Part shown: positions 1 through 64,000 of the stretch, piece by piece
Layout of the letters: each line of letters starts with the position of its first letter
Numbering within the stretch: position 1 is the first letter of the stretch
DNA from: a phage
Length of the DNA stretch: 64,000 nt
Assembly: GCA_024613925.1 (NCBI GenBank)
Contig: GCA_024613925.1_4713.1
Reading direction: 5' to 3' (one strand)
Translations under genes and position numbers: made by a program
The notes under the pieces: model-generated
What the model saw: only the letters and a program-made list of their open reading frames with translations
Databases searched by the model: none
Told to the model about the DNA's origin: nothing

Positions 1-1750
1 CTTCCCACAGTTCTTCACTACCGCTTACTAAACTCGAGCCAAGACGGATGGCAATCTTGTTTAGCGGTTTGATTGGATCGCTGTTGATTGTCTGGATAAA
101 ATGGATGGTGTAACTACTCAATGTCTTAAGCAGCTGCAGCATTCCGTATTGAATATCCTTAAGACTGGTGACATCTTCCAAATCTTGACCGGTGGCCTTT
201 GTGAAGATATCGAGAGCCAGAATTCCCGCCTCTTCTTGACTGATTGCGTCAAGCTCCCAATCCATCGATAAGAACCATTCCTTGTAGAGCTGTCCAATAC
301 CGAAGTCGACACCAACATCCATGTAGAAGTTTTCAACGATTGCTTCAGCCATGCCTCGAGCTTGATAATGTTCCTGGAGCTGATACATGAACTGATGGCG
401 ACGCCAACCCTGGTAAATCTCGGTAACGGCGCTCAGAAACTCTTCAGTACTGACGACCGCACGCAGCGTCACTTGCTTATCCAAACACCACCAGATCAGT
501 TTATCGGGAATGATAGCAGGATCGGTAATGCTACGGAGATGGTCGAATGTCGGTAGCGTTAATACCCTGACGTGGTTAGCATGGATCTTAGGTACTTCAA
601 TCAGCGTCATACCCATCGAATAGTTCAGCAAATACAAGAACAGCTTGTATGCATCTTTCATCGACATCGTCATGGTATCACCCGTCACCGGGTTGGTTGT
701 TGTCAACCGTGACTGATACATGCCTATCGCGCTAAGATGAATCCATTCGTTCAGCAGGAAATCATACTTAGGATACAATTCACTGTCTGTAAGGTCTTCC
801 GCTTCACTTTCCAACACCTTGGTCGTTAAGGTATTGTTGTCGTGCATCGACATCTTCTCTATCGTGCGGTTAAGCTCGGTATAATACTCCGCTTCGTTAT
901 CCCGCGCTAGAGGGAACTGTTGTTGCATCACGGTAGTGACCTTACGTCTTACCGTGCCATTACCGACGATCTCTTGAAGGTTAAGCGGTTTACGCTCCAT
1001 GTAAACTGTGGGTTTTAACGTCTGAGGTATCTCGGAAGCGTCTTGTTTGATCGAGAACGCACCGATTGGAATCCCACGATCGGTTAATACCTTTTGAATG
1101 AGCTTATCGTAGTTTTCCGTTCTGCCCATGTTTCTTTCAATGTAAGCGATGTTACGATAGAACCAGAGCATTTGGGATTCGGTCATGTATCGCTTGAATC
1201 GATCAAGACCTTGATGGCTTGCCAGATAACTCCAGATATGGAAGCTATGGGCATAATGGGTATGACAGTTTTCCCAACGAATACCTTTTATCATCTCAGG
1301 TATTTGTGTGAATAGGATGGCGTATAGCGCAGGCCAATGAAGCATATCGACGCTCTCATATGCCGGATGTTCCCAGCGTCTGAAGTAATCGTCGATTTCT
1401 TGCTGTAAACGTGGAATAAGATTGGCCTCGCGCGACTCAACCTCTTGTGTATCGTACCAGAGAATCTCATGATTGCGTGCCGCAATTGCTTTCTCGATAT
1501 CGATGGGGTTAAGGATACCCAAGATCAACATACGTTGTTCCGGGTACCGCGCAATTAAACGATTGAAATAATCTCCACCATACGCGTATTCCCTTGCTGT
1601 CATGCGATGCCGTAACATGTTTTCCTTGGTGAACTCGATCTCTTCGAGCGTATCCAGGGAATTTACGGTCATCATTGTCTGACAAGGATGATACTCGCCA
1701 GCGAGATTCATGTAGTATAACCACGTGCGTGGGTCGTCCCCGACGGCCAT
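1..1750 (-). CDS. hypothetical protein, partial; C-terminus runs off the left window edge (at least 583 aa visible)
   Basis: Minus-strand frame checked codon by codon: open from ATG (rc of cat 1748-1750) to position 1. Missing from ORF track because the stop is outside the window. Frame is also open upstream of 1750, so the true start may be as far up as about 1870. No Walker A seen in the visible part. Confidence 0.55.
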   Translation of the reverse strand, partial: MAVGDDPRTWLYYMNLAGEYHPCQTMMTVNSLDTLEEIEFTKENMLRHRMTAREYAYGGDYFNRLIARYPEQRMLILGILNPIDIEKAIAARNHEILWYDTQEVESREANLIPRLQQEIDDYFRRWEHPAYESVDMLHWPALYAILFTQIPEMIKGIRWENCHTHYAHSFHIWSYLASHQGLDRFKRYMTESQMLWFYRNIAYIERNMGRTENYDKLIQKVLTDRGIPIGAFSIKQDASEIPQTLKPTVYMERKPLNLQEIVGNGTVRRKVTTVMQQQFPLARDNEAEYYTELNRTIEKMSMHDNNTLTTKVLESEAEDLTDSELYPKYDFLLNEWIHLSAIGMYQSRLTTTNPVTGDTMTMSMKDAYKLFLYLLNYSMGMTLIEVPKIHANHVRVLTLPTFDHLRSITDPAIIPDKLIWWCLDKQVTLRAVVSTEEFLSAVTEIYQGWRRHQFMYQLQEHYQARGMAEAIVENFYMDVGVDFGIGQLYKEWFLSMDWELDAISQEEAGILALDIFTKATGQDLEDVTSLKDIQYGMLQLLKTLSSYTIHFIQTINSDPIKPLNKIAIRLGSSLVSGSEELWE

Positions 1751-1897
1751 CTGGTAGACTTCGGAAACCTTGAGGTTTAACCGTTCTGCCGTGATGTCGC
1801 TTTTAATAATCAGGGTGTCCGTTAGACGCTGCACGCTTTCCGAATAAAGCTGATAGTCAGTGTTGGACACGATCGGTCCTCCAAGGAGCCAGTGTAA

Positions 1898-4807
1898 ATG
1901 AACGATATAAATAAAGGGCGCGTCGCCCTCGAACGTCAAATGAGTAATAATGACGTTGCGAAGGCACTCATGAACAAATTTGTCGCTCCTGCTCCGCAGT
2001 CACGTCTTTATAATACACGTGATGCGGAAGGAGCGAACGGTCGTTTCGGGTTAGTTGTTCCCGACCAAATGACGATGAACACGGTTACGCGTGCGACCGC
2101 GACAAACATCGAGGATAATAAAAACATCCTCGAGTTGTTCCCTGAACTTAAACGCGTGATGCAGATCTATGTTGCCGCGTTGACGAACCCTAACGATCTT
2201 AAGACGGTCGAGATGTTTATCGACAGCGAAGATTTCCCCGGCAGAGTCGCAGAAATCGTTCAGCCGATGATCGATACCATCGACACGCATTTTAAGAATA
2301 TCTATAAAATAAAGACGCTTATCCCTCGTATCATCGAAGACGTCTTCTTTATCAAGGGCAGTTATAACTTCGTTGTTCTGCCAGAAAGCACGCTCGACCG
2401 CGCCATTAATGGTAACGGTCAACTGAAACTTGAAGAATACGGATTTAAAGACAACCATTTTGCAAGTTGGGGGCTTCTAGGTAACGACAGTCGCAAACGC
2501 CACGAAAATCAATTACCTGCGACGGTTTCGATGGAAGATTATTTCTCAGGCGTTAATGAAACCATACCGTACGATCCTGTTGTTCGCATAGACAGCATTA
2601 AGTTTACCAATACCCTGCTTCGTGATAAGGACGGTAAATTCATTGAAGCGAAGATCGATATTCCGGATATGGTTACGGTTGTCGATAACCCAGACATCCT
2701 CCGCATGCCTATTCTACATCAACGTCGAGCAGCGACCGCGGTACAACGTGCGTTACGTGCGAACACGTTAGGTGGTAGTGGTTTGGTAACACTGTCAGGT
2801 GACCCAACCCTAACCGCTAACCGACGTGAGCTGACGCAAGAACAGGTTAACGAGATCTGGAATAAACTCAACATCCAGCGCCACACCAAGGTATCGCCCG
2901 TTTACGCGCTGGCAACCCCAGATACACTCGATCGTCAAAGCGTCGGTCATCCTGGTGTGATGCATGTACCACCTGAGGCATTAGAACCCGTACATGCGCC
3001 CGGTGATCCTGAGAACCATATCGGGTATTTGGTTCAGTTGGATGAGTTTGGTTATCCAGTACGTTTGGTTGAAGATGCAGCGTATTACAAGCAGTTGGAA
3101 GGTCGGTTGTCGAAGATCACCGCGGATATCGCAGGGACTTCAAGCAACGGCATGGCGAGCGAGATGATTGGTGCAGCCAAGAACATGATCCAAGGTACGT
3201 CATGTAATCAGGTAGACATGTCGGCCTTCGTATCGTCGTACGAATCGCTGATGCAACGTTACATCGTTGAACGTATTGTCAACGGTTATCTTGGCAGTGC
3301 GGTGGAAATCGGCGCGACATCATCGTTTTATCTGTCGATGCTTGCCCGTAGCCTCGCTCACAAGCAGACCCGTGTTTTGTTTATTCCTCGAGAGATGGTG
3401 ACTTACATCGCCTATGAATACAACAAATACGGTATCGGTCGTTCGCTGCTTGAAAGTACGAAGATGATCTCGTCGCAACGAGCCATGCTCATGGTTCAAG
3501 AACTGATGGCGAAAATCAAAAGTTCGTTGAACTATACGACGTTAAGCGTAATGCTTGAAGACACCGACAGAAACCCGGTCGATACCGTCGAACAAGCGCT
3601 GCATAGTTTCGCTCGCGTCTACCAGTCTGGTTTCCCGTTGGGTGAAACTAACCCAATGGATATCATCAACGCGTACGAACGAAGCTCGATTCGATTGAAG
3701 GTTGAGGGGAATAACCCACGCTTCCCGAAATTGAATACAGATGTCAGCGTTGAGCAGCGTAACTATCAGTCTCCTGATAATGAATTGATGGATCGTTATC
3801 GTCGTGACCATTTCATGGGCTTGGGTGTGTCTCCGGAGATTATCGATACTTCCTACCAATCTGAATTCGCAGCTTCTGTGATTACAGCTAACGCGATGCA
3901 AGAGAAACAGTTCACGGTTTGTCGTGAGGTGATCACGAATGGGTTATCGGACCACATCAAGAAATATACGGCATACAGTCCCGTGTTGTTGACGTCGTTA
4001 CGAAACACGGTTCGTGCGAACATGTCTAAGCTCTCCCAGGCACAATTGAAGCAGCTTTTTGGTAGCGATTTCGAAAACGGTGTTATCCGTAACGTTAACG
4101 CCTATCAGGAGATTGACGACCAATCAGCAACAATGGATCTGGATTACACTAAACCAGAAGTCCAGGAAGTTATTGCCGATGCTTATGTGTCCATGTTCTT
4201 AAACAGCCTGCGTGTGCGTTTACCGGATAGCAATGCTCGTCGCCTTGAAGATCAGGTACGTGAATATAATCAGTACAAGGAAGCGATTACTGCGCAACTT
4301 GATGATTATTTAACGCCTGATTACGTCATGGGTCTGGGTGGGGTTGATGAAACAACGCTGCAGATGATCCGCGCATGCATTATTGGTACCGCGATGCGTA
4401 CGTGGGCAAAAGAGAACAACTTCAATCAGGAGCTGGCTGATCTCTTCAGTCTTGACGATAAGAAGAATGCCGTGCAAGATTGGAAACGTATGTCCATGGA
4501 ACATATTGAAGTCATGGGTAAATGCATGGGTGATTTTGCATTGTATATTCAGAATCTGACGAAGAAGATTGAAGAGAAGATGGGAGCTCAAGCACAGGAC
4601 GGCAGCGTTTCATCTGACGGTTCGTGGTCATCCGATTCAAGTAGCGATACCGGTTCTTCTGATGACTTCGGTGGCGGTGACGATTTCGGAGATACCGATT
4701 TCGATACCGAAACGATGGAGGAAACCTCAACAGAAGAAACAACCACATCTGAGGAAACGACTACCAACACAACGTCAGAAGACGACACTTCAGGTGACAT
4801 TGTCTAA
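1898..4807 (+). CDS. large hypothetical protein (969 aa) with a C-terminal acidic S/T/D/E/G-rich low-complexity tail; possibly virion-associated (portal-like size and position, unproven)
   Basis: Long ORF with AAGGAG about 10 nt upstream of ATG 1898; last ~70 aa are almost only S, T, D, E, G; followed by hairpin 4838-4872. Confidence 0.5.
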   Translation: MNDINKGRVALERQMSNNDVAKALMNKFVAPAPQSRLYNTRDAEGANGRFGLVVPDQMTMNTVTRATATNIEDNKNILELFPELKRVMQIYVAALTNPNDLKTVEMFIDSEDFPGRVAEIVQPMIDTIDTHFKNIYKIKTLIPRIIEDVFFIKGSYNFVVLPESTLDRAINGNGQLKLEEYGFKDNHFASWGLLGNDSRKRHENQLPATVSMEDYFSGVNETIPYDPVVRIDSIKFTNTLLRDKDGKFIEAKIDIPDMVTVVDNPDILRMPILHQRRAATAVQRALRANTLGGSGLVTLSGDPTLTANRRELTQEQVNEIWNKLNIQRHTKVSPVYALATPDTLDRQSVGHPGVMHVPPEALEPVHAPGDPENHIGYLVQLDEFGYPVRLVEDAAYYKQLEGRLSKITADIAGTSSNGMASEMIGAAKNMIQGTSCNQVDMSAFVSSYESLMQRYIVERIVNGYLGSAVEIGATSSFYLSMLARSLAHKQTRVLFIPREMVTYIAYEYNKYGIGRSLLESTKMISSQRAMLMVQELMAKIKSSLNYTTLSVMLEDTDRNPVDTVEQALHSFARVYQSGFPLGETNPMDIINAYERSSIRLKVEGNNPRFPKLNTDVSVEQRNYQSPDNELMDRYRRDHFMGLGVSPEIIDTSYQSEFAASVITANAMQEKQFTVCREVITNGLSDHIKKYTAYSPVLLTSLRNTVRANMSKLSQAQLKQLFGSDFENGVIRNVNAYQEIDDQSATMDLDYTKPEVQEVIADAYVSMFLNSLRVRLPDSNARRLEDQVREYNQYKEAITAQLDDYLTPDYVMGLGGVDETTLQMIRACIIGTAMRTWAKENNFNQELADLFSLDDKKNAVQDWKRMSMEHIEVMGKCMGDFALYIQNLTKKIEEKMGAQAQDGSVSSDGSWSSDSSSDTGSSDDFGGGDDFGDTDFDTETMEETSTEETTTSEETTTNTTSEDDTSGDIV

Positions 4808-4837
4808 ACGGATGTAAAAAAAATAACACATAGTTAA

Positions 4838-4872
4838 CCTTCTCCCCAACCCGATGAGGGAAGGGGAGAAGG
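4838..4872. terminator. GC-rich stem-loop of the conserved family, between convergent genes; candidate bidirectional terminator
   Basis: CCTTCTCCCC-AA-CCC-GATGA-GGG-AA-GGGGAGAAGG; A8 tract upstream, GGCTATGCG downstream. Confidence 0.5.
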
Positions 4873-4889
4873 GCTATGCGCTATTTAAT

Positions 4890-5165
4890 TTATTTCGAGG
4901 TTAACCACGATTCAATTGTGGTGAGTTTGCTTCTCAGTACGCGCCAACTAGGGTGTGGTGGGATCACAGCGCCTTTGTCGATTACGGTTAGCTGAACCTG
5001 GTACTTCTGTTGCATACGTGCTACCGTGTCGCTTATCGAGAGGAAAAGCTGGTAACGTTCATATGCCGTCAGTTCACTGTCCTGTTGAACTGCGTTGGCC
5101 GCTAACGTAATTTCGCGTAAGTCCTTTGCATCCACAGAGACGGTAATGAGTTTATATTGACTCAT
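4890..5165 (-). CDS. hypothetical small protein (91 aa)
   Basis: ORF with AAGGA 6 nt upstream of ATG (rc of cat 5163-5165). Confidence 0.5.
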   Translation of the reverse strand: MSQYKLITVSVDAKDLREITLAANAVQQDSELTAYERYQLFLSISDTVARMQQKYQVQLTVIDKGAVIPPHPSWRVLRSKLTTIESWLTSK

Positions 5166-5226
5166 ACGGTTTCCTTATCAACTAGGGTATTGCAGATACA
5201 ATACCCGTCGTCGGACGATAAGTTAA

Positions 5227-7785
5227 TTACTGCTCTTCACGTTCCAGCAGATACTCGGAAGCGGTAATACCGTTTACCGTACGTACTGCTTTCAGACGAG
5301 TATCATCACTCAGAATCACGGTAACAGATTGCAGACCTTTTACTTTGGTTTCGAAGGTCTTGAACACCTGATCCAGCATACGAGCAATGCTTGGGTTGGT
5401 TGCAGCCGATGCGTGAGTGTAACCGCTCTGGTTCAGCTTCAGAATCTTGGCGTTGGTCGGTACGCGAACAACAACATGCGGACGCATCGCGAACACGCTG
5501 TGATTAAACCAGTAAGCATCGTTGCTATCTTCGTCGGTAACGATGTCCGGATTAACACGCATATCCTCGATAGCCGCATCCGCCAAACGACGTTCGATTT
5601 CGTCAGCATCCAGAGAGCCATCTTTCTCCAGTTCTGCACGATACTCGCTCATGGCAACCAGATGACGTTCACGATTCGCTGCGGATTTTTCGTGAGCTGC
5701 TTTCAGGTAGTCATGCATGTTGTACAGTTCAGCCATGGAAAGACGAATGTTCCACTGACCTTCGCCATCACGATTGCAGTAGAGACACTTCAGCATGTTG
5801 ACCCAGGTGTAGTAGCAATTGGAGAACTCATCTTCAATGAACTTCTGGTCCATTTTAAGATCGTGAATCAGCCAACCGGACAGTTCTCCGATATCATCAA
5901 CGAAGCTAGAGATGGTGGTTTCAGAGAAGTTCTTCGGTACGATACGTTTGATCAGCTTATTGACGTCTTTGGTCATGCTATCGTTCAGGAAATGCCAGAT
6001 ACGCAGAGGAATGACATCTCGATACTGTTGCATGATCTGACGATAAGCTTTGATATCGTCGCTACGACCTTTATCAATAGACAACGCATCCAGGAATTCA
6101 TGGATTGCATCCAGCTCTTTGTCGGTATAGGTTCCCAGATAGGAATTGACGGTGGCCAGGAATGCTAATGCGTCGTTTTGGTTAACGTCGGTGTTGGTCT
6201 GCTGAATGATCGCCACTGCGGCTTTAGTTTCAGCATCCTCAACGCTTGACGCTGCGATTGCATCGGTGACGGTAAACAGTTTCATTTCGCGCTGCTCACC
6301 GACAACGATTGGCTCACGCTGAACCGGCTTGTTAAGACTAACACGAACAACTTCTGCTTGCGCGATGCGATCCAGTTTTGCCATTTCCTGCTCTGCCATA
6401 CGACGAGCGGTTGGATCTGATTCAAGTTCGATGTATTCCACTTCTTCCTCCGTGAGGGATGTAATGTCAACAATGGTTTCATGAAGAATTCCGTTTTCGT
6501 CGATACGTGCCCGACGAGCGAAGTGCCTGAAGTCATACAACGTTGGCCAGCGACTATTAGGTGCGTAGTCTTTGGCTTTCAGACGCATCTGCATAAATTC
6601 TTCATGTTGAACAACACGACCGTAACGCTTAGCATCTTCGGTCGCATCAATTGGATTAACGGTCTTTGTTACCGTAGCGGAACGAGCCGTACGAATGGGT
6701 TCCGGTTTCACCTGCGCAGGTTCAGGTTGAACGGGTTTCTGCTGCCCAGCCTTAACATGCCATTCGGGCTCTTCGTACTGCTCAGCAAATTGCTCAGCCG
6801 CTGCAAAGATATCGTTGATACCACCAATATCTCCTTCAGGATTTGTCGAGTAAATCCGTGGTTGTGGTGCCTCGTAACGCGGCGCTGTAGCAGCAGGTGC
6901 ATCATCAACGATAGGATCGTCATCACCAACATCATACAAACGGTTGAACGCACAATCCTTCGAATCGATGTACGATGGCGCTTGTGGTTGAACAACCGTC
7001 GGCCGAGGTTGTGCGCCGTATCCTGGCGTTGTTGGAGCCATACCACGCATAACTGCCGGATTAGGCCGGTATTGCGGTTGTGGATAGGTTCCACCATACA
7101 TGGCATATGCAGGCTGTTGTGGTTGACCGTACCCGTTGCTAACCATTGCGCTTGCTTGCGGCCCACGATAAGTCATCCCCATCTGCATCACCTGCTGCTT
7201 CAAACCACGTGACTTCTGAGCGATTTGCGCTAGGCTTCCGCTTTTATTCAGCTGCGTGTACTTATTCGCGGCTTCCGGGTTAATGCGTGATAATTCAATC
7301 GCGCGATAATATTCCGGGTACTGATTAGGTTCAAAGAGCCACGTTACAAGATGATACAGCGCAACTGTGCTCACAGCAGCAGAGACGATCTGGTCGTCGG
7401 ACGCGTTCTGCGGCATCGGGTTGATGTAAGAGAACACGTTCCAACAACAGTCTTCAACAAGCGATTCCATCATCATGTCGTTATTGGTATAACGTGCGAC
7501 GAACTCGGTTTGTATTTTGTCTTGCTGAGCGAAGTCTTTCAGGACATTAAAGATAGCTTGACGGATTTTAACGATCGTCGCTTCTTGGGTGATGAAGTTA
7601 TAGTTCTGCTGATATGAGGGTTGTTGGTATTGTGGTGGTTGATAGGCGTTATTCGGGTATGCGCCGTACGGTGATTGCTGATACTGTTGCTGACGAACCT
7701 GTTCAGCCGCATAATTAACCGTGCTCGTATAAGGGTTTTCGCTATAGCCCATTTGTTGATACATGTTGTTACTACCGTTATACAT
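5227..7785 (-). CDS. hypothetical protein (852 aa) with Q/Y/P/N-rich low-complexity N-terminus and a second Q/P/Y/G-rich segment
   Basis: ATG with AAAGGA RBS; residues 1-65 and about 197-272 are dominated by Q, Y, P, N, G; the rest looks globular. Confidence 0.6.
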   Translation of the reverse strand: MYNGSNNMYQQMGYSENPYTSTVNYAAEQVRQQQYQQSPYGAYPNNAYQPPQYQQPSYQQNYNFITQEATIVKIRQAIFNVLKDFAQQDKIQTEFVARYTNNDMMMESLVEDCCWNVFSYINPMPQNASDDQIVSAAVSTVALYHLVTWLFEPNQYPEYYRAIELSRINPEAANKYTQLNKSGSLAQIAQKSRGLKQQVMQMGMTYRGPQASAMVSNGYGQPQQPAYAMYGGTYPQPQYRPNPAVMRGMAPTTPGYGAQPRPTVVQPQAPSYIDSKDCAFNRLYDVGDDDPIVDDAPAATAPRYEAPQPRIYSTNPEGDIGGINDIFAAAEQFAEQYEEPEWHVKAGQQKPVQPEPAQVKPEPIRTARSATVTKTVNPIDATEDAKRYGRVVQHEEFMQMRLKAKDYAPNSRWPTLYDFRHFARRARIDENGILHETIVDITSLTEEEVEYIELESDPTARRMAEQEMAKLDRIAQAEVVRVSLNKPVQREPIVVGEQREMKLFTVTDAIAASSVEDAETKAAVAIIQQTNTDVNQNDALAFLATVNSYLGTYTDKELDAIHEFLDALSIDKGRSDDIKAYRQIMQQYRDVIPLRIWHFLNDSMTKDVNKLIKRIVPKNFSETTISSFVDDIGELSGWLIHDLKMDQKFIEDEFSNCYYTWVNMLKCLYCNRDGEGQWNIRLSMAELYNMHDYLKAAHEKSAANRERHLVAMSEYRAELEKDGSLDADEIERRLADAAIEDMRVNPDIVTDEDSNDAYWFNHSVFAMRPHVVVRVPTNAKILKLNQSGYTHASAATNPSIARMLDQVFKTFETKVKGLQSVTVILSDDTRLKAVRTVNGITASEYLLEREEQ

Positions 7786-7819
7786 TTCTTACGATCCTTT
7801 TTATTTATTCGGTTAGGTG

Positions 7820-9616
7820 TCAATCGATTATGTCGTGATCGTTAATTTCTACAATTTCTTCATCGAATCGACCGACGTCTTTCTTCAAGCCTGCATTGGT
7901 TGCTGCAACGTCATTTGCAATTTGTGGGGTAATGATTAACCGACCGCGTTCGTCGATAGGTGCGTACATACTGAACTTCTGACGTCCGGTTGGTTCGGAG
8001 TGTGGAAGATTCAGATAGCTTGCACAGAACGGGATGGAACCACTAACCAAACGACTCTCGTCAGCCAATGCAGCACCGCCTGCGTTTTGGCTCTGGAGAA
8101 CAACATGCGTGCTCACTTTGAACAGCATGCAATCACCAGGTGACTGAATCGATGTTGCCACTTTTTCACGTTTGTCACGATTGCTCTGGATATTGAGAAT
8201 CGCTTCCGTTGCAACTTGATTTCGCAACGCCTTCTGTACATCGCGATTGGTCATCTCTTTACGGTTGTTCTGTCGTTTACCACGTTCCGTGGTTTTAAGA
8301 TGGAACCCCAGTTTAAAGATGCTCTTACGCACATCCTCCATGACATATTCCAACACCATCAATTCCTTACCGAACATCGTCGTGGTATCAACACGACTCA
8401 TTTCGATAGTGACATTATCAATCAGATACGCCATAAATTCGTAGAAGTCGTCGCAAGGAATATTTTCCTGTTTGAACTTCTTCTGTTGAATCTCGTCAAC
8501 GTAAAGATCGAGACTGTCGATGTGGTGGTTTACATCACGCAACAAACGCGCATCCGCATTGTTGTTATTAAAGATAATCAAACCGAGTAATGTACGCCAA
8601 TGGTCTGGCGCATTCGCGAACTCTTCAACCGGATAGTCTTCCGGAAAACGATCGTAATAACGGTCGATGAGATACAAGAATGCACCGACAAGGCCAAGAA
8701 CAATACGTTCCGTGCCTCCACGTCTTACAGCAATTTGAATATCAGGATGTTTGTAACGTACAGCGCTAGCGCTACGACTTTTACCGCTTTTGCTGATACT
8801 AAAGCCTTTAGGAATAACCCCCATGGTGCGATAGATTACCCATTGGTCACGCGGAAAATCACGTTCAGCAAGGTTCCGTCCGGTTACGGCTTCGACACCT
8901 GCAAAACGTCGGAAACACTCACCCACCCCGTACTTCGCAAAGAGATAGTGACCCAGTGTGGTTACGCTGGTGTGGTTGATGTTGTCGCCGTTCACTTTAC
9001 TTTGTTTGGTAAGATGATAGATTTGCGACCAGGGTAATGACAGGTAATGACGATAATCGATACCGGTCGGTGTATCATTGCTCAGGAACTGATACGGTGT
9101 ACGTTTAACCGTGATTTTGTCACGCGGAAGCATGATGAACGCCATGTCTTTCGTGTAACTGATTACAGGGTCAGCGAGCACCGCACTGAGAATGAAGTTC
9201 GCACCACGTAGACGCATTTTACCACCCTGACCTACTGCGGGCAATAGGAGAGGGTGTCGGATAATACAGTAGTCCTTTCCTGGTTCACGACGGTCACCTG
9301 ATTCCATCGCGCCGTACCAGCGGAATTCTAGCATCACCATAAACACATCGGAAGGCGCAAGGTCGAAGGTCAGCTTACCGCTATCCTTCCCTTTGGTTTT
9401 CTTTCCTCCGCTTAAGTAGTGGAACTGTTCGCGGGCCATACAGCGACGCAGGCCATGATACACCAGATCCTTAGGTAAACTATCTTTGCTGTTCCGCCAA
9501 AGACGATCAACATAGGACTCAACATCTTGCATCTTATCGACGACGATGTTGCGTGCTATCTTCTCGTTCATCTTCGGTGCAAGCTCAGCGACAGCTTTGC
9601 AGAATCTAGGATCCAT
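7820..9616 (-). CDS. hypothetical protein (598 aa)
   Basis: ORF-track start 9619 is GTG; the adjacent ATG at 9616 has AAGGAG 6 nt upstream. Confidence 0.6.
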   Translation of the reverse strand: MDPRFCKAVAELAPKMNEKIARNIVVDKMQDVESYVDRLWRNSKDSLPKDLVYHGLRRCMAREQFHYLSGGKKTKGKDSGKLTFDLAPSDVFMVMLEFRWYGAMESGDRREPGKDYCIIRHPLLLPAVGQGGKMRLRGANFILSAVLADPVISYTKDMAFIMLPRDKITVKRTPYQFLSNDTPTGIDYRHYLSLPWSQIYHLTKQSKVNGDNINHTSVTTLGHYLFAKYGVGECFRRFAGVEAVTGRNLAERDFPRDQWVIYRTMGVIPKGFSISKSGKSRSASAVRYKHPDIQIAVRRGGTERIVLGLVGAFLYLIDRYYDRFPEDYPVEEFANAPDHWRTLLGLIIFNNNNADARLLRDVNHHIDSLDLYVDEIQQKKFKQENIPCDDFYEFMAYLIDNVTIEMSRVDTTTMFGKELMVLEYVMEDVRKSIFKLGFHLKTTERGKRQNNRKEMTNRDVQKALRNQVATEAILNIQSNRDKREKVATSIQSPGDCMLFKVSTHVVLQSQNAGGAALADESRLVSGSIPFCASYLNLPHSEPTGRQKFSMYAPIDERGRLIITPQIANDVAATNAGLKKDVGRFDEEIVEINDHDIID

Positions 9617-9655
9617 CACACACTCCTTTCAGAAAGTTGCTTAAGCAGATTAAAG

Positions 9656-11092
9656 TTACTTTTTCGATGCCGCTTTCTCAAGAATCTTGAAAAAGGTCAT
9701 ACCTATACCGACAACGGCCGCAGTTATACTCGCAGCGGCTTTCCAAACATCGACGTTACGTTGACGTCGCGCTTCTTCCGCCTCACGTTGTCTTTTTGCC
9801 TCCTCATCACGTCGACGTATCTCAGCAGCAAACTCGTCGTGCTTACGTTTAGCTTCTTCGTCTCGACGACGAAGTTCAGCGACGAATTCTTCATGTTTGC
9901 GTTTAGCCTCGTCATCACGACGTTTTAAATCAGCTTGATAATCTTCGTGTATTTGTCTACGTAGATCATCTTGACGCTTCATTTCGGCTTGGTGTTGTTC
10001 CATCCTACGTTTTTGTTCGTCTTTAAGCTGATCGAGTTCGGCTTTATGTTGTTCATCGCGCAGCTTTGCGTCGGCGCGATGCGCCTCATGCATCTGTGCG
10101 ATAACTGCCTTGTGTTCATCCGCCATACGTCGCATTTCAGCCATCACCCCTTTAAGGGTTTCTTCTGATGCCTTACGTTCGTAGCTACGTTGGTCGAAAT
10201 CATTTTTGTAGGCTTCTTTTTGGATGGGGTCGCGCCAATGCAATGCCGATTCACGTGTCGGAAAAACATTGTACTTCCACATCTCTTTTTCCAAATCTTC
10301 GACCGGTACGAAGATGGAGTCATTATTCCCGAAGGTAACCAACATACCTGGCGCGCCTGCTCCATTCGTTGGTTTTATTTCGAACGCTTTCCCCAGCACG
10401 TTAACCCATAAGCTATACGGATTATGAAAGTCGGGTGGCGTCCAATGGATAGTGAGTTGCGTTCCGAGAATTCGGAAACCCTCTGTTTTTCCCGTCAAGC
10501 TCCGCGCGCACGTTGCGATGTAGGGGTGATCAATCCCTTTCGTAACGTGGTCTGCGCTTTTGTATTCTCCTTTAACTTTTACGATTGCCACGTTGATTTG
10601 CGCGACATAAGCGGGTTGATTAAAGTTCAACGTGTTGAGGTCAATTTGACATATTTCATCCAGCGTATCGTACCAGTCTTGCTGGTCTAATAGGCGCGGC
10701 ATTTTCTCGGTGTTAACAATACGACGGATATGCGGTTTCCTTATCGCGTAACCTGTGCCGTTTTTAACACGGAGTATATCCCGACGTCTACCCGCGTAGA
10801 CGAAGTTTCTGAATGCACCATTCGCATTAGATACGTCATGGCTGTCAACTATTACAGGACTACGAAATTTTGAACGTCGTACGATCCTGAATGTATTGCC
10901 GTCCTCAACCCTACCAGGAATGTACTGGAACATATTGTCGGAGGTGATCACCAACACGGTATGGCCAGATTCATTAATACATGCCCATCCTAATTCCAGG
11001 TCATATAACGGTTCAGCATAACCGTCAATGCGATAAGCGTGCGTACCATCCCACGGTTCGAACGCGGTATCACATATTGGCATGGAGGGCAT
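9656..11092 (-). CDS. hypothetical tail-anchored membrane protein with charged coiled-coil repeats
   Basis: ORF-track start is TTG; ATG at 11092 has GGAGG 6 nt upstream. Globular N-terminal ~330 aa, then K/R/E/D-rich helix with about 2.5 copies of an 18-aa unit (RRRDEEAKRKH-D/E-EF-A/V-AE), then one hydrophobic helix (AAASITAAVVGIGMTFFKIL) and a short basic tail. Confidence 0.6.
   Translation of the reverse strand: MPSMPICDTAFEPWDGTHAYRIDGYAEPLYDLELGWACINESGHTVLVITSDNMFQYIPGRVEDGNTFRIVRRSKFRSPVIVDSHDVSNANGAFRNFVYAGRRRDILRVKNGTGYAIRKPHIRRIVNTEKMPRLLDQQDWYDTLDEICQIDLNTLNFNQPAYVAQINVAIVKVKGEYKSADHVTKGIDHPYIATCARSLTGKTEGFRILGTQLTIHWTPPDFHNPYSLWVNVLGKAFEIKPTNGAGAPGMLVTFGNNDSIFVPVEDLEKEMWKYNVFPTRESALHWRDPIQKEAYKNDFDQRSYERKASEETLKGVMAEMRRMADEHKAVIAQMHEAHRADAKLRDEQHKAELDQLKDEQKRRMEQHQAEMKRQDDLRRQIHEDYQADLKRRDDEAKRKHEEFVAELRRRDEEAKRKHDEFAAEIRRRDEEAKRQREAEEARRQRNVDVWKAAASITAAVVGIGMTFFKILEKAASKK
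9812..9919. repeat. imperfect tandem repeat, 2 x 54 bp (plus a partial third copy downstream), encoding the 18-aa charged unit of the 9656-11092 protein
   Basis: Units of about 54 bp starting CGACG..., roughly 65 percent identical at DNA level and stronger at protein level. Confidence 0.5.
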
Positions 11093-11242
11093 CGTCAACC
11101 TCCATCTGATTGAAAACTATCACGCATAACGCATTTCCCTTTTCTTGTTCTTATCGAGCCGACAGCCGACGGTTTCAGCATCGTTCCTAGCGCGAGAACG
11201 ACCTTACGTGTTGTCTATGCCTTATTCATCGCAGGCGTCTGT

Positions 11243-11330
11243 CACCTAGGTAATGTAAGCGTCAAATTTTTTCTATTCGCAACGTAAACGGCATAGAAAC
11301 CTCCCCCAACCCTTACGGGCTGAGGGAGGC
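11243..11330. repeat. conserved intergenic cassette, copy C (CACCTAGGTAATGTA ... GCATAGAA ... stem-loop)
   Basis: Shares CACCTAGGTAATGTA with copy A and the GCATAGAA-plus-hairpin module with copies A and B; hairpin at about 11299-11329 (CCTCCCCC-AA-CCC-TTAC-GGG-CTGA-GGGAGG). Confidence 0.5.
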
Positions 11331-11428
11331 TGACTTATGTATCACGGTGCCGGATGAATGTCCGGTGCAATGAAACCATCCGCAACGTTGTCGTCAAGAA
11401 TATCGTCCAACGAAGCAGCTACGGTAGT

Positions 11429-13651
11429 TCAGTTAGTCTGAACAGGCAGCTTGATGTTTTCAGTGTAGACCTTACGCAGGTTCACAACGTTAATCAGACC
11501 CAGCAGCGGGCAGTTGTTAACGAAGCGGCAGCGCGGCTGAACCATGGTTTCTTTAGAAACCTGACCGTTACGGGTAACCTGAGCAACAGATACCAGTTCC
11601 GGTACGTACAGGAACATACCGAAGGTCAGCGGATCCGGAGAACCCTGGATACCACGAGACAGGGTCACGAAGATCTTATCACGCAGCAGGACGTTCGGGT
11701 TATCTACAACCACGAAGTTGAAGCTTACACCAACGGTACGGAAATCACCATCGGTCTGCAGGAACTGCGGGATGTAGTTGTCAGTTGCTACTACGCAACG
11801 CGGTTTCTCATCAGCGTTGGAAGACAGCAGCTGCAGAGCTGGCTGATAACCAGACTCGGAGTACATGCGATATGCCATCTCACGAATCACGTTCATGATC
11901 GCAGCGGACACTTCAGCACGACGTTCTGCAGTGGTGGTACCCTGAACAGATTTCTCCAGGTCCAGATTGATTTCTTCGAACCACGGACGGATCAGGTAAC
12001 GACCGAAACCTTCGATCTGGATGTCGCCGAACTGACGGAAGCGAGAGGTCGCAACCGCTTTCAGTGCGTCTTTGTAGCTGAACAGTTTCTCAACCATCAG
12101 GTTGTCGAAACGTGCGTTAGCAGCTTGGATCAGAACGTCCAGGTCGGCAGCGTTTTCTTCCCAATCCAGCGGACGAGGAATGGAGAACGGAGCCAGCAGG
12201 CCGATTGCGTAACGTTCTTGCTTCATGTTGAAGTCAAGGTGCTTACCGCGTTCACGACGGTTGCTGTTGTTACGACGGATACGCAGTTCGTAACCAACCA
12301 GTTTGAAGCTCAGGTCTTCAGCCAGTTGTTTGAACTCTTCGCTCTTACGCGGTTGTTCGATGTTGTCCTGATCAACCAGGCGATACAGTTCAGCGTTAGC
12401 GCCGTTAACACGCAGACCGGCTTTCTCTACGTTGGAAGAACCGTAAACTTCGATTGCCAGCTGAGCAGCGGATTTCGAATCGATGATGTCCTGCAGCGCT
12501 TCAGCTCGTGCACCTTTAACGTCAACGGTGTGCTCATCAACGAAGATGGAGTGGGTGTCGAACGCCAGGGTCATTTTGCGGAAGTCGCCTTCCAGGGATT
12601 TCTGGAAACCGTTGGTGATCAGACCAGATACGTCGAACGGTACGTAAGAGGTTTTGCTGTGCTTGGTAGATTTGATTTCCACCAGGATTTTGGTCAGCGT
12701 GATCTGGGCGTCCAGCGCATCGGTGTTGTCGCTGTAACCGTTAGCCAGGATGCTATCGTCTTCAGCAATACCGATCATGTCGATCAGTTTATCAACAGCC
12801 AGGTAAGACGTTTTATAAGTTACGCCTTTAATTTCGATGTTGCGCGGAGCAACGATAGCTTTGTCAACGAAGTACTGCGCGTTGGCATCGTCAGCACGAT
12901 AGATCGGATGCAGATCGGTCACGTCGTTGGACAGAACGTCGTTGTACATGAACGCATCCAGCAGCGGACGACGTACCCAATCAGCCGGAGTACCGTCAGC
13001 GTTACGACGCAGGTGGTTGAACACCAGCGGACGACGGAAAGATACGTCGTAACCGATCTGGTTCGGAGCCAGAACGATGGTGTTATACAGTTCGTTACCC
13101 ATGCGGCTCAGACGAGAAGCCTTCACGTTGAACACAACGGAGTACGGCATCATGTCACGCAGTTCTTTCTGGTCGTAAGACAGCTGAACCAGTTCTTCAG
13201 ATTCGCAACCGCAGGAATCAGCAGCCATCATGACGAAGTTAGAGCTGTCAACTTCACGGCCAGACGGAGTGGTGCTGATGTTCATGGAACGTGCTTGTTT
13301 AGCGTATTCCACCGGGTTACCATGAGCCAGCATGATCAGTGCTGCTGCACGAGCCTGCTGTGCGTTCATGGTGAACAGCTGTTCTTCAATACGCTGCTTC
13401 TCTTCCGGAGTGGTGGTTTCGAAGCCCAGCATGGACAGAACCGGTTCTTCTGCTTTACGGATGTCGCTGCTGAAGCTCTTAACATCCATTTCGTTAACCA
13501 GTTTGTCCATGGATTTGAAATCAACCTTAGAAGCAGATTCCATAGACAGGAAGGTGTTCTCCAGACCTTTGTCTGCTGGTTTGCTACCATTAGCGGTCAG
13601 GAACTGGCGAGTGGCCGCGACCTGTTGGCTAAGAAGGGTTTTATCATTCAT
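11429..13651 (-). CDS. major capsid protein candidate (740 aa; size as in phiKZ-type capsid proteins)
   Basis: Very strong codon bias (the antisense strand is stop-free for 766 codons), TGTAAAGGA RBS region, placed in a head-gene block next to the inner-body-like paralogs. No direct homology test was possible. Confidence 0.5.
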   Translation of the reverse strand: MNDKTLLSQQVAATRQFLTANGSKPADKGLENTFLSMESASKVDFKSMDKLVNEMDVKSFSSDIRKAEEPVLSMLGFETTTPEEKQRIEEQLFTMNAQQARAAALIMLAHGNPVEYAKQARSMNISTTPSGREVDSSNFVMMAADSCGCESEELVQLSYDQKELRDMMPYSVVFNVKASRLSRMGNELYNTIVLAPNQIGYDVSFRRPLVFNHLRRNADGTPADWVRRPLLDAFMYNDVLSNDVTDLHPIYRADDANAQYFVDKAIVAPRNIEIKGVTYKTSYLAVDKLIDMIGIAEDDSILANGYSDNTDALDAQITLTKILVEIKSTKHSKTSYVPFDVSGLITNGFQKSLEGDFRKMTLAFDTHSIFVDEHTVDVKGARAEALQDIIDSKSAAQLAIEVYGSSNVEKAGLRVNGANAELYRLVDQDNIEQPRKSEEFKQLAEDLSFKLVGYELRIRRNNSNRRERGKHLDFNMKQERYAIGLLAPFSIPRPLDWEENAADLDVLIQAANARFDNLMVEKLFSYKDALKAVATSRFRQFGDIQIEGFGRYLIRPWFEEINLDLEKSVQGTTTAERRAEVSAAIMNVIREMAYRMYSESGYQPALQLLSSNADEKPRCVVATDNYIPQFLQTDGDFRTVGVSFNFVVVDNPNVLLRDKIFVTLSRGIQGSPDPLTFGMFLYVPELVSVAQVTRNGQVSKETMVQPRCRFVNNCPLLGLINVVNLRKVYTENIKLPVQTN

Positions 13652-13800
13652 TGAAAGTATCCTTTACAGAATTAACTTATATAAGTCGGTCGATAGACCA
13701 TAGCGTACACGCGTGCATGCGCCACTATAGTATCAGTAAACACTTACCGTTATTGAGGTCGTGATACAACACTAAAAATGCCGCATAACTTTTCCCTACG

Positions 13801-14421
13801 TCACAAACGACGCAGGCGATAATGGATGGAACGATTGGTGCAATATGAACGGAACAGCGGCAATTGCGCAACTTCCGCAAGACTCATATTAATTCGCAGG
13901 TGTTCAATAACGGCGCTGTAGTTATCAGCAATACGATCGCTCAATAACTCTTCTGCCAATAAAGGAAGACAATCGACAACAATCGCGATCACATCCTCAT
14001 TAACATAACGCACCCGAACACTCAACGGACGTTTGTCTGGGCTGTAAGTTGGATCCGCCAAACGACGTTCAATATCACGTGGATAGCTCGTCAGTAAATG
14101 GTAATAACCATTGTCATAACGATTGATGTACTCACACAGCACATCAACATTCTTCTCTGGCGGCAAACCTGTTTCGTCATAGTGATACGCAAACATACCA
14201 CCAAGCAGGTTGTTAAGATGAACCGCAGGGTTCGCTTGTTCGTGTTCTTTCGTGATGAAGAAAGGCACGTTCTGGGCTGCGAAATAAAAACCTACATCAT
14301 TGGGCGATAGTATGCCGAAAAGACTTTTAGGGTCTAATAACACCTGTAAGTCATCACGCGCATTTCGAATAATCGCGTGTTCTACCCAATTCGGAACGAC
14401 GAGATATCGGAGTTCCTTCAT
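13801..14421 (-). CDS. hypothetical protein (206 aa)
   Basis: ATG with AGAGG RBS; divergent from the helicase-like gene across a 39-bp spacer. Confidence 0.55.
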   Translation of the reverse strand: MKELRYLVVPNWVEHAIIRNARDDLQVLLDPKSLFGILSPNDVGFYFAAQNVPFFITKEHEQANPAVHLNNLLGGMFAYHYDETGLPPEKNVDVLCEYINRYDNGYYHLLTSYPRDIERRLADPTYSPDKRPLSVRVRYVNEDVIAIVVDCLPLLAEELLSDRIADNYSAVIEHLRINMSLAEVAQLPLFRSYCTNRSIHYRLRRL

Positions 14422-14460
14422 TATGATTACCTCTTTGCAAGTATCGAAAGGATTGAGTCG

Positions 14461-16071
14461 ATGGACCCAAAACAGATAGCCATTAAGATTATTACGTTAC
14501 TGTTTCGTAATGCACAATTGAACCATCCCGATCCCAGTACGATCGAACATGTTAAATCCGTCTTAGATAAAGTCGAACCCCCGAAAAACCATCTCGCTAC
14601 GGACGTAGATAGAGAGGTTTTCAACAACCTGATGAATACCATTCATTGGATGTTGGAACAACCATTATCGGAACCTTTCGATAAACAACAGTTGTTACAA
14701 AGGATACGTTTAGATTGCCTTGAACAAAGCAACCTTTACGAGATTCTTGCCGACGGACTGTACGATATCGAAGACGACGCTCATATCAGTAAGGTCTGTT
14801 CACTCTATTACAACGAATTACGTAATCTGGTTACCCGCCGTCGTGTTTTCGAAACCTTTAGAAACACGTACATGGATATCAGTAACGGGCGACTTGGGGA
14901 TAAAGAATTTTTCGATGCGATGGCGAATTTGAAATTATCGCTAGACAGTATCGAAATGGATACCGAAAATCCCGAAGAGATGGCGTGTATGATTGACGGC
15001 TTTATCGCCGACAGCGAAGACGATATCGAGAAAGTTGAACGTATGTTCGTCAAAGCGATGGAACGTAACAGTCCTGAAGGTGGATTTGTAACCGGCTGGC
15101 AAGGCTTTAATAAAATGTTGGGGTCGGTCGGCGTTTTACGTCGCGGTACCTTAGGACTGATTGGTGCAATGCAGCACCGGAACAAGTCAGGTGTGTTGTT
15201 AAAACTGTTCACGCATCTGGCACTGTACAATAAACCCCATTTCTTTTTTCCGGAGCGAGCAAAGAAAGCATTACTGATTCATTTGTCGACAGAAAACGAA
15301 GTGGAAGAAAACACGCTTCAAATATACAAGAACATGCGAGAACAGGAAACAGGCGAATATGTCGATATTCGTAAGATTGACCCTCGCGAGGCATCACGTT
15401 ATGTGTTGAAGGTGTTCAATGATGCGGGTTTCTCTGTTTGTATGCGTCGTGTTGATGGGATGAGTTATAAACAACTCGCTAATCTCATCGACCATTTCGA
15501 ACGCATGGGTTATGAAGTCATGGCATTGTTCATTGACTATCTGAAAATGTTCTCATCGGAAGGGCTGGATAGAAATGGACCGACCGGCGCATGGCTCCAA
15601 GAACTCTTCAACAAAGTACGTAACCTCTGCAGCGTTAAACGTATTTTAGGTATGACCGTACACCAGCTGTCATCCGACGCGAAGATGCGTGCACGTGACG
15701 GTAACGATGAAGAGTTTGTTGACCAAGTCGCAGGTTTAAGTTACTGGGATGGTTGTAAAGGGATTGACCGTGAGATTGACCTTGAAGTGATTGTTGATAT
15801 CGTTAAGGAACCGGGCAAACGTCAAAGCTGGCAAGTCTTTGCATTAGGGAAAGACCGTCAACCGGATAACGGTTCAACGAAACCTGAAGACAAACATTTC
15901 GCGATGCCATTCCAAACCATCGGGATGCTTCCTGATGATTACGGTAAGAAAGCGGTATATTGCCGCAAGGTTGGCGGACAACCTGTCTCCGAGGGAGGTA
16001 AAGGTCCGTGGAACAAGTTCGATGAAAACGCAGCACCGAGTAATGAATTACAATTTGATTTAGAATTTTAA
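14461..16071 (+). CDS. DnaB-family (SF4) helicase-like protein with non-canonical Walker A
   Basis: ORF-track start is GTG 14377 and overlaps the divergent gene; ATG 14461 has AAAGGA RBS. C-terminal half matches DnaB motifs in order: P-loop region LGLIGAMQHRNKSG (NKS where GKT is expected, nt about 15178-15192), LSTENE (H1a-like), FIDYLKMF (compare IDYLQLM), HQLSSD (compare LSQLNR), CKGIDREIDLEVIV (compare SGSIEQDADLIM). Confidence 0.6.
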   Translation: MDPKQIAIKIITLLFRNAQLNHPDPSTIEHVKSVLDKVEPPKNHLATDVDREVFNNLMNTIHWMLEQPLSEPFDKQQLLQRIRLDCLEQSNLYEILADGLYDIEDDAHISKVCSLYYNELRNLVTRRRVFETFRNTYMDISNGRLGDKEFFDAMANLKLSLDSIEMDTENPEEMACMIDGFIADSEDDIEKVERMFVKAMERNSPEGGFVTGWQGFNKMLGSVGVLRRGTLGLIGAMQHRNKSGVLLKLFTHLALYNKPHFFFPERAKKALLIHLSTENEVEENTLQIYKNMREQETGEYVDIRKIDPREASRYVLKVFNDAGFSVCMRRVDGMSYKQLANLIDHFERMGYEVMALFIDYLKMFSSEGLDRNGPTGAWLQELFNKVRNLCSVKRILGMTVHQLSSDAKMRARDGNDEEFVDQVAGLSYWDGCKGIDREIDLEVIVDIVKEPGKRQSWQVFALGKDRQPDNGSTKPEDKHFAMPFQTIGMLPDDYGKKAVYCRKVGGQPVSEGGKGPWNKFDENAAPSNELQFDLEF

Positions 16072-16095
16072 ACGCAAAAAAAAAGATTGTACGGT

Positions 16096-16127
16096 TCCCT
16101 CCTCCAACCCGTAAGGGAAGGAGGAGG
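16096..16127. terminator. conserved-family stem-loop between convergent genes; candidate bidirectional terminator
   Basis: CCCTCCTCC-AA-CCC-GTAA-GGG-AA-GGAGGAGGG; A9 tract upstream, GGTTATGACC downstream. Confidence 0.5.
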
Positions 16128-16144
16128 GGTTATGACCGCTTTGA

Positions 16145-16471
16145 TTAACTTATTGTCATGAATTCATTAGGTGAAAATTTCCAGCCGTTCTCAGTGAGAA
16201 GCGTGTTGAGTTTCGCCGCAACGATAAGCCATGCGTGCATGGCTGTTACATCGTATTGGCGATTCACTCGACGTTGGTTTTCGATATTGATTTGCTCCTG
16301 TTCAGTGATGTTTGGATAAAGTGCGATAGCGCTAGGTTTACCCAGCGCGCTAGTCATCACCGCCGTACATTCACTGATAATGTTGTTTAAGTGGTAGTTA
16401 TACACCGTTCCACGCATGACGCGATGACGGCATTCGATAATAGCGTCGTAAATGATTTCTCGAGTAATCAT
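16145..16471 (-). CDS. hypothetical small protein (108 aa)
   Basis: ORF starting 7 nt after the stop of the upstream gene (likely translational coupling). Confidence 0.5.
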   Translation of the reverse strand: MITREIIYDAIIECRHRVMRGTVYNYHLNNIISECTAVMTSALGKPSAIALYPNITEQEQINIENQRRVNRQYDVTAMHAWLIVAAKLNTLLTENGWKFSPNEFMTIS

Positions 16472-16477
16472 GATAAT

Positions 16478-16879
16478 TTAAAACATACGGTCGTTTTTAG
16501 CACGGGCGTTCATTACCAGATCGTAGATGCCTGCGGTTCGTAAGCACTCTTCGTAGTAACGATGTGCGCCTTCATCAGCCATCCATGATAACCCTCGGCT
16601 ATCCGCAACAATAACCAGTTTATTATTGTTGAACGCACACACCACACGGTAGGTCGCGTTGTTATTCGGATCGCGAGTGATAAGTTCGTAGACGCCGTTA
16701 ACAGGTTTACTGAATTCACCATTTAACGGAACGAGTTCGGTAGTACCTTCAGCAAACGTTACGTTGATCGGTGATGGATCTTTAGCGATAACAGTATATT
16801 CCACATTGTGTTCTTTACTGGTCATAATACCGAAGTAAGAACTCACAGGGGAACGTGGTACACTAAGAATATTAAACAT
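16478..16879 (-). CDS. hypothetical small protein (133 aa)
   Basis: ATG with AGAGGA RBS. Confidence 0.55.
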   Translation of the reverse strand: MFNILSVPRSPVSSYFGIMTSKEHNVEYTVIAKDPSPINVTFAEGTTELVPLNGEFSKPVNGVYELITRDPNNNATYRVVCAFNNNKLVIVADSRGLSWMADEGAHRYYEECLRTAGIYDLVMNARAKNDRMF

Positions 16880-16949
16880 AGATGTTGTCCTCTTAATTGG
16901 ATTTAGATTGTTGGGTGTGTTATTGGGAAATGAAAACGTTGTTTCGGTT

Positions 16950-17519
16950 TTAGACGATGAGTGACCAGGTAGTAAGCACCCCGCTCGCGAATTCGAGCTT
17001 AAGACGTTTACCGATAAGTTGTTGCTGGATCATCTTCTCGGTGATACGTCGATCGTGCTGAACCGCTTTATCAAACGCTTCTTTCGCTTCAGCTTGGTAG
17101 AAGTTCGTTTCTTCGTTTTCGTCGATCTCTTCGAGAGCATCGTCGTCGATGTCAGCAAGTTTCACTCGACCGTTTTCATCAGGTTGTTCTGCAGGTTCAT
17201 TGTCATAAGGCGTGTCTTTTGTTGGTGCGACACGATGTTGCAACTCGACCTGCGTTAACATGATCTCCATCTCACCATCGATAGGAATGATTTCATCGAC
17301 GCTGCCGTTTTCGGTCAACTCCCGACTTTCCAGTAATGTCGTCGTAACAGAGAACACCTCTTCAACAGGAACCTCATCATCGTCGATAGTGTTAACCGTA
17401 TTGCTGGTAACTTCAGCAACGACCATCAAATCAAATGCGTGAGGGTCACCTGGCATTTTGATTCCTGGAAGTTTGTTGAGGTACCAAGGATCAAGAATCA
17501 TGATTTCTGGATTAAACAT
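16950..17519 (-). CDS. hypothetical highly acidic protein (189 aa)
   Basis: ATG with AAAGG RBS; long D/E-rich stretches (DDDEVPVEE, IDDDALEEIDENEE). Confidence 0.55.
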   Translation of the reverse strand: MFNPEIMILDPWYLNKLPGIKMPGDPHAFDLMVVAEVTSNTVNTIDDDEVPVEEVFSVTTTLLESRELTENGSVDEIIPIDGEMEIMLTQVELQHRVAPTKDTPYDNEPAEQPDENGRVKLADIDDDALEEIDENEETNFYQAEAKEAFDKAVQHDRRITEKMIQQQLIGKRLKLEFASGVLTTWSLIV

Positions 17520-17834
17520 CGTATTTTACCTTTCTATGTTAGGTGGGTTGCGGATAGAAGAATCAATGCATAGATTGATCGTTCTTTGTTAGAAATTATT
17601 GCCGAACCGGTTATGGTTATATGGTTGGTAGTACGCCATAGGCTCCGGTTTAGGGATTTCCATGGTCGGATTTTTGGAATTGATTGCCATCACGTAAATT
17701 GTTACGGGCGATACCGCGTGATTCATTTCGACGGCCACACGGTTGTTTGATCGATTGTTCAACTGGTACTGATTACGATTGGTTGATAACAGTAGAGCTA
17801 CTGCCTAAAACTCTACCGTTGTTTAGATACCGTA

Positions 17835-18695
17835 TTAGGATATACGGTGCATCGTCGGTGCGATTGGTCGTTGACCAAGGTAGAATGTATATCTCGGACG
17901 ATTTTTCGGTGCCTGGTTCGGTTGAGGATTCTTCGAATCGATAGCTAACACGTAGTACTGAAGTGTGGGGTTGAGTGTCGTCAGATAGTTTCTGATGAAC
18001 TCCTCGTTTAAACTTTCAGTCGGGGTTAGTATGTGCCCGTTGATTGTAACGACGGTACCATCGGAACGTATTTCACGAACAATGCACCAAGCCCCCGCAC
18101 CAACATCGGTAGGAATAGTCGTGCTGGGAGTAATGGTTAGATATTTATCGAAGAATTCGCAACAAAGAGGATGCATGTAGACCGTTACGGTATCATCTCC
18201 TGGCGAGGTTCTCTCTTTTGTTACAGGATCCTTCGTCGGTACAAATGTGTTAATTTTGGCTACCTTATCAGCATCTTCGTTCGCTTCGATATAAATCTCT
18301 GCTTTACCATGTACGCTCTGAGCTATACGACGTAACTGTTCGTATGTTTTCGGTGAGGTTAGCTGTACCCGACTGAGCAGCTCATCGTACCAAGCTTCGA
18401 AGGTGCTTGTTGGTATCTTAACGTATGCCTTATTTCCGGTTTCATTTTCATCCCGGAAGATAATCGCAACGGTATCAGGCTCATCAAGAGAATCCAGGTA
18501 AACAATGTGTTCGACCAACGCAGAAAACGTTTTACGTCCGGTTCCTCCATAGTACGGGTTTGCTGAATGAACCAGCCGCCAGTTACATGAAGTTTGGATA
18601 TGATCGAAGGCGTTGATCATGTTTTTACTGTAACGAAAAATTTCAGTAAAATATTCTTTACGTTCTTTACTAAGACGTTTGTATATCTTGGTCAT
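17835..18695 (-). CDS. hypothetical protein (286 aa), tandem paralog of 18749-19549
   Basis: AAGGAG RBS; C-terminal block VYMHPLCCEFFDKYLTITPSTTIPTDVGAGAWCIVREIRSDGTVVTINGH aligns with IYVHPECRTTYDRYLTIAGGTSAPSPVGIGEWRTIREVYPDGRIVTLCGR of the neighbour. Confidence 0.6.
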   Translation of the reverse strand: MTKIYKRLSKERKEYFTEIFRYSKNMINAFDHIQTSCNWRLVHSANPYYGGTGRKTFSALVEHIVYLDSLDEPDTVAIIFRDENETGNKAYVKIPTSTFEAWYDELLSRVQLTSPKTYEQLRRIAQSVHGKAEIYIEANEDADKVAKINTFVPTKDPVTKERTSPGDDTVTVYMHPLCCEFFDKYLTITPSTTIPTDVGAGAWCIVREIRSDGTVVTINGHILTPTESLNEEFIRNYLTTLNPTLQYYVLAIDSKNPQPNQAPKNRPRYTFYLGQRPIAPTMHRIS

Positions 18696-18748
18696 TTTTG
18701 TAGCTCCTTGATTAAAGTAAGGATGGATACGATTATTTATTATCGCTT

Positions 18749-19549
18749 TTAGTTTTTACCATTCCCCCAGCAGGGTTCTTCGTAAAAATGGTGCGGATAG
18801 CGATAATGAGAATTATTGGGTCTTCCTGTCGTTTCTTTCTGTGAGTCGACGACTAACGCGTAAAATAATTGGTGCTTGTCCATCATCGAAAAGTAAGAGG
18901 CAAGCAGTTTTTCGTTTAACGCGTCGCATGGTCGACAGGTACGACCACAAAGCGTTACGATACGGCCGTCAGGATAAACTTCACGGATCGTTCGCCATTC
19001 ACCGATACCAACCGGCGATGGTGCTGATGTGCCGCCCGCTATCGTTAAATATCGGTCGTACGTAGTACGGCATTCGGGATGAACGTAAATTGGCTGGGTA
19101 TTAGTACTGTCGTTTTCGGTTTGATGTTTACTCACGTATACCTCAAGGTAGATCGTTGGTAATCCGATTAGAACGCCGGTATCACGACGTTTTTTGGTAA
19201 TCCGAGGACGGATACTATCGAGCACGCTTTCCAGTTTTTCTGCGACTTCGTCAGCCGGTAATATATACCAGTATTGTGGTTCTGGGTCATCACCATGACT
19301 GAATAAGATACGACAGTCGGTGCTATTATTTTCTTCTACTTCAGGCGGGAAGATGATGGTGTGAACCGTATGACGTTCTGCGATATAAAATCCTTCGGGT
19401 CCCTCAGTTTTGGTAAGTGTAAAGGACCAGGGTGAACAATCTTCAGGTGATAAGCCTGCTAGGAAAAAGTTCGTCCGGATTGGCGCGTCCCATTTCGTGA
19501 TCATGTTAGCGTGACCAATAACACCTAACTTTTGATAAATATCTGTCAT
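18749..19549 (-). CDS. hypothetical protein (about 266 aa), tandem paralog of 17835-18695
   Basis: ORF-track start 19675 would run through the conserved hairpin; internal ATG at 19549 has GAGGA RBS 7 nt upstream. Confidence 0.6.
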   Translation of the reverse strand: MTDIYQKLGVIGHANMITKWDAPIRTNFFLAGLSPEDCSPWSFTLTKTEGPEGFYIAERHTVHTIIFPPEVEENNSTDCRILFSHGDDPEPQYWYILPADEVAEKLESVLDSIRPRITKKRRDTGVLIGLPTIYLEVYVSKHQTENDSTNTQPIYVHPECRTTYDRYLTIAGGTSAPSPVGIGEWRTIREVYPDGRIVTLCGRTCRPCDALNEKLLASYFSMMDKHQLFYALVVDSQKETTGRPNNSHYRYPHHFYEEPCWGNGKN

Positions 19550-19605
19550 GATTGTATCCTCGATTATTAAGAGAAATTTACAATGATAACAGTAACCGCT
19601 GTTAT

Positions 19606-19700
19606 CACCTAGGTAATGTAGTCGTGAAATAAACTGGGGTAATGCGAAATAAGACAGCATAGAACCCTCTCCCAACCCGTAAGGGAAGGGAGAGGGAATA
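19606..19700. repeat. conserved intergenic cassette, copy A (about 90 bp, near-identical to copy B), includes stem-loop 19665-19696
   Basis: CACCTAGGTAATGTAGTCGTGAAATAAACTG ... CGAAATAAGACAGCATAGAA-CCCTCTCCCAACCCGTAAGGGAAGGGAGAGGG-AATAT. Confidence 0.6.
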
Positions 19701-19702
19701 TA

Positions 19703-20335
19703 TCACCAATGATCGAAGGAACCAGGAGTGTTACGAACGATCTCAACTTGGAAGGTTATTGGTACTGATGGCAATGAAACATATTCGCGTTGCGATAGCG
19801 GGACGTTGTCTTCTCGCTCATCGATGCGAGCAGAACCTGTCAGAAATTGGAACATAGCGACTTGAAGCTCATCGGTGAAACGGAGGTACTCACCGATGTG
19901 TGGTGTTGCATCATATCGAATAAGTACGTTGCCAAACCGTCGTGCGATATTTGGAGTATCTGTGAACGAAACAGGGAAATCCAAAGTCATTCCCATCGTT
20001 TCACCTGGCTTCATTTTCCGAATCGACGCAATTGGCACGTCGAAGATATTCCATTCTTCTTTCATCGTGTCTGGAAACACACCGCGATACAAGATGGTCT
20101 TTTGATGACGATGAACGGGTTGTAAACGGTCAACCAATATTTTCAAAGGTTTAAGTTCTTCAGCCAATTCATAATCTGCTTGGATGTTCCACTTTGCCGC
20201 AAGTTCCATTAGGTTGGGATACGCGCTATATTTATTGACGATAGCCCAGTTAACATTACGCAAATCAATAGGAAGGAATTTGATAATTTCCTTGTTGAAT
20301 ATCCATTGGTTTAATTTCTTAATCTCCGAAAGCAT
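19703..20335 (-). CDS. hypothetical protein (about 210 aa)
   Basis: ORF-track start 20434 overlaps the upstream gene by 83 nt; the internal ATG at 20335 lies 16 nt after the upstream stop with a weak AGTGAG RBS. Start uncertain. Confidence 0.5.
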   Translation of the reverse strand: MLSEIKKLNQWIFNKEIIKFLPIDLRNVNWAIVNKYSAYPNLMELAAKWNIQADYELAEELKPLKILVDRLQPVHRHQKTILYRGVFPDTMKEEWNIFDVPIASIRKMKPGETMGMTLDFPVSFTDTPNIARRFGNVLIRYDATPHIGEYLRFTDELQVAMFQFLTGSARIDEREDNVPLSQREYVSLPSVPITFQVEIVRNTPGSFDHW

Positions 20336-20351
20336 GATGTACTCACTACAG

Positions 20352-21719
20352 CTAAACGGTTGGACGAACGGTGTTGTCTTTTTCTGGTGCAAGCCATAAC
20401 GTGACCGTACCATGGCATGTCCACTGTGGTTCACGTACAGAAGAACCAGCCATCGTTACAGCGCAATCGGTACGCATGACAACCCCGTATGCTTCGCAGA
20501 GATTGTTATCCTGCATCCATACAACTTTAGCAGGCATGCCGGGATACAACATATCCATGTTTGCGTATTCCCACACCAACTGCATTGTTCTACCGCGTAA
20601 TCCAGCAGTATTACTTAATTCACGCCACCGGTTATCGGTTACGCGTCCCATCCCTTTCGCCACCTTCACGTTATCGCTACGCTCTTCAGTTACGTACTCG
20701 CTAACGTTTACAGTACGACTGATTATTGTATCGCCTCCTTTTGATAACGTCATTCCCTGACTCATCTGACTTGCCGAAACAAAACGCCCACCCGCATTAC
20801 CTAACAACGAAGCCGCGTTATTGATGTCGTTTACCGACGCCCCTCTCGTACATGCAATTTCCACGTATTTGTCACGATTGATCCAGGTCTTGTCCATCCC
20901 CGGAAACATATCGGCAGGATAGTTGTAAAAGATAGCCGTACGGCGACCGTCAGAGAAACGGGTTTCGTCATAGAGAGGATAAATATACAGATACGGGGAT
21001 TGGTAATAACAACCGACGTCCGCTGAATAAATACCGACCTGGTTCTGGATTTTGTCTACGAGATCCATTGCGTTGGTACCATGCGGAAGAATAAGCAACT
21101 TGAACAGGTTGTCGTTATTCGGTGCAACAATATCCACACCCTGCATTTTGAATCCGGTGTCGGCTTCAACCGCAGAAAGTATCTTGCTGAATTCGAGCCG
21201 TAACACATCCAGCACTTTCGACCCGGTATAGTTCTCACCGGTTTCTGATTGCATGAAGCTTTCAAGAACAGGATCGAACAGTTGAAATTGAAGATCGACC
21301 ATTTGTTCGTAGTCTTTCTTCGAAGAATCGGTTGCGGTACGTTCGTCGTTAGCAGACATACGACTGTCTACGGTTGTTAAACAAACCGCTCGGTAGACGT
21401 AAGCTTGTGCAGCATCGTCTACGGTTTGGCGTTGTCCGCGCATCAGGCTGTACGCCTGCACGATGATGCGCATTTTAAGTTGTTGTTGGTACGGTAGAAT
21501 GTATTTTCCGTAACTGCCTGGCGGGAACTTTACAGAGATATAAAGTTCATCTCCTGCGTTACGTTCGTAGTCTCGATACGTGTGGACTTGAGTCACTAAA
21601 GGAACAGACACCGTCATTGACGGCGTGATTAATTCCGCGGTGACTTTATACGCAACAGCAACTGCTTCCTGCGCAAATGTACCGATATACCGTCCTAACG
21701 GCGTCTGTTTGTAATCCAT
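20352..21719 (-). CDS. hypothetical protein (455 aa), possibly structural
   Basis: Long ORF; its ATG is 2 nt after the stop of the upstream gene (operon-like packing). Confidence 0.6.
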   Translation of the reverse strand: MDYKQTPLGRYIGTFAQEAVAVAYKVTAELITPSMTVSVPLVTQVHTYRDYERNAGDELYISVKFPPGSYGKYILPYQQQLKMRIIVQAYSLMRGQRQTVDDAAQAYVYRAVCLTTVDSRMSANDERTATDSSKKDYEQMVDLQFQLFDPVLESFMQSETGENYTGSKVLDVLRLEFSKILSAVEADTGFKMQGVDIVAPNNDNLFKLLILPHGTNAMDLVDKIQNQVGIYSADVGCYYQSPYLYIYPLYDETRFSDGRRTAIFYNYPADMFPGMDKTWINRDKYVEIACTRGASVNDINNAASLLGNAGGRFVSASQMSQGMTLSKGGDTIISRTVNVSEYVTEERSDNVKVAKGMGRVTDNRWRELSNTAGLRGRTMQLVWEYANMDMLYPGMPAKVVWMQDNNLCEAYGVVMRTDCAVTMAGSSVREPQWTCHGTVTLWLAPEKDNTVRPTV

Positions 21720-21721
21720 GT

Positions 21722-22327
21722 TTAACGACCCCGTTGCTGTTGTTGAATGATGAATTCTTCGATCTTCGTACCACGGAATTCGCTGTGACGAACCGCTTGC
21801 AGTTGCTCTTCAACGGTTGGGCCTGCATTGAGACCACCACGACGTGCGCGGTTGATGCCGATTTTACGGCGCTGGCCGATTTCACGTAAACGTGAAGATA
21901 ATCCGCTCATTTCGGTTGGGTCTTTAATGCGACCGCGTGCAACGTTCCACAGACCACCCATGAACTCTTCGAGGATACGGCTGGCTTCGAGAGACGGTAC
22001 GCGTGCGTTAGGATCGTTTTCGAGATTGTATTTAACGTATTCCGTGTGTTCCAGAAGAAGCATGAACATCTTCATGGCGTTCACGTCAGGATTTGCGATA
22101 CGCATAGGGACACCGCGAGAATGTTTTTCAGCAGCCTGCGGTACAGTGAGCTGTGCGGGCACCTCTTCGTTCATGGCCATATCGTCGATTTCTGCGACCC
22201 CTGAAGAGTAGACACCGCTGACTTCGTTGGTGTAGTTATCCACCATGAATTTACGGGGAATCCAGAATTCGAATTTACGTTCAAATAGACGTTTGGTTGG
22301 GGTATCTTTAACGTGTTGTAGACTCAT
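21722..22327 (-). CDS. hypothetical protein (201 aa)
   Basis: ORF; start overlaps the stop of the upstream gene. Confidence 0.55.
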   Translation of the reverse strand: MSLQHVKDTPTKRLFERKFEFWIPRKFMVDNYTNEVSGVYSSGVAEIDDMAMNEEVPAQLTVPQAAEKHSRGVPMRIANPDVNAMKMFMLLLEHTEYVKYNLENDPNARVPSLEASRILEEFMGGLWNVARGRIKDPTEMSGLSSRLREIGQRRKIGINRARRGGLNAGPTVEEQLQAVRHSEFRGTKIEEFIIQQQQRGR

Positions 22328-23640
22328 GGTTCAATAGCTCCTGCTCGTAACAGCATGATAACGAACGGTGTGAAATAATAACGATCTAGCGGAGAAAGCA
22401 ACGGTATTGCGTCAACCATCTGTTTTAGTGCTGGATGGCTGATCGCTTTCTCATCGACCATATCACGTACCATACTCTCAATGATCGTCATTGGGGCTTG
22501 ATTGCGGTAGAAAGCCTCTGTGAAAACATAGTACGGATCGTCCGCTACCGATGGAAACAACGGAACGCCGTCATACTCCATCGATGTAAGGTTGGTCACC
22601 AACGGGTTTGTCGGTGGTGTGTTTTCAGGTACAGCCAACTCTTTACCGACGTCTTCACCGAGCGACGTGGTCGCAGGCCACATACAGAACCGCGCACCAC
22701 TAAAACGAATCCCGCCTGCAGCCGGGTATTGATAGAAACGCTTTGTTGACAACAGTGTGAATTTCACCGTCAACCGCGCCTCGTCTTCCCGACGTCCGTC
22801 CATGACCCATTCATAGACAGAAATCGCATTCGCTTCCTGGCTGTCGTCTACGTTAAGACGTCCGAAGTTCCATGAAGGTTTTCCTTCAAGCGACGACCAT
22901 AATTTCGTAAACGCGTTAACGCACCAGGGGTCGTAGGTTGCAGCATCTTGACCAGGAACAAGCAGTGTGTTGAGTTCACGGCTGTAGAATTCATGGTAAT
23001 ACGCGTGACAAAGTCCCAGTGCACGACGGAGATAATCATACTTACGATTGTATTTCTCCGTTGCCATTACGGGATGTTTTCCGTGCTTTAACTGGTCTTG
23101 GTCGTATAGTGTATCCTCAACGATTTTCGCTTCCAGTTCGATAAGCTGTTTTTCGTCAAGAATACGTTGGAAGGAAATATCGCATTCGTAAGCCGGTGCT
23201 AAGCTGATGTTCTTCGGCGTGATTCGGGTGATCGTGTACACCGCGATACGATGATCGAGACCGGAGATTAACAGCATGTTACCTAAAAGAGGAACCGATA
23301 CCGCCGGAAGTACACATGTACCCTCTGATTGAAAACGTGCGGTACCGTTGTCATACGACGGCGTCAATGATGACATTAACTTGATAGGGTAATGTCTGAT
23401 GCGGCGGTACTGCTGTTCAGCGATGTCGCGGTTAGCCTGAAAACTGCTTTGTTCATCATCACGACCGAGAATCTGTTCGTAATAATCGCATTCTACGGAA
23501 TAACCGGATGCGTAATTCACCAGTCCGATTTGACTATTGTATTGCTCATCCACCACCGCAGAACGATAAACATCGTCGCGAGCCTTCGCGGGCTGTTGGG
23601 GGTTGATGATGGGTTTCGCGGGCTTCTTAGCGAGCGCCAT
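22324..23640 (-). CDS. hypothetical protein (438 aa)
   Basis: Long ORF; 14-nt overlap with the upstream gene. Confidence 0.6.
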   Translation of the reverse strand: MALAKKPAKPIINPQQPAKARDDVYRSAVVDEQYNSQIGLVNYASGYSVECDYYEQILGRDDEQSSFQANRDIAEQQYRRIRHYPIKLMSSLTPSYDNGTARFQSEGTCVLPAVSVPLLGNMLLISGLDHRIAVYTITRITPKNISLAPAYECDISFQRILDEKQLIELEAKIVEDTLYDQDQLKHGKHPVMATEKYNRKYDYLRRALGLCHAYYHEFYSRELNTLLVPGQDAATYDPWCVNAFTKLWSSLEGKPSWNFGRLNVDDSQEANAISVYEWVMDGRREDEARLTVKFTLLSTKRFYQYPAAGGIRFSGARFCMWPATTSLGEDVGKELAVPENTPPTNPLVTNLTSMEYDGVPLFPSVADDPYYVFTEAFYRNQAPMTIIESMVRDMVDEKAISHPALKQMVDAIPLLSPLDRYYFTPFVIMLLRAGAIEP

Positions 23641-25192
23641 AGCGTTTCACTCCTACGATGGTACCGACAAGAATTCTCGGCACGAATAAACTACGATGTT
23701 TGAACCACGAAGCGGTTGTTGGGATACGTTTGATGGCTTCGATAAGCCCGATTAGCGTATAGCATCCCCGACTGTTCTTCTTAGGCCAGTACTTTTTATC
23801 TAAACCTAATACCGCAAACAGTTCATCCACCAGATTGGGATAACAACACAACGCTTCAAGTGTTTCAACCTGTAACTGACTTAAATCTAACAGTATCGCT
23901 AGACGAACGTGGTAATCACTCCGTAAGTCTAACGGATCTTTCGCTTCAAGATCACCAACATCGGTTAATGTCCACGCGTCTCTTGCGTAGCGGTATTTAC
24001 CCTTCCAAACCTCAAGGAAAAAAGGAGACTGGTAATGGCATTTTGACCATTCCGGGTACTCACGGAACCACCGAACAAGATCGGGATGGAATTCACCTTC
24101 TTCGGCTAACGAGTCCAACGTCACCAACAGGTTAGGTTGTTCAGGATCGATAGCAAGCAGTGCGGTGAAAAGCGTGCTTGATGGAAGCTCGGTCTCCACG
24201 CTCGATGGAGGCAGCCATTCATCCAAATCGGGATACCGATACGCTTGAATCGACGCACCTTGTTCCGGCAAGAACGAATCACGAAGAATGTCCTGATACT
24301 GCACCACCATACCACCACGACGCGCACGGGATTTATCGCGCACCGAGAGGCTTGGTTTGTAAAGGTACTCTTCGGGGAGTATCTGTTGGTGTACTTGAAC
24401 AGGATACCGTGCTACGATGTGTGTTGGTGTGTCGTACGTGTAACGGTAAGAGAAGGTTGCGTTGTACGAAGAACTGTTCTCGTTCTTCTCTGGCTTCGGA
24501 GCGTCGGTGAAATCAAATTGACCAGAGATCTCTTCTTGCATTTCCCTGATAACCAATTTAACGCTCTTACCGTCACCGGCAACTGTCGTCATGGTGGTTG
24601 CACGGTTGTCGAACCCGTCTCTAAGGTATTCGCTGAACTTATCCCCGTAACCCGCTAATGCTTCTCGGTGTGTGTGAATAACTTTTAACAGCATGAGAAA
24701 CTGTGTTGGGATCGCATAGCTGTATTCAGCGCTAAGAAAGGCAGCGACGTGCTGGCTTGTCAGCAAACGTTTCATGTCATACCACCAACGTTCGGCAGTG
24801 ACCTGATCTTCGAACCGTTTGGTGATCTGCATGGTTGCAACCATCGTACTGTAAACAGGTACCAGCGATACACCAAGGTTACGGTCTTCAAATACGGGAA
24901 GACTGTTTCGTTTGTAAACGGTATCGTACATAGAGGCCTGTTCTTCAGGGACAATGTTAAGTTCAATTTGGATAAACCCGTCAGCAGGCCCTTTTACATC
25001 CTGATCAACAACTTGCGGCGGTTGCTCGTTCGCAGCGCTCATTTTAGCGTGAAGCGCTTCCCCTCGAAAAAGAATGTTCTCCCGATTATAATCCCACCCG
25101 CAAAGCTCGCTGATCTGCCGTAACACCGCGATTGCAACCGGACGTGTTACCGTCGCGTATACGTCATTGATTTTTCGATCAAGTTTAGGCAT
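23627..25192 (-). CDS. hypothetical protein (about 521 aa)
   Basis: ORF-track start is GTG 25219; ATG 25192 has GAGGA RBS and overlaps the upstream stop by 8 nt. Confidence 0.6.
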   Translation of the reverse strand: MPKLDRKINDVYATVTRPVAIAVLRQISELCGWDYNRENILFRGEALHAKMSAANEQPPQVVDQDVKGPADGFIQIELNIVPEEQASMYDTVYKRNSLPVFEDRNLGVSLVPVYSTMVATMQITKRFEDQVTAERWWYDMKRLLTSQHVAAFLSAEYSYAIPTQFLMLLKVIHTHREALAGYGDKFSEYLRDGFDNRATTMTTVAGDGKSVKLVIREMQEEISGQFDFTDAPKPEKNENSSSYNATFSYRYTYDTPTHIVARYPVQVHQQILPEEYLYKPSLSVRDKSRARRGGMVVQYQDILRDSFLPEQGASIQAYRYPDLDEWLPPSSVETELPSSTLFTALLAIDPEQPNLLVTLDSLAEEGEFHPDLVRWFREYPEWSKCHYQSPFFLEVWKGKYRYARDAWTLTDVGDLEAKDPLDLRSDYHVRLAILLDLSQLQVETLEALCCYPNLVDELFAVLGLDKKYWPKKNSRGCYTLIGLIEAIKRIPTTASWFKHRSLFVPRILVGTIVGVKRYGAR

Positions 25193-25568
25193 CGGTGTCG
25201 TCCTCGCTAATTTCCTCACCTCCTTGTTGTCGATATCCGGTATAATGAATCAGACTGCTCTGTAGAAGCTCTTTAACGAGCCCTAGACGCGTTTTATCTG
25301 TTTCATTGGACGTTTCCATTAATGTTTCTATTTCGTTGTTTAAAACAGCGTATAGCGCTTCTAACGGCAATCCTTGGATGATTGGTTTGATGGTACCTTC
25401 CGGTAGTGCCGCAACAGGAATCTGCACGACGGTTTCATGTGCGGTATGTGGGTTGATACGGCAAATATACATACCGGGTACTGAATGTCGCGGGCACGCC
25501 GCTACCAAGCATGTCTGTTGCTGCGCACCGTTAAGTGCGAGTGAAAGAAATTTTGCTTCACGTGTCAT
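25185..25568 (-). CDS. hypothetical small protein (127 aa)
   Basis: ATG with AGGA RBS 8 nt upstream. Confidence 0.5.
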   Translation of the reverse strand: MTREAKFLSLALNGAQQQTCLVAACPRHSVPGMYICRINPHTAHETVVQIPVAALPEGTIKPIIQGLPLEALYAVLNNEIETLMETSNETDKTRLGLVKELLQSSLIHYTGYRQQGGEEISEDDTDA

Positions 25569-25618
25569 CGCAGATTCCTGTTTGAAAGATAAGATATCAC
25601 ATGATGGTCGACAGCATA

Positions 25619-25642
25619 AAGCCCACCCCGAAGGGCGGGCTG
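25619..25642. terminator. short GC-rich stem-loop followed by TTTATGCG (minus-strand reading: hairpin then TTATGCTGTC)
   Basis: GCCC-A-CCC cgaa GGG-C-GGGC with one mismatch; lies between the stop of 25657-29043 and the start of 25185-25568. Confidence 0.45.
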
Positions 25643-25656
25643 TTTATGCGTACGGA

Positions 25657-28600
25657 TTACTTGTAGGCACCGCAATGGGCTTTGATGAGGAAAAGCACCG
25701 CTTGCATCGGTTTATTGAACTGTTGCCATAACGTCAATGCCGGATGGAACAACCAATCTTCCAGGCCAAGAACAATGCCGTAGTTAATGACATTATTAAC
25801 ATCGTTCTCAATGTTGAATTCGCTATCCAGGAATTTATCGATTGAACGCAGGGTCTGCATGGCGTTGTCAGCAATAAGCCAAGCTTCATGCGCTTCACGA
25901 GCCGCACGCAGCACTGCCTCCAGTTCGCTGATAGTAGCTACCGGTAATTCCTCACTGGTGAGGTCGTCAGAAACCGTAAACTGGCGATTGATACCGGTGT
26001 AGATCCACTGCATCAGTTTCGCTGCTTCCTCGTTCGGGTTGTTACGCGTTGTCGCATAAGTCGCGCTCACCTTCACGATGTGCGTTTCACCAAGATACGC
26101 TTTGGAACCAACGCCTTTACGATCGCTGTTTTTCCACGGTTGTACGGTAGCGACCATGAGCTTGTCCCATTTCTGAATAGGAATACGCTTCAGACCAACA
26201 ACCGATCCAGCGGATGTTTCGGACTGGTTGCTCTTCCGCACTTCGCTGAGTTCACGATCGATAGCAACGATTAATTCACGCGTCATGTTACCAAGCATTT
26301 TGATTTCACCCAACGCAGCGATGAGCTTCTTCACATCGGTAACAGGTTCACCACCGATGGTAAGATGACGGATGAAACGTTTCAGAATAATCCGTTCCGC
26401 TGCTGGGTTACCGCGACGCGCTTTAGCCAATGCTTGCTGCGTTTCGGCGAACAGCTTATCCCATGGAGCCGTAGCGGCGGTATAGTAACGGTGGTTGGTT
26501 TCAATCCAGTTACCGATACGGTTGACCGCACTCTTAACGGTATCCATGAATCCTTCCATCGCAATTTCGGTAGCTTCGACGTTACCCTGGAAGTTATCAG
26601 GACCGATCTCACGTGCCGCTACCAGAATACCTTCCACAGCACTCACCGCATGGCGACCGATAGCCAGATTTCGCTGCGCTTCTTCAGCTCGCTCAACGAA
26701 TTCCACCACCGCAGGATCATCAACGATTTCCGCCTCAGCAACAACACGTGTACCGGCATCGCCTTCCAGCGTCTCGATCGTTACAACAGGATCGTTTTCA
26801 CCAGCAACATCCTGGTACTCTTCCTGTTTAAGATCACCGTTATCTGCCGCAGCGATAGCGTTCATTATGCGGATGGTGACCTCACCAAGTTCTTGCGAAA
26901 CGAATCCATAAACGGTGCAAGCAGTCGTTGCGAAGTTCATCAATGTGCGCGTACGCTGCGTGATGTAACGTGCGCCGGATTCGTTTTCCAGTTTATCGAG
27001 ATCCCGGATTAACTGCTCGGCTGTTTCTTGAAGCTGTGTTACCGCCTTCAAGAGATCTTCGTCGAACAGTTTCTTCGATGCATCAACTAACATATCAGCA
27101 TTGACGTTGGATGGTACCGTATCGCCTTGCTGTTTCATCTCGCTCAGCTCATCGCGGAACTTACGGATACCTTCTAAAGCGTCGTCAACGGAATATCCGA
27201 ATGCCTTAACGCCCGCCATTCCGAGAGCTGCTTTCATATCGCCAGGATGTTGAACTTGCTCGCCTTCCTTGCTGTTCTTTAACTCATCGAAATATTGACG
27301 TGATGCGTCCGCAATACGCTTGCTGTCTTTTACTGCGTTAACGATCTTATCAACCGATTTCGAATCGTTTGCAAGTAACGTGTCAAGCTTGTTCCATGCA
27401 ACATCAACTTTCTTCCCGTTGTTAGCCTCGCCCGGCGGTGGAAGCAGCTTCATCACTGGTGTTGTGCGTTGTTCTTTGGTGAGCTTACCAGCTTTCTCTT
27501 CGATTTTCTTTTTATTAACACCGAAAAGTTTTCTTAGGCGCGCCACGATGGCTTTTAAGAACTTCACAACCGCTTCGTAAACCGACTTCAGAATCTGTTT
27601 AAAGCGACCGGGTTTCTTGTCACCGTCTTCCAGATTAAGATCGCTGTTCAGTGCGACATCAAGCTGTTTGTACGATTCCATGATGTATTCGTCTTTGATT
27701 TCAGGACGAATCTCGAAGCTTTCCATCGGACCTTCAGCCGGACGGAATTCCATTTTCAGTTCGCCTTGCAGAGTAGGGTCGACGATGGCGATTGCTTCAC
27801 CCTGACCATCAGCGTTAAAGCGTTCAGCGTAACGAGTACGGCGAACAATAACGCTCTTATCCCCATCAAGACGACGTACCACCATGGTACCAGGAATGTA
27901 TGGTTGTTCTGTTTCAATGACGGTTACATCTGCCTCACCTTCACCGAGAATAACAGATGCGCGCTGCTCAACAACAGGAACATCTAACACACCACGGGCT
28001 TCCAGCTCTTGATGAATTTCGAACGACTCTTGTTTCAGATCTTCATCTTCTTCGTTTTCGTCGTCCTCATCATCGTCACCTTCGGTGTTTTCATCACCCT
28101 CGGTGGTTGTGTCGTCGGTGGCACCAGCGTCAGCGTCGGTGTTAGCAGGTTCTTCGGACGCAGGTTCGGTGGTGTTGTCCTCCGTGGACGACCCGTCAGT
28201 GTTATCGACATCAACATCACCTTGCAGTTCTGTTTCCTGAGCAACTGCTTCGGCTTTCTGCTCACCGGTATTACCGTCATTAGCGTCGACAACAGGTTGT
28301 TCGTCAGCGACGGTATCTTCAACCTTTTCTACTTTCTCCACGACACGTTTAATCACGGTGACTTTGATGGGTTCTTCCGTTGTTTTGGTTTCTGGCGTCA
28401 CCTCGGCTGCCGCAGCCGCTGTTTCAGCAATAGGTTCTGCTTTTTCCGGTTCGACGACATTACCCTTAACACCTTCGGTGGTTTCTGCAGGTTGCGCTGC
28501 CTGTTCGATTTGTGCCGGATTGGTTGGATCGATGGCATTAGCCGCATCCTGAATCTTGTTCTTCAGATTGTCGCGGTCAGCGCTAACGGTTGGGTCATTG

Positions 28601-29043
28601 GTTACTTTCGGTGCCGGTGTTTCGGTCGGTGCGTTTGCCGGATACGGGTTCTTCGGCTCTTCGCCAGGTGCGGTCGGTACCGCGATCAGAACGAACGGTT
28701 GAACGTCGTTACCGTCTTCCATGGTTACACCGCCGTTGCTCGGTGTGAAACGAATTCGCAAACTACCATCGATAGGACGGGTCACGATAACAGCACGCAC
28801 GACATCCTCACCGTTCTCATCCGTGCTACGAATCACGCGAACGGCATCATCAACGGTAGCCCCTTCCTCGAGCGTATCTGATTCGATCGTCGCTTCGATG
28901 CTGTCTGGCCGTGCCGCTGTAGGTAATGCGATCACTTGCTCTTCTTTATCAGTAGAAAGCGTTGCTTTGACTTCGATAGGTGTATCGCTGCTTTCCAGGT
29001 TAAGATGCGACTTACGCATCAGATCAGCTAACGATTTTTTCAT
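25657..29043 (-). CDS. large hypothetical protein (1128 aa) with a central acidic low-complexity region; virion-type candidate
   Basis: ATG with AGAGGA RBS; central region rich in D/E/T/G (for example GDDDEDDENEEDEDL). Confidence 0.55.
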   Translation of the reverse strand: MKKSLADLMRKSHLNLESSDTPIEVKATLSTDKEEQVIALPTAARPDSIEATIESDTLEEGATVDDAVRVIRSTDENGEDVVRAVIVTRPIDGSLRIRFTPSNGGVTMEDGNDVQPFVLIAVPTAPGEEPKNPYPANAPTETPAPKVTNDPTVSADRDNLKNKIQDAANAIDPTNPAQIEQAAQPAETTEGVKGNVVEPEKAEPIAETAAAAAEVTPETKTTEEPIKVTVIKRVVEKVEKVEDTVADEQPVVDANDGNTGEQKAEAVAQETELQGDVDVDNTDGSSTEDNTTEPASEEPANTDADAGATDDTTTEGDENTEGDDDEDDENEEDEDLKQESFEIHQELEARGVLDVPVVEQRASVILGEGEADVTVIETEQPYIPGTMVVRRLDGDKSVIVRRTRYAERFNADGQGEAIAIVDPTLQGELKMEFRPAEGPMESFEIRPEIKDEYIMESYKQLDVALNSDLNLEDGDKKPGRFKQILKSVYEAVVKFLKAIVARLRKLFGVNKKKIEEKAGKLTKEQRTTPVMKLLPPPGEANNGKKVDVAWNKLDTLLANDSKSVDKIVNAVKDSKRIADASRQYFDELKNSKEGEQVQHPGDMKAALGMAGVKAFGYSVDDALEGIRKFRDELSEMKQQGDTVPSNVNADMLVDASKKLFDEDLLKAVTQLQETAEQLIRDLDKLENESGARYITQRTRTLMNFATTACTVYGFVSQELGEVTIRIMNAIAAADNGDLKQEEYQDVAGENDPVVTIETLEGDAGTRVVAEAEIVDDPAVVEFVERAEEAQRNLAIGRHAVSAVEGILVAAREIGPDNFQGNVEATEIAMEGFMDTVKSAVNRIGNWIETNHRYYTAATAPWDKLFAETQQALAKARRGNPAAERIILKRFIRHLTIGGEPVTDVKKLIAALGEIKMLGNMTRELIVAIDRELSEVRKSNQSETSAGSVVGLKRIPIQKWDKLMVATVQPWKNSDRKGVGSKAYLGETHIVKVSATYATTRNNPNEEAAKLMQWIYTGINRQFTVSDDLTSEELPVATISELEAVLRAAREAHEAWLIADNAMQTLRSIDKFLDSEFNIENDVNNVINYGIVLGLEDWLFHPALTLWQQFNKPMQAVLFLIKAHCGAYK

Positions 29044-29058
29044 AAAGCGTTATTCCTC

Positions 29059-30165
29059 TTAAAAGTAATATTTCAGCGCCTCGCGAGAGACATCAAGCAT
29101 AGCCGCTGTTGAATTCGTAAAGAACTCGGCATAGCCCACAAGCGGCACCTTGATCCACGCGGTATACGCTGTAAGGTATCGAGAAAGGGCTACCATAGCA
29201 TCATCAGAAGCAGTAGTAACTGACAACTGACCTTGTTGACGATAAACGTCGTTAAGTTTTGCTTGTAGATTCCCCGCAATTTCGAGTAACTCGTTGGCGT
29301 ACTTTTTACGATGGTAACTAACCAGTAAATCAACACCCTTATTCACAGACTCGAGCAGAATACCAACTTGTTCTAATGTTGGCATTGTAACCACCATATC
29401 CCGTTCAACGGACGGTACATCCTGGACTTCAAACCGTGCGGATTGAATAGCAAGGGACTGTTGAATTGAACCAGAACCTGATGTGGTAACCTGATCGAGT
29501 CGCAGCATACGGTTGCCCAGTAACGTTACGTTGACGAGTCTCGATTCGTTCAGCGTACTGTAGACTTTATGCAATAACGTGTACGCATCACGGTTAATCA
29601 CATCGATTAATGCGGTATCCGTCTGTTTTAAGATAATGTCGAGCGCTCGATCTAACGTATTAGCGAACTGCTTGAAATCATTACGGAACGACGAAGACAA
29701 GAGATATTCAGCGATCGCTAAATTCTGCTTGTATAACGTATTCCCGGTTGTGAAATCGAACCCAAAACTGTTTCCATACCGTAGGTGCGGAGCCAGCGTT
29801 GACGAAGCTTCGAAGCTTTGCGCGATGGGTTTACGACCAACGGCTTTTGTGTAATGACGACGGATGTTACTGAGTTCGAGTTGTAGTGCGCGACTACGAT
29901 CGATAAACCGTGCGATAAACGCGGTAATGTTCCGCAACGTTGTCCAGATTGCATCGATGATAGCTTTGATGATTTTCATCGCAAGCTGATCGTACGATTC
30001 CATTGTGAGGAGATCAGCACTTTCTGTGGTATAACTGGTTGCTGGAATACCGCCTGCTTGCTGATAAATAAGCTGGTGAATTTGTCGTTGCGTTGCTGTC
30101 TCTGGCACAGGTAATGTTTTTAACAAGCTTAACGCTTGAATCTGTCCATCATAGGTCTGCAGCAT
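29059..30165 (-). CDS. head/inner-body-like paralog 1 of 5 (hypothetical)
   Basis: Internal ATG 30165 with GAGGA RBS (ORF-track start overlaps upstream gene). Shares with the next four genes a block of E-[S/G]-[F/Y]-[D/K/G] followed 15-20 aa later by a Trp-containing helix (TMESYDQ...IWTTL). Confidence 0.55.
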   Translation of the reverse strand: MLQTYDGQIQALSLLKTLPVPETATQRQIHQLIYQQAGGIPATSYTTESADLLTMESYDQLAMKIIKAIIDAIWTTLRNITAFIARFIDRSRALQLELSNIRRHYTKAVGRKPIAQSFEASSTLAPHLRYGNSFGFDFTTGNTLYKQNLAIAEYLLSSSFRNDFKQFANTLDRALDIILKQTDTALIDVINRDAYTLLHKVYSTLNESRLVNVTLLGNRMLRLDQVTTSGSGSIQQSLAIQSARFEVQDVPSVERDMVVTMPTLEQVGILLESVNKGVDLLVSYHRKKYANELLEIAGNLQAKLNDVYRQQGQLSVTTASDDAMVALSRYLTAYTAWIKVPLVGYAEFFTNSTAAMLDVSREALKYYF

Positions 30166-31450
30166 TGCTGGTTTCCTCAAGTTCGAGATGCGCGTCAAGA
30201 TAATCATTAAGACCATCGATGACGTCGCAGACAGTTAACAGGAATCGGGCAAAAGCAACCGCCTGGAAGCCGACGACGTTACGCGCGATACCTACACGTT
30301 GAACGATAGCGGATGCTGCGGTATCGCTGTTATCCATCTGTTGTAGCAAACGCTCGTAAGGTTGAATCCATTCGTCCTGGTCGGCAAGGCTTGCTTCAAG
30401 ACAACGCTTAAATTCCAACTGTCGTAACGTCGACCATAACGTACTTAATGCGTTGATGATCGCGCTGGTTCCGTCGATAACATCGTTTAACGGCAAGAAA
30501 CGGAATCCGTCTTTTGCTGATTGGAAAGATACGGCTTCCCACACAACGCTGAATTGCGTTCCTGTTGCGTCTTCGATGTTGTGTAATTTAAGATAGGAAG
30601 CACCAACAGGTACGTCAACGACCAGATCGTCTGTTCCGGTAGGCGTTAACGGCTTCTCGCATAACGCATCGTTGATGACCTCGAGAATATTCTCCCAACA
30701 GGCTTCGTTTTCTGCAGCGATACCTTCTTTGTTATCCGCTGATGGTGCTTTTAGTAGCTGCATTAATAACGGATCAAGTTGACGATGCCATGCTGCGAGG
30801 ATTCCTGTGTTCGTTACGATGTTTTCTGCGGTTTGTCGTAGATCAGCAATACTGCTTACGGCACCGCCTTTCGGATGAAGATATCGCCAGTTGTAGGGAA
30901 AGTTCTCCCAGAATGCGTTATCTTCATTAACATCGTATTCGGAAATAGTTTTCAACGCAGCCGCTTTCTTTAATAACGGCTTCACCTGACGAACGAATCG
31001 ACGATGACAACGATTGCAGATATCGATCGCGTAGCGGTACAATTCGTTCATGTAAAGCCATAATGCTCGGGTTGCTTCTTTTGCGGTCTTGTCAAAACTT
31101 TCCATGTTCAAGCTCATCCCGCCGGAAGTTTCCTCTTCCAGACCCTCGATGATGTGGTTTGGATCCATTCCCATTCCGGCTGCTGCGGTCGATGCGATAT
31201 GTTTGATCGTGCTGATATCGCGTTCTTCAACTTCAGCCATGTTTGGGACAATATCCAGCCTGAGTTTATTTAATGTTTGAAGGTGTTGTTCACCTTCTTT
31301 CATCACCGTGTTTGTTTCGTCGATTGAGTGAAACTGGTTCTCAATATTACTGGCATCGAGAATGTTGCCAGCGATACCGAACGATTCTACAGGTTCATCA
31401 TCAATCCCTTGAAACAACGATGTCATGGGTTGTTGTAACACGTTTTCCAT
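30149..31450 (-). CDS. head/inner-body-like paralog 2 of 5 (hypothetical)
   Basis: AGGAG RBS; acidic N-terminal ~110 aa, then NMESFDKTAKEATRALWLYM block. Confidence 0.55.
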   Translation of the reverse strand: MENVLQQPMTSLFQGIDDEPVESFGIAGNILDASNIENQFHSIDETNTVMKEGEQHLQTLNKLRLDIVPNMAEVEERDISTIKHIASTAAAGMGMDPNHIIEGLEEETSGGMSLNMESFDKTAKEATRALWLYMNELYRYAIDICNRCHRRFVRQVKPLLKKAAALKTISEYDVNEDNAFWENFPYNWRYLHPKGGAVSSIADLRQTAENIVTNTGILAAWHRQLDPLLMQLLKAPSADNKEGIAAENEACWENILEVINDALCEKPLTPTGTDDLVVDVPVGASYLKLHNIEDATGTQFSVVWEAVSFQSAKDGFRFLPLNDVIDGTSAIINALSTLWSTLRQLEFKRCLEASLADQDEWIQPYERLLQQMDNSDTAASAIVQRVGIARNVVGFQAVAFARFLLTVCDVIDGLNDYLDAHLELEETSNAADL

Positions 31451-31557
31451 TTGGGACTCCTACGTAGGAAAATCTTGGCGGGTGATCATGTCCGCCATTT
31501 ACCTTCTGAACCGTTGATTCAGAAGTCAAAAGATAACCGGATACCAACGCCATAAAA

Positions 31558-31590
31558 CCTTCCTCCAACCCAACAGGGAAGGAGGAAGGG
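31558..31590. terminator. conserved-family stem-loop between tandem minus-strand genes
   Basis: CCTTCCTCC-AA-CCC-AACA-GGG-AA-GGAGGAAGG; on the minus strand it is followed by TTTTATGG. Confidence 0.5.
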
Positions 31591-31599
31591 ATATGATGA

Positions 31600-32889
31600 T
31601 TATGCTTTTTCGGTTACAGCATCGAAATATTTCGCTGCGGCAAATACAGCATCTGCATATTGACGGTTAGCAACACGGAGAATCTTAGCTGCTAATACCG
31701 CGCTCAATCGCGCCATTTCAGAAATGGCGCTTATATAAGGGCGAACGGTTTCACGATCTGCTTCCGGTAGATTGTCGAGCATACCGTCCCATTTAGTTTT
31801 AATTTTCATACCGTTTAGTTTAGCGGTACGTTCGACAGTACTCGTTAAACTTTCCGTCTGGTTAAAATACGCAGGGTCAACAATACGAAACGCGTTAAGA
31901 TACGAAGTCAGTGCAGCTTTCAATTCGTCGTCGTTATTGAAAATGTTCGCGTTTTCGATACTACCGGTCGCGGTTTCTTCAACTTCGATCTGAATATTCT
32001 TCACGAGCGCGCAGGCCTTAATGGTATCTTTCTCAGCCAAAAGAGCGTCAAGACCTTTAACAACATATCGTTTCCCACCGCTTTCTGGTATTTTGAGTCC
32101 TTTTAACGCAGGCTTGATAGCGTAAATATAATCGTCCAGAATATCGGCAAGTGTCGTCAAATCAGTTAGTTTATTAACTTTCTTGTTAATGTCGTCAGTT
32201 TGGAGTAGTAAAAAAGCGGATGCTTGTGTGGATGCCGCTAACTGCTCGATATGTTTACGAACCTCCAACGCGTTAACCATTTTTGCGTTAGGGAACATGC
32301 TAATCATATTCCCGGTCGGTTTATTTAGTTGTTTGATGTGACGCTCGCCTTTATTTACAGCGGTTGCAACATCGGTAATTTTTTTATACGCTACCGCAAG
32401 GTTTTTGAAAAGCAGCTGAATCAGTTTACATAACTGTTCAGCCATGTTCGCAATGATTACCCAAACTGCGTATAACGCTTGTGCTGCGCGTTCTTTAAAG
32501 CCTTCCAGTACAATAGCCTGTCCTTCCACCAAACGATCGTCAGCTTGGAACATGTCTTCATCGGACATCCCCAGGTTTGCTGCTGACGTCGAAGCAATCT
32601 GACGGATAAGGGCGATGTCGCTCGCACGTGCTTCCGGGATCGTAGGCGCGATCATGTACGCGGTATCTTCCAGCGTTGCTGAGGTACGCACTGCAATTTC
32701 AGCCAGTTCGCTGGATTCATCGATCGTCTCGTCGGTGCGTCGAATCACCAACTCAACTTCGTCCTCTTCGATTTCTGCGTTGGGATCATTTTGCTCCGCT
32801 GGAATTGTCGCAAGAAGATCTTCGGCGCTCAGCAAAGCGAGTTCGAATGCGTTTTTATTGACGTTATCAAAAAGAGAGATGCGGGCCAT
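31600..32889 (-). CDS. head/inner-body-like paralog 3 of 5 (hypothetical)
   Basis: AAGGA RBS; acidic N-terminal region, then VLEGFKERAAQALYAVWVII block. Confidence 0.55.
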   Translation of the reverse strand: MARISLFDNVNKNAFELALLSAEDLLATIPAEQNDPNAEIEEDEVELVIRRTDETIDESSELAEIAVRTSATLEDTAYMIAPTIPEARASDIALIRQIASTSAANLGMSDEDMFQADDRLVEGQAIVLEGFKERAAQALYAVWVIIANMAEQLCKLIQLLFKNLAVAYKKITDVATAVNKGERHIKQLNKPTGNMISMFPNAKMVNALEVRKHIEQLAASTQASAFLLLQTDDINKKVNKLTDLTTLADILDDYIYAIKPALKGLKIPESGGKRYVVKGLDALLAEKDTIKACALVKNIQIEVEETATGSIENANIFNNDDELKAALTSYLNAFRIVDPAYFNQTESLTSTVERTAKLNGMKIKTKWDGMLDNLPEADRETVRPYISAISEMARLSAVLAAKILRVANRQYADAVFAAAKYFDAVTEKA

Positions 32890-32898
32890 GTTAGTTCC

Positions 32899-34215
32899 TT
32901 AACCTTTGGTATAAGCTTTAACGAGAGTGTTGATAAATGAGGTCAATGCACGAAGATACTGGTAAGCGAACTGGTTTTGAATACGGTTCTCTTTACCGCA
33001 AAGCAGAATCGCGCGCTTAACGAGTTTAGGATAGATCTCGACGTATGGCTGGTAGCTTGCATCAAAATTCTGCTCGTTGAAGCGTTTCATGGTGATTTCC
33101 TGGATGCGCTCCATGGTGCGAATTTTATTGCGAGAGAACATCTCAGAGAAAGCACGTCCGCGTTTTGTTACCATCAACAGATCTTTCGCGAACGTCAGTT
33201 GTCGAACGCTACGCAAATCGTCAGGTGTCGGTAGGACGTACGTTTCCGGATCGCTATCCCATTCAACATCTTCAACGACAATATCCAAGTCGAGGTAACG
33301 TTTAACCGCATCGATGATATTGTCTTTTGACGCATCGAATTCTTTCAAGAAGACTGCACCGTTGATGTAACGGATACGTTTCCCGGAAACCGTTGGAGTG
33401 ATAACGTCAGTACCTTCCACGGAACCGCGATTTTCCAGTGTCGATTTGACAGCGTGCAAGAAAGACAGATAATCAACGGGAAGTTTTTCGACCTTATCTA
33501 AATGGAAGTCGATGATGTTTAATCCTAACCCATCAATAACCGAATAACCATCCGATTTAAGGAACATCTGATTGAAGGTATCGATGTTGCTTTTCAGCGT
33601 GTCTACACCACCAACGCTGTTACGGTTAGGGAAAAGCGTCCGCCACTCCGCTTTAAACGCAACTTCTTTATTTTCCTCGTATTTGCCTTTAGGCATTTGT
33701 TCGAGGGCTGCAACGGCTTTTTGAAAATTGCGCGTCTCGTCGTAAACAAGACGGGTAAGCTTCTCGAAGGCTGCTGCCAAGGTCAGGGCAATATCAACAA
33801 TGATATCCCAGATCTTTTTCATGGCTTTTACAACGGTGTCCTTAAACCCTTCAACAACCAAAGCTTCTCCAACCTCAACACGATCGGTTGGCGTCAGCAA
33901 TGCTTCGGAGGGTAGACCCAGAGCAATCGATGCGGATTCTTGCACGTTACGAACTAATGCAACGTCACTGTAGTTAGCCGATTCGATAGTCGGAGCAACA
34001 TCAAAACTGATTTCCCGTAATGCGGCAACAGCAGGGAAAGCACGATCAAGTGCATCTTCATGTTCGTCGATTGTCGCTAAACGTAATTCAACGCCATCGG
34101 CATCGATAACTTCAGCGGTAGGCTCCACAGCAAGCGCCTCAGCAACAATAGGATCTTTTTCAAACGCCTCAAGGCTAATATCGCCTTGGGTCGCAAATAA
34201 CGGTATGTGTACCAT
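32899..34215 (-). CDS. head/inner-body-like paralog 4 of 5 (hypothetical)
   Basis: ORF-track start is TTG 34239; ATG 34215 has GGAGA RBS. Acidic N-terminal region, then VVEGFKDTVVKAMKKIWDII block. Confidence 0.55.
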   Translation of the reverse strand: MVHIPLFATQGDISLEAFEKDPIVAEALAVEPTAEVIDADGVELRLATIDEHEDALDRAFPAVAALREISFDVAPTIESANYSDVALVRNVQESASIALGLPSEALLTPTDRVEVGEALVVEGFKDTVVKAMKKIWDIIVDIALTLAAAFEKLTRLVYDETRNFQKAVAALEQMPKGKYEENKEVAFKAEWRTLFPNRNSVGGVDTLKSNIDTFNQMFLKSDGYSVIDGLGLNIIDFHLDKVEKLPVDYLSFLHAVKSTLENRGSVEGTDVITPTVSGKRIRYINGAVFLKEFDASKDNIIDAVKRYLDLDIVVEDVEWDSDPETYVLPTPDDLRSVRQLTFAKDLLMVTKRGRAFSEMFSRNKIRTMERIQEITMKRFNEQNFDASYQPYVEIYPKLVKRAILLCGKENRIQNQFAYQYLRALTSFINTLVKAYTKG

Positions 34216-34263
34216 GTGTTGTCTCCAGTAATGATTCAAAAGATAAACCTGAGCGGCATAGAA

Positions 34264-34295
34264 CCCTCTCCCTTCCCTTACGGGTTGGGAGAGGG
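34264..34295. terminator. conserved-family stem-loop with the 14-nt core in the inverted orientation
   Basis: CCCTCTCCC-TT-CCC-TTAC-GGG-TT-GGGAGAGGG; flanks (GCATAGAAC ... GATATATC) match copy 19665-19696, whose core is the reverse complement. Confidence 0.55.
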
Positions 34296-34317
34296 GATAT
34301 ATCAGTTTATTAACTGA

Positions 34318-35655
34318 TTACTGCTGTGCTTTCTTTGCTTCCAGAGCTTCCTTTTTCGCGTAGTATTTCGACTGGATGTGCCCTTTCAGCATTTTAGCAA
34401 CGCCGTCCAGAACAGCGTTACCTGCCTGAACACCGTATTTCATCAGACCGACCTGCGGGTTCACGTAGCAGGAACGTGCGTCTTTCAGTGCAGACAGTAC
34501 AGCTTGAACACGCTGTTTTTCCTGAGCGGAAACATCGCCTTTCTTAGACAGATCGGCTTCCATATCGTCACCGAATTTAACAGCGTCTTTGAAGCCCTGG
34601 GATTTCTTACCGATGGTGCCTTTCAGTGCAATCAGTTTATCAGCCAGTACATCAACGCTGTGAACCGCAGCAGTCAGTTGATTCTGAGACAGAACAGGCG
34701 CTTCAACTTCTTTCGCTTCGCCGGAACGTTCCCAGGTTACTTTACCGTCGTTGGTTTTGAAACCCCAACCAGCCGGGCCAGTAACATCTGCGATCGCCGG
34801 TGCGTTCAGTTTATCAGTGTATTCGGTGTGGGACTTAGATTTGACTAACCCAACGAATTTATCAGCACGATCGTCAGCAGCCTTCATTGCTTTCTCGAAG
34901 GTGTCAGCGATTTTAGTCGCTGCGGTAACCAGATCGTCACCACCGATATAGCCAGAAACGCCGCTACCCAGAGTAACTTTGGCATTTTCAGCAACGCCAA
35001 TACTCTTGCCGATCATTTCTTTCAGTTTAGCAGCACGTGCTTTCAGTTTGGTCGCGCCGTCGAAGATGCGATCCATGAACTTCACGAAGGTTTCCCAGGA
35101 AGTTTTCAGGAAGTTCTTGATGGTTGCCCACAGTTTCTGCCACCATTTTTGTTCTTCCAGGAAGATCATGTTGGTCGCATCGTAACGGGAAGCGGAACCA
35201 CCGAAGCTTTCGAAGGACGGCATGGTTTCCGGCATTTTGAAACCGATAGTACCACACAAACGTTTCAGATTACGCATGTGTTCCTGAGCGGTTTGTGCAG
35301 ACATACCGCCGTCTTTCAGGTAGCTTTCGGTTGCAACAACGGTTTCCGTCAGTTCATCCATGGCTTCATCCATGGCTTCTGCGGTTTCGTCGTCTTTTGC
35401 AATTTCGATAACAACAGCATCAACCTGCTCGATATCACCACGAACTTCGATAGCCAGTTCGGTTTCAGCTGCGGTATCTTCAGCGATTTCAGCACGTTCG
35501 GTCAGTTCAGCCACAACGTTTTCATCCGCTGCTGCAGCATCAGCTGCCGGTTCTGCTTCAACGGTTGCCGCTGCATCCGGATCGATCTCAGCAGCCAGTT
35601 GAACCAGCTGTGCGTTAGATGGATTTGCGACAAGACGATCAAAAATAGAAGGCAT
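34318..35655 (-). CDS. head/inner-body-like paralog 5 of 5; abundant head protein candidate (445 aa)
   Basis: Strong codon bias (long antisense shadow ORFs), TGTAAAGGA RBS region like the capsid-like gene, A/E/D-rich N-terminal ~100 aa, then SFESFGG...WWQKLW block. Confidence 0.55.
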   Translation of the reverse strand: MPSIFDRLVANPSNAQLVQLAAEIDPDAAATVEAEPAADAAAADENVVAELTERAEIAEDTAAETELAIEVRGDIEQVDAVVIEIAKDDETAEAMDEAMDELTETVVATESYLKDGGMSAQTAQEHMRNLKRLCGTIGFKMPETMPSFESFGGSASRYDATNMIFLEEQKWWQKLWATIKNFLKTSWETFVKFMDRIFDGATKLKARAAKLKEMIGKSIGVAENAKVTLGSGVSGYIGGDDLVTAATKIADTFEKAMKAADDRADKFVGLVKSKSHTEYTDKLNAPAIADVTGPAGWGFKTNDGKVTWERSGEAKEVEAPVLSQNQLTAAVHSVDVLADKLIALKGTIGKKSQGFKDAVKFGDDMEADLSKKGDVSAQEKQRVQAVLSALKDARSCYVNPQVGLMKYGVQAGNAVLDGVAKMLKGHIQSKYYAKKEALEAKKAQQ

Positions 35656-35719
35656 AATTTGTTTCCTTTACAATAAATTACACATTAGCTAATGCGGCTT
35701 AAGTGAACCGTCAGCTCAC

Positions 35720-36250
35720 TTAAAAGCCCTTAAAACCCGGTGCCATAGGTTGCCCAAACACCGCATTCAAAGTACATATGATGTCCTGGATGCCATTGTC
35801 CCAATGGAGCCAAGTACGCACCATCTCTTCGTCTGACAACGTGATATAACTCATAAGTTTACCGCTGCTTTCCAGACGTTGGTGCGAACTTAACGACTGA
35901 CGATCCGACCAGTTATCAATCAATTGACCCGCAATCTGAACGTTCGTGTCTCGTCTACCCGTGTGAATGAACCGTAGTGTATCACGGATAAACTCCAGAC
36001 TGGTGAAGTTCAGATTTGGGTTATGGCTGTTCATTTCCACCCAATCGGTGATAGGGTACATCAAACGATAAAGGGTAGAAAGAACCTGACGTTCATATTT
36101 CCAGTCATCGAGAGGAGTACCGTCGACCAGACGCTGATACAAACTAACAACGTCGCGATCGTAGTTCTCCTGGCGTTTTACACCGTTAACCGGAAATCCA
36201 AAGAACCCGGTACCGTATAACGTTAAAGGGACGTCACGAAGTGCATTCAT
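35720..36250 (-). CDS. hypothetical protein (176 aa)
   Basis: ORF; ATGA start/stop overlap with the upstream gene. Confidence 0.55.
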   Translation of the reverse strand: MNALRDVPLTLYGTGFFGFPVNGVKRQENYDRDVVSLYQRLVDGTPLDDWKYERQVLSTLYRLMYPITDWVEMNSHNPNLNFTSLEFIRDTLRFIHTGRRDTNVQIAGQLIDNWSDRQSLSSHQRLESSGKLMSYITLSDEEMVRTWLHWDNGIQDIICTLNAVFGQPMAPGFKGF

Positions 36251-37149
36251 ACAGCTGCCTCTTCTTTTCGTTTAATATCATAACGAAGTTTCTTCAGTCG
36301 CTCTTCGTGATATTCGATCTGCTGCTGGATTTTTGGATCGTTGCCTGCATTCTGTTGCTTTTGCTTCAGTGACAAAATCCAATACTCCAACGCTTGGGCT
36401 TCTTCTTTGGCTGCTTGTAACGACGCTTCTTCACGTTCGCTGCGCCAGATGCGATAACGGTAAATAAGCGTGTTGGTCATTTGAGTGTCGGACCATGAAC
36501 CCATACGCATCGGGTCAGTATTACCTGCGTTGTACAATCCATTACCAACACCGTCTTCATCAGAAACCACAACATCCGGGATTTTATCCAACCCAGCAAG
36601 GATCTGTTGTTTCTGTCCACACAGCACCTCGGTGGCGATGGCGAAACCGTACATGTTGGCGGTCAGGTAAGCAATCTCGTTTTTGGTGAAGAACTCACCA
36701 AGTGCTTTATCACCACCTGGCATGCTTTCGCAGATGACCGTCGCACGAAGCAGCGTACGAGCGTAGCTAACGTAGAAGCCCAGGGACTCAACAAGACGTA
36801 CCAGAGCGGCTTCTTTGAAACTTAGGCCGTCAGCAGCAACATCGATTTCCAGGTTTTTGTTAACACGTTTAACAATTTCTGGAATCAGGTCAACAGCATT
36901 ACGTAGCGCTAAGTGAACGTTTTCTACCCAGCTTCCAGAGCGAACGCGGGTTAAACGCTGGTGAAGATCCTTATCGGCAAGTTTCCATAAGGCGCTTTCA
37001 CCCTTTTGGAGAAGCGAAGCGGATGTCTCGTAGTAAGGAATCGCGGTGTTGTTGATTTCGTCACGGATTGATTCAAGTGCGTCAGCAACACCGGTGCGTT
37101 TAAAAAGCGGCTTCAAACCGCGAATGAATTCTTTAAAATCGATTGCCAT
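36247..37149 (-). CDS. hypothetical protein (300 aa)
   Basis: ORF with AGGTG RBS. Confidence 0.55.
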   Translation of the reverse strand: MAIDFKEFIRGLKPLFKRTGVADALESIRDEINNTAIPYYETSASLLQKGESALWKLADKDLHQRLTRVRSGSWVENVHLALRNAVDLIPEIVKRVNKNLEIDVAADGLSFKEAALVRLVESLGFYVSYARTLLRATVICESMPGGDKALGEFFTKNEIAYLTANMYGFAIATEVLCGQKQQILAGLDKIPDVVVSDEDGVGNGLYNAGNTDPMRMGSWSDTQMTNTLIYRYRIWRSEREEASLQAAKEEAQALEYWILSLKQKQQNAGNDPKIQQQIEYHEERLKKLRYDIKRKEEAAV

Positions 37150-37188
37150 GAGTGAGCACCTATGCTATTTCGAAACAGGTTGCGTGTA

Positions 37189-38295
37189 TTAACGAATCTG
37201 TGGGACGTTTCCGGTACGGAGCGCCTGGAGGATCGTCAGAAGATCGGAACCCGAGGTTGACGAACTGTTGGATTTTTCCAGTTGCTTGAAGCTTACGGTG
37301 GTCCCTTGATCCAAGCTGTGGAAATAGAAGGTCACCATCTCTTCAGCTTCGTCGATGATGATCAACTGCATTGCGAGGGCTTCAGCCATGACTTTCTGAC
37401 GTGTGGTATAGTCAGATAAACGACGTCCGATCTTACGCTCGATGGCTTCCTGGTTAGCCTTAGAGATGATATAGGTGGAGGCGATGGCTCCAGAAGAAGG
37501 GATCTTTGTGCTCGCTGCAGCTTTTGCGGCATTGATGCGCGCAGCATTAACAGCCTTACGGATACCCTCTTTATCCATGCGTGAGATTCGTTTGTGTTCA
37601 CGAACCAGATCGCTAAGCAGGATCATATCGCTCCAGAAAGACAGCTCACCGGCCATCATGCGATGCCAACGTGCTCGCCAGGTGTTCTGTGGACCGCCGA
37701 TCGCTAAAATCGACGCAAGCACTTCCGCTGGTGAACTTGCGATACGCATGCTGATATTCAGCGGCATTTTCATCGTTGCCTGACCATCGGTCAGCGTCAC
37801 GGTTAAGAACTTCCCGGTGACCGCATTCGCATCTTTGTTCAGCAATTCGATCGCCGCGTCGCTGGCTCCAACATCGAGGCTATTTTTTTGTTTCCCCTGC
37901 AGGTTGAATCCTTTGCCGTCAAGGAAAACAAGGCTTTTGCTATCCGCACTTTCCAGCGCTAATTTAATAGCCTTATCCGTCAGGTTAGCGTTACGGTTTG
38001 GATTCACGCGACCCAGCGTTTTATCGACACTGATATTACCCACCTGCATGATGGTGTTCAACGCCAGTAAATAGAACCCGGTATACATGTTTTCAGCGGT
38101 GCGCATGCAGTTGCCTAACGCATTGCGTGCGTCGCTATAATACAACTCACGTTCAAAGATCAGCGGTGCGATAACGCGTGAAGGTTGTGAGAGTTCAACC
38201 AGCGAACCTGGCTGGATAAGTTTATTAACTTCGTAGACTTTAGCGATACCGGACGCAACAACGTTAACAGCGTCGGCAATTTCTGATGCTACCAT
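37189..38295 (-). CDS. hypothetical protein (368 aa), likely abundant structural
   Basis: ATG with TGTAAATAAGGA RBS region; divergent from 38330-39535 across only about 35 bp. Confidence 0.55.
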   Translation of the reverse strand: MVASEIADAVNVVASGIAKVYEVNKLIQPGSLVELSQPSRVIAPLIFERELYYSDARNALGNCMRTAENMYTGFYLLALNTIMQVGNISVDKTLGRVNPNRNANLTDKAIKLALESADSKSLVFLDGKGFNLQGKQKNSLDVGASDAAIELLNKDANAVTGKFLTVTLTDGQATMKMPLNISMRIASSPAEVLASILAIGGPQNTWRARWHRMMAGELSFWSDMILLSDLVREHKRISRMDKEGIRKAVNAARINAAKAAASTKIPSSGAIASTYIISKANQEAIERKIGRRLSDYTTRQKVMAEALAMQLIIIDEAEEMVTFYFHSLDQGTTVSFKQLEKSNSSSTSGSDLLTILQALRTGNVPQIR

Positions 38296-38329
38296 ATTGA
38301 AATCCTTATTTACAAATAAAGGAAAGAAA

Positions 38330-39535
38330 ATGTCTAATTACTACGACCAAGCTATTCAAACCATTCAGGAGAATAATGCGTCGTTAACACCCGAAGCTGT
38401 GGAGGCAGCGGGCAATGCGGTGTTATTCACTGATTCGGATTGGGCAATAGCGCGGAAGAATATTCGTACCAGTGTCGGTCAAGGGACATACGAGGACAGT
38501 ATCGCCAGACGGTATCGGAATGTTTCACCTATTCCAGGGAACAGCCCGATTCCGATTAACCGCGATCATGCCGGTATTACCTTCTTCACACGACCTAATT
38601 TACATCTTACCGACGCGAACTTAAAACGAGATCGACGTTTGTGGTCGTTACGCACGGATAACCCTAACAGTATTCAGGCTGTTGTCCGCGACTACTTGGA
38701 CCCTGTGGGTGCCAGAAAGCGGAACCATCGAGGACGTGCCATCGTCGATGAGCGCAATCCATTCATAAGTATACTGACGGACAACCTGACGGATATCAGC
38801 GGTTTCAATGACATGGAAATGCAGGTCTATCAGGGCAAACCGGGATTACGCCAAGAAACCGTTGTGATGGCTGACGGTTCAGTGGATATGTTTCAACCCT
38901 ATAACCTGAACGCGACGTTCAAGAACATCATGGGTAACCCCATCATGTTCCTTCATTATATTTGGTTGATTTACATCGCTGGTGTGCATAATGGCGAACT
39001 GACGCCAAGCCCTCAGGCCATCATCGATAACGAAATGGATTACTGGACAAGATGTTATCGTATCATCTTGGATCCGACTGGGATGTATGTTCGTTATATC
39101 TTCGCACCGACCGCGATGTTTCCTGTCGGGTTACCGATCGGTAATATGGCTAACTACAGCATCGATAAACCCTTCACGCAGGATAACGAACGTATCACTA
39201 TCCCATACCAAGCGGTTGGTAATAACGCATTCGATGAAATTCTGAAGGATGAATTCAATCGACTTGTCTTGATGTTCTATTACGGTGAGAACGATACCCG
39301 TACGTTCCTTGAAGATGAGGAGTTGGTACCTATCTCACCCTACGAACGTCGAATCATGTCGTATCGTGTCGATATGTATCCATTTATTCATCCGTTGACC
39401 TCAGAGCTTCTTTGGTTCGTACCCGCTGATGATTACAACGAATTCTATCTGGATCTTGAGCCGTCGGCGTTACCACCGGATACGTTCAGTCGCGATCTTG
39501 TCCGAACCACCATTCCGCAAAATTACGAGGGATAA
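38330..39535 (+). CDS. hypothetical protein (about 401 aa), likely structural
   Basis: ORF-track start is TTG 38297; ATG 38330 has AAAGGAAAG RBS. Confidence 0.55.
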   Translation: MSNYYDQAIQTIQENNASLTPEAVEAAGNAVLFTDSDWAIARKNIRTSVGQGTYEDSIARRYRNVSPIPGNSPIPINRDHAGITFFTRPNLHLTDANLKRDRRLWSLRTDNPNSIQAVVRDYLDPVGARKRNHRGRAIVDERNPFISILTDNLTDISGFNDMEMQVYQGKPGLRQETVVMADGSVDMFQPYNLNATFKNIMGNPIMFLHYIWLIYIAGVHNGELTPSPQAIIDNEMDYWTRCYRIILDPTGMYVRYIFAPTAMFPVGLPIGNMANYSIDKPFTQDNERITIPYQAVGNNAFDEILKDEFNRLVLMFYYGENDTRTFLEDEELVPISPYERRIMSYRVDMYPFIHPLTSELLWFVPADDYNEFYLDLEPSALPPDTFSRDLVRTTIPQNYEG

Positions 39536-39538
39536 TAA

Positions 39539-42532
39539 ATGAGCGTAACCAACAAAGATCTTGCTGAACAGCTCAATCGCTATATGCTTTCACCTATTGA
39601 AATGCAGGCTGTTGCAAGCGATATGATTCGTTTGGCCTCTGATGGCGAGTTAACCCTGGTTGACCCCAGCTGTCCGTTTGTTTATCTGCTGGAGGTTGCA
39701 ACAGCAACGGCGGCGAACCAGAACGCACGAGATGAGTCCCGTGTTCGCGAACTGTATCCGAAGCTTGCAACCAACTGGAGCCAGCTCTATCGTTGGATGT
39801 ATGACGAGTCGTACGTCGGACGTTTCGCAATGCCGGGTAAAACGGAAATCATTTATTCGTTAGGGTATCAGGAAATCCTCGACCGGGCTGTAGAGATTCC
39901 CAACACCATCGCCTCCGATGATTTAAGCCGTTCTTACAGCCGTAAGTTAGTGATACCACGTACGACGGCGTTTACGGTAGCCGGAATGGATTTCGGGTTG
40001 CATTATCCCATCGAAATCCAAGTACAGGCGCACGATCAGATACGCGTTGTTTATAACACCGATAACATCAGCCCGTTGCAAACCTTGGAGAGTAACCAAG
40101 TTGAGTACGGGGTTGTTCGCGTAAAAGCGGGTAAAGTGTTGGTGATGCGTATCCCGCTGTTCCAGTTTAAAACGCTGGTAAAAGATGTGCCGTTTAACAG
40201 CGTTCACGGGATGAACAGCAGCATTACCTTCGAAGATCAGTTTTACCATTGTCGTGCGTACATGTCGTCGGACAACGATACCTGGACGGAGATAGCGACA
40301 ACACACAGCCAGCAGATCTACGATCCGTTAACACCAACCATCGCGTTACAAGTAGAAGGGAACAAACTGAACTGGCGTGTTCCTGAAATTTATTTGTCTC
40401 AAGGTACGATGGATAAAAGCACCATTCGACTTGAGGTGTTGACGACGAAAGGGAAAATCAGCGTCGACCCGTCTGATTACGACGTGACCGATTGGAAAGA
40501 TAACTACATCGATTTGTCGCCAAAAGCCGAACAGAAATACAGTGCGCCGCTAAGTGCGTTCAATATTAAAGGGATTTATAGTGAAGGGGCATTGTCGGGT
40601 GGACGATCTGCGTTAACGTTCGAGGAACAACGTGAACGCGTTATGGCGGGCGTGAACAAAACCAAGGTGCCGATCACAGGAACGCAGGTAGAGCTGGTGC
40701 TTCAAGATGCGGGTTATGGGATGGTGACCACCATCGATAACGTAACCAATCGTTCGTTCCTGGCAACCCGAGATTTACCGCAATTGAGCGACAGCGTGCC
40801 GCAAGCCGGTTCGTTGATGGGGTCTTTCTATACGTCAGCCGCAGCATTGGTGAAAAGTAAGTTTGTCGCTGATAACGGCGATCGTATTACGATTAAACCG
40901 GATTGCTTGTATCGTGACAGTAACGGAAGTATCGCGCTGTTGTCGGACGATGAAATTGACCGTATTAATGCAGGCAACTCCGATGCGAAGTTGAACGCGG
41001 TAAACAACACCATGTTGTTTTACAGTCCGTTTCATTACGTATTAGACGCAACAAGCGATTTCGACATCCATGCTTATTACCTGGATGCCCCTAAGATCGG
41101 CACACAAGCATTCCTCGACGCGAACGAGACAATCCCGTTAACCGCTATGGTGACCGGATACCGTCTGGATCGTATCGCTGAAGGATATCGTCTAAGCCTC
41201 ATTGTAGAAGGTAACGACGCATGGAAGGCGCTCGACGATAAAAACGTGCACATCCAGCTGGGGTTCAATCCGCGGGGTGAGGGCGATTATGCGACGATGT
41301 TGGCGTCACCGACAACCGATGAACAAGGTCGTCGTTTGTTCACCTTCGATATCACCACGAATTATGATTTTACGCGGATCCTGGCCGATGATTCCACGGC
41401 GTATGAACCGTATATCGCACTGACTTCGTTCTCGATGTATGAATCAACACCGCGGGATTATTGGGCATCACTGCAGCAGTATTTGGAAATCTTCCATGTG
41501 GTGACGGATTACGCACCGGAAGATGTCGACGGTATTTTACACAGTGCTTCCGATAATTACCTGGTTAAGAAACTTACGCTTCAAAATGGGTATTGTTTCT
41601 ACCGTGAACGTCTCACCGCAACCTTTGGTTATGATCTGGATGGCCTTTGGATGCGTTCTCGTACGGTGGCCTCGGAGATCACGTATAAACGTTACACCGA
41701 GAACATCCCGTGGGTGTATGACGAAGACATTCCAGCGACGGATGAGACCGGTTCGGTTATCATCGAGCAAGGTGATGATGGTACGTTGTCGGTTAAATAT
41801 CTGCATCGTAAAGGTGACCCGAAATTAAACAGTGATGGAAGCCAAGCCTATCGTTATCTGAAAGGCGACATCATGAAAGATAATTACGGTAATCCGATCC
41901 CTGTCGATGAACGTGAGGTTCTGCGTAACCTGGACATGTTCTTTATCGATGCGTCGTATCTGCTCGCGAACGATACGGACGTGATTGACTATCGTAACAC
42001 GATTCCTACACAGCTTATTGAGTGGATTCAGAACGATATCAGCACGTTCAGGAATTTCTGTTATGAGGAAACAGCGATTTCACTGTATCCTAAGCAATCG
42101 CTGGGGTATGTGGATGTTATTGTGGAAAACGGATTGGAAACAACGCTTCCTGCTGCCTTATCGTTCAACGTGACGCTTTACTTACCGGCTAAGCAATACG
42201 CAGACTTGGATCTACGTCAAGTCCTTCAAGCGATGGTATCGAAAGTCATCAATGAATGTTTAACATCCCGTACGGTGGCTAAAGCAGAAATGATCGCGAT
42301 GATTCGTGAAGAGGGTGGTGACGACATCCTGAACGTTGAAATCGATGATTTTGGACCAGGTAAGAACCTCAGTGTTTATACCGCGAAGAACGATGGTGTT
42401 CGTTGTGCGGTGAAGAAAGAGCTTTATGTGAAAGCGGATGGTATCTTGTCCGTACGCGAAGCGATTGATGTGAATTTTGTGAAACACGCACAAAGCAACA
42501 GTTCAGCGCTAGCGCAAGGCCTTCGTGTCTAA
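39539..42532 (+). CDS. large hypothetical protein (997 aa), virion-type candidate
   Basis: ATG with GAGGGA RBS, 3 nt after the previous stop; ends at hairpin 42554-42585. Confidence 0.55.
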   Translation: MSVTNKDLAEQLNRYMLSPIEMQAVASDMIRLASDGELTLVDPSCPFVYLLEVATATAANQNARDESRVRELYPKLATNWSQLYRWMYDESYVGRFAMPGKTEIIYSLGYQEILDRAVEIPNTIASDDLSRSYSRKLVIPRTTAFTVAGMDFGLHYPIEIQVQAHDQIRVVYNTDNISPLQTLESNQVEYGVVRVKAGKVLVMRIPLFQFKTLVKDVPFNSVHGMNSSITFEDQFYHCRAYMSSDNDTWTEIATTHSQQIYDPLTPTIALQVEGNKLNWRVPEIYLSQGTMDKSTIRLEVLTTKGKISVDPSDYDVTDWKDNYIDLSPKAEQKYSAPLSAFNIKGIYSEGALSGGRSALTFEEQRERVMAGVNKTKVPITGTQVELVLQDAGYGMVTTIDNVTNRSFLATRDLPQLSDSVPQAGSLMGSFYTSAAALVKSKFVADNGDRITIKPDCLYRDSNGSIALLSDDEIDRINAGNSDAKLNAVNNTMLFYSPFHYVLDATSDFDIHAYYLDAPKIGTQAFLDANETIPLTAMVTGYRLDRIAEGYRLSLIVEGNDAWKALDDKNVHIQLGFNPRGEGDYATMLASPTTDEQGRRLFTFDITTNYDFTRILADDSTAYEPYIALTSFSMYESTPRDYWASLQQYLEIFHVVTDYAPEDVDGILHSASDNYLVKKLTLQNGYCFYRERLTATFGYDLDGLWMRSRTVASEITYKRYTENIPWVYDEDIPATDETGSVIIEQGDDGTLSVKYLHRKGDPKLNSDGSQAYRYLKGDIMKDNYGNPIPVDEREVLRNLDMFFIDASYLLANDTDVIDYRNTIPTQLIEWIQNDISTFRNFCYEETAISLYPKQSLGYVDVIVENGLETTLPAALSFNVTLYLPAKQYADLDLRQVLQAMVSKVINECLTSRTVAKAEMIAMIREEGGDDILNVEIDDFGPGKNLSVYTAKNDGVRCAVKKELYVKADGILSVREAIDVNFVKHAQSNSSALAQGLRV

Positions 42533-42553
42533 AACAAAATAGCATGAGCATAA

Positions 42554-42585
42554 CCCTCCTCCTTCCCTGATGGGAAGGAGGAGGG
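42554..42585. terminator. perfect 14-bp GC-rich stem-loop between convergent genes; candidate bidirectional terminator
   Basis: CCCTCCTCCTTCCC-tgat-GGGAAGGAGGAGGG; family variant in which the usual 2x2 internal loop is base-paired. Confidence 0.55.
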
Positions 42586-42594
42586 AATATGCTG

Positions 42595-45500
42595 TTATCT
42601 TACGTTATTGCTATTCTGCTGTTCGCTGAACCAACCGTACACCTTGAGATCGGTACCGTATTTCAATGCGATATACGCATTGAGCGCAGCACAGAACAAA
42701 GACGCGAATGCCCATATCAGCGAAGGATCAACATCTTCCGTTACCACCGGGAGAGTATTATCCGGTTCCCACGATGGAGAACCGTCCATGAACGTCGTGT
42801 ACCATTCCCGCCGTTGTTCTTCGGTGGTAAAGTCGCTATGGGGTTCCAATGCTTCTTTTGCCAAACGTCGATATTCGAACATATGCGTTGCTAAAGCCGA
42901 TGAGTTACCAGATTCGCCTTCATAGTTCGGATCCACCGCATAACAGAGTTCTGTTGAATCTAACAAAGCAACCGCCTGTGTGATGCTGTCGGCAGTGCCT
43001 GCACCATAGAGCTCGATAGACTGCGAAAGCTTCTCACAGAACGCATTTAACGCGGCAGGATTGGACACCTGAAGGTCAAGGCCTAATGTCCACGGATAGT
43101 TACTGAACACACCCGTAAACCGCGGCATGACACCCAACAGATGTTGTCCGATTACGGCACGGTTATAAACAGCCCGGTTATAGACTTGAAACGCAGCCTC
43201 CAAGGCTTGGTTATAATGACGACGAAGTTCGTCACGCGAGTTGCGGAATCTGTTTGCCGCAAGACTCGTGGCTGCGACGCTACAAACATCGTAATTGGTG
43301 GACGAGAGCACAGTTTCGTTAAGATCGAACGATTCCTGTTTCAACGATCCGCTAACCGCTGCTGCTTCGCTGTTTGCTTTATCGACAACTGTACTCAAAG
43401 CGTTGATGTAACGTTTCGCTCGGACTTCCAACCATTGTGCAATGCCGAGAATATCCACCGCAGCTTTAGCAAGATCGCGTGCATTCACGATTTCGTTCTT
43501 CAACGCCCCTAAACCTTTATTCTCAGGCGAAGAGGCTTGTTGACGAATCATGCTGTTCAACATGGTAAGCAGATTATCCAACTCATGTCCACTGACCTTG
43601 TTACGCGCATCGGTAATCGGCCCTTGCAGGAATTTACGGCAACCGTCGTTGTATCGAATCAGTTTATCCACATCGATCGATTCGTTCGTAGATTCCTTGA
43701 ACTGATCCTTCAATTCTTCACGGTAGTCATGGATTTCACTTGCGAGATTATCGATAGTGATACCGTTATGTCCAAGAAGAACTTTATTGAAGCTACCTTT
43801 CTCGAATGCAAGAGCAAGACCTTCACGAATCTTAGCGAGTTTATCCTGATCGAGTTCACGACCGTTCGATAGCTCTTTCACTTCCGAGCTGATTAGTGCC
43901 GCAACGTTACCCAGATTGTCGGTAACCCCTTTGAACGCTCCCGACCAGATCGTTCCTGCTTCAGCATATTTCGCAATGGTCTGAATACCGACGGTGTGCA
44001 GCGACGCTAAACGTTTCTTCGTGCCTTCGGTAAGCAGTGCGTCTTTAGCTCGCGTAAGTTGACTGTTATTAGCTTCCGCCTGCTGAATCGCCGCTTTCGC
44101 ACTTCCATTACGCCAGCTCTTAACCAACCAATCAACCAAACGTTTTAAGATGTTGACGGTGTATTCCATCGTCCGCCGTAACGTTTCCCACGCGCTTTCT
44201 GCGGTATAGATGCCGTACCCTTCCATCTTCAACGCTTTCAAGCTTGTTTGACGTGCCAACCATTCTACCGTTGCAGAACAAACGTTTACTAATGCTTCCA
44301 GGTAGTTGTAATAGACGTCTGTTGCGGCCGTTTCGTTGAGCTTTGAATGCAGATAAAACTGATCGTAAAGTTCGTCGTCATCGCCGAAGGCATCGTAGTT
44401 CCACAGCTCAGTATCGCAGCCTGTGCCGCAGAAGACGTCTGCTGTTGTAAACTCTTTAAGCGCTTTAGCCGCATCATTCGTCAGGAATTTACCTGTTTCA
44501 ACTACATCATCGACGTTAAGCTTGGGGAGTTCATCAGTAACTGGCTCTTGCAACATTAACGTGTTGAAGAATGCGTTGTACTTGTATCCGAGCCATTTTG
44601 GATAACTGCTTTCAGGTATCGTAGACAACGGCTTGATTTTCTTGGCTTCAGCCAGCGTGTCTTTTGCAACCTGATATTGGTTTTCCCCGGCCTTGATACG
44701 ACGTAATGCTTTTTCTTCCAACTGCTGGAGTTTGGCATGCCGTGCTTGTGCGGGAGCTTCAACAAGTTTTTGTACCGACCGCACTGCAGAAATCGCTTCT
44801 TTTAATACGATCATCGGCATACGAACTTTGCCGTCGTCAAAACTAAGAGCCCGAGCGACACGCTTACTTACGACAGGTTTGTCGTGGATATTTCGTTCCA
44901 CCCACGATTTGTTTGCGTAAGTTTGGGTGAGCTGCTGCTGGATATTTTCAAGGTATTTCCAGCTTTTGGACGCTTTGCTATCCAAAAGCGGATTCGGTCC
45001 CTTCTTATCGAAAAGTTTCAGAATCGGATCAAAGAAACCTTCCTGTACGAGATCGATACACGTGTAACCATCAGCCGCTTCGATTTCCTCTTGGGTTTTA
45101 TCCCAGAGTTGTTCACTGTGTACCGCACGAGCTGTTTCTGATACGGACATAATAACTTCAGTGACAACCTCAGCGTAAGACAATACTGCCCGCACCCACT
45201 CTACCAACATACGCTGATAGATAACACGTTGACATTGACAACGTGTGATGATGGCGAGATAACTTACGCTGTCGAGTTGTTCATTCGTACGAACATCCTC
45301 AACTTGTTCAATTAGTTGTTTAACTAACTGTGCTGTCTCTGGGTAATCGTGGACGACGTCGCGAATAACTTGCGAAGCATACACTGCGGTACCAAGGGCG
45401 AGATGGAGTTTGGTTGCATCCCACTCTTTTTCTGCTGTTGCCGGATTGTTCGGTATTAGGTAACCGATATCGTCGAAATATGGCTTAATAACATCGATAT

Positions 45501-46191
45501 TAGTCTTACTCTTAGTCGGTATCAGCGTATCATCAATGTTGCTTTGGTCTGGTGTTAATGCTAGCATACCCTTGAGAATTTGAGTATCAGCAGCGTATAA
45601 CGAAGTTAATGCTTCAGTTACGTCAGCGAGATCGATAATAGGCGACCATACCTTCAAGAGTTTACTTTCGTATTTCTCAATCGCGATTTCGATATCTTCC
45701 TTTACATCGGGATGATCGATAAGACGACCTACCGTCTGTTGTATCTCGGCAAATCGGTTGACATGATTTTGAGTCAATGCGGTAAAATCGTCAACGTACG
45801 ACGCATTGTCTTCAAGACGCGTAAGTTCCTGCTCCAGAAGATCTTTTACTTGCGTGGCGGATGCGTTTCTCAACTGTTCCCCGATAATCGCGATGGCTTT
45901 ATCGACAACACGGCAGGCTTCATTGAAACCGGTTGTTGAAGGTAACTCGGTCCATAATGCCAGCGGCTTACCTTCCATTGCGTCAGGAAGGGAATATGAC
46001 AACATTGCTAGTTGTTGACGTGATACCTGTTTGTCACGATGTAACGTTTCTTTCAACGCCAGAAGCTCATCAAGACCCACACTGCTAGGGATCGTGGGAT
46101 GTGATACGGCGTTGATATTTTCTGTCAATGACTCAAGAACCAATAAACCATTTTCAGCGGAAGATAACCCTGCTTTAAGGTATTTGTTCAT
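42595..46191 (-). CDS. giant hypothetical protein (1198 aa), predominantly helical by composition
   Basis: ATG with GGAG RBS immediately after hairpin 46207-46237; no catalytic motif recognised. Confidence 0.55.
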   Translation of the reverse strand: MNKYLKAGLSSAENGLLVLESLTENINAVSHPTIPSSVGLDELLALKETLHRDKQVSRQQLAMLSYSLPDAMEGKPLALWTELPSTTGFNEACRVVDKAIAIIGEQLRNASATQVKDLLEQELTRLEDNASYVDDFTALTQNHVNRFAEIQQTVGRLIDHPDVKEDIEIAIEKYESKLLKVWSPIIDLADVTEALTSLYAADTQILKGMLALTPDQSNIDDTLIPTKSKTNIDVIKPYFDDIGYLIPNNPATAEKEWDATKLHLALGTAVYASQVIRDVVHDYPETAQLVKQLIEQVEDVRTNEQLDSVSYLAIITRCQCQRVIYQRMLVEWVRAVLSYAEVVTEVIMSVSETARAVHSEQLWDKTQEEIEAADGYTCIDLVQEGFFDPILKLFDKKGPNPLLDSKASKSWKYLENIQQQLTQTYANKSWVERNIHDKPVVSKRVARALSFDDGKVRMPMIVLKEAISAVRSVQKLVEAPAQARHAKLQQLEEKALRRIKAGENQYQVAKDTLAEAKKIKPLSTIPESSYPKWLGYKYNAFFNTLMLQEPVTDELPKLNVDDVVETGKFLTNDAAKALKEFTTADVFCGTGCDTELWNYDAFGDDDELYDQFYLHSKLNETAATDVYYNYLEALVNVCSATVEWLARQTSLKALKMEGYGIYTAESAWETLRRTMEYTVNILKRLVDWLVKSWRNGSAKAAIQQAEANNSQLTRAKDALLTEGTKKRLASLHTVGIQTIAKYAEAGTIWSGAFKGVTDNLGNVAALISSEVKELSNGRELDQDKLAKIREGLALAFEKGSFNKVLLGHNGITIDNLASEIHDYREELKDQFKESTNESIDVDKLIRYNDGCRKFLQGPITDARNKVSGHELDNLLTMLNSMIRQQASSPENKGLGALKNEIVNARDLAKAAVDILGIAQWLEVRAKRYINALSTVVDKANSEAAAVSGSLKQESFDLNETVLSSTNYDVCSVAATSLAANRFRNSRDELRRHYNQALEAAFQVYNRAVYNRAVIGQHLLGVMPRFTGVFSNYPWTLGLDLQVSNPAALNAFCEKLSQSIELYGAGTADSITQAVALLDSTELCYAVDPNYEGESGNSSALATHMFEYRRLAKEALEPHSDFTTEEQRREWYTTFMDGSPSWEPDNTLPVVTEDVDPSLIWAFASLFCAALNAYIALKYGTDLKVYGWFSEQQNSNNVR

Positions 46192-46206
46192 AAAACACTC
46201 CGTTGA

Positions 46207-46237
46207 CCTAGGTGGAGGCCAATAACCTCCACCTAGG
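46207..46237. promoter_or_regulatory. 12-bp stem-loop just upstream of the RBS of the 1198-aa gene
   Basis: CCTAGGTGGAGG-ccaataa-CCTCCACCTAGG; different sequence from the main hairpin family. Confidence 0.45.
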
Positions 46238-46272
46238 GTTGAACAACGCGTACGGTTATACGGTACGCACGA

Positions 46273-49068
46273 TTACGCTAATTTACCGAAACCGGCTTTC
46301 TGTAGTTTCTCGTTGATCAGTTTTGCTTCCGCGAAAACATAATCACGATACGCAGTAACTAATCCGTCCACCCGTGAGCGCAAGGCTTCTTCGAAGCTAT
46401 ACCACGCAGCGATTTCACGAATCTGTGCGTTGATATAATCAACGGTTGAGTGAAGCTCGGTTGCGTTTTCTTGCGGGATGGCTTTCACCTGGCGAGCAAC
46501 GTCATTTAAACGACGGAACTGTGTTTCGATTTCTTTAAACTTACTGTCGGCAAGTTTGCTGAATTCATCACCGGAACGGGTAAATAACAGATAGCTGTTG
46601 CCGTCAAGTGCGGTCGCTAACTGCTGAAGTACGTTGGTGTCCGGATACACTGGGGTACCGCTTTGCAGTACTTTCTCACCGAATTCCGCGAAGTCCTTCG
46701 GTGGTAAGTGCGCAGACGTTGTCAACTCGTTGAAACGGAAAGTCAGCGAATTATCATACAGCATCCGGTACGCTTCCATACCCTGTTTCATGGTACCAGC
46801 CAGGTTAGCCAGACGCGGAGCAATCTCGCCTTCTTTAGCGCGTTTCTGGTCTTCTAACGCCCCTTCGAGTTCTTTACACTGGTCGTTCAGATACACGATA
46901 CGATCGGGACGCAGACGACGCATCTCACGAAGAATAGTATCCAGCTTACCTTCCTGGAAATAACCTAACGTTAAAGACGTACACGCTTGCTGAAGACGAT
47001 CGAACACCGGTAAGGTTACCATCTCTTTACGGATACCATCAACAATCGCAGAAACAGCCGAAAGTTTCTGTTCGGTAGTTAATGGAACGTCAGAGACCGA
47101 CTTACTCGGCGCACCAACAACGTTACGCATTGCGTCGGTATCCTCGGTTTTATCAACCTCTTTACGAACATGCTCGTCAGGAACATAAACGTTCGCGTTA
47201 CGTTTCGCCTGCTTGATAGCATCGCTGGCCGCTTTTTCGGTGGCAGCTACGCTATCGGTACGTTTCTTCAAGAGTTCGATAATCCAGAGCAACAGACGAC
47301 GAATCGCGGTATAGGCCGTCGTGATGATGACGCCGATAACAGCCATCTTCATGATACCGAACGATTCCATGGTCGGCTCTAACGCCTGGTCTGGCATATA
47401 CCGTTCACGTAGCTCGAGATAGATCTGCTCGTCCGGTTTGCTGATCTCACCACGATGCGATGTCCGATAGATAGCTTCATCAATTTCAACAAGATCTTTG
47501 CGTGCCTGACGGTCTGTTTCGGTCAAATAAGCGCAGCCGGATACGTCGTCTTCAAAACTTTCGAACTTAAAGAAATCGACAACCATCTTGGCAAGCGTCT
47601 CTTTCTTAGCAGGGTCGAATGTCTTCGCATTTTCTTTTATTTCCTTGAATTTCTCTTTATAGTCATTCAAGGGTTTTACCGCCCTTGTCTTCAACGCGTT
47701 ATAGATAGTTTTCCAACTTTCTTCACGTTCTAAGATAAGGAAGTAATTTTTGAGTTCAAAAGCACGATAACGTGCAACGAGCTGCTCCACCTGAATGTGG
47801 GCGAGCTGGATATCCATTAACCAACGCGACATCGCCGAGATCAAACGGCTATAAGCGAACAACGTTTGGTAGGTTAACTTCATGTATGTTTCATACAGCT
47901 CAATATCGCCGCTCTGAATATTGGCCGTTGGATTCATTTCCTTCGTTGCTTTGAAAACTTGCTCTGCTTCTTTCAAGGTCTTCTCGAACTTAACCTCGTT
48001 GAAAGCAGTGAATGGCTCAGCCAACTCGTGCATTTTATCATGAAGCTCGCGTACCCATTCTTCCTTGTTGTTGCGAATACTGATGTCGTCATGAAGCTCG
48101 GTTTGATGTTTTCGTACCCATTCTTCCACGATATCGGCTGCGGAAACAATCGGGACGCGATCTGAAATGAGTGGGACGATCGCGTGAAGCGCCCCGACAC
48201 ATTCTGGTGTGTCCCAGTATTTTTGGAGTTCATCACGGAAACGGTTGATGTTTTCTAAGGTGGTACCTAAATCAAGGAAAGTACCGCCATTATGACTCAT
48301 TTGTGCAACCAGATCGGCAAATACCTTTTGTTTTTCGATGACAAAAGGAACCATCTGCATAAGCCACTCAGCGGTTGCTTTAGCCTTTTCTTTCAGGTTC
48401 TTATCGGCGATTTCTTTGAGGTTAATCGCACTACCGTATCCGGCCAGTTCTTTGTAAATATCACTAAGTGTCATCTCTTTATCCAACATTTCTTTGAAAC
48501 GTGGATAATCCGCACCTAACGCGTCGATGACTTCTTGGATGACGTCGTCTGTGGTAGCGATAAATTTATTTGTGCCGCCGTAATGTTTCCAGATTTTCTG
48601 TAGCATCTTCTTAAAGAATTCGAAGACGAATGTCCAGATACGCTTGATGAGTTCCCAGACTTTCTTCGCGCCATCAACAAACAGTTTAGAGACCTTAGCA
48701 ACGAATCCTTCCTGCACCAACTCAACGCCGTTACGTGACGGGATTTCCGTGAAGAAAGCATCCGGCAGTTGTTTCGGGAACGCGTCACCAAGACGCATAC
48801 GCAGTTCGGGTACATCAGCGCGAGAAATACCGCGTGTCGTTAGTTGCTCGTGAAGACGAACGTTTTCTTCACCAGAGGCTACGAATTCGTTAACATCGAA
48901 GGACACCATTGCTTCCTGATCTTCGGTGGTAACGACGCTTGAACCATCGCTGGTTTGGATGTCTTCGTCAGGGAATGCCATGAGCATACCGTGACGCATT
49001 TCAACCACCCCGTAATCGGTTGCTAAACCGAATTCGTTATGATCGGGGGTAATAACTGGGATACTCAT
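46273..49068 (-). CDS. giant hypothetical protein (931 aa) with one predicted internal TM helix
   Basis: AAGGAG RBS; ATGA overlap with the upstream gene; hydrophobic segment MAVIGVIITTAYTAIRRLLLWII near residue 570. Confidence 0.55.
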   Translation of the reverse strand: MSIPVITPDHNEFGLATDYGVVEMRHGMLMAFPDEDIQTSDGSSVVTTEDQEAMVSFDVNEFVASGEENVRLHEQLTTRGISRADVPELRMRLGDAFPKQLPDAFFTEIPSRNGVELVQEGFVAKVSKLFVDGAKKVWELIKRIWTFVFEFFKKMLQKIWKHYGGTNKFIATTDDVIQEVIDALGADYPRFKEMLDKEMTLSDIYKELAGYGSAINLKEIADKNLKEKAKATAEWLMQMVPFVIEKQKVFADLVAQMSHNGGTFLDLGTTLENINRFRDELQKYWDTPECVGALHAIVPLISDRVPIVSAADIVEEWVRKHQTELHDDISIRNNKEEWVRELHDKMHELAEPFTAFNEVKFEKTLKEAEQVFKATKEMNPTANIQSGDIELYETYMKLTYQTLFAYSRLISAMSRWLMDIQLAHIQVEQLVARYRAFELKNYFLILEREESWKTIYNALKTRAVKPLNDYKEKFKEIKENAKTFDPAKKETLAKMVVDFFKFESFEDDVSGCAYLTETDRQARKDLVEIDEAIYRTSHRGEISKPDEQIYLELRERYMPDQALEPTMESFGIMKMAVIGVIITTAYTAIRRLLLWIIELLKKRTDSVAATEKAASDAIKQAKRNANVYVPDEHVRKEVDKTEDTDAMRNVVGAPSKSVSDVPLTTEQKLSAVSAIVDGIRKEMVTLPVFDRLQQACTSLTLGYFQEGKLDTILREMRRLRPDRIVYLNDQCKELEGALEDQKRAKEGEIAPRLANLAGTMKQGMEAYRMLYDNSLTFRFNELTTSAHLPPKDFAEFGEKVLQSGTPVYPDTNVLQQLATALDGNSYLLFTRSGDEFSKLADSKFKEIETQFRRLNDVARQVKAIPQENATELHSTVDYINAQIREIAAWYSFEEALRSRVDGLVTAYRDYVFAEAKLINEKLQKAGFGKLA

Positions 49069-49505
49069 GCATTCTCTCCTTGCAGTGCGTTAGCGAAAGC
49101 CGTTGCGAGTTGCGCAACCAGCTTAGGATCAACACCTTCGATAACGTCGGGCAGTCCTGCGGTTTCTTGGTCACGAACAGCGGAGGCTAATAACAACATG
49201 GTTTCAGGTGCTGTCGGCTCGTGCACCATGCGGTAACGCAAGCACCAGAAATAGCGAGCGACGTCTAACGCGTCAGCTAACCCGATAACCAGTACCTTGT
49301 TCAGCTTATCCAGCCCTTCACGGATTTTAGGGAGATGTTCACGAACGAAGATGCTATCCGCAGTCAGATCTTCTTTTTCAGCGAATACTGGCATGCTGTA
49401 ACCGGCGATGTAACCTGCGGCAATACTTAATGCACGGGTCTGTTGTTCGGCCGGGAAGTCACGTACCAGGTCTTTCAGCTGAACGGCGAAATCAGAAATA
49501 TTCAT
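49065..49505 (-). CDS. hypothetical protein (146 aa)
   Basis: ATG with AAGGA RBS. Confidence 0.5.
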   Translation of the reverse strand: MNISDFAVQLKDLVRDFPAEQQTRALSIAAGYIAGYSMPVFAEKEDLTADSIFVREHLPKIREGLDKLNKVLVIGLADALDVARYFWCLRYRMVHEPTAPETMLLLASAVRDQETAGLPDVIEGVDPKLVAQLATAFANALQGENA

Positions 49506-49538
49506 GTTAAATTCCTTTATAGTAGAAGGTGAATTAGG

Positions 49539-50858
49539 TTACGCGACGACAGAGTCGAGTTTCGCTGACACTTTGAACAGATCGTTGTTGATAACCGTAG
49601 ACAGTGTTTTCTGAACCTGCTCCTGCTTCACGGCTTGATGAACGTCAGGACGCAATGCGATGGTAATGAGCTCCATAATGGTACGATTATCGTTGAGAGT
49701 TTTCAAGATCTTGTCGATTTCCTTTATTGCGTCTAATGTCGATACGCGGATATCCTGAGGCAAATCGCGATCTTTAAGACGCCCAACCAACTCTTGTTTT
49801 AATTTCGCAACACGATCCTTATCACTGGTATACGTGGAATAGGTGAAGTCATACTGCGTTATTGTTTTCAGGTTGACGAAAAGAGCCACCGTGCCCATTG
49901 TACCCAGGAATGGGTTAATTAACGATAAACCGGCGATTGCACTAATAACTGACAATGAACATATGGCATATTGCGCCCAAACACTAACGCGATCCCTTAC
50001 TGATATTCTTCCGAAGTGTTTATACATCTTCGCTAGTGTGTCTGCCATTGCAGCCCCACCACCATGACGGGTGACGAATTGATCAGCAGCAAATTCCGCT
50101 GAGGTATCAGAATACCGTCCGGTATGCGTTGCGACACGTGCCTGTTCTTCTTTATTGCTTATATACACGGTATACCAAGTGGCAACATCGCTTGATTCCG
50201 CAATGGCGTTGACATCAACCGTTGTGCCCATCGCATCGTTTAATGATTTCGCGAGAGTGATCTTTTTCTCTTTATCCGTTGTTTGCAGTAGTTCGCGTGC
50301 GACGGTTGCGAGAGAAAAATCGGTCTTAGCGGATTCGGCGATAAATTCCAGGAAAGTAAAAGCATGCCCAACCTCGTGCATGATAAGCGCTGCTTTGTTT
50401 TCTGGAATAAATTCCGTGGTACGAATAAATCCGTCGGTTACTAATACACGGATAGTGATTTTCTCGAATGCGCCTTTCACCCTACCGTTGACAAGATCGA
50501 CCACACCGACGACTTCGTCGATGTTTTTGCTTAACTGTTTAAAGTCGCTGTTTCGGTAGAACTGTTTACGCCATTCCTCAATAAGCACGTTGTTTTTTGT
50601 AATATCCGGAGTAATACAGAAACAGTTAACTTCACTCATGTTCGGTATTACTTCTGTCTGGATAGTCAACCCAGTGTATTTGCGTATTAAATCGGTTAAT
50701 ATTTTACCACCGATATATTTTACCTTTTCCTCATAGCTGGTAAGATTATCCATTGTTTTGAAGAACTCGGTCATTTCCTTGAACATGGAACCATCTTGAA
50801 ACTTGATGGCCTCCATCGTTAATTCGTCATGACCATACACGCGTTGTAGTAATGACAT
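49539..50858 (-). CDS. putative membrane-associated zinc metalloprotease (HExxH ... ExxAD, M48/M56-like)
   Basis: HEVGH at residues 161-165 and EFAAD at 255-259 (spacing typical of HtpX/Ste24/BlaR1-type gluzincins, from memory); two hydrophobic helices at about residues 293-330. Confidence 0.5.
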   Translation of the reverse strand: MSLLQRVYGHDELTMEAIKFQDGSMFKEMTEFFKTMDNLTSYEEKVKYIGGKILTDLIRKYTGLTIQTEVIPNMSEVNCFCITPDITKNNVLIEEWRKQFYRNSDFKQLSKNIDEVVGVVDLVNGRVKGAFEKITIRVLVTDGFIRTTEFIPENKAALIMHEVGHAFTFLEFIAESAKTDFSLATVARELLQTTDKEKKITLAKSLNDAMGTTVDVNAIAESSDVATWYTVYISNKEEQARVATHTGRYSDTSAEFAADQFVTRHGGGAAMADTLAKMYKHFGRISVRDRVSVWAQYAICSLSVISAIAGLSLINPFLGTMGTVALFVNLKTITQYDFTYSTYTSDKDRVAKLKQELVGRLKDRDLPQDIRVSTLDAIKEIDKILKTLNDNRTIMELITIALRPDVHQAVKQEQVQKTLSTVINNDLFKVSAKLDSVVA

Positions 50859-51080
50859 ATTACACTCTCTAAATTCACGTAAATTTAAGGGTTAATGGAT
50901 CGGCTGGCCGCACCAATCACAATGTGTTCGTTGCTATGCAACGGCATTCATAGAAATACCTTTTGACGGTAACATCACCTTTCACACCCCAAGCGATAAG
51001 AGTGGTCGGTTAAAAACAACAGAACGTGGGGATGATATAGAAAATCACCTTTTTAACACTTATTACGAGTTTATCAAGCC

Positions 51081-52580
51081 ATGAGCGAACAAGAACGAAA
51101 ACCTAAGAAGAAACTGCTCGGTATTCAATGTCGACACATCAGCTATAACGAAGCGAACGATGGCAGCAAGAACGACCTCATGATCGCAAAAGAGATCATG
51201 TTCTTTGATGATAATACGCAAGCGACGAACCTTCGCTTCTTCGAGAATTACAAACGTCCGTTTTGGGTGACGGTAGAGAGTAAACGCAAGAACAAATATA
51301 AAAAGGAAAGCGAGAAGCTATCGCATGTGCGTCGCTACGATGTCCGTCAAAGTGAACTGGTTGAAAAGATCAGTTCGGTGCTTTATAAAAGACGTGCTGA
51401 TGATAACACCCGTTTACAACAGCTTGCACGGAGTCCCTACCTCTATGGCACGGACGTTAGCGCCAGCTGTTATTTAAAAACCCAATACAATACAAAATGG
51501 CCGGAATACGTCGATAAATTACCTGCTTCCATTGCCTGTTTCGATATCGAAACCGACGTTGTCCACGGGCACGGTAAGATCGTCTGTATGTCTATTACAA
51601 TGGGATACAATGCGATACTTTGCTATACCAAGGACTTCGTTGGTCATATTCCGAATGCGATTGAGAAAACCCATGAGAAGATTCGATATTACCTGGCCGA
51701 ACGTCTGAACACCAAAGAAGATCCGCACGCATTTGAAAAATACCAATACGATGTTCGAATCGTAGAAAGTCCAGCACAAGCGGTCATCCAATGCATGCAG
51801 AAGGTTCACGAATGGCAACCGGATTATCTCCTTGGCTGGAATATCGCGTTCGATATTCCGCGTATGCTCCAGGCACTGAACGAGGAAGGGTATCGTCCCG
51901 AGGATGTTTTCTCCGATCCTCGTGTACCACCTAAATACCGTATTGCTCGCTGGGTGCCACCGAAGACCGACAAGGTATCTGCTTCAGGTCGTAAAACCAA
52001 CCTTACCCTTGAGCAAACCTGGCCGATGTTTTATACGATGGCCACGTATCAGGTTATGGATGCGATGTGTGGTTATAAGTTCGTTCGTTTAGGAAGACCG
52101 GATGAGGGACGCTATTCACTCGATGCGGTATTAGAGCGAAATAAATGCCATACGAAATTAAAAGCAATTCCTGGTACAGAAGGGTTCACAGAGCTCGCCT
52201 GGCACGAAGAGATGCAAACGAACCATCAAATCGACTACGGCGTATATAACCTTTGGGATAACCAAGGCATCGAGGCGTTGGACCAGAAAACAAAAGACTA
52301 TTCGATGACCATCCCTATTCGTTTGGCGGCGTCGGATTTGAAAGATTTCAGTTCTAACCCTAAACGTATCTGCGATAAACTTTTCTTCGTTTATCTTAAC
52401 CGTGGGGAAGTCATGGGATGCACCGCCGACGATATGACTCAGGAAGAAGATAAGTGGGTTATCTCACGAACCGGACATATCGTCACATTACCATGCGATC
52501 TCATGGCGGACAACGGCATTCATCTCTTCTGGGATATGCCGAACCTGAGAAGTTATATTCGATTATTTGTTGCGGATTAA
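51081..52580 (+). CDS. family-B DNA polymerase, N-terminal 3'-5' exonuclease part (exon 1 or N-terminal fragment)
   Basis: Exo I FDIETD (residues 154-159, nt 51540-51557), Exo II GWNIAFDIP (about 253-261), Exo III-like YQVMD (324-328). No motif B or C before the stop at 52578-52580; the called stop is probably intron sequence. Confidence 0.65.
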   Translation: MSEQERKPKKKLLGIQCRHISYNEANDGSKNDLMIAKEIMFFDDNTQATNLRFFENYKRPFWVTVESKRKNKYKKESEKLSHVRRYDVRQSELVEKISSVLYKRRADDNTRLQQLARSPYLYGTDVSASCYLKTQYNTKWPEYVDKLPASIACFDIETDVVHGHGKIVCMSITMGYNAILCYTKDFVGHIPNAIEKTHEKIRYYLAERLNTKEDPHAFEKYQYDVRIVESPAQAVIQCMQKVHEWQPDYLLGWNIAFDIPRMLQALNEEGYRPEDVFSDPRVPPKYRIARWVPPKTDKVSASGRKTNLTLEQTWPMFYTMATYQVMDAMCGYKFVRLGRPDEGRYSLDAVLERNKCHTKLKAIPGTEGFTELAWHEEMQTNHQIDYGVYNLWDNQGIEALDQKTKDYSMTIPIRLAASDLKDFSSNPKRICDKLFFVYLNRGEVMGCTADDMTQEEDKWVISRTGHIVTLPCDLMADNGIHLFWDMPNLRSYIRLFVAD

Positions 52581-52648
52581 GAAATAAATCGGTTAAGTAT
52601 TACTACTCTGTTCGATGGTTATGGGATAACCAAATGGAGTAGTCATGC

Positions 52649-53755
52649 ATGAATAAATGGTATTTACCAGAGGCACGTTTTAAATACTACGCAACTGACG
52701 ATGGTCTTTTCCATTCAACTGGAGAGGCTGTTCCGGTTACCGTTAAAGATGGTATCTCGTATGTCGAGATCGACTGGTATCGTGGTCTAGGTCTATATGA
52801 CGCCGGACTCGCTGTTATGTGTGCGTTGAGAGCGATAAACATACCAATCTACTTACTTGATCAAGCATATTCTCTTTACATTGACGGGAATCCTGAGAAT
52901 GTAAAACGTGAGAACCTGCTTTACCGTTTCAAAGGCGGTAGGTTGGAAGTACCTGGATGTCCCGGCTATTATTTCATCCCCTTCCATTCTCGTTATGCTA
53001 TTAACGAGGAAGGTTTGGTGATCAATGTCGAGACGGGGTTCGAAAAACGCTGGTCGCAAATGAAACCTAACAAGAAACAAAAGACCCATGGCGGTTACGT
53101 TTACCAACGTACGGTAAATGATAACGGATTCACATCCCAGCTTTATCAGCATCGTGCTATGGGTTACGTGTTTCTTGAATACGGTGCCGACGTTATGGAT
53201 AAGACAATAAACCATAAGAACGGCATCAAATGGGATAATCGTCCATGTAACATTGAGTGGGCAACGTATACGGACAATAATAAGCATGCGGTTGATAGCG
53301 GTCTTCGTACAGAAGGATTGCATCCTGTTAAGGTTAAGGATTACAACACCGGTGAAGTCAGGGTATTCCCTTCAATCGCTGCGTGTTGTGCTGCTTATCC
53401 ATGCTTGGAACGTAAACGTGTTTGGTATTGGATGACGCGTAAAACGAAATTCATGCCAGCCTGCAATCTGTATTTCAAAGAAGTTGACGATGATACCCCA
53501 TGGCCAGATTGGCAGATCGGACAGCCTCGTCGTCTTCAAGAATATACGATGCCTAACCCTATCGCAGCTATCGATAAACAAACTGGTAAACGTTATGTGT
53601 TTGCATCAATTGCTCACGCACAACGAGAGACAGGTGTTTCTAACGTGACTATCATGAAGTACTGTCGTAATAGGCTTACAGAAGGTCGTTCTCCATTCAT
53701 CTTCCGCTATTTTGAAGATGTTAGTTCGATGCCTGTAGGCCTTAACGACGCTTAA
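52649..53755 (+). CDS. HNH homing endonuclease (I-HmuI-like)
   Basis: GGAG RBS; HNH core INHKNGIKWDNRPCNIEWATYTDNNKHA; two helix-turn-helix-like modules (FPSIAACCAAYP and FASIAHAQRETGVSNVTIMKYCRN). Confidence 0.8.
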   Translation: MNKWYLPEARFKYYATDDGLFHSTGEAVPVTVKDGISYVEIDWYRGLGLYDAGLAVMCALRAINIPIYLLDQAYSLYIDGNPENVKRENLLYRFKGGRLEVPGCPGYYFIPFHSRYAINEEGLVINVETGFEKRWSQMKPNKKQKTHGGYVYQRTVNDNGFTSQLYQHRAMGYVFLEYGADVMDKTINHKNGIKWDNRPCNIEWATYTDNNKHAVDSGLRTEGLHPVKVKDYNTGEVRVFPSIAACCAAYPCLERKRVWYWMTRKTKFMPACNLYFKEVDDDTPWPDWQIGQPRRLQEYTMPNPIAAIDKQTGKRYVFASIAHAQRETGVSNVTIMKYCRNRLTEGRSPFIFRYFEDVSSMPVGLNDA

Positions 53756-53759
53756 CCGA

Positions 53760-54110
53760 TTTTAGGTCCCGGTGGGGATAACGCCCCCACCGGATTCCCG
53801 TTAATTGCTGGAACCCCCTAAAGCCTTTCGACCACAGCGGATTCTGAAAAGAAAAACGTCAAGGTTAGAAAACAGAAAGGATGTTCGTAAGGAAACGATA
53901 AATGGGCAATCAGCAGCGAAGCTTCTAAGGGCCTGCATTAGCAATAAGACCTAAGAAGAACGTTCAACGACTATCCGGTCGCGCGGAGTAAGGGACAAGC
54001 GTCCCCAAACACGGGAGGGGTGCGAAAGCATTCCATGATATAGTCTGCTCCTAAGTGAAAGCTTAGGCGGGTGGTACACACCGGCATAAGAGTTGCGTCT
54101 TATGTGGACA
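53760..54110 (+). ncRNA. group I intron catalytic core (ribozyme) candidate
   Basis: P-like AATTGCTGGAA (53803-53813), Q-like AATCAGCAGCG (53908-53918), R-like GTTCAACGACTAT (53962-53974), S-like GATATAGTC (54037-54045); P7 pairing GACTA/TAGTC; hairpins CCTAAG-tgaaag-CTTAGG and CATAAGA-gttgcg-TCTTATG at the 3' side. Confidence 0.6.
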
Positions 54111-54368
54111 ATGGCTTGACATTTCTTCAAGTTATCCCAACGGGCAGATACTGCTCAATCTATCCAGAGCATGTGTTTTTCGTGAGCTCTCGCGCATTGA
54201 GGGCGTCTCTGACTATCAATTCAGGAAGTTAGGTATCAACTTTATTACCGGAGGTAAAACGAACGCTGTAGACTTCTGTAGAATCGTTTATAAAGCGCCA
54301 TCGATGTTTGAACTCTTAGAACATTTCGATGCGACGCGTCCAAAAGAGGAAGCGCGGACCATCGAATG
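54105..54368 (+). CDS. possible downstream exon of the DNA polymerase gene (no ATG; motif-A-like DISSSYPN)
   Basis: About 100 stop-free codons directly 3' of the ribozyme core without an initiator Met; contains D-I-S-S-S-Y-P-N (compare DxxSLYPS) and KLGINFITGG. Too short to complete a polymerase. Boundaries tentative. Confidence 0.3.
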
Positions 54369-54416
54369 ATTCAAGTAAGTTGATCCTCGTTTAACAAAAA
54401 AGAAAACGCATGCGAA

Positions 54417-54456
54417 GCCCCTCCCCCTGGCGGAAGCCGGAGGGAGGGGTGGGGTT
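54417..54456. terminator. GC-rich imperfect stem-loop between convergent genes
   Basis: CCCCTCCCCCTGGC-ggaa-GCCGGAGGGAGGGG followed by TGGGGTTTATG. Confidence 0.45.
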
Positions 54457-54941
54457 TATGCGTGTTCGTTGCCAACCTTCACTTTGTAATCAGCGTCGGT
54501 TAAGAAAATAGACAGGAATCCATGTTCTTTGCAAATCTGACTAAGGATGTCAGCAATGATTTCGTTGATCATCGGTTTGTTTGCAAGGGCATAGATGTAC
54601 CCGGGTGTAAAAGAAAGTGCATGATTGATCATAGGCTCATGAGAAGCCAAGATAAGGATCACGTGATGCTTCCCATCGTCGGTAACGACCGCTTGCGTAG
54701 ACACGAAGAAATCAGTGAAGCAGCAGCGATCACAGGCTTTAGGTATATACAAATCACCCAGAGCTTCGTCGCGTGCTTTTATGTGTGTTTCAGGGGTGAT
54801 GCTGCTAAGTTGATCTTCAGCGAGATCCAAGACATCCTCAATCGTTTTAAGAATAGCGTTGCGGAAATCCTCGCGGTAGAATGGGATGATATCACGATCG
54901 TTCATGTAATCGCCGGATTCGATAGTAAAGTTGATGTTCAT
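54456..54941 (-). CDS. hypothetical small protein (161 aa), member of the small-gene array
   Basis: ATG with AGGAG RBS. Confidence 0.55.
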   Translation of the reverse strand: MNINFTIESGDYMNDRDIIPFYREDFRNAILKTIEDVLDLAEDQLSSITPETHIKARDEALGDLYIPKACDRCCFTDFFVSTQAVVTDDGKHHVILILASHEPMINHALSFTPGYIYALANKPMINEIIADILSQICKEHGFLSIFLTDADYKVKVGNEHA

Positions 54942-55011
54942 TGAATGCTCCTAGTGGTTATGTCGATTGATTGATGTATTGATTTATGTTTGAAGGTGTT
55001 GTTCACCTTCG

Positions 55012-55452
55012 TTAGATATCATCATCCGTGGTGCCGTAGGACATATGCTGAATTAATTTTCTCGGCTCGATGAAAATACGACATGTGATAAACACATCGG
55101 GATCGTATTGCTCCACGCAACGTCCGAAGGCTTGTTTTGCGGCTTGACGCACCGATGTTATTTCCTGATCGTTCATCGCATTATCGAATTCGATGTTGAT
55201 CGTGATTTTATCGGGAAATAAATAGATAAAGTAATCGCCACTGATACCACCATCATCAAAGTGACGTTCATTGTAACACTGGACGAGCTTACCTTCACGT
55301 TCTTTCTGATACCATCCAAGGATACTATTAAGACCTCTGTCCACGCATTCGAATGCTTGAGTAATAACATCCTCAACGACGGAGGCTGCCGTGGGACCAT
55401 TGAATAGACGATCTAAGCGCTTTTTCATCGATTTGTCGGTTTTCATGTTCAT
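55012..55452 (-). CDS. hypothetical small protein (about 146 aa), member of the small-gene array
   Basis: ORF-track ATG 55479 abuts the hairpin with no RBS; internal ATG 55452 has AGGAAAAG RBS. Confidence 0.5.
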   Translation of the reverse strand: MNMKTDKSMKKRLDRLFNGPTAASVVEDVITQAFECVDRGLNSILGWYQKEREGKLVQCYNERHFDDGGISGDYFIYLFPDKITINIEFDNAMNDQEITSVRQAAKQAFGRCVEQYDPDVFITCRIFIEPRKLIQHMSYGTTDDDI

Positions 55453-55481
55453 TGTTTCTTTTCCTGTTATAGTCAACATAT

Positions 55482-55516
55482 AGCCCTTCCCCGGCCTTGA
55501 CGGCTAGGGAAGGGTA
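55482..55516. promoter_or_regulatory. imperfect GC-rich stem-loop in the 5' leader of 55012-55452
   Basis: CCCTTCCCC-GGCC-ttga-CGGC-ta-GGGAAGGG. Confidence 0.4.
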
Positions 55517-55529
55517 TGTTTACGTGTAA

Positions 55530-55925
55530 TTACTCTTTGACGTCAGTTGTCGTTTCGACATGCTTCTCACTACTGACGTACCAGAGCAGGTACGTTGGGA
55601 AAAGATTGACCTCTAAGCTAAATGGGATATTGTATTTCTCTTCCATTTTACAGAGATGTTCTTTAAGTAAATTTCTCGCGTCTCTGTCACCACGAACAGA
55701 GTGCCAGTCTAGTTCTTTGTTCTCCTTTACCAGGACCTCTACGATGATACGTTGCTCGTGAACCTCGGTTTTCACAGTGAAAAGTAAATCGCTGCTATCA
55801 AAACGGGTAAAACGAATGTATGAGCCAGGTGTTTTTTCTTGTTTAATAATATCGATCATGGTAGAAATGCGCGGATGATCGATGTTGTCGTTAACAGCTT
55901 TAACGATGGATTCTACAATGCTCAT
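55530..55925 (-). CDS. hypothetical small protein (131 aa), member of the small-gene array
   Basis: ATG with AAGGA RBS. Confidence 0.55.
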   Translation of the reverse strand: MSIVESIVKAVNDNIDHPRISTMIDIIKQEKTPGSYIRFTRFDSSDLLFTVKTEVHEQRIIVEVLVKENKELDWHSVRGDRDARNLLKEHLCKMEEKYNIPFSLEVNLFPTYLLWYVSSEKHVETTTDVKE

Positions 55926-56084
55926 TTTTTTTATCCTTAATGTTATCGGTTTAGAAATATTACTTAAATATTGTTTTATTTATCGATGGTTGTTACCCAT
56001 GATGGGAAAGCCGGATGGAAACAGAGCGTGAACGTAACCTTCGTATCGTATTTAATCGCTGAACTTTATCTTTGATAGACATGA

Positions 56085-56543
56085 TTACCCCTTAGCTCCT
56101 TCTTCGTCTGGAGAGTATTCCATCGTGTAGAATTCATAACCATCGGAAAACTTGAGTGTTAATGTAATAGGGAAATCGCACGGCATAGCTGATTTCGTAA
56201 ATGCGTTATTAGCAACATCAGCCAACCGACGTATAGCATCAACCCCGCTGACGCTGAATGGTAGTTGTATGTTGATAAGGATACGATGCTTGTAAACATA
56301 GAAAACAACGGTACTGTCGAGATAAACGCTATGGAACGGTATTGTTGGGATGCGTTCCACAATGGTAAAATACGTCCCGTCATTATCGCTATGCCCCATC
56401 GACCAAATATCGGATTTGCGTAGATTTTGTTTGAGGGATTCGATACTTCGAGTGACGGTCTCAGCAACAGGCGTGACGTAAGTGTCTCTATGCGAGTCGA
56501 AAAGTTCGTTGACGTTAGATTCGAATGAATACATTGTTGCCAT
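56085..56543 (-). CDS. hypothetical small protein (152 aa), paralog of 56610-57104
   Basis: GAGGT RBS; C-terminal CDFPITLTLKFSDGYEFYTMEYSPDEE aligns with FDMPVILTINGHDGSGLFEFHYDPDNE of the neighbour. Confidence 0.55.
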   Translation of the reverse strand: MATMYSFESNVNELFDSHRDTYVTPVAETVTRSIESLKQNLRKSDIWSMGHSDNDGTYFTIVERIPTIPFHSVYLDSTVVFYVYKHRILINIQLPFSVSGVDAIRRLADVANNAFTKSAMPCDFPITLTLKFSDGYEFYTMEYSPDEEGAKG

Positions 56544-56609
56544 TTTCTACCTCAATAGTTTAACCGGCACGTGTCCCCACCTAACAAGGGACACGATATC
56601 GTTGATTAA

Positions 56610-57104
56610 TTACTCTTCTGTGTTTTCATTGTCAGGATCGTAGTGGAATTCGAACAGCCCTGAACCGTCGTGTCCGTTGATTGTTAGTATAACGGGCATA
56701 TCGAATCCTCGGACGCGCGAATGAAAACACTGTGCTAATTTGAGTTTGGCGTATGCCACTATTTCATTGACGGCAATGCACGACTCACCTGTTATACTCA
56801 GTATAACGTCGATACTAACAATGTTGTCGTGCAACGCAAAACGCCAACGATCGATACGAGTATTATCTTTAGCGGTTGTCTCGTTTACGAGATAGACTTT
56901 ATCATCAACCGACAAAGCGGGACTCCAGCAACGTTCGTTTATTAAATTCGCCTGGAGTTTTAGTATCGTCTGATCGATAATATCCCAACACGTAACCAGC
57001 GTGACGTCAGGCACTGAGTAGAGAAGGGCGAGCACTTTATCCTTTATTTTAGGTGTCTCTGCAGGACGTCCGCAAATACCATGCATTTCAACTTTCTTAT
57101 TCAT
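56610..57104 (-). CDS. hypothetical small protein (about 164 aa), paralog of 56085-56543
   Basis: ORF-track start is GTG 57110; ATG 57104 follows. Confidence 0.55.
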   Translation of the reverse strand: MNKKVEMHGICGRPAETPKIKDKVLALLYSVPDVTLVTCWDIIDQTILKLQANLINERCWSPALSVDDKVYLVNETTAKDNTRIDRWRFALHDNIVSIDVILSITGESCIAVNEIVAYAKLKLAQCFHSRVRGFDMPVILTINGHDGSGLFEFHYDPDNENTEE

Positions 57105-57148
57105 ATTCACTTCTTTCTTAATCTAAATGTTAGTTGGGGATGGGATGC

Positions 57149-57751
57149 TTACATGCTTTCTAGCATATTGACGATCATGGAACCCATACCGAAACTCGGT
57201 CTCTCACCGATATACTCAGCAAGTTGACGGTGTACGTCTTTTGGATTTCCTTCTTCACCATCGGCATCGATGTAGACCGAAAAAGAAACCGAATCGGAAT
57301 CCACGCTGATAACCAGACGACGTTCATTGCGTTCCTTGAGCGTGTCGACGATAGATGCTTTCAGTACCGGGATCGCATTCATCGCGTGCAAGATATCTCC
57401 ATCGGGTTTCGGCAGATCGATCTTTTCTTTCAGGTCGATATTGATGTTGGTTACAATTGGGTTGAGGTCGACCTTGACATAATCGTTGGGATACATGCGA
57501 ATAATCGCACGATCGATATCTGAACCGTAAAAGTCAACACGTAGCTTTAACACTTCTTTGTTTGGATCCATGTTTTCATCCATACCCGCCTGCAAGAAAC
57601 GTTCTACGTTATCCAGTTCACGATAAACTGACGCTTCGATTTCTTTCAGATAGTTGGCTGCGGTTTCATGTTCCTTACGTAGCTCGTCTTTAAGGAGCTG
57701 TACGGTGGTTTCACTGGAACGAATGCTGTTCGCGAATTGGGTAATTGACAT
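57149..57751 (-). CDS. hypothetical protein (about 200 aa), member of the small-gene array
   Basis: ORF-track start is TTG 57781; internal ATG 57751 has AAGGAA RBS. Confidence 0.5.
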   Translation of the reverse strand: MSITQFANSIRSSETTVQLLKDELRKEHETAANYLKEIEASVYRELDNVERFLQAGMDENMDPNKEVLKLRVDFYGSDIDRAIIRMYPNDYVKVDLNPIVTNINIDLKEKIDLPKPDGDILHAMNAIPVLKASIVDTLKERNERRLVISVDSDSVSFSVYIDADGEEGNPKDVHRQLAEYIGERPSFGMGSMIVNMLESM

Positions 57752-57800
57752 ATTGAATTCCTTAAATTCTCTTGAGTTCAATTAATGATGAAAAGCTGTA

Positions 57801-57827
57801 AAAAAAAAAGGTGGGGCGAACCCCACC
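57801..57827 (-). terminator. canonical rho-independent terminator for minus-strand transcription
   Basis: Plus strand A9-GGTGGGG-cgaa-CCCCACC; as minus-strand RNA this is a 7-bp GC stem with GNRA-type loop followed directly by U9; lies just after the stop of 57853-58278. Confidence 0.7.
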
Positions 57828-57852
57828 AAAACGTCAGACACACGCAGGAAAA

Positions 57853-58278
57853 TTAATTCAGTGATGCATATAAGGCATAACGACTGTAGATCTCAACCGC
57901 CGGTCCGTTATGGGTTAACAGACCATCCTGGCTGTAATACTGGAAAAATGAATAACGTTTGTCGAAGTGATAAACAAAAGCAATGTCTTTGCCGTCAAAA
58001 CCCATGACGCGCGGCCTGTTTTTATCTAGCAACGCTTTGACTTTTAACAGTGTTGCCGCACGCGCTTTAACATTAGGGATTAATCCATCACAATCGATAT
58101 AAACCGTGTAACCTGTTTCAGATGTTGCGACGGTTGTATTGCGATTGACGCGAAAGATTTTTGTTTTGTACGTATCATCTTCAAGAATTGGGTTTTGTTT
58201 TTCGTATTTTCGTTTACGTAGAAATTCTACAACGGTGATATAGTTAGCGGTAATATGCCCGGTTATAGCTTGTAACAT
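57853..58278 (-). CDS. hypothetical small protein (141 aa), member of the small-gene array
   Basis: ATG with AAAGGA RBS. Confidence 0.55.
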   Translation of the reverse strand: MLQAITGHITANYITVVEFLRKRKYEKQNPILEDDTYKTKIFRVNRNTTVATSETGYTVYIDCDGLIPNVKARAATLLKVKALLDKNRPRVMGFDGKDIAFVYHFDKRYSFFQYYSQDGLLTHNGPAVEIYSRYALYASLN

Positions 58279-58395
58279 CTCGACATCCTTTTATATTGGA
58301 TTGATTGCAATTGTCTTAAATAGATGATAAGATATTTTGCTCTTATCATTAAGGTAACGCTTACGCGTCGCGTTCATGATGTCATGCATCATGAA

Positions 58396-58486
58396 GGTAA
58401 TGTAGTCGTGAAATAAACTGCGTTAACACGAAATAAAACAGCATAGAACCCTCTCCCAACCCGTAAGGGAAGGGAGAGGGAATATT
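58396..58486. repeat. conserved intergenic cassette, copy B (near-identical to copy A), includes stem-loop 58449-58480
   Basis: GGTAATGTAGTCGTGAAATAAACTG ... CGAAATAAAACAGCATAGAA-CCCTCTCCCAACCCGTAAGGGAAGGGAGAGGG-AATAT. Confidence 0.6.
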
Positions 58487-58493
58487 AAAATTG

Positions 58494-58949
58494 TCACTTT
58501 ATATTGAACGCTTTTCGCAACGCATTAAGAACTAAATTAATTTCTTGCGCTTGTAACTTTAATCCCTGTGCTGAGCCATCAAACCCAAGCCAACGCCATA
58601 CAAGGCATTTTACAGGTTTGTTGTTATCGTCGATACTATATGTGATCTCCAGTGTACTTTGATACGCGTAGTCACCATGTGTTTTCAGCGACTGATTGAA
58701 ATAAATATCAAATGCTTCTTCTATAGCCTGTTTACCGCGATCGTTACAAACAAACGCGATGTATCCGTCGGAATATCCAACTTCCTCTGGATGTCCTTGG
58801 CAGGAGAAAATACTGATGGCGTCTTGCTGAGCAAGATTGAACACCGTGAAGAAATCACCAAATAAAGGATCGAGATTTAATGCGTTGTTATCGATAAGGT
58901 TCCTTACCGCTTTACGGTATTCTCCCAGACTATTGTTCGCTGTAAACAT
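58494..58949 (-). CDS. hypothetical small protein (151 aa), member of the small-gene array
   Basis: ATG with AAAGGT RBS. Confidence 0.55.
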   Translation of the reverse strand: MFTANNSLGEYRKAVRNLIDNNALNLDPLFGDFFTVFNLAQQDAISIFSCQGHPEEVGYSDGYIAFVCNDRGKQAIEEAFDIYFNQSLKTHGDYAYQSTLEITYSIDDNNKPVKCLVWRWLGFDGSAQGLKLQAQEINLVLNALRKAFNIK

Positions 58950-58959
58950 TCTTTTACCT

Positions 58960-59361
58960 TTAAATATCGTGGATAGCGGTGCCGTTTAGCCAACAATACA
59001 ACTTAATGCGACACGGATAGCGATTCGTAGCCAAGAGCAGTTCGTCGCGTAAACGCTGGTAGATTTCATCCTGGTGTTCACGATCAATTGGGTAATCAGC
59101 CCAACATTCGATCATGACGTCACCATTCGTCAGAATCGTCGTACGCATCCTGTCCTGGATACGGCGGTCTTTCCCGGCATTAGGGAAATACATTCCTTCA
59201 GTACGAATAAGGTCGCCGCAGGGCATGACTAACCATTCGTTCGTTTTGCCGGTATTCTTATAATCCATTACGGCTTGCATTGCGGTGTCAACGCTAAAAG
59301 AAACATAATTCCAAACGGATGTCCAACGATAGATTGCGGGTTGTTCGAGTGTTTCGTTCAT
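58960..59361 (-). CDS. hypothetical small protein (133 aa), member of the small-gene array
   Basis: ORF; upstream hairpin 59417-59448 followed (minus sense) by CTTTATGCCG. Confidence 0.5.
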   Translation of the reverse strand: MNETLEQPAIYRWTSVWNYVSFSVDTAMQAVMDYKNTGKTNEWLVMPCGDLIRTEGMYFPNAGKDRRIQDRMRTTILTNGDVMIECWADYPIDREHQDEIYQRLRDELLLATNRYPCRIKLYCWLNGTAIHDI

Positions 59362-59416
59362 GGAGTGCTTGTCCTATTTTTTATTTTCTGCACAGGATAA
59401 ATTCAACGGCATAAAG

Positions 59417-59448
59417 CCCTTCCCTGCCCTTATATGGGGCGGGAAGAG
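59417..59448. terminator. imperfect GC-rich stem-loop flanked on both strands by TTTATG
   Basis: CCCTTCCCTGCCC-ttatat-GGGGCGGGAAG. Confidence 0.45.
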
Positions 59449-59575
59449 TTTATGACCGCAATGAGAATCTCTCACGACAAGCTCACGACGATTATCGCAT
59501 CACCCCGCGAGTGAGGGAGATCAGGATCACCTCCTACGTCGTAACGACAGCAATCCCGTTACGTCGCCTTAGACG

Positions 59576-60202
59576 TTATGCAAAGCGACGCATGTAACCT
59601 GCCAGATAGTTACGCGTATCGAAGTAGGCAATTTCAGGAATTGCGATATTAAGGTCGATAGCGCGGATTTCAACTTGGCGACGGCTTTCATCATAGATCG
59701 CATCCATCAGACGCAGTACTGTCAGGAAAGCCATGCGTGTATGGTAGTCCAGCGGCATGTTATCGATACCGCGATACAGATAACGGTTTGCATTAAATGC
59801 CCCTTCGCTGTTATCTTTCCAGATCTTCAGAATATCAGCAAAGGCGGTGCGGAAAACCTCAGGATTATCCACATCCAGTAACGCACGGAAAGCAGACATT
59901 AAAGACCGCTGATGACGGATCAACGACTGCGGCGTTTGCGGCATGGTCGGACCCATTTCTTCCGCATATTTCTGGAACGGGGCAACCAGGGTTGCGGCAC
60001 GAGAAGCCACGATAGAAACAGCAGGCGATTCTTTCACCGCTGGTTTCGCAGGCTTTTCTTCAACAACGGTTTCCTTCTTCTCAACAGCGACCGTTTCCGG
60101 CTGTGCTACAACATCACCAACCGGAGCATCTGCAATGGTGGTTTCTACCGCAGTAATCTCCTCGTCCATTTTTGCAGAACGTTGGTCTTTATTCTTGCTC
60201 AT
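59576..60202 (-). CDS. hypothetical protein (208 aa) with a disordered A/P/K/E/V-rich N-terminal region
   Basis: ATG with AAAGGAA RBS. Confidence 0.55.
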   Translation of the reverse strand: MSKNKDQRSAKMDEEITAVETTIADAPVGDVVAQPETVAVEKKETVVEEKPAKPAVKESPAVSIVASRAATLVAPFQKYAEEMGPTMPQTPQSLIRHQRSLMSAFRALLDVDNPEVFRTAFADILKIWKDNSEGAFNANRYLYRGIDNMPLDYHTRMAFLTVLRLMDAIYDESRRQVEIRAIDLNIAIPEIAYFDTRNYLAGYMRRFA

Positions 60203-60227
60203 GTTTATTTCCTTTCATTTAACAAGG

Positions 60228-61529
60228 TTAACTAATATAAAGTTCAGGATCGTAAGGCGCTAACGATACACTGGCGTTATGCATTGCTTTCATCATAGTG
60301 TTCATGAAAACGTTGTTTACACCGGTGATCTCTGCCCCGATCGCATCTGGGGTTGGAGCCATCGCGTTACCGCAACAGGTAGCACAGTATTCCAATGGGC
60401 CTGCTTTACAACGTTGAGGATCACGTAACTTGATGGTCTGTCCTTCCAAGGAAGCGAGTAATTCAGCATCAATAAGTTTAAGCGCCGCGCCGTCGATCAT
60501 GTAACGGCCGACAAGCAGCTTATCTTTGATGTGGTCGCGGTTTACCGTGAACAGAATATGTTCGTGGGTACCGCAGTCGTCCATCGTGATTTTAAGGTTC
60601 TGTGTCGCACGTTGCGATTCTTTCGCCGTCTGTCCAGCTAAAGCGGTCAACGCACCACGTGAGAACGAACCAGCACGTGCGCTGTTGTTGTACTCCGCCC
60701 AATGGTCGACACGCATCCCTTCAGCCAGGCTGTGTGTGATAACGTTACGTTTACCGGGGTCAACGAAGTCGGCTTCAACCCCCATCATGATGTGCGTTTT
60801 CTTTCGAGTATTACCGAAACTCTTGCCTGGGTTAATATAGAACCCTTCCGATTCATCGCCCTTAAAGGATTCCTTATCCATTTTGGTTAACGTGGCTTCG
60901 AGTTTGATCAGTTCTTCAGGCGTGAACTTACCTTCCTCTTGTAAGCGTGCCAACTCTTTATCACGATAGGCAATAATATCATCATCGACCGTTAACGCCT
61001 TATCGCTCATCGATGGGACAATTAAACGGTTGATGGCGGTTAGCGCACTGATATTGTTGGTGAATTTCTTCACTTCGCTTGCGTACAACGGACCAATTGG
61101 ACGTTCGTTAGGATCGGGTATTCCCTCTTCAGGATCGTCCGCTACGCGTGGCGCAATCAGTGACTCCAGTGTACCGCTGGTTAACCGTCCTGCCTGATAT
61201 TCAATCTGAATACCGAAAGCATCATAAAGGACGTACATATTGAACAGAGCTTCGCCGAAGGTTGTGGTGGTTGTGTTCTTAACCGACGGTAGATCGCCAG
61301 GTGCGAGCTCCAATGGCTCCCAGAAACTCAACAAGGGTTTTGTTGGCTCGGTTTCCCACCGGTGTTCTTCACCGTCGATGGTAACCGTAACGACGTTACC
61401 TTGACGACGTAATTTAGGCTGATACTTCTCAGCGCCACCTTCCGTAAAAGCAAATGCGTCGTTAATCCATTCAAGATAACGGTAGTGCCCTTCACGCATC
61501 GCGTAAAGGAAATATTCACGAGGTGTCAT
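60228..61529 (-). CDS. hypothetical protein (433 aa) with Cys-rich C-terminal motif
   Basis: Long ORF; C-terminus contains RCKAGPLEYCATCCGN and, upstream, DDCGTHEH (possible metal site). No confident family assignment. Confidence 0.55.
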   Translation of the reverse strand: MTPREYFLYAMREGHYRYLEWINDAFAFTEGGAEKYQPKLRRQGNVVTVTIDGEEHRWETEPTKPLLSFWEPLELAPGDLPSVKNTTTTTFGEALFNMYVLYDAFGIQIEYQAGRLTSGTLESLIAPRVADDPEEGIPDPNERPIGPLYASEVKKFTNNISALTAINRLIVPSMSDKALTVDDDIIAYRDKELARLQEEGKFTPEELIKLEATLTKMDKESFKGDESEGFYINPGKSFGNTRKKTHIMMGVEADFVDPGKRNVITHSLAEGMRVDHWAEYNNSARAGSFSRGALTALAGQTAKESQRATQNLKITMDDCGTHEHILFTVNRDHIKDKLLVGRYMIDGAALKLIDAELLASLEGQTIKLRDPQRCKAGPLEYCATCCGNAMAPTPDAIGAEITGVNNVFMNTMMKAMHNASVSLAPYDPELYIS

Positions 61530-61542
61530 GTAACAACTCCTT

Positions 61543-62421
61543 TTAAACCCGGGTCAGGTCACCGTGACGTGAAACGAACTCTGATAACGCTCGGGTTGCT
61601 TCTTTGGATTCTTCAGCCATCGGGAAGTTTGCGGTAATAAGTTCTCGTAAGACAGGGACGAGTTCGTTATCTTCGAGATCGGAAGCTAAAGCGAATGCAA
61701 TCAGTTCTTGGGTGTATGCGTACGGTTGCTGACGTAATGCAGCAAGCTGATCCCGACACTGCGCCATCAGCAGGTCCAGTGGAACCGCTATCGTACCCCC
61801 TTCATCAATATACTGGCTGAACACCGGTGGGAACGCATCGCTGATGACACGAATACGTCGACGAATATGATCCGGAATCTGGACGTTTTCCTCGTCGACT
61901 ATGTTCTCGCTGTCTTTCTCCAGCTTCTTGGTCAGTACCTGTTGAATGCGTGGGAGTAAGCTTGAATGTACGAAACCGATTAATGGGGTTACATTCGCAG
62001 CATCAACGCTGTAAATATGATGCACGCATTCCGCCAGCGCTTCAGCTGTGGTGTAGTCTTCATCTTCAACGATAGCAAGTAGAAAAGCGGTATCGTCGTG
62101 TGTTTCCAGGTCTAATAACGTAGACGCTAGCGCATGAAGATATTTCAGGCTATCCAGCGATAGCTGTCCTTCGTTAATTCGGATCCCGAAGGCAAGCAAT
62201 TGTTGTTTATAAAGTTCGATACATCCGTTTGTTAAAATGATGTCTAATTCGTTTAAATCGTATTGTTCCCCAGCACCTGACAACATCGTACTGCAGAACG
62301 TTTCCAGTTGTTCACATTTAAAATCTTGGTATAAACGATGCATGCAGTGCTGTAACAGCGTACGCCTTGTTTCAGGGATCTTACCTTCTAACAAAGCCAA
62401 GACGGAATCAATCATATCCAC
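61543..62421 (-). CDS. hypothetical protein (292 aa)
   Basis: ORF 14 nt downstream of the previous gene on the same strand. Confidence 0.55.
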   Translation of the reverse strand: MDMIDSVLALLEGKIPETRRTLLQHCMHRLYQDFKCEQLETFCSTMLSGAGEQYDLNELDIILTNGCIELYKQQLLAFGIRINEGQLSLDSLKYLHALASTLLDLETHDDTAFLLAIVEDEDYTTAEALAECVHHIYSVDAANVTPLIGFVHSSLLPRIQQVLTKKLEKDSENIVDEENVQIPDHIRRRIRVISDAFPPVFSQYIDEGGTIAVPLDLLMAQCRDQLAALRQQPYAYTQELIAFALASDLEDNELVPVLRELITANFPMAEESKEATRALSEFVSRHGDLTRV

Positions 62422-62511
62422 TCCGATGCGGTAAATGTCTACTAGCTCTCATAATCTATTGAAGAAACTACCAGCTTACGCCAACTTAGATTAATCAGGA
62501 GTAACCATCCC

Positions 62512-62985
62512 ATGCCAGTTTCATCCAAACCAAGAAAAAAATCCGTAGGAAACCCTAAAGCTCAGGAAACAACAGCAATTCGTTGGGACGAGTTACGTGA
62601 ACCTATCGAAAACTGCGAATTGTTATTAGGTACCCTGGGTGCGGCTATTTACCAAGCGACGCAACCCTGTCGTTTACGATTAACCCAAAACAAACGTGAT
62701 GAGTTCGTTGCGTTATCAACAAGCACGAATAAAGATCTGACCGAACTTCAAACCGAGTTGACGACGATCAAGAACTCCATTACGCCGATGTACGGTAAAG
62801 AAGTTGATGAACAAAGTATTCTGTTACAGTACAACTACGGGATGTCGTTAATGAACATCCTGGAACGCGCATCCGATATTCTGCGTCCTGACGTTGCACG
62901 CCTGAGCCAACTGCGTGTCGAAGGGATGGAGAACCAGATCCGATTCGCTAACAGTGTTAAATCTCAAGGAGCCACCGAAGCATGA
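62512..62985 (+). CDS. hypothetical protein (157 aa)
   Basis: ATG with AGGAG RBS; ATGA overlap with the next gene. Confidence 0.55.
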   Translation: MPVSSKPRKKSVGNPKAQETTAIRWDELREPIENCELLLGTLGAAIYQATQPCRLRLTQNKRDEFVALSTSTNKDLTELQTELTTIKNSITPMYGKEVDEQSILLQYNYGMSLMNILERASDILRPDVARLSQLRVEGMENQIRFANSVKSQGATEA

Positions 62986-64000
62986 GCGAACAAGAAAAAG
63001 AAGTCGTGACGAATCAGGAAGCCGTTGAGCGTTCAGAGTCGTCCGCTGAAACAACGATTCCAGCAAGTTCCGATCCTGTTGGTTCCGCACAGCAGGAAAG
63101 TAAAGACGAAGTAAACACTACTAAAGAAGATGTAGTGGCTCCAGAAGCAACCCGTGAAGAAGAACCGTCACATCCGCCGCTGGTCGATTTCTCGAAGGCG
63201 ACGATACGTTTCCAATGCGAAGACATTCGTCCTAAGAGTCCGAAGAAAACAAAACGCCAGCCGCTGGTGTTACCGCTGTATTCTCCACGTGTGCAGACAA
63301 CGTATTACCGGGAATACATCAACGAAGCAATGGATACCGTACAAGCCATTGTCGCTCAACGCGGTAAACCTACAGACGAACAGTTTGATAAATTCAGTAA
63401 AGCGGTGGTACAATCGGTTGCTGATGGACAATACCATCCGCGTGGCCCAGCTCACGATCGCGCGTTGGAACGTAAGGGCAGTCAGTGGACTAACGTACCC
63501 GTAGACTCATCGGGTGTTGGTCGCGTTATTCCTGGCATCCCGCAACCGAACCATATCCCTGATGATGTCGAAGCGCCGCTGACAGGAACCGATGCGATCT
63601 ATTTTGCCATCCGCAATACGAAATCAGGCGCACCTGCGGTAATGCCGTTATGGCATAGCGGTATTAAGCTGCAGTTCAATCCGCCATCAAATGAACGTGT
63701 TGCAATTATGCACGAACGTATTGCACGCGATAAAATCCTGGGTGGACGTGATAGCACCGGTTTCCTGTTTTCGGCAACCTCGATTATCACCATGAAGCAT
63801 GCTATCGAATTAGCGTTAGAATGCTGTTACATGGCCAACGTACCGAACCTGGATATCCAGCGTTTGAAAGACATTATTCCGGTTACCGATGTTCCGGCAT
63901 TGTTGTTGAACGTGCTGGTAACCATGTATCCGTACGGGTATCCTTACGTACAGACCTGCTATCAGAATCCAGAAACCTGCGACTATCGTGTCGAAGACAC
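62982..64000 (+). CDS. hypothetical protein, partial (N-terminal 339 aa; continues past the right edge)
   Basis: ATG 62982 with AAGGAG RBS; frame translated by hand and open to the window end; missing from ORF track because there is no in-window stop. Confidence 0.55.
   Translation, partial: MSEQEKEVVTNQEAVERSESSAETTIPASSDPVGSAQQESKDEVNTTKEDVVAPEATREEEPSHPPLVDFSKATIRFQCEDIRPKSPKKTKRQPLVLPLYSPRVQTTYYREYINEAMDTVQAIVAQRGKPTDEQFDKFSKAVVQSVADGQYHPRGPAHDRALERKGSQWTNVPVDSSGVGRVIPGIPQPNHIPDDVEAPLTGTDAIYFAIRNTKSGAPAVMPLWHSGIKLQFNPPSNERVAIMHERIARDKILGGRDSTGFLFSATSIITMKHAIELALECCYMANVPNLDIQRLKDIIPVTDVPALLLNVLVTMYPYGYPYVQTCYQNPETCDYRVED

Follow-up and report, generated by a model that had tools for sequence, protein, structure and literature searches.

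Five adjacent minus-strand genes coding for proteins of 368–445 aa (G1 to G5, numbered by increasing coordinates) were found at positions 29059–35655 of the window, i.e., the whole 64,000-nt stretch of phage DNA analysed, which confirms the coordinates of the initial annotation. The window is closely related to Escherichia phage Goslar, with 95–98% nucleotide identity (95.4% over the five genes and 97.6% over the first 25 kb of the window). Judged by sequence, the five genes are orthologues of Goslar gp54–gp58. The window genes pair one-to-one and in identical order with Goslar_00053–00058 (gp53–gp58 of MK327938), their proteins being 93–99% identical. The best database relatives reached 93% aa identity for gp58, 96% for gp54 and 99% for gp57. 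The phage studied here differs from Goslar as a separate isolate or variant, with gp58 as the most diverged member (93% aa identity of G5 to Goslar gp58), and the final ~19 residues of the window gp58 were unlike those of every relative found. A sixth paralogue, gp53, was located outside the initially annotated coordinates. In the Goslar GenBank record MK327938, all these genes are still named hypothetical proteins.

Table 1. Positions of the genes, predicted protein regions and putative signals of the array.
Feature	Position (nt)	Strand	Remarks
gp53 orthologue, sixth member	25657–29043	-	1128 aa
gp53 C-terminal module (aa 741–1128), PF12699-like	25657–26823	-	hhalign
gp53 junction motif codons	26548–26556	-	translation
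G1, Goslar gp54 orthologue, minor paralogue, short non-acidic N-terminus	29059–30165	-	368 aa
G1 junction motif codons	29992–30000	-	translation
G2, Goslar gp55 orthologue, minor paralogue	30149–31450	-	433 aa
G2 junction motif codons	31094–31102	-	translation
G2 region equivalent to the G5 N-terminal region	31103–31450	-	
Related hairpin module after G3	31545–31590	-	sequence read directly
G3, Goslar gp56 orthologue, minor paralogue	31600–32889	-	429 aa
G3 junction motif codons	32497–32505	-	translation
G3 region equivalent to the G5 N-terminal region	32506–32889	-	
G4, Goslar gp57 orthologue, minor PF12699-related paralogue	32899–34215	-	438 aa; 446 aa from upstream TTG
G4 junction motif codons (E122-G-F)	33844–33852	-	translation
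G4 region equivalent to the G5 N-terminal region	33853–34215	-	
GC-rich hairpin followed by TTCTATG, downstream of G5	34255–34300	-	sequence read directly
G5, Goslar gp58 orthologue, bulk PF12699 internal head/ejection protein	34318–35655	-	445 aa
G5 E149-S-F, family site A ([A/S]-[L/M]-E↓S-F-G-G)	35203–35211	-	predicted cleavage after E149
G5 N-terminal region (aa 1–148)	35212–35655	-	short leader ending AAE23, acidic long helix, conserved AQEHMR helix
phiKZ gp91 vertex-binding protein homologue (Goslar gp59)	35720–36250	-	PF25618 at 1e-46

The order of genes in the array corresponds to that of phiKZ gp87–gp97 and SPN3US gp48–gp54. In phiKZ, SPN3US and a metagenomic relative (L007), the array of internal head proteins comes after the succession gp87-88-89-90-91. 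The gp91/gp59 homologue lies directly upstream of the window array in transcription order, in the same position as in phiKZ, SPN3US (gene order) and the loci L007 and L009. The stems of the two hairpins found within the array showed compensatory changes in the alignment (CCCTCTCCC/GGGAGAGGG vs CCTTCCTCC/GGAGGAAGG), and the Goslar record has an annotated terminator in the spacer downstream of gp56. For G1, the 368-aa start was preceded by a GAGG ribosome-binding site, in contrast to an alternative 385-aa start, which had none.

The five genes had been proposed to be paralogous. BLASTP joined only G2, G3 and G4 (G4–G3, 2e-18; G2–G4, 3.5e-10; G2–G3, 2.5e-8), with a similarity limited to the N-terminal ~200 aa, and by itself detected no kinship of G1 and G5 with this group; the proposal was upheld by profile methods. 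G5 matched PF12699 with an E value of 1.2e-19 (71.3 bits; cut-off 27), and G4 (3.5e-5, N-terminal residues 37–162 only) and G1 (3.7e-4, residues 70–376 collinear with profile positions 89–384) remained below the curated cut-off. Among the near-identical orthologues of G4 in the database, about half have a precomputed PF12699 match. No Pfam match was obtained for G3 itself, and G2, with neither a Pfam match nor an hhalign match as a single sequence, is by these comparisons the weakest family link of the paralogues. The gp58 profile retrieved 1766 family clusters, and an alignment of 147 representatives was used for hhalign and the site statistics. In hhalign, G1 matched the family with 91% probability alone and 98% with its orthologues added (E 1.8e-13, 304 columns), the G2–G4 group profile with 96.9% (E 1.6e-10, 130 columns) and the gp53 C-terminal module with 95.8% (E 6.7e-9, 229 columns); the middle region of gp53 (aa 361–760) gave no significant hhalign match to the family. 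In Foldseek, the AF2 model of G5 (pLDDT 82.6) yielded matches to 89 jumbo-phage proteins (E<=1e-3). Many of these carry the name internal head protein or virion structural protein, and the matches to models with these names spanned the full length of G5.

The C-terminal ~250 aa of G2–G4 matched the family weakly (19.7%, E 1.2e-3), in line with the restriction of the BLASTP similarity to the first ~200 aa, of the confident group-profile fit to 130 N-terminal columns and with the lack of a Pfam match for G2 and G3. Such a pattern could arise if gp55–gp57 were modular fusions, in which an N-terminal targeting/propeptide module and the first helix are shared with PF12699 and the remaining ~250 residues are unrelated cargo. 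We regard this as very unlikely. The C-terminal match, though weak, is collinear and maps to the last helix of the family, a low-stringency alignment runs collinearly through 422 columns, and the G2 model, itself of low confidence (pLDDT 38.5), has the same order of elements as G5 (long post-motif helix, short strands, long C-terminal helices). G2 and G3 also have nearly full-length counterparts in L007 (26% identity for G2; 28%, E 5e-26 for G3), and a common PF12699 fold is predicted by AF3 for gp54–gp57 (10.64898/2026.04.21.720040). In all likelihood, the locus represents the operon for internal head proteins (PF12699, ‘phiKZ_IP’) in a Goslar-like enterobacterial chimallivirus, with five mid-sized paralogues and the adjoining large gp53. 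The cluster has already been described in Goslar, which makes this an ordinary find of known identity.

PF12699 internal head proteins are packed in the capsid and enter the host along with the DNA. The Goslar preprint describes the products of the same genes as virion proteins of the PF12699 family or fold, among which gp58 dominates: per virion, ~2150 copies of gp58 and ~330 of gp53 are reported (Table S4 therein), and gp54, gp55, gp56 and gp57 are given at ~70, ~50 (AF3-predicted PF12699 fold), ~60 and ~50 copies, respectively (10.64898/2026.04.21.720040). Published mass spectrometry thus finds the Goslar orthologues in virions, which speaks against an absence of these proteins from the particle. 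Goslar gp58 is also injected into the host (PMC10541120). Codon usage agreed with the initial remark that the last gene is biased like the capsid gene (Nc 33.0 for G5 vs 30.2 for the capsid gene; 50–56 for G1–G4 and 43.4 for gp53). The CAI of G5 relative to the capsid gene, 0.67, was the top value in the window, and this capsid-like usage suggests that gp58 is made in very large amounts. Gene identity, family membership, synteny, virion presence, and the abundance and injection of gp58 are established here or in the literature. Taken together, Pfam, hhalign, synteny, the G5 model and Goslar virion mass spectrometry bear out the annotation of phiKZ-type internal head or inner-body-like paralogues with N-terminal propeptide regions.

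An acidic N-terminal extension had been ascribed to each gene. It was present in G2–G5 (116–148 aa), with a net charge of -16 to -19 in the 100 residues preceding the motif described below, but not in G1, where 55 residues carry a net charge of about -3. For G5, the net charge of aa 1–120 was -27, and one helix (residues 47–114) was modelled in the N-terminal region. In the family, this region has a median length of 114 aa and a median net charge of -19, and the 60 aa following site B (see below) have a median charge of +5.

The block E-[S/G]-[F/Y] just ahead of a Trp-containing helix was found, as first noticed, in all five genes: LLTME56↓SYD in G1 (W at +18), LNME117↓SFD in G2, IVLE129↓GFK in G3 and LVVE122↓GFK in G4 (W at +14 in each), and PSFE149↓SFGG in G5 (W171/172/176), the arrow marking the bond after Glu. 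The same motif is borne by gp53 (IAME830↓GFM...W). It does not occur by chance, because gp53–gp58 contain 11 such tripeptides vs 1.46 ± 1.2 in composition-preserving shuffles, of which 0/5000 reached at least 11. The G5 motif is the family site A, placed in a predicted loop (residues 137–153) and aligned with the cleaved AQE-124↓SY of SPN3US gp54; among 147 representatives, it has E at P1 in 99%, A/S/G at P3 in 100%, S at P1' in 86% and F/Y at P2' in 99%. According to hhalign, the motif Glu of G1, G3, G4 and gp53 falls on a second family site, site B (A-x-E↓x-I-K-E..W; E in 93% of the 147 representatives), which corresponds to the maturation sites AQE-125↓GW of SPN3US gp53 and ARE-137↓SL of SPN3US gp54. 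The S/A/G-x-E tripeptides had been considered too short to be diagnostic; this caution can now be improved on, as the E-[S/G]-[F/Y] block itself coincides with conserved Glu sites cleaved in SPN3US.

The SPN3US cleavages were mapped by mass spectrometry (gp53 AQE-125↓GWKE; gp54 ARE-137↓SLWDD and AQE-124↓SYG; PMC10052503), and because the block E-[S/G]-[F/Y] falls on the family's two near-invariant Glu positions, which align with them, it is very probably a prohead-protease maturation site. An active prohead protease is to be expected, since the first 157 residues of the Goslar capsid protein are without density (10.64898/2026.04.21.720040); the capsid protein sequence contains GCE150↓S and SEE153↓L shortly before residue 158. 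The block might instead be a structural signature in gp54–gp57, such as a cap or hinge that precedes the long amphipathic helix, with these proteins packaged unprocessed or cut elsewhere. The P3 residues of G1–G4 (T, N, V and V) break the S/A/G rule of phiKZ and differ from the A of SPN3US, and the gp53 peptide EIRPEIKDEYIMESYK, observed in Goslar virions, runs across E456↓S457, which shows incomplete cutting at that copy of the motif. Moreover, the site-B position lies within helix 154–217 of the G5 model, where G5 has Leu, and G1 has almost no propeptide to remove. Nevertheless, this reading appears unlikely when set against the two Glu columns, which match three mapped SPN3US cleavages and have S/A/G at P3 in 91–100% and E at P1 in 93–99% of the 147 representatives. 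Among the proteins of the window, 16 copies of the extended motif [M/Q/L/V]-E-[S/G]-[F/Y] were counted vs 2.4 expected, with a concentration in the head proteins gp53–57, gp64 and gp65; this distribution is more readily explained by a recognition site than by a cap tied to one fold. A hydrophobic P3 is, in addition, accepted by T4-type prohead protease relatives (L/I-x-E).

Fully tryptic peptides of the gp58 N-terminal region were weak in the published table (areas 4880 and 9180 vs a gp58 total of 1.08e7 from 87 peptides), as cleavage would predict, but this is a weak comparison because, among the rows listed, the mature-region peptides are all missed-cleavage products of similarly low area (168–7920). 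Their detection in virions means that removal is incomplete or that fragments are retained. The acidic N-terminal regions may persist after cleavage as capsid-lining ‘cement’ arms on the inner face of the shell, giving two functional products per gene, a proposal compatible with maturation cleavage. It finds a precedent in phiKZ, where gp93 residues 14–84 and gp162 residues 18–137 are bound between hexamers and begin exactly at mapped cleavage sites (PMC11297242). The gp58 peptides AEIAEDTAAETELAIEVR and DGGMSAQTAQEHMR in purified Goslar virions have the low intensity that a sub-stoichiometric retained fragment would give, and gp53 N-terminal peptides (aa 84–96 and 202–220) were clearly found. 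However, no fragment of gp58 is part of the Goslar capsid model, with the caveat that the icosahedrally averaged map reaches only 6.3 A. G5 is modelled with a single long acidic helix (47–114) rather than the beta-arm/helix-loop-helix N-terminus of phiKZ gp93, and the propeptides of the SPN3US counterparts are broken down into several pieces that are for the most part cleared. On balance, retained arms seem a tentative option, more doubtful than not.

The array resembles phiKZ gp92–gp97 (with gp162 and gp163) in Pfam family, in its position after the gp87–gp91 homologues and in being composed of mid-sized paralogues with a large one last (gp97, 816 aa; gp53, 1128 aa), although sequence identity is only about 15%. 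The phiKZ paralogues are cut by the prohead protease at S/A/G-x-E, a rule from which the gp54–gp57 junctions deviate at P3, and most of them are injected. Several phiKZ members are present at ~100–200 copies, whereas Goslar has one dominant member. The abundant SPN3US ejection proteins gp53 and gp54, which make up paralogue family A, share family and locus position, begin with acidic propeptides 125 and 137 residues long, and are very abundant, as is gp58; their AQE↓GW, ARE↓SL and AQE↓SY cleavages align with the Goslar-type motif. SPN3US differs in having two paralogues vs six in the Goslar-like phage and a strict A at P3, and it is not known to be a nucleus-forming chimallivirus. The T4 proteins IPI, IPII and IPIII are small, carry a short N-terminal sequence that directs them to the core of the prohead, are cut by the prohead protease after Glu (L/I-x-E), and are retained with the DNA and injected. 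They offer an analogy only, as kinship in sequence or fold is not expected; their leaders comprise 10–19 aa without a ~100-aa acidic region, and the proteins are much smaller. T4 internal proteins are discussed in PMC5694885.

The array is homologous and syntenic to gp93, gp95 and gp97, the inner-body candidates of phiKZ, and the Goslar virion contains thousands of copies of its proteins. Both points would also agree with an ordered spool-like ‘inner body’ for DNA winding, the classical proposal for phiKZ, with this structural role rather than a post-injection activity as the main function. We consider it improbable: an inner body was seen in phiKZ by low-resolution EM, but no such density is present in Goslar micrographs, the asymmetric map or classifications after symmetry expansion, and a recent asymmetric map of the phiKZ virion at ~10 A, cited in the same work, likewise lacks it (10.64898/2026.04.21.720040). 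In addition, gp58 and most phiKZ paralogues exit the capsid and remain associated with the early-infection vesicle and the nucleus.

For the phage described here, we infer where the precursors are cut, what becomes of their N-terminal pieces and which role, if any, follows injection, as part of the following model. The genes would be expressed late alongside the head genes, gp58 in very large amounts and the others as minor products. Each precursor would consist of a short N-terminal leader ending x-x-E, in gp55–gp58 an acidic, mostly helical region of ~100 aa, and a basic Trp-containing amphipathic helix opening a ~300-aa helical domain. During prohead maturation, a prohead protease of the phiKZ gp175/SPN3US gp245 type, which cuts after Glu, would cleave the conserved junction, in gp58 after E149 (S-F-E↓S-F-G-G) and in gp54–gp57 and the gp53 C-terminal module after the E of E-[S/G]-[F/Y]. 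The helical domains would remain in the DNA-filled head and would then pass into the early-infection vesicle together with the ejected genome.

The five-gene array was 95.4% identical at the nucleotide level to Escherichia phage vB_EcoM_Goslar, a nucleus-forming jumbo phage of 237 kb from the family Chimalliviridae, and the first 25 kb of the window was 97.6% identical. Besides Goslar, the search of phage records revealed no nucleotide match to the window. The five genes of the array and the neighbouring gp53 corresponded one-to-one with genes of the Goslar record, in which gp53–gp58 are all annotated as hypothetical proteins, and the Goslar names are used for the orthologues in the table below. 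Transcriptionally upstream of the array, homologues of phiKZ gp91 (PF25618, 1e-46), gp90, gp89, gp88 and gp87 were located, and the array directly followed them on the same strand as the gp89–gp91 homologues. The resulting order, gp63 and gp62 followed by gp61, gp60, gp59 (the PF25618 protein) and gp58 to gp53, mirrored that of phiKZ (gp87 and gp88, then gp89–gp91 and gp92–gp97, with gp97 large), of SPN3US (gp48 and gp49, then gp50–gp52 and gp53–gp54) and likewise of L007, a metagenomic relative locus.

A search for related loci anchored on gp59 retrieved near-identical Goslar-type contigs only. Contigs of this type, 237–248 kb long, were present in numerous assemblies from public databases that are labelled as Escherichia coli, Salmonella enterica, Shigella flexneri or Enterobacter hormaechei. 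Their presence in so many differently labelled assemblies suggests that the isolates carry, or are contaminated by, lytic Goslar-type jumbo phages, and that the enterobacterial host range is wide.

Features of the window, with predicted cleavage positions or candidate motif positions
Feature	Position	Strand	Length (aa)	Glu preceding the predicted or candidate cut	Remark
598-aa ORF	7820-9616	-	598	E33 (DVE↓SYVDRLW)	candidate protease substrate
Antisense ORF	11354-13654	+	766		over the whole major capsid gene
Major capsid gene	11429-13651	-	740
gp53 orthologue	25657-29043	-	1128	E830	Goslar record
Window equivalent of Goslar gp53 residues 444-459	about 27670-27714	-			virion peptide EIRPEIKDEYIMESYK
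gp54 orthologue	29059-30165	-	368	E56	Goslar record
gp55 orthologue	30149-31450	-	433	E117	Goslar record
Module after gp56	31545-31590	-			GC-rich hairpin
gp56 orthologue	31600-32889	-	429	E129	Goslar record
gp57 orthologue	32899-34215	-	438	E122	Goslar record
Module after gp58	34255-34300	-			GC-rich hairpin
gp58 C-terminal codons (~19)	34318-34380	-			tail GHIQSKYYAKKEALEAKKAQQ
gp58 orthologue	34318-35655	-	445	E149	Goslar record
gp64	42595-46191	-		E384, E657, E953	candidate protease substrate
gp65	46273-49068	-		E120, E568	candidate protease substrate

The initial annotation described five contiguous paralogues, each with an acidic N-terminal extension ahead of a shared E-[S/G]-[F/Y] block. 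This description holds once it is corrected on three points, namely the acidity of gp54, the number of members and the way in which paralogy is recognized. The gene calls and lengths were reproduced, the 368-aa start of gp54 being preceded by GAGG and the start of the longer ORF having no ribosome-binding site. The block was found in all five genes ahead of a Trp-containing amphipathic helix, directly in gp54–gp57 and at a distance of 17–27 residues in gp58. Across gp53–gp58, 11 copies of the motif were counted versus an expectation of 1.46 when each protein was shuffled (none of 5000 shuffles reached 11), and the form whose P2 residue is hydrophobic or Gln occurred 16 times in the proteins of the window versus 2.4 expected. 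Acidic N-terminal regions were confirmed for gp55–gp58 (116–148 aa, with a net charge of -16 to -19 in the 100 residues before the motif) but not for gp54, in which 55 residues carry a net charge of about -3. BLASTP joined only gp55, gp56 and gp57, over the first ~200 residues, so the relationship of all five requires profile evidence, and a sixth member, gp53, lies beyond the array as originally delimited.

The codon bias of gp58 did match that of the capsid gene (Nc 33.0 vs 30.2), with CTG making up 90–96% of Leu codons and CGT 77–92% of Arg codons in both; gp54–gp57 were unbiased (Nc 50–56) and gp53 was intermediate (43.4). The capsid gene is overlapped along its whole length by an antisense ORF longer than the real gene, most likely a product of its extreme codon bias, which strips stop codons from the antisense strand.

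The search with PF12699 (phiKZ-like phage internal head proteins; curated cut-off 27 bits) revealed a whole-length match of gp58 above the cut-off (71.3 bits, 1.2e-19) and two matches below it but significant, one to the N-terminal part of gp57 (23.6 bits, 3.5e-5) and one collinear over nearly the full length of gp54 (20.2 bits, 3.7e-4). No match was detected in this search for gp55, gp56 or gp53. A precomputed PF12699.14 match was present on some near-identical database orthologues of gp54 and gp57. Apart from Goslar and a single weak hit to a Pseudomonas phage, tblastn with gp58 matched none of 50,697 phage records; the family is too diverged for retrieval in this way. The word-indexed protein search gave only two close relatives for gp54 and, among the matches listed for the gp55–gp57 alignment, only gp57 orthologues at least 94% identical.

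When a representative library of 1.84 billion proteins was searched with a profile built from gp58 and related sequences, 1766 clusters were retrieved, and gp58 with 146 of them formed a family alignment of 147 sequences. In profile-profile comparison with this alignment, gp54 and its orthologues reached 98.0% (E 1.8e-13, 304 columns), gp55–gp57 with two L007 orthologues 96.9% (E 1.6e-10, 130 columns, N-terminal only) and the C-terminal 388 residues of gp53 95.8% (E 6.7e-9, 229 columns); the C-terminal halves of gp55–gp57 were weak but collinear (19.7%). A second PF12699-like module considered in the middle of gp53 (aa 361–760, around YIME456↓SYK) was not supported (8.7%, the spanning peptide being seen uncut).

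From the family alignment, AlphaFold2 gave a confident model of gp58 (pLDDT 82.6, pTM 0.78), which matched 89 viral models in Foldseek at E<=1e-3, with TM scores of 0.5–0.7 to jumbo-phage internal head proteins. These included proteins of 201phi2-1, PhiPA3, Psa21, Noxifer, PhiEaH1 and Ea35-70 that bear the name of internal head protein or of virion structural protein, often several per phage. The model of gp55 from a six-row alignment was unusable (pLDDT 38.5); gp54–gp57 share the PF12699 fold according to AlphaFold 3 (10.64898/2026.04.21.720040). The PF12699 matches, profile homology, gp58 fold and gene order thus support the proposal that these are phiKZ-type internal head proteins, and the possibility that they have no profile similarity to known ones falls away.

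The checks suggested in the initial annotation have largely been carried out by others, and both the operon and this type of phage have been described before. The Goslar preprint reports that gp53 and gp58 carry PF12699, that the locus is syntenic with phiKZ gp92–gp97 and that purified virions contain all six proteins by LC-MS/MS, at ~2150 copies per virion for gp58, ~330 for gp53, ~70 for gp54, ~50 for gp55, ~60 for gp56 and ~50 for gp57 (10.64898/2026.04.21.720040). Absence from virions, raised earlier as an argument against the assignment, is therefore contradicted by mass spectrometry of the Goslar orthologues. No inner-body density was observed in Goslar micrographs, the C1 map or symmetry-expanded classes (10.64898/2026.04.21.720040), so the label of inner-body protein comes from homology alone. 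During packaging the phiKZ paralogues undergo proteolysis, and the majority of them are injected. Among Goslar gp53–gp58, injection into the host has been reported for gp58 only, the gp58-sfGFP fusion being packaged, injected and kept with the early-infection vesicle beside the phage nucleus (PMC10541120). The role of PF12699 proteins is described by the preprint authors as an unsolved question (10.64898/2026.04.21.720040).

Two Glu columns were nearly invariant in the 147-sequence alignment. Site A reads [A/S]-[L/M]-E↓S-F-G-G (Glu 99%, A/S/G at P3, two residues before the Glu, 100%, Ser 86%, F/Y 99%), and site B, 17 residues downstream, reads [A/S]-[L/M]-E↓x-[I/V/L]-K-E...W (Glu 93%, A/S/G at P3 91%). 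The region upstream of site A has a median of 114 residues and a net charge of -19, and the median charge is +5 over the 60 residues that follow site B; [S/A/G]-x-E also occurs within the first 40 residues in 145 of the 147 members, mostly at positions 11–18. Cleavages mapped by mass spectrometry in SPN3US are AQE125↓GWKE in gp53 and ARE137↓SLWDDIK and AQE124↓SYG in gp54 (PMC10052503). In the alignment with gp58, E125 and E137 fall on site B and E124 on site A, and ARE111↓SY of SPN3US gp53 conforms to site A. At the sequence level the family columns thus coincide with these mapped cleavages, and the shared block is very probably the maturation cleavage junction.

In gp58, a canonical site A (S-F-E149↓S-F-G-G) lies in a predicted loop and Leu occupies the site-B column, and hhalign aligned the Glu of the shared block with site B in gp54, gp56, gp57 and the C-terminal module of gp53. 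All of gp54–gp57 carry Glu at the aligned position, but their P3 residues (T, N, V and V) differ from the prohead-protease motifs of phiKZ (S/A/G-x-E) and SPN3US (A-x-E). In the Goslar map, residues 1–157 of the capsid protein are missing (10.64898/2026.04.21.720040), which implies an active prohead protease, and GCE150↓S and SEE153↓L are located just upstream of residue 158.

From the published Goslar virion peptide table, the listed peptides whose sequences begin with A to E were compared with the predictions. The N-terminal tryptic peptides of gp58 were weak (areas 4880 and 9180 vs 1.08e7 for the protein total of 87 peptides), which is only suggestive of processing, because the few mature-region peptides listed, with missed cleavages, had similar areas (168–7920). 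Among the listed A to E peptides, the N-terminal tryptic peptides predicted for gp56 and gp57 did not occur; one mature-region peptide of each protein was found, but two further predicted mature peptides of gp57 were missing as well. N-terminal peptides of gp53 were clearly present. The gp53 peptide EIRPEIKDEYIMESYK has a non-tryptic N-terminus after F443, two residues past the ME441↓SF motif, and spans E456–S457 uncut through ME456↓SY, so processing near the first gp53 motifs does not follow a simple cut-after-Glu pattern. Since N-terminal fragments of phiKZ gp93 and gp162 are kept after cleavage as capsid-lining arms (PMC11297242), the acidic regions of gp55–gp58 may, by analogy, be partly retained instead of discarded.

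Related intergenic modules follow gp58 and gp56, each with a GC-rich hairpin whose stems show compensatory changes (CCCTCTCCC/GGGAGAGGG vs CCTTCCTCC/GGAGGAAGG), then TT(C/T)TATG(C/G)CG and GGTT(T)ATCTTTTGA. The module plausibly combines a terminator with a phage late-promoter-like TATG element behind it and could set high gp58 and low gp57–gp54 expression. Scans for sigma-70 promoters and terminators were at or below shuffle expectation; Goslar-type phages rely on RNA polymerases of their own.

Compared with Goslar-type relatives, gp58 was the most diverged protein of the array (84–93% amino acid identity across about 50 variants), with a C-terminal tail unlike that of every relative found; gp57 orthologues among the matches listed were 94–99% identical. 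In L007 (10001–19668), a more distant relative with 43% identity in gp58, the array consists of four genes of middle size (449, 463, 453 and 387 aa) and a 1380-aa gene, whereas the window has five and an 1128-aa gene, so the copy number of the array varies between lineages. A duplication appears to have taken place in the Goslar lineage, because gp56 and gp57 both best match the single 463-aa L007 gene.

A wider reading, in which the protease site [M/Q/L/V]-E↓[S/G]-[F/Y] marks a head-internal regulon, gp65 is kin to the family and an acidic helix acts as a mask, is considered unlikely as a whole. Its candidate substrates are gp53 (up to four sites), gp54–gp58, gp64 and gp65, perhaps with the 598-aa product as well. 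The motif does recur beyond the array in gp64, gp65 and the 598-aa ORF, which makes these head or virion proteins candidates for further protease substrates. In gp65, the N-terminus ahead of E120 (LVQE↓GFVAK...W) is mildly acidic and E568 (TME↓SFG) precedes a hydrophobic helix. The vertex-binding protein gp65/phiKZ gp86 may be distantly related in structure to the PF12699 proteins; by sequence its similarity to the family was weak (19%, E 1.2e-3), and SPN3US gp47 showed no relation to either the family profile or gp65. In the precursors, the acidic helix of ~100 aa may mask the basic Trp helix, and cleavage would then expose a DNA- or membrane-binding surface acting in the capsid or in early-infection vesicle formation.

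The kind of element is not new and the practical gain is modest, namely that six genes of a Goslar variant so far labelled hypothetical receive an annotation. The predicted cleavage positions would define the mature, injected species. A chimallivirus virion contains thousands of copies of PF12699 proteins and injects them together with its genome.

Follow-up and report, generated by a model that had tools for sequence, protein, structure and literature searches.

Intrinsic terminators of nucleus-forming jumbo phages are the closest described counterparts of the hairpins analysed here. In phiKZ, 61 intrinsic terminators have been mapped by long-read transcripts and share the motif 5'-BCCYCCCCHWWDGGGRRGGBYTTATKYYGT-3', in which the hairpin is followed by TTAT and not by a U-tract (PMC10914365). 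The terminator motif of 201phi2-1 has been described as strongly resembling that of phiKZ, and eight of its terminators worked in a reporter (PMC11512511). A second body of work concerns the way in which hairpins mutate. Template-switch inversions of the loop have been found in rRNA and miRNA hairpins, where they were called very rare, the rRNA cases amounting to 69 loop-only inversions in a very large data set and involving mostly 4-nt loops (PMC8794818), and template switching at the spacers of inverted repeats is documented in yeast (PMC8604942). The window, by which we mean the whole stretch of 64,000 nucleotides of phage DNA that was analysed, comes from a relative of Escherichia phage vB_EcoM_Goslar, a nucleus-forming jumbo phage to which it is 95.6% identical over the 56 kb that can be aligned, and it carries a family of hairpins that invites comparison with both bodies of work.

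Three copies of one 32-nt hairpin, here called sites A, B and C, had been singled out in a preliminary description, which read the 14-nt core of site B as the exact reverse complement of that at sites A and C, and all three sites read as described. Sites A and C are both CCCTCTCCC AACCCGTAAGGGAA GGGAGAGGG (arm, 14-nt core, arm), and site B is CCCTCTCCC TTCCCTTACGGGTT GGGAGAGGG, TTCCCTTACGGGTT being the exact reverse complement of AACCCGTAAGGGAA (Table 1). The pattern CCCTCTCCC-N14-GGGAGAGGG has three exact matches and one degenerate match in the window, as against 0.01 expected from shuffles. The flanks had been taken to be identical as well, which is true on the left, where GCATAGAA is common to all three copies, but not on the right, where ATATATC is found at two of them only; the right flanks (AATATATC at 19697, GATATATC at 34296 and AATATTAA at 58481) are similar without full identity, and the base that touches the arm is A or G according to the site. 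As the arms form a perfect inverted repeat, a flip of the core alone is indistinguishable from a flip of the whole 32-nt hairpin. Each of the three hairpins lies shortly past the stop codon of a minus-strand ORF and has the next minus-strand ORF downstream of it; placed in this way between successive minus-strand ORFs, the core therefore enters minus-strand transcripts in both orientations, as had been claimed. The minus-strand RNA of site B reads CCCUCUCCC AA CCC GUAA GGG AA GGGAGAGGG, whereas the RNA core of site A is UU CCC UUAC GGG UU, followed by the tail TTCTATGCTGT. The genes on either side of site B are paralogous phiKZ-like internal head protein genes, the PF12699 match of the downstream product being weak and under Pfam's cut-off.

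Table 1. Hairpins of the window and the features next to site B, with positions counted from the first nucleotide of the window
Feature	Position	Strand	Remarks
More distant family member	4838..4872		CCTTCTCCC CAACCCGATGAGGGAAG GGGAGAAGG; identical in Goslar
More distant family member, degenerate	11299..11326	-	ACCTCCCCC AACCCTTACG GGCTGAGGG; minus strand continues with TTTCTATGCCGT
Clear family member	16097..16128		Arms CCCTCCTCC/GGAGGAGGG, core AACCCGTAAGGGAA; between convergent genes
Site A hairpin, clear family member, canonical orientation	19665..19696	-	6 nt past the stop of ORF 19703-20335
Clear family member	31558..31589	-	Arms CCTTCCTCC/GGAGGAAGG, core AACCCAACAGGGAA; flipped form with the same rare arms in two relatives
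Site B downstream gene	32899..34215	-	gp057-like paralogue; start 48 nt past the hairpin
Site B transcribed-strand downstream flank	34254..34263	-	TTCTATGCCG; counterpart of the phiKZ motif tail TTATKYYGT
Site B hairpin, clear family member	34264..34295	-	Arms 34264-34272 and 34287-34295, core 34273-34286
Site B upstream gene	34318..35655	-	phiKZ-like internal head protein, PF12699, E=1.2e-19; stop 22 nt before the hairpin
Clear family member, unique hybrid	42554..42585		CCCTCCTCC TTCCCTGATGGGAA GGAGGAGGG; between convergent genes; then AATATGCTGT
More distant family member, related C-rich/G-rich hairpin with a different core	54417..54450		GCCCCTCCC CCTGGCGGAAGCCGGA GGGAGGGGT
Site C hairpin, clear family member, canonical orientation	58449..58480	-	Then TTCTATGCTGT; 13 nt past the stop of ORF 58494-58949

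When the arms are relaxed, the cassette is seen to belong to a hairpin family with about 17 copies per genome, Goslar also having about 17, of which six clear members and three more distant ones lie in the window. The constant part of the family is the core WWCCC-NNNN-GGGWW, which occurs 21 times in Goslar, with at least eight of the nine flanking arm positions paired at 16 of these occurrences, and the arm variants that distinguish the loci (CCCTCTCCC, CCCTCCTCC, CCTTCCTCC and CATCCTCCC) are compensatory. All 14 Goslar copies that were checked against the annotation lie 5-26 nt past a stop codon, eight of them between convergent genes, and two copies are labelled there as putative terminators. 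A scan of the window with Rfam at gathering score returned no family at the hairpin sites, its sole match being a group I intron at 53742-54067. Pattern matches of the form CCCTCCCCC TTCCCTTAAGGGAA GGGGGAGGG in metagenomes were rejected as family members, these being unrelated perfect palindromes. Dispersed, near-identical intergenic hairpins that stand at gene ends in both orientations and evolve in concert are also familiar as REP/BIME, the host chromosomal elements of enterobacteria that are mobilised by RAYT transposases. Those elements differ from the phage family in sequence and structure, and their changes of orientation are changes of whole elements, not of a core within fixed flanks.

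We predict that the cassette, as a transcription terminator or a 3'-end hairpin, belongs to the type that phiKZ-like nucleus-forming jumbo phages have in common, and that it is used after single genes and, symmetrically, between convergent genes. The window, phiKZ and 201phi2-1 all fall within the Chimalliviridae, and what they have in common is a C-rich 5' arm and a G-rich 3' arm (CCYCCCC...GGGRRGG), a TTATKYYGT tail that replaces the U-tract, and dozens of near-identical copies per genome placed behind stop codons and at convergent gene pairs. The arm pattern BCCYCCCC...GGGRRGGB fits CCCTCTCCC/GGGAGAGGG and the compensatory variants CCCTCCTCC, CCTTCCTCC and CATCCTCCC alike. A YTTATKYYGT tail stands directly 3' of the stem at convergent loci, as CTTATGCTGT and AATATGCTGT, while the tails at the one-way sites are TTCTATGCTGT, with one extra C, at A and C and TTCTATGCCGC at B, sites A to C differing from the phiKZ tail by the extra C (TTCTATG). 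At convergent junctions the tail is present on both sides (CATAA...hairpin...AATATG), and sites A, B and C, which are one-way, conserve it on the downstream side only. The hairpins themselves lie close behind stop codons in the window and between convergent genes at the two-way sites. Within the window TATGYYGT occurs 13 times, six of them directly behind a strong hairpin, among which are hairpins of unrelated sequence at 25618 and 59413. The design departs from that of phiKZ in one element, in that the phiKZ motif has an 8-bp stem closed by a 4-nt HWWD loop whereas the Goslar-type hairpin has a 9-bp stem enclosing a 14-nt module. On the strength of the shared design we class the cassette as a phiKZ-type terminator variant that has the 14-nt core where the 4-nt loop would stand, and it is very probably homologous in design to the conserved terminator of phiKZ.

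A canonical scan of 16000-35900 for GC-rich hairpins with a U-tract (at least 5 T in 8) did not call the hairpins at 16097, 19665, 31558 and 34264, whose tails (TTCTATGC or AATATATC) have no U-tract, and it showed no enrichment in that region, with 16 terminators found and 21.9 expected. The late promoters of phiKZ use TATG (PMC4666361), and a late promoter was considered as the main reading of the TATG flank. It was rejected on two grounds, namely that TATG stands on both sides of the hairpin at convergent junctions, where a promoter would yield antisense RNA only, and that TATG is part of the mapped terminator tail TTATKYYGT. The ChmC eCLIP paper reports no hairpin motif, and flipping of the phiKZ motif is not reported in the literature on phiKZ-type terminators that we examined.

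The 14-nt module consists of a 2x2 AA/AA (or UU/UU) internal loop, a 3-bp CCC/GGG helix and an R-N-N-A tetraloop. It takes the form AA-CCC-RNNA-GGG-AA or TT-CCC-TNNY-GGG-TT, and inversion of the loop alone was seen in 0 of 107 copies. Both orientations fold into the same structure, with RNA folding energies of -25.9 kcal/mol (UU/UUAC) and -25.2 kcal/mol (AA/GUAA) and DNA folding energies of -12.8 to -13.6 kcal/mol. The preliminary description had offered, as an alternative to flipping, that selection acts on the structure of the DNA or RNA and not on the loop sequence, and the equality of the energies makes this largely right; the loop, however, is not free of sequence constraint, because it is always R-N-N-A on one strand. 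That strand is the one bearing AA, position 4 of the tetraloop being invariant, and as the rule holds whichever strand is transcribed, it amounts to something other than a plain GNRA loop of the mRNA. The mismatch, AA/AA or UU/UU, persists in 127 of the 128 copies. Such retention contrasts with what template switching should tend to do, which is to perfect the stem. Taken together, the R-N-N-A constraint and the retention of AA/AA show that selection acts on more than pairing. Within these bounds the tetraloop is hypervariable, with 0.125 differences per site at a flank divergence of 1% and a plateau near 0.31, while the arms scarcely vary in comparison; among 10 contigs in which the neighbouring protein is 100% identical, we found five loop variants and one flip.

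The comparison of orthologous loci covered some 10 to 30 Goslar-like genomes. Scans for the pattern in viral and metagenome collections yielded seven further near-complete Goslar-like genomes and many smaller contigs, and every copy was placed on Goslar coordinates by its flanks and oriented to the Goslar plus strand. The Goslar orthologue of site B is CCCTCTCCC AACCCGTGAGGGAA GGGAGAGGG, which lies in the same flanks with the core in the opposite orientation, and therefore two phages that are about 95% identical differ by an inversion there, the copy in the window being the flipped form relative to Goslar and most relatives. The census comprised 107 copies and one hybrid, with 76 copies of the AA...AA form and 31 of the TT...TT form. 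Among the 12 loci sampled in at least four of about ten Goslar-like genomes, both orientations were present at 10-11, and the only uniform locus was that at Goslar 27746. Site B is split 6 to 4, the flipped copies being those of the window, OGZS01000006, V3300011560 and JACXXQ010000003. Neighbour-joining trees built from either flank of site B put the flipped copies in three separate positions, and on them the flipped V3300011560 adjoins the unflipped QZLZ01001353 at a left-flank divergence of 1.3%. At 16097 the cores of the window and V3300045988 are exact reverse complements within flanks that differ at 5 of 599 positions. A further 20 contigs, ten covering site C and ten site A, were retrieved because the protein encoded next to the hairpin is 100% identical to the window's, and each set of ten contained one flipped copy. 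The protein beside site C is indexed in 115 blocks, and public metagenomes by now contain more than 100 Goslar-like genomes. The preliminary description had proposed such an alignment of orthologous loci and had held that fixation of every locus, with orientation tracking phylogeny only, would speak against flipping; nearly all of the sampled loci are polymorphic, and at site B orientation does not follow the trees of the flanks.

Short-read assemblies do break at these hairpins, and two SRR13871261 contigs end inside the hairpin of site B, so that the flip could be suspected of being an artefact of assembly or sequencing at a palindrome. We regard this as scarcely credible. The flipped allele of site B is shared, together with its flank haplotypes, by the independent assemblies of the window, OGZS01000006 and SRR13871261, the same holds for ERZ1643250 and ERZ1026903 at Goslar 93445, and the isolate genome of Goslar itself contains both orientations. 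Polymorphism within single samples, as read from metagenome contigs, was also considered and was rejected, since the repeat itself accounts for contigs that break at the hairpin.

How often two orthologous copies stand in opposite orientations is independent of flank divergence. Among pairs in which the larger flank divergence is below 2% (mean of both flanks 1.0%), 5 of 12 were opposite, and in the bins of higher divergence, with means from 2.5% to 15%, the fraction was 0.27 to 0.40. Orientation is thus saturated already at about 1% divergence. Under a two-state model this corresponds to a flip rate per hairpin of about twenty or more times the per-site substitution rate, a rough figure, since the genome pairs are phylogenetically non-independent and frequent phage recombination blurs the count of events. 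Orientation is biased about 3:1 relative to the asymmetric flanks and, as this bias persists despite the apparent saturation, is perhaps not neutral in the strict sense. The base beside the 3' arm is more often G in flipped copies at three loci.

The bias bears on a reading in which selection maintains the core as a variable module at the 3' ends of chimallivirus mRNAs, and in which a phage or host factor reads the orientation of the core and its R-N-N-A loop. Such a factor might bind or process RNA, export it from the phage nucleus, or act in defence, in mRNA stability, or in termination or antitermination. Diversifying or frequency-dependent selection would then maintain both the flipping and the turnover of loops, or else these would tune directional termination at convergent genes. 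A core that is far more variable than its surroundings, as in the 10 contigs above, and yet so tightly constrained in its loop and mismatch is what this reading would lead one to expect, as is the 3:1 bias. Nevertheless the folding energies are equal, orientation at one-way sites does not depend consistently on which way the gene is transcribed, there is no known factor that would read the core, and the same data are explained by a mutational hotspot in which purifying selection guards a few positions; we consider a selected module improbable. Were it true, the behaviour of 3' ends would be diversified or tuned for each gene separately by rapid flipping, which might take place within single populations.

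Segments that invert between inverted repeats are well known from the G segment of Mu (Gin), the C segment of P1 (Cin), Salmonella hin and E. coli fimS. These segments span hundreds to thousands of base pairs, are turned by dedicated recombinases at specific crossover sites, and switch gene expression. The phage core likewise exists in two orientations between inverted repeats, which is what a programmed switch worked by a site-specific recombinase on the 9-bp repeats, after the manner of the Mu, P1 and Salmonella G/C/H segments, would produce. In this case, however, the segment of 14 bp is far too short for two recombination sites to synapse on duplex DNA, its inversion moves no coding or promoter element from one side to the other, and the repeats are the 9-bp C/T-rich stem shared with the terminator motif, dispersed in some 17 copies. 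Nor was a recombinase domain found in the six flanking ORFs or annotated among the CDS features of Goslar, and a recombinase-driven programmed switch is very unlikely. The earlier suggestion that the segment between the arms can flip is supported, in that the segment does invert in place between genomes, with the caveat that neither a conventional recombinase nor double-strand recombination can invert so short a segment. For a 14-bp segment between 9-bp arms, which has no conventional route of inversion, a template switch during replication or a short-patch conversion is therefore plausible.

We propose a model in which template switching at a phiKZ-type terminator produces micro-inversions that recur and are nearly neutral, and this is in our judgement a moderately probable explanation of these observations. 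The growing DNA strand would jump to the complementary strand at one arm, copy the core backwards after the jump, and return at the other arm. The whole module, bounded by the 9-bp arms, has given way to its own reverse complement as a single unit many times over, and a strand that returned early would yield an asymmetric product like that at 42554. The flip would persist and be nearly neutral because both orientations share their fold and energy. As in inversions attributed to template switching elsewhere, the sequence enclosed by two short perfect inverted repeats gives way to its exact reverse complement while length and fold are kept, and the change recurs independently; the asymmetric products that now and then perfect the stem there have a candidate counterpart in the hybrid at 42554. 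Indeed, the core is swapped in place for its exact reverse complement with length and arms unchanged, and this one-step change of several bases is repeated between very close relatives. Furthermore, both orientations occur with the rare arms CCTTCCTCC (31558 in the window, 61009/61041 in Goslar), and at Goslar 93445 the rare AGCA loop is found both ways round within CCCTCTCCC arms; rare arms and loop that are kept through flips support an event in place. Kelchner and Wendel are said to have described 'minute inversions' of this sort at chloroplast hairpins in 1996. What differs from the inversions in rRNA is that here a structured core of 14 nt flips at nearly every one of a dozen loci.

The hybrid TTCCCTGATGGGAA at 42554 forms a perfect 14-bp stem of -31.8 kcal/mol and is the sole partial product among 128 copies. 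On a left-flank haplotype that it shares with the window at 42554, V3300011560 has the allele AACCCATCAGGGAA; the hybrid's left AA and loop are the reverse complement of that allele, and the hybrid's right AA is unchanged. This asymmetry rules out a reciprocal exchange between the arms, and it could have arisen either from a template switch that returned early or from a partial conversion tract. The second possibility belongs to a reading in which flips are short-patch gene conversions between hairpin copies that pair antiparallel through their palindromic arms, the donor being either that copy's counterpart on a sister molecule or any one of the approximately 17 hairpins of the genome, and orientation being reshuffled in the course of concerted evolution. 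The hybrid also agrees with TTCCCTGATGGG in the Goslar copy at 237246, whose arms are identical to its own. A set of eight or nine loop variants is found over and over at many different loci, and loop identity is 36% within a locus and 38% between loci. The sharing of non-GTAA loops by both orientations at one locus was not above permutation (P=0.41). Loop variants were accordingly rejected as locus-specific markers, which leaves single cases as the informative ones. Replacement of whole hairpins is seen at orthologous loci. At Goslar 93445 the arms are CCCTCTCCC in Goslar, ERZ1643250 and ERZ1026903 and CCCTCCTCC in other genomes with the flank unchanged, and similar swaps occur at Goslar 61041, 97883 and 174266. 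Such arm swaps, together with loops common across loci, imply that exchange between copies also happens, and it could flip cores without a switch in place.

Against conversion as the origin of the flips, homology amounts to just 9 bp per side, rare locus-specific arms and loops are preserved through the flip at 31558/61041 and 93445, and the arms are shared in 86 of 109 opposite pairs. Loop sharing within genomes shows no significant excess (P=0.23), for which reason concerted evolution within genomes was rejected as a pattern in these data. We take antiparallel short-patch conversion to be a serious rival for at least some of the flips, although as the general explanation we think it rather unlikely.

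Neither the phiKZ-type terminator design nor hairpin-templated micro-inversion is new as a kind. What is new is their combination, in which a structured 14-nt module lies inside a terminator stem and its inversion is polymorphic at a dozen loci among genomes a few percent apart. Limited literature searches returned no report of such frequent core inversion for phage terminators. A search joining 'loop inversion' and 'intrinsic terminator' gave no match, and PMC5941160 is silent on both inversions and terminators. If template switching is what inverts the cores, these hairpins are a natural example of a high-rate, hairpin-templated process in a virus, for which a dozen independent loci in dozens of public genomes serve as replicates. 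They may accordingly be of use in measuring template-switch mutagenesis, and they give warning that alignments, phylogenies and assemblies of jumbo phages can be misled at such sites. Finally, the family extends the phiKZ-type terminator design, as a predicted function, to the chimalliviruses of E. coli, and it separates the parts of that design that are invariant (the arms, the TTATG tail, the AA/AA bulge and R-N-N-A) from those that are free, which are the orientation and the two middle bases of the loop. This division may be used for testing termination without a U-tract by phage RNA polymerases and for building two-way terminators.

We propose that the junctions of gene-module recombination in these phages may fall preferentially at the putative terminators, a reading drawn from sequence comparison of the window with its relatives. 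Mosaic breakpoints fall at the hairpins, namely at the site B hairpin (window 34264) and at its orthologues. At site B, the divergence between the window and the jumbo phage Goslar is 3.3% to the left of the hairpin and 9.5% to the right, and that between two Goslar-like metagenome contigs, V3300011560 (core flipped at site B) and QZLZ01001353 (core unflipped), is 1.3% to the left and 11.3% to the right. The window's flipped orientation at site B is also found in Logan run SRR13871261, in which two contigs encode proteins identical to those of the two genes flanking the site and break off within the hairpin itself. The phage of the window, or a nearly identical one, is probably present in this run. 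Among 128 copies of the hairpin a single hybrid was identified (Table), in which the left side of the core reads TT and the right side AA, so that the stem pairs perfectly over 14 bp. This copy, which is flanked by convergent genes, may represent a flipping intermediate that became trapped.

Sites A and C, the hairpins at 19665-19696 and 58449-58480, have in common not only the hairpin but also about 55 nt downstream of it, a stretch that stops at the start of the next gene and includes ACATTACC, similar to the phiKZ middle-promoter motif AAanTTACc (PMC4666361). Together, hairpin and stretch look like a duplicated unit of terminator plus promoter or leader, as judged from the sequence, and the same unit is also present in Goslar at 49716-49816 and 86689-86760. 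The motif TATGCYGT also lies directly 3′ of hairpins unrelated in sequence, and the shared signal seems to be the tail rather than any particular stem.

Features of the window
Feature	Position	Strand	Sequence or context
Shared downstream stretch, sites A and C	19590-19664 and 58375-58448	-	TTCTATGCTGTYTTATTTCG..TTA.C.CAGTTTATTTCACGACTACATTACCT
Unrelated hairpin, then TATGCYGT	25618	-	CAGCCCGCCC TTCG GGGTGGGCT
Unrelated hairpin, then TATGCYGT	59413	-	
Unrelated hairpin, then TATGCYGT	11295	-	
Hybrid hairpin	42554-42585		
210-aa ORF	19703-20335		between site A hairpin and gp048 homologue
Group I intron	53742-54067	+	Rfam RF00028, 73.4 bits, E=9.5e-17

Most of window 17622-20352 has no alignment to Goslar, the exception being a 157-nt match at 19545-19701. 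The 210-aa ORF has no aligned counterpart at the corresponding Goslar position in the window-Goslar alignment, and 48 blocks of the public assembly index list a protein identical to its product. The group I intron region corresponds to Goslar ~82.5-82.9 kb and lies just beyond gp068, a DNA polymerase fragment, and gp069, a NUMOD1/HNH endonuclease (Goslar gene names). As the only group I introns annotated in the Goslar record are elsewhere, at 169269-169645 and 211817-212245, the polymerase gene looks like a third intron-split gene.

A perfect palindrome, CCCTCCCCC TTCCCTTAAGGGAA GGGGGAGGG, occurs in unrelated metagenome contigs such as Ga0187886 and Ga0316616, often adjoining 'ctaacc'-like repeats; its letters match those of the phage hairpin, but its flanks have no similarity to Goslar, and we rejected it as a relative. 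Goslar-like genomes, 234-247 kb in size, turn up commonly in public metagenomes, one of them (ERZ920133) labelled human gut, and the 151-aa protein neighbouring site C is found in 115 blocks of the public assembly index. Public metagenomes are a large untapped data set on Goslar-like phages.

Follow-up and report, generated by a model that had tools for sequence, protein, structure and literature searches.

Cryo-EM of phage Goslar places 55 copies of gp65 and 110 copies of gp66 at the capsid vertices, on the side that faces the head interior, where the two proteins are assigned to a vertex binding complex and equated with PhiKZ gp86 and gp85, respectively, the second domain of gp65 being said to take the place of PhiKZ gp28 (bioRxiv 10.64898/2026.04.21.720040). 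The same complex, together with the processing of gp86, has been described for the PhiKZ capsid (PDB 8Y6V, PMC11297242). Portal-less empty Goslar capsids are without the vertex binding complex, and the authors argue that it may be loaded after capsid assembly and may not be an integral structural part of the shell (bioRxiv 10.64898/2026.04.21.720040). The virion LFQ table of the same study lists gp64, gp65, gp66 and gp67; mass spectrometry (MS) detected gp64 with 48 peptides at about 110 copies, and gp67 at about 48 copies per virion, each with no assigned position (bioRxiv 10.64898/2026.04.21.720040). In phage SPN3US, the gene in the gp86 position encodes gp47, whose long N-terminal propeptide is removed by cleavage behind a Glu (ALE-111), and in which a hydrophobic helix comes immediately next; the protein is essential and has a predicted transmembrane (TM) helix, mutant virions look normal, an ejection role was inferred by the authors, and the locus is described as fast-evolving (PMC5694885). 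A further point of comparison is provided by the internal head proteins of T4 and the PF12699 'inner body' proteins of PhiKZ, rapidly diversifying cargo kept in the head, whose N-terminal targeting peptides, short or long, the prohead protease cuts off after Glu.

The window, a 64,000-nucleotide stretch of phage DNA, contains a block of genes that belongs to this setting. The region is 92% identical in nucleotide sequence to Goslar, and the phage is a close relative of this giant, nucleus-forming jumbo phage of E. coli. The genes concerned are as follows.

42595-46191, minus strand: 1198-aa open reading frame (ORF), orthologue of Goslar gp64
46273-49068, minus strand: 931-aa ORF, Goslar gp65 / PhiKZ gp86 type
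49065-49505, minus strand: 146-aa ORF, Goslar gp66 / PhiKZ gp85 type
49539-50858, minus strand: 439-aa ORF, Goslar gp67 / PhiKZ gp84 family

The three ORFs that a preliminary description had reported between 42595 and 49505 are present on the minus strand at the coordinates it gave, and the 146-aa and 931-aa genes do share an ATGA stop/start overlap at 49065-49068. Its description of three translationally coupled genes holds for that pair, but not for the 931-aa and 1198-aa genes, which are 81 nt apart; 33 nt separate the 439-aa and 146-aa genes. With hundreds of homologues, and with their Goslar orthologues recovered by MS of virions, these are real genes and not chance ORFs. Pfam returned no family for the 1198-, 931- or 146-aa protein at E<=0.01. 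Gene for gene, the block is syntenic with Goslar, PhiKZ and PhiEaH1, and it adjoins baseplate genes that are the counterparts of PhiKZ 87 and 88; the order and orientation in which gp88-gp87 converge on gp86-gp85-gp84 are common to all three phages and supported by pairwise BLAST. In the window, the convergent neighbour of the 1198-aa gene is a 997-aa baseplate-wedge gene of the Goslar gp63 type that ends at 42532. The block is probably a set of late head-morphogenesis genes of a Goslar-like chimallivirus, with the gp65- and gp66-type proteins at the vertices and the gp64-type protein a head-internal polyprotein, location and processing being carried over from Goslar and PhiKZ.

The tblastn identity to the Goslar counterparts is 95.1% for the 931-aa protein (gp65) and 99.3% for the 146-aa protein (gp66). 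Against the PDB, the two score 1990 bits with chain 11fg_Cj ('PVC protein gp65') and 310 bits with chain 11fg_C ('PVC protein gp66'); entries 11fg and 11mk hold the full-length gp65 sequence and use the same name for gp66, and entry 36za contains 55 gp65 chains (residues 134-934) and 110 gp66 chains. Judged by this near-identity to solved structures, the 931- and 146-aa proteins are subunits of the vertex binding complex. The complex is a five-fold helical assembly that docks from the inside onto each of the 11 capsid vertices without a portal, and its dimeric core subunit is of the 146-aa type. By analogy with Goslar and PhiKZ, the two proteins would occupy these positions in the window phage as well. 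The preliminary description, which had found nothing like the module recognisable by motif, is overtaken on this point by the match of two of its proteins to cryo-EM structures. Judged by the Goslar orthologues, the proteins do belong to the virion, and virion MS and structure comparison, among the checks that were proposed, were well chosen. The core of the module, the gp65/gp66 vertex proteins, is already known, and the remaining novelty is the gp64 cassette discussed below.

In Goslar, the gp65 and gp66 genes are arranged as in the window and share its ATGA-type coupling region. The hydrophobic helix and the predicted cleavage sites of the 931-aa protein recur in Goslar gp65, which differs from it by point substitutions and a 4-aa indel, with nothing functionally distinguishing seen. 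PhiKZ is more distant. Its gp85 corresponds to the 146-aa protein in position and size (149 versus 146 aa), but beyond Goslar the direct sequence similarity of the 146-aa protein is to the PhiEaH1 and RTH11 counterparts only, and the equivalence with PhiKZ gp85 comes from the preprint. PhiKZ gp86 is the counterpart of the N-terminal half of the 931-aa protein, with an aligned cleavage site and about 22% identity; at 422 aa, it occupies a slot that in the window holds about 2,100 aa, spread over two genes. Two features of the 931-aa protein bear on its processing and on the question of membranes (a slash marks a predicted cut here and below).

48709-49068, minus strand: predicted N-terminal propeptide (aa 1-120, ending LVQE/GF), at the aligned PhiKZ site
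47269-47358, minus strand: hydrophobic helix (aa 571-600, GIMKMAVIGVIITTAYTAIRRLLLWIIELL), directly after a predicted PTME/SFG site

VQE-120 of the 931-aa protein aligns exactly with the experimentally mapped SQE of PhiKZ gp86 (SQE-122 in the literature numbering). Like PhiKZ gp86, the 931-aa protein would still carry an N-terminal propeptide, about 120 aa long, when it enters the prohead, and the prohead protease would cut this off after Glu-120. The deposited composite chain of Goslar gp65 starts at residue 134, 14 residues downstream of the predicted site. The Goslar peptide evidence used here comprises the supplementary-table peptides that start with A to E, and among these a gp65 N-terminal peptide, ADVPELRMR, is found at low intensity, despite the predicted propeptide.

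Given its helical character, its hydrophobic helix and its neighbours, which include a tail-tube initiator and a baseplate wedge protein, the 931-aa protein could also be taken for a tail tape-measure protein encoded beside the baseplate genes. The preliminary description had pointed to homology with tail proteins as the evidence to look for against its own proposal, and a single weak PHROG match was found, to phrog_1272, 'tail length tape measure protein' (E 1.6e-5). The near-identical Goslar gp65 is, however, built into the capsid vertex map, and the flanking baseplate genes run in the other direction, on the far side of a terminator hairpin. Resemblance among long helical sequences would be the simplest account of the PHROG match, and a tape-measure identity, contradicted by the solved capsid location of the orthologue, is improbable in the extreme.

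The preliminary description had also proposed a membrane-remodelling or host-interaction machine, citing a hydrophobic helix near residue 570 of the 931-aa protein. Such a helix exists, at residues 571-589, with a Kyte-Doolittle 19-residue mean of 1.68 that is borderline for a TM segment, and a more hydrophobic segment of the 1198-aa protein (residues 1158-1176, mean 1.93) had been missed. The proposed machine finds no support, the gp65- and gp66-type proteins being near-identical to vertex proteins of the capsid interior, in which no membrane is described (bioRxiv 10.64898/2026.04.21.720040). The 571-600 helix falls within the 134-934 stretch of the deposited Goslar capsid chain, and it aligns weakly with amphipathic helices that follow other predicted sites; a helix of this amphipathic kind comes after every site predicted for the protease, in PhiKZ gp86 as in gp64 and gp65. 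It may be best regarded as a structural helix inside a capsid-bound protein, rather than as a virion membrane anchor.

A different route to a membrane would be ejection, whereby the gp65-, gp64- and gp67-type proteins leave the capsid after DNA release and their helices enter the host membrane, aiding penetration or shaping the lipid vesicle of early infection. Each of the three large proteins has a hydrophobic helix, in some cases immediately behind a predicted maturation site, and PhiEaH1 gp232 has a strongly hydrophobic helix after its AVE/S site. The vertex complex is missing from portal-less empty Goslar capsids, the literature calls the shaping of the vesicle membrane an open question, and SPN3US gp47, encoded at the same genomic position, is an inferred ejection protein (PMC5694885), although gp47 is likened to the window genes by position and layout, and its ejection role derives from a mutant phenotype and not from localisation. 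As long as Goslar and PhiKZ virions are filled with DNA, however, these proteins are seen as ordered density attached to the shell at its vertices. The hydrophobicity of the 571-589 segment is no more than borderline, counterpart helices in other units are amphipathic or polar, and so is the C-terminal helix of the distant gp64 homologue P0122, which is more polar than residues 1158-1176 of the 1198-aa protein. The injection tests in the Goslar preprint covered gp60, gp61, gp208 and gp209 only, and gp84-86 are not mentioned in a preprint on PhiKZ vesicle constituents. On this evidence ejection is unlikely.

The 439-aa neighbour, described earlier as a metalloprotease, is indeed a plausible zinc metalloprotease, with HEVGH at residue 161. 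HE[IV]GH is invariant in the homologues of four distant phages, a downstream Glu..DQF motif is conserved, and the protein is hydrophobic around residues 299-330 and has an LTME/A site close to its N-terminus, at residue 16. It is matched by PhiKZ gp84, and BLASTP gives E-values of 2e-14 with that protein and 8e-49 with PhiEaH1 gp235. Pfam Peptidase_M48 (cut-off 20.3) scores 12.2 bits for the 439-aa protein and 21.6 for PhiEaH1 gp235, and a profile search of the PDB reached Ste24p only at E 1.4. The protein is probably an M48-like zinc metalloprotease of the HExxH type that would be packaged in the head, as judged from these motifs and from the Goslar virion.

The largest of the proteins can be divided into four parts.

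45040-46191, minus strand: N-domain of the 1198-aa protein (aa 1-384), with a 20-aa leader ending LVLE/S, a helical bundle, and the end LVQE/G
44221-45039, minus strand: module X (aa 385-657, 273 aa), bounded by LVQE/G and LKME/G
43333-44220, minus strand: C-domain (aa 658-953), nearly invariant, with the end LKQE/S
42595-43332, minus strand: C-terminal tail (aa 954-1198), with a hydrophobic helix at 1158-1176

We read the 1198-aa protein as a polyprotein of the head interior that the prohead protease cleaves behind Glu, at LVQE/G, LKME/G and LKQE/S. The 20-aa leader would be followed by a helical N-domain of variable sequence, then by module X as an optional cargo cassette, and last by a C-terminal part that is conserved. 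The N-domain is hypervariable among Goslar-like phages and only 47% identical to residues 1-385 of Goslar gp64, whereas the C-terminal part is 98% identical and the C-domain is nearly invariant across 19 family members. A 32%-identical homologue at the same locus in a metagenomic phage counts in favour of this reading. Among the Goslar virion peptides starting with A to E, one of seven checkable peptides was found for the N-domain and six of seven for the C-domain (Fisher p=0.03); the same part of the table includes a semi-tryptic gp64 peptide, ANSEAAAVSGTLKQE, that ends ...LKQE and is stronger than the tryptic form, as well as an abundant gp64 tail peptide, EALEPHSDFTTEEQR. These A-to-E peptides support one of the four predicted gp64 cleavage sites, the remaining sites being predicted from motif recurrence and indel boundaries; the predicted sites carry V, K or T at P3, as compared to S/A/G in the PhiKZ motif. 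The N-domain would be largely a targeting part or propeptide that is mostly cleared, and roughly 100 copies of the C-terminal part would be retained per virion.

It is also possible, if doubtful, that gp64 itself belongs to the vertex complex, as one more subunit and as a tandem paralogue of gp65 and PhiKZ gp86, in which case mature gp64 would explain the helical-bundle density that is unassigned beside gp65 in the Goslar penton map. The adjacent gp64 and gp65 genes share a leader motif, LPDA...TE[IL]PS..G, and an LVQEGF site, three weak profile matches are collinear, and the roughly 110 copies of gp64 per virion by MS equal 2 x 55. AF2 models the N-domain with pLDDT 70-86 at residues ~100-350 (the full-length gp64 model is poor, with a mean pLDDT of 46), and the best Foldseek match in the PDB for the N-domain of the 1198-aa model is PhiKZ gp86 (8y6v_G; E 0.054, probability 0.98, TM 0.42). 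No similarity score is significant alone, however, neither this Foldseek E-value nor the hhalign comparison of the 1198-aa protein with gp65 (probability <=5%), and the fold with which the preprint authors compare the unassigned density is that of PF12699, not gp64. Moreover, the gp86-like part is the N-domain, whose hypervariability and apparent scarcity among the A-to-E peptides would be strange in a structural subunit with a fixed place. The chains of the deposited Goslar model do not include gp64.

The head-internal polyprotein reading draws attention to module X, a 273-aa insert that has no counterpart in Goslar and was missed in the preliminary description. Three allelic states occur at the cassette, with the module present, reduced to a 9-aa remnant, or lacking altogether, and in these three states the module boundaries coincide with predicted Glu/Gly sites. 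About 15 distant relatives of module X, stand-alone or within polyproteins, have [VIL]S[TMV]E/[GS] sites on their flanks, and S-x-E sites of this kind are the published PhiKZ-type protease motif. The AF2 model of module X (pLDDT 73.8, pTM 0.74) found no PDB match, and its BFVD matches are jumbo-phage proteins of ~300 aa, the best at 2e-10 with a TM of 0.74; some of the structural neighbours bear the name of an internal head protein or a virion structural protein, the former with a TM of only ~0.3-0.4. Membership in PF12699 (phiKZ_IP) was considered and rejected: the window protein has no Pfam match, two relatives reach 17 bits against a cut-off of 27, and hhalign against a local PF12699 alignment gives a probability of 0.5%. 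Module X and its relatives carry predicted cleavage sites such as those of the T4 and PhiKZ internal proteins, but unlike those proteins, the putative cargo lies mid-way in a larger protein and is not encoded by a separate gene.

A tentative extension, which we consider rather improbable as it stands, is that the gp64 type serves as a carrier polyprotein, in which the N-domain and two cleavage sites form a 'socket' that brings a swappable cassette into the capsid. Released cargo, for example an anti-defence or membrane-active factor, would then accompany the DNA and exert its effect in the host or the vesicle of early infection, perhaps together with conserved C-terminal fragments that carry the hydrophobic helix. 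The free reassortment of N-domains and cassettes among near-identical Goslar-like phages would, on the same supposition, reflect an arms race.

Two intergenic hairpins border the 1198-aa gene.

42554-42585, no strand assigned: stem of 14 perfectly paired bp closed by a 4-nt loop, where the 997-aa and 1198-aa genes converge (ends 42532 and 42595)
46207-46237, minus strand: perfect 12-bp hairpin in the 81-nt spacer that leads from the 931-aa to the 1198-aa gene

The first had been reported at 42554 as a perfect stem, and a 14-bp stem is indeed found there between the convergent genes; it is probably a bidirectional terminator, and was left unflagged by a simple hairpin-plus-T-run scan. The second is a candidate terminator, attenuator or RNA-stability element, with an RNA fold z-score of -3.9 and two compensatory double changes relative to Goslar that keep the pairing intact.

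Taken as a whole, the evidence makes it very probable that this locus is a late head gene block, in which, in the names of the closely related Escherichia phage Goslar, gp66 and gp65 form an inner vertex complex, as their near-identity to solved structures shows, the gp65 and gp64 precursors would enter the prohead and there undergo cleavage after Glu (in part shown for orthologues, otherwise predicted), and gp67 would be a packaged metalloprotease. The two giant and one small protein-coding frames of the preliminary description were all recovered, together with that of the neighbouring gene.

Open reading frames of the locus (ORF calls)
42595-46191, minus strand: 1198-aa protein, gp64 type
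46273-49068, minus strand: 931-aa protein, gp65 type
49065-49505, minus strand: 146-aa protein, gp66 type
49539-50858, minus strand: 439-aa protein, gp67 type

The region is 92% identical in DNA to Goslar, which is a jumbo phage of the nucleus-forming kind, and gene by gene it matches Goslar gp62-gp69. On the plus strand, the flanking gene of gp62 type matches Pfam Phage_TTP_15 (2e-79), and the Goslar cryo-EM preprint describes the gp62 type as tail-tube initiator and the gp63 type as a baseplate wedge protein (bioRxiv 10.64898/2026.04.21.720040). The same arrangement is found in PhiKZ, where gp88 and gp87 are convergent with gp86, gp85 and gp84, and in PhiEaH1. Pairwise BLAST links the 439-aa protein to PhiKZ gp84 (2e-14) and PhiEaH1 gp235 (8e-49), and likewise connects the 146-aa protein with the corresponding PhiEaH1 and Xanthomonas-phage proteins. 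Neither the PhiKZ vesicle preprint nor the core-genome paper mentions gp84-86. Beyond the block, at 51081-53755, are two adjoining genes of the Goslar gp68 and gp69 types, one for a DNA polymerase B (exonuclease domain) and, right after it, one for a homing endonuclease (HNH/NUMOD1); the polymerase frame spans only positions 5-494 of the 576-position PHROG profile.

The ATGA stop/start overlap at 49065-49068 and the perfect stem-loop between the convergent genes (14 bp, 42554-42585) are both present in the sequence. Translational coupling, which had been proposed for all three genes, applies to the 146-aa/931-aa pair alone, as 81 nt separate the 931-aa from the 1198-aa gene. This spacer holds a perfect 12-bp hairpin at 46207-46237 (RNA fold z-score -3.9), in which two compensatory double substitutions preserve base pairing in Goslar; this conserved hairpin, which divides gp64 from the gp67-gp65 genes, is a modest novelty. 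Only three strong loop-containing hairpins occur in the whole 64-kb window (46207-46237, 42554-42585 and 4838-4872), all with arms rich in GGAGG/CCTCC, and the first two bracket the 1198-aa gene. Termination or RNA stabilisation, in the service of the phage's own RNA polymerases, is a possible role for them.

The gp65/gp66-type core is already known, a near-identical orthologue having been solved by cryo-EM. The 931-aa protein is 95.1% identical to Goslar gp65 and the 146-aa protein 99.3% identical to Goslar gp66; they match PDB chains named 'PVC protein gp65/gp66' (11fg/11mk), as well as 55 gp65 and 110 gp66 chains in the composite model 36za. In the preprint, both Goslar proteins are built into a 'vertex binding complex', and gp65 and gp66 are equated with PhiKZ gp86 and gp85, respectively; Goslar gp65 differs in having a second folded domain, which occupies the site of PhiKZ gp28 (bioRxiv 10.64898/2026.04.21.720040). 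The homologous complex is described in the PhiKZ capsid paper, where gp86 is a proteolytic product (PMC11297242). That nothing like these proteins is recognisable remains true of motif libraries and fails for the structural literature. The sole functional PHROG label, a weak tape-measure match of the 931-aa protein, was dropped since the solved capsid structure contains the orthologue; a tail or tape-measure role is excluded. With structure and capsid position published for Goslar, the 931-aa and 146-aa genes themselves are of little importance. In PDB 36za, the chains of gp65 (55, each of 801 aa) and gp66 (110, each of 142 aa) are labelled 'Inner-peripheral baseplate spoke gp32', apparently a naming error in the entry.

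Processing of gp65 can be followed at its N-terminus, where VQE-120 of the window protein aligns exactly with the mapped PhiKZ cleavage site SQE-122 (literature numbering), a W/F-rich helix coming next in both. The Goslar gp65 chain of the deposited composite model starts at residue 134, which fits, but does not prove, loss of a propeptide of ~120 aa; one gp65 N-terminal peptide is still seen, at low intensity, in Goslar virion mass spectrometry (MS).

The hydrophobic helix noticed near residue 570 of the 931-aa protein is present, if borderline (residues 571-589, Kyte-Doolittle mean 1.68), and the 1198-aa protein has one as well (residues 1158-1176, mean 1.93). Helix 571-600 directly follows a predicted prohead-protease site, PTME/SFG (a slash marks the cut after Glu), and aligns weakly with the amphipathic helix after LVQE/GF of the same protein and with the helix after LKME/GYG of the 1198-aa protein. 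Still more hydrophobic helices come right after cleavage sites in PhiEaH1 gp232 and in SPN3US gp47 (PMC5694885). Because helices follow mapped or predicted cleavage sites in all these proteins, the recurrent pattern among the compared gene products of the locus is a mature fragment whose first helix is hydrophobic or amphipathic. Large helical, membrane-associated proteins next to a membrane protease had suggested a possible membrane-remodelling, ejection or host-interaction machine. An ejection or membrane role has a precedent in the ejection role inferred for SPN3US gp47 (PMC5694885), and the absence of the vertex complex from portal-less empty capsids lends it some support, whereas the ordered, capsid-bound state speaks against a primary membrane role; the proposal survives as an add-on to the head function, and even so is improbable. 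In Goslar the helix falls inside the stretch that the deposited chain of the capsid-bound complex covers, and we take 571-600 to be, probably, a structural helix in the virion. Ejection of any of the hydrophobic-helix proteins, if shown, would bear on vesicle formation in early infection.

For the gp67-type neighbour, the metalloprotease label is made plausible by the motif HEVGH, and HE[IV]GH with a downstream Glu..DQF motif is invariant across four distant chimalliviruses; family membership is less clear, as against a Pfam Peptidase_M48 threshold of 20.3 bits PhiEaH1 gp235 scores just above (21.6) and the window protein below (12.2). A gp67-family profile search against the PDB gave nothing significant. 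Goslar gp67 is present at ~48 copies in virions by MS, with no position assigned (bioRxiv 10.64898/2026.04.21.720040). The family also has a conserved N-terminal x-x-E/A site (LTME/A, VSVE/A, ISME/A; residue 16 in the window protein), a sequence pattern which suggests that this protein, too, may carry a short leader on entering the prohead and lose it by cleavage.

The remaining value of the locus lies in the gp64 gene, which encodes an abundant virion protein and is represented in the window by a long allele with a 273-aa cassette, here called module X. The 1198-aa protein belongs to no Pfam family and has no match in a PDB sequence search; an exhaustive search of 1.84 billion representative proteins gave only 20 matches at E<=0.001, and two large protein searches returned only Goslar-like sequences, without annotation or Pfam domains. 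In purified virions, Goslar gp64 is represented by 48 peptides (46% coverage) and an estimated ~110 copies per particle, and it is assigned to no substructure (bioRxiv 10.64898/2026.04.21.720040). The 'gp64' of two Corbett/Pogliano papers is that of PhiPA3, and unrelated. Mosaicism within the gene is extreme, as seen between its N-domain (45040-46191) and C-terminal part (42595-44220).

The 1198-aa protein compared with Goslar gp64
Residues 1-389: 47% identical
Residues 390-654: absent from Goslar gp64
Residues 655-1198: 98% identical

Junction states among 120 clusters of Goslar-like sequences
State 1: LVQE/GFFDP...(273 aa)...LKME/GYG
State 2: LVQE/GFFDPTKME/GYG (Goslar)
State 3: LVQE/GYG

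Goslar-like phages have at least two deeply diverged gp64 N-domain types, and N-domain type and cassette presence or absence reassort freely (44, 35, 35 and 6 clusters in the four combinations). Both the hypervariable N-domain that reassorts with the cassette and the long allele, whose cassette is excised exactly at predicted protease sites, are modest novelties. A metagenomic phage has a 32%-identical gp64 homologue, without the cassette, at the same locus.

In the Goslar MS table, the semi-tryptic peptide ANSEAAAVSGTLKQE is stronger than its own fully tryptic form, which shows that gp64 is cut after ...LKQE/A in Goslar (LKQE-953/S in the window). Among checkable Goslar peptides, those starting up to 'E' in supplementary-table order (the G-initial semi-tryptic GFVAK... 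and GYGIY... fall outside), six of seven were detected from the C-terminal part and one of seven from the N-domain (Fisher p=0.03). Because of this peptide and this difference in detection, we read gp64 as a probable head-internal polyprotein, the N-domain of which would be largely a targeting part or propeptide and the conserved C-terminal fragments of which would be the retained products.

The full-length AF2 model of the 1198-aa protein has a mean pLDDT of 46, and the PDB fold search is weak evidence because only the N-domain, the sole confident part, is usable. Its top match is PhiKZ gp86 (E 0.054, probability 0.98). The gp64 and gp65 family profiles give three collinear matches, non-significant with both alignments too shallow. 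Given the gp86 fold match and common leader motifs, model and sequence suggest that gp64 and gp65 may be tandem paralogues, no score being significant alone. That gp64 is an extra subunit of the vertex complex, filling the unassigned density beside gp65, for which it is a candidate, is compatible with the head-block reading and possible, if doubtful.

Module X has ~15 distant relatives, stand-alone proteins of ~300 aa or polyprotein units. At either end they have [VIL]-S-[TMV]-E/[GS], in keeping with the published S/A/G-X-E motif of the PhiKZ-type prohead protease, and in some a nucleoside-deoxyribosyltransferase-like domain is fused on. Its AF2 model is of fair confidence (pLDDT 73.8, pTM 0.74), and its structural neighbours are uncharacterised jumbo-phage proteins of ~300 aa (Eowyn, 2e-10, TM 0.74; then Deimos-Minion, Noxifer and RP31), followed by remoter proteins with internal head or virion structural annotations. 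A gp63-type baseplate gene, too, is present in several of these phages. A PDB fold search gave no significant match among solved structures. Membership in PF12699 was rejected: Pfam matches in two relatives are sub-threshold, and hhalign against a local alignment of the PhiKZ, Goslar and PhiEaH1 PF12699-type proteins was unsupportive. It is rather unlikely that gp64 is a carrier for swappable, possibly ejected cargo; if true, this would interest jumbo-phage specialists moderately. The cassette offers a model, concrete and open to testing, of how variable cargo may be loaded into chimallivirus heads.

Polyproteins with the deoxyribosyltransferase-like domain occur in other jumbo phages (P0125-P0128, P0132, P0135, P0137 and P0139), their units parted by S-x-E protease-type sites. 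Pfam PF15891 is matched by P0128 (1.1e-09) and, sub-threshold, by P0125 (0.0018), the remainder being read by eye from common motifs. This suggests that an enzyme domain may be packaged into the capsids of those phages.

At 90% identity, Goslar-like proteins fall into well over a hundred clusters, encoded on contigs that measure 235-248 kb; one TPA E. coli entry (238,567-bp contig) is a 100% match to the 1198-aa protein of the window. Because the clusters come from E. coli, Salmonella and Shigella isolate assemblies, Goslar-like phages seem commonly to travel with enterobacterial isolates. Elsewhere in the window, the frames at 11354-13654 (plus strand, 766 aa) and 11429-13651 (minus strand, 740 aa) are almost exactly antisense, one of them presumably a shadow ORF.
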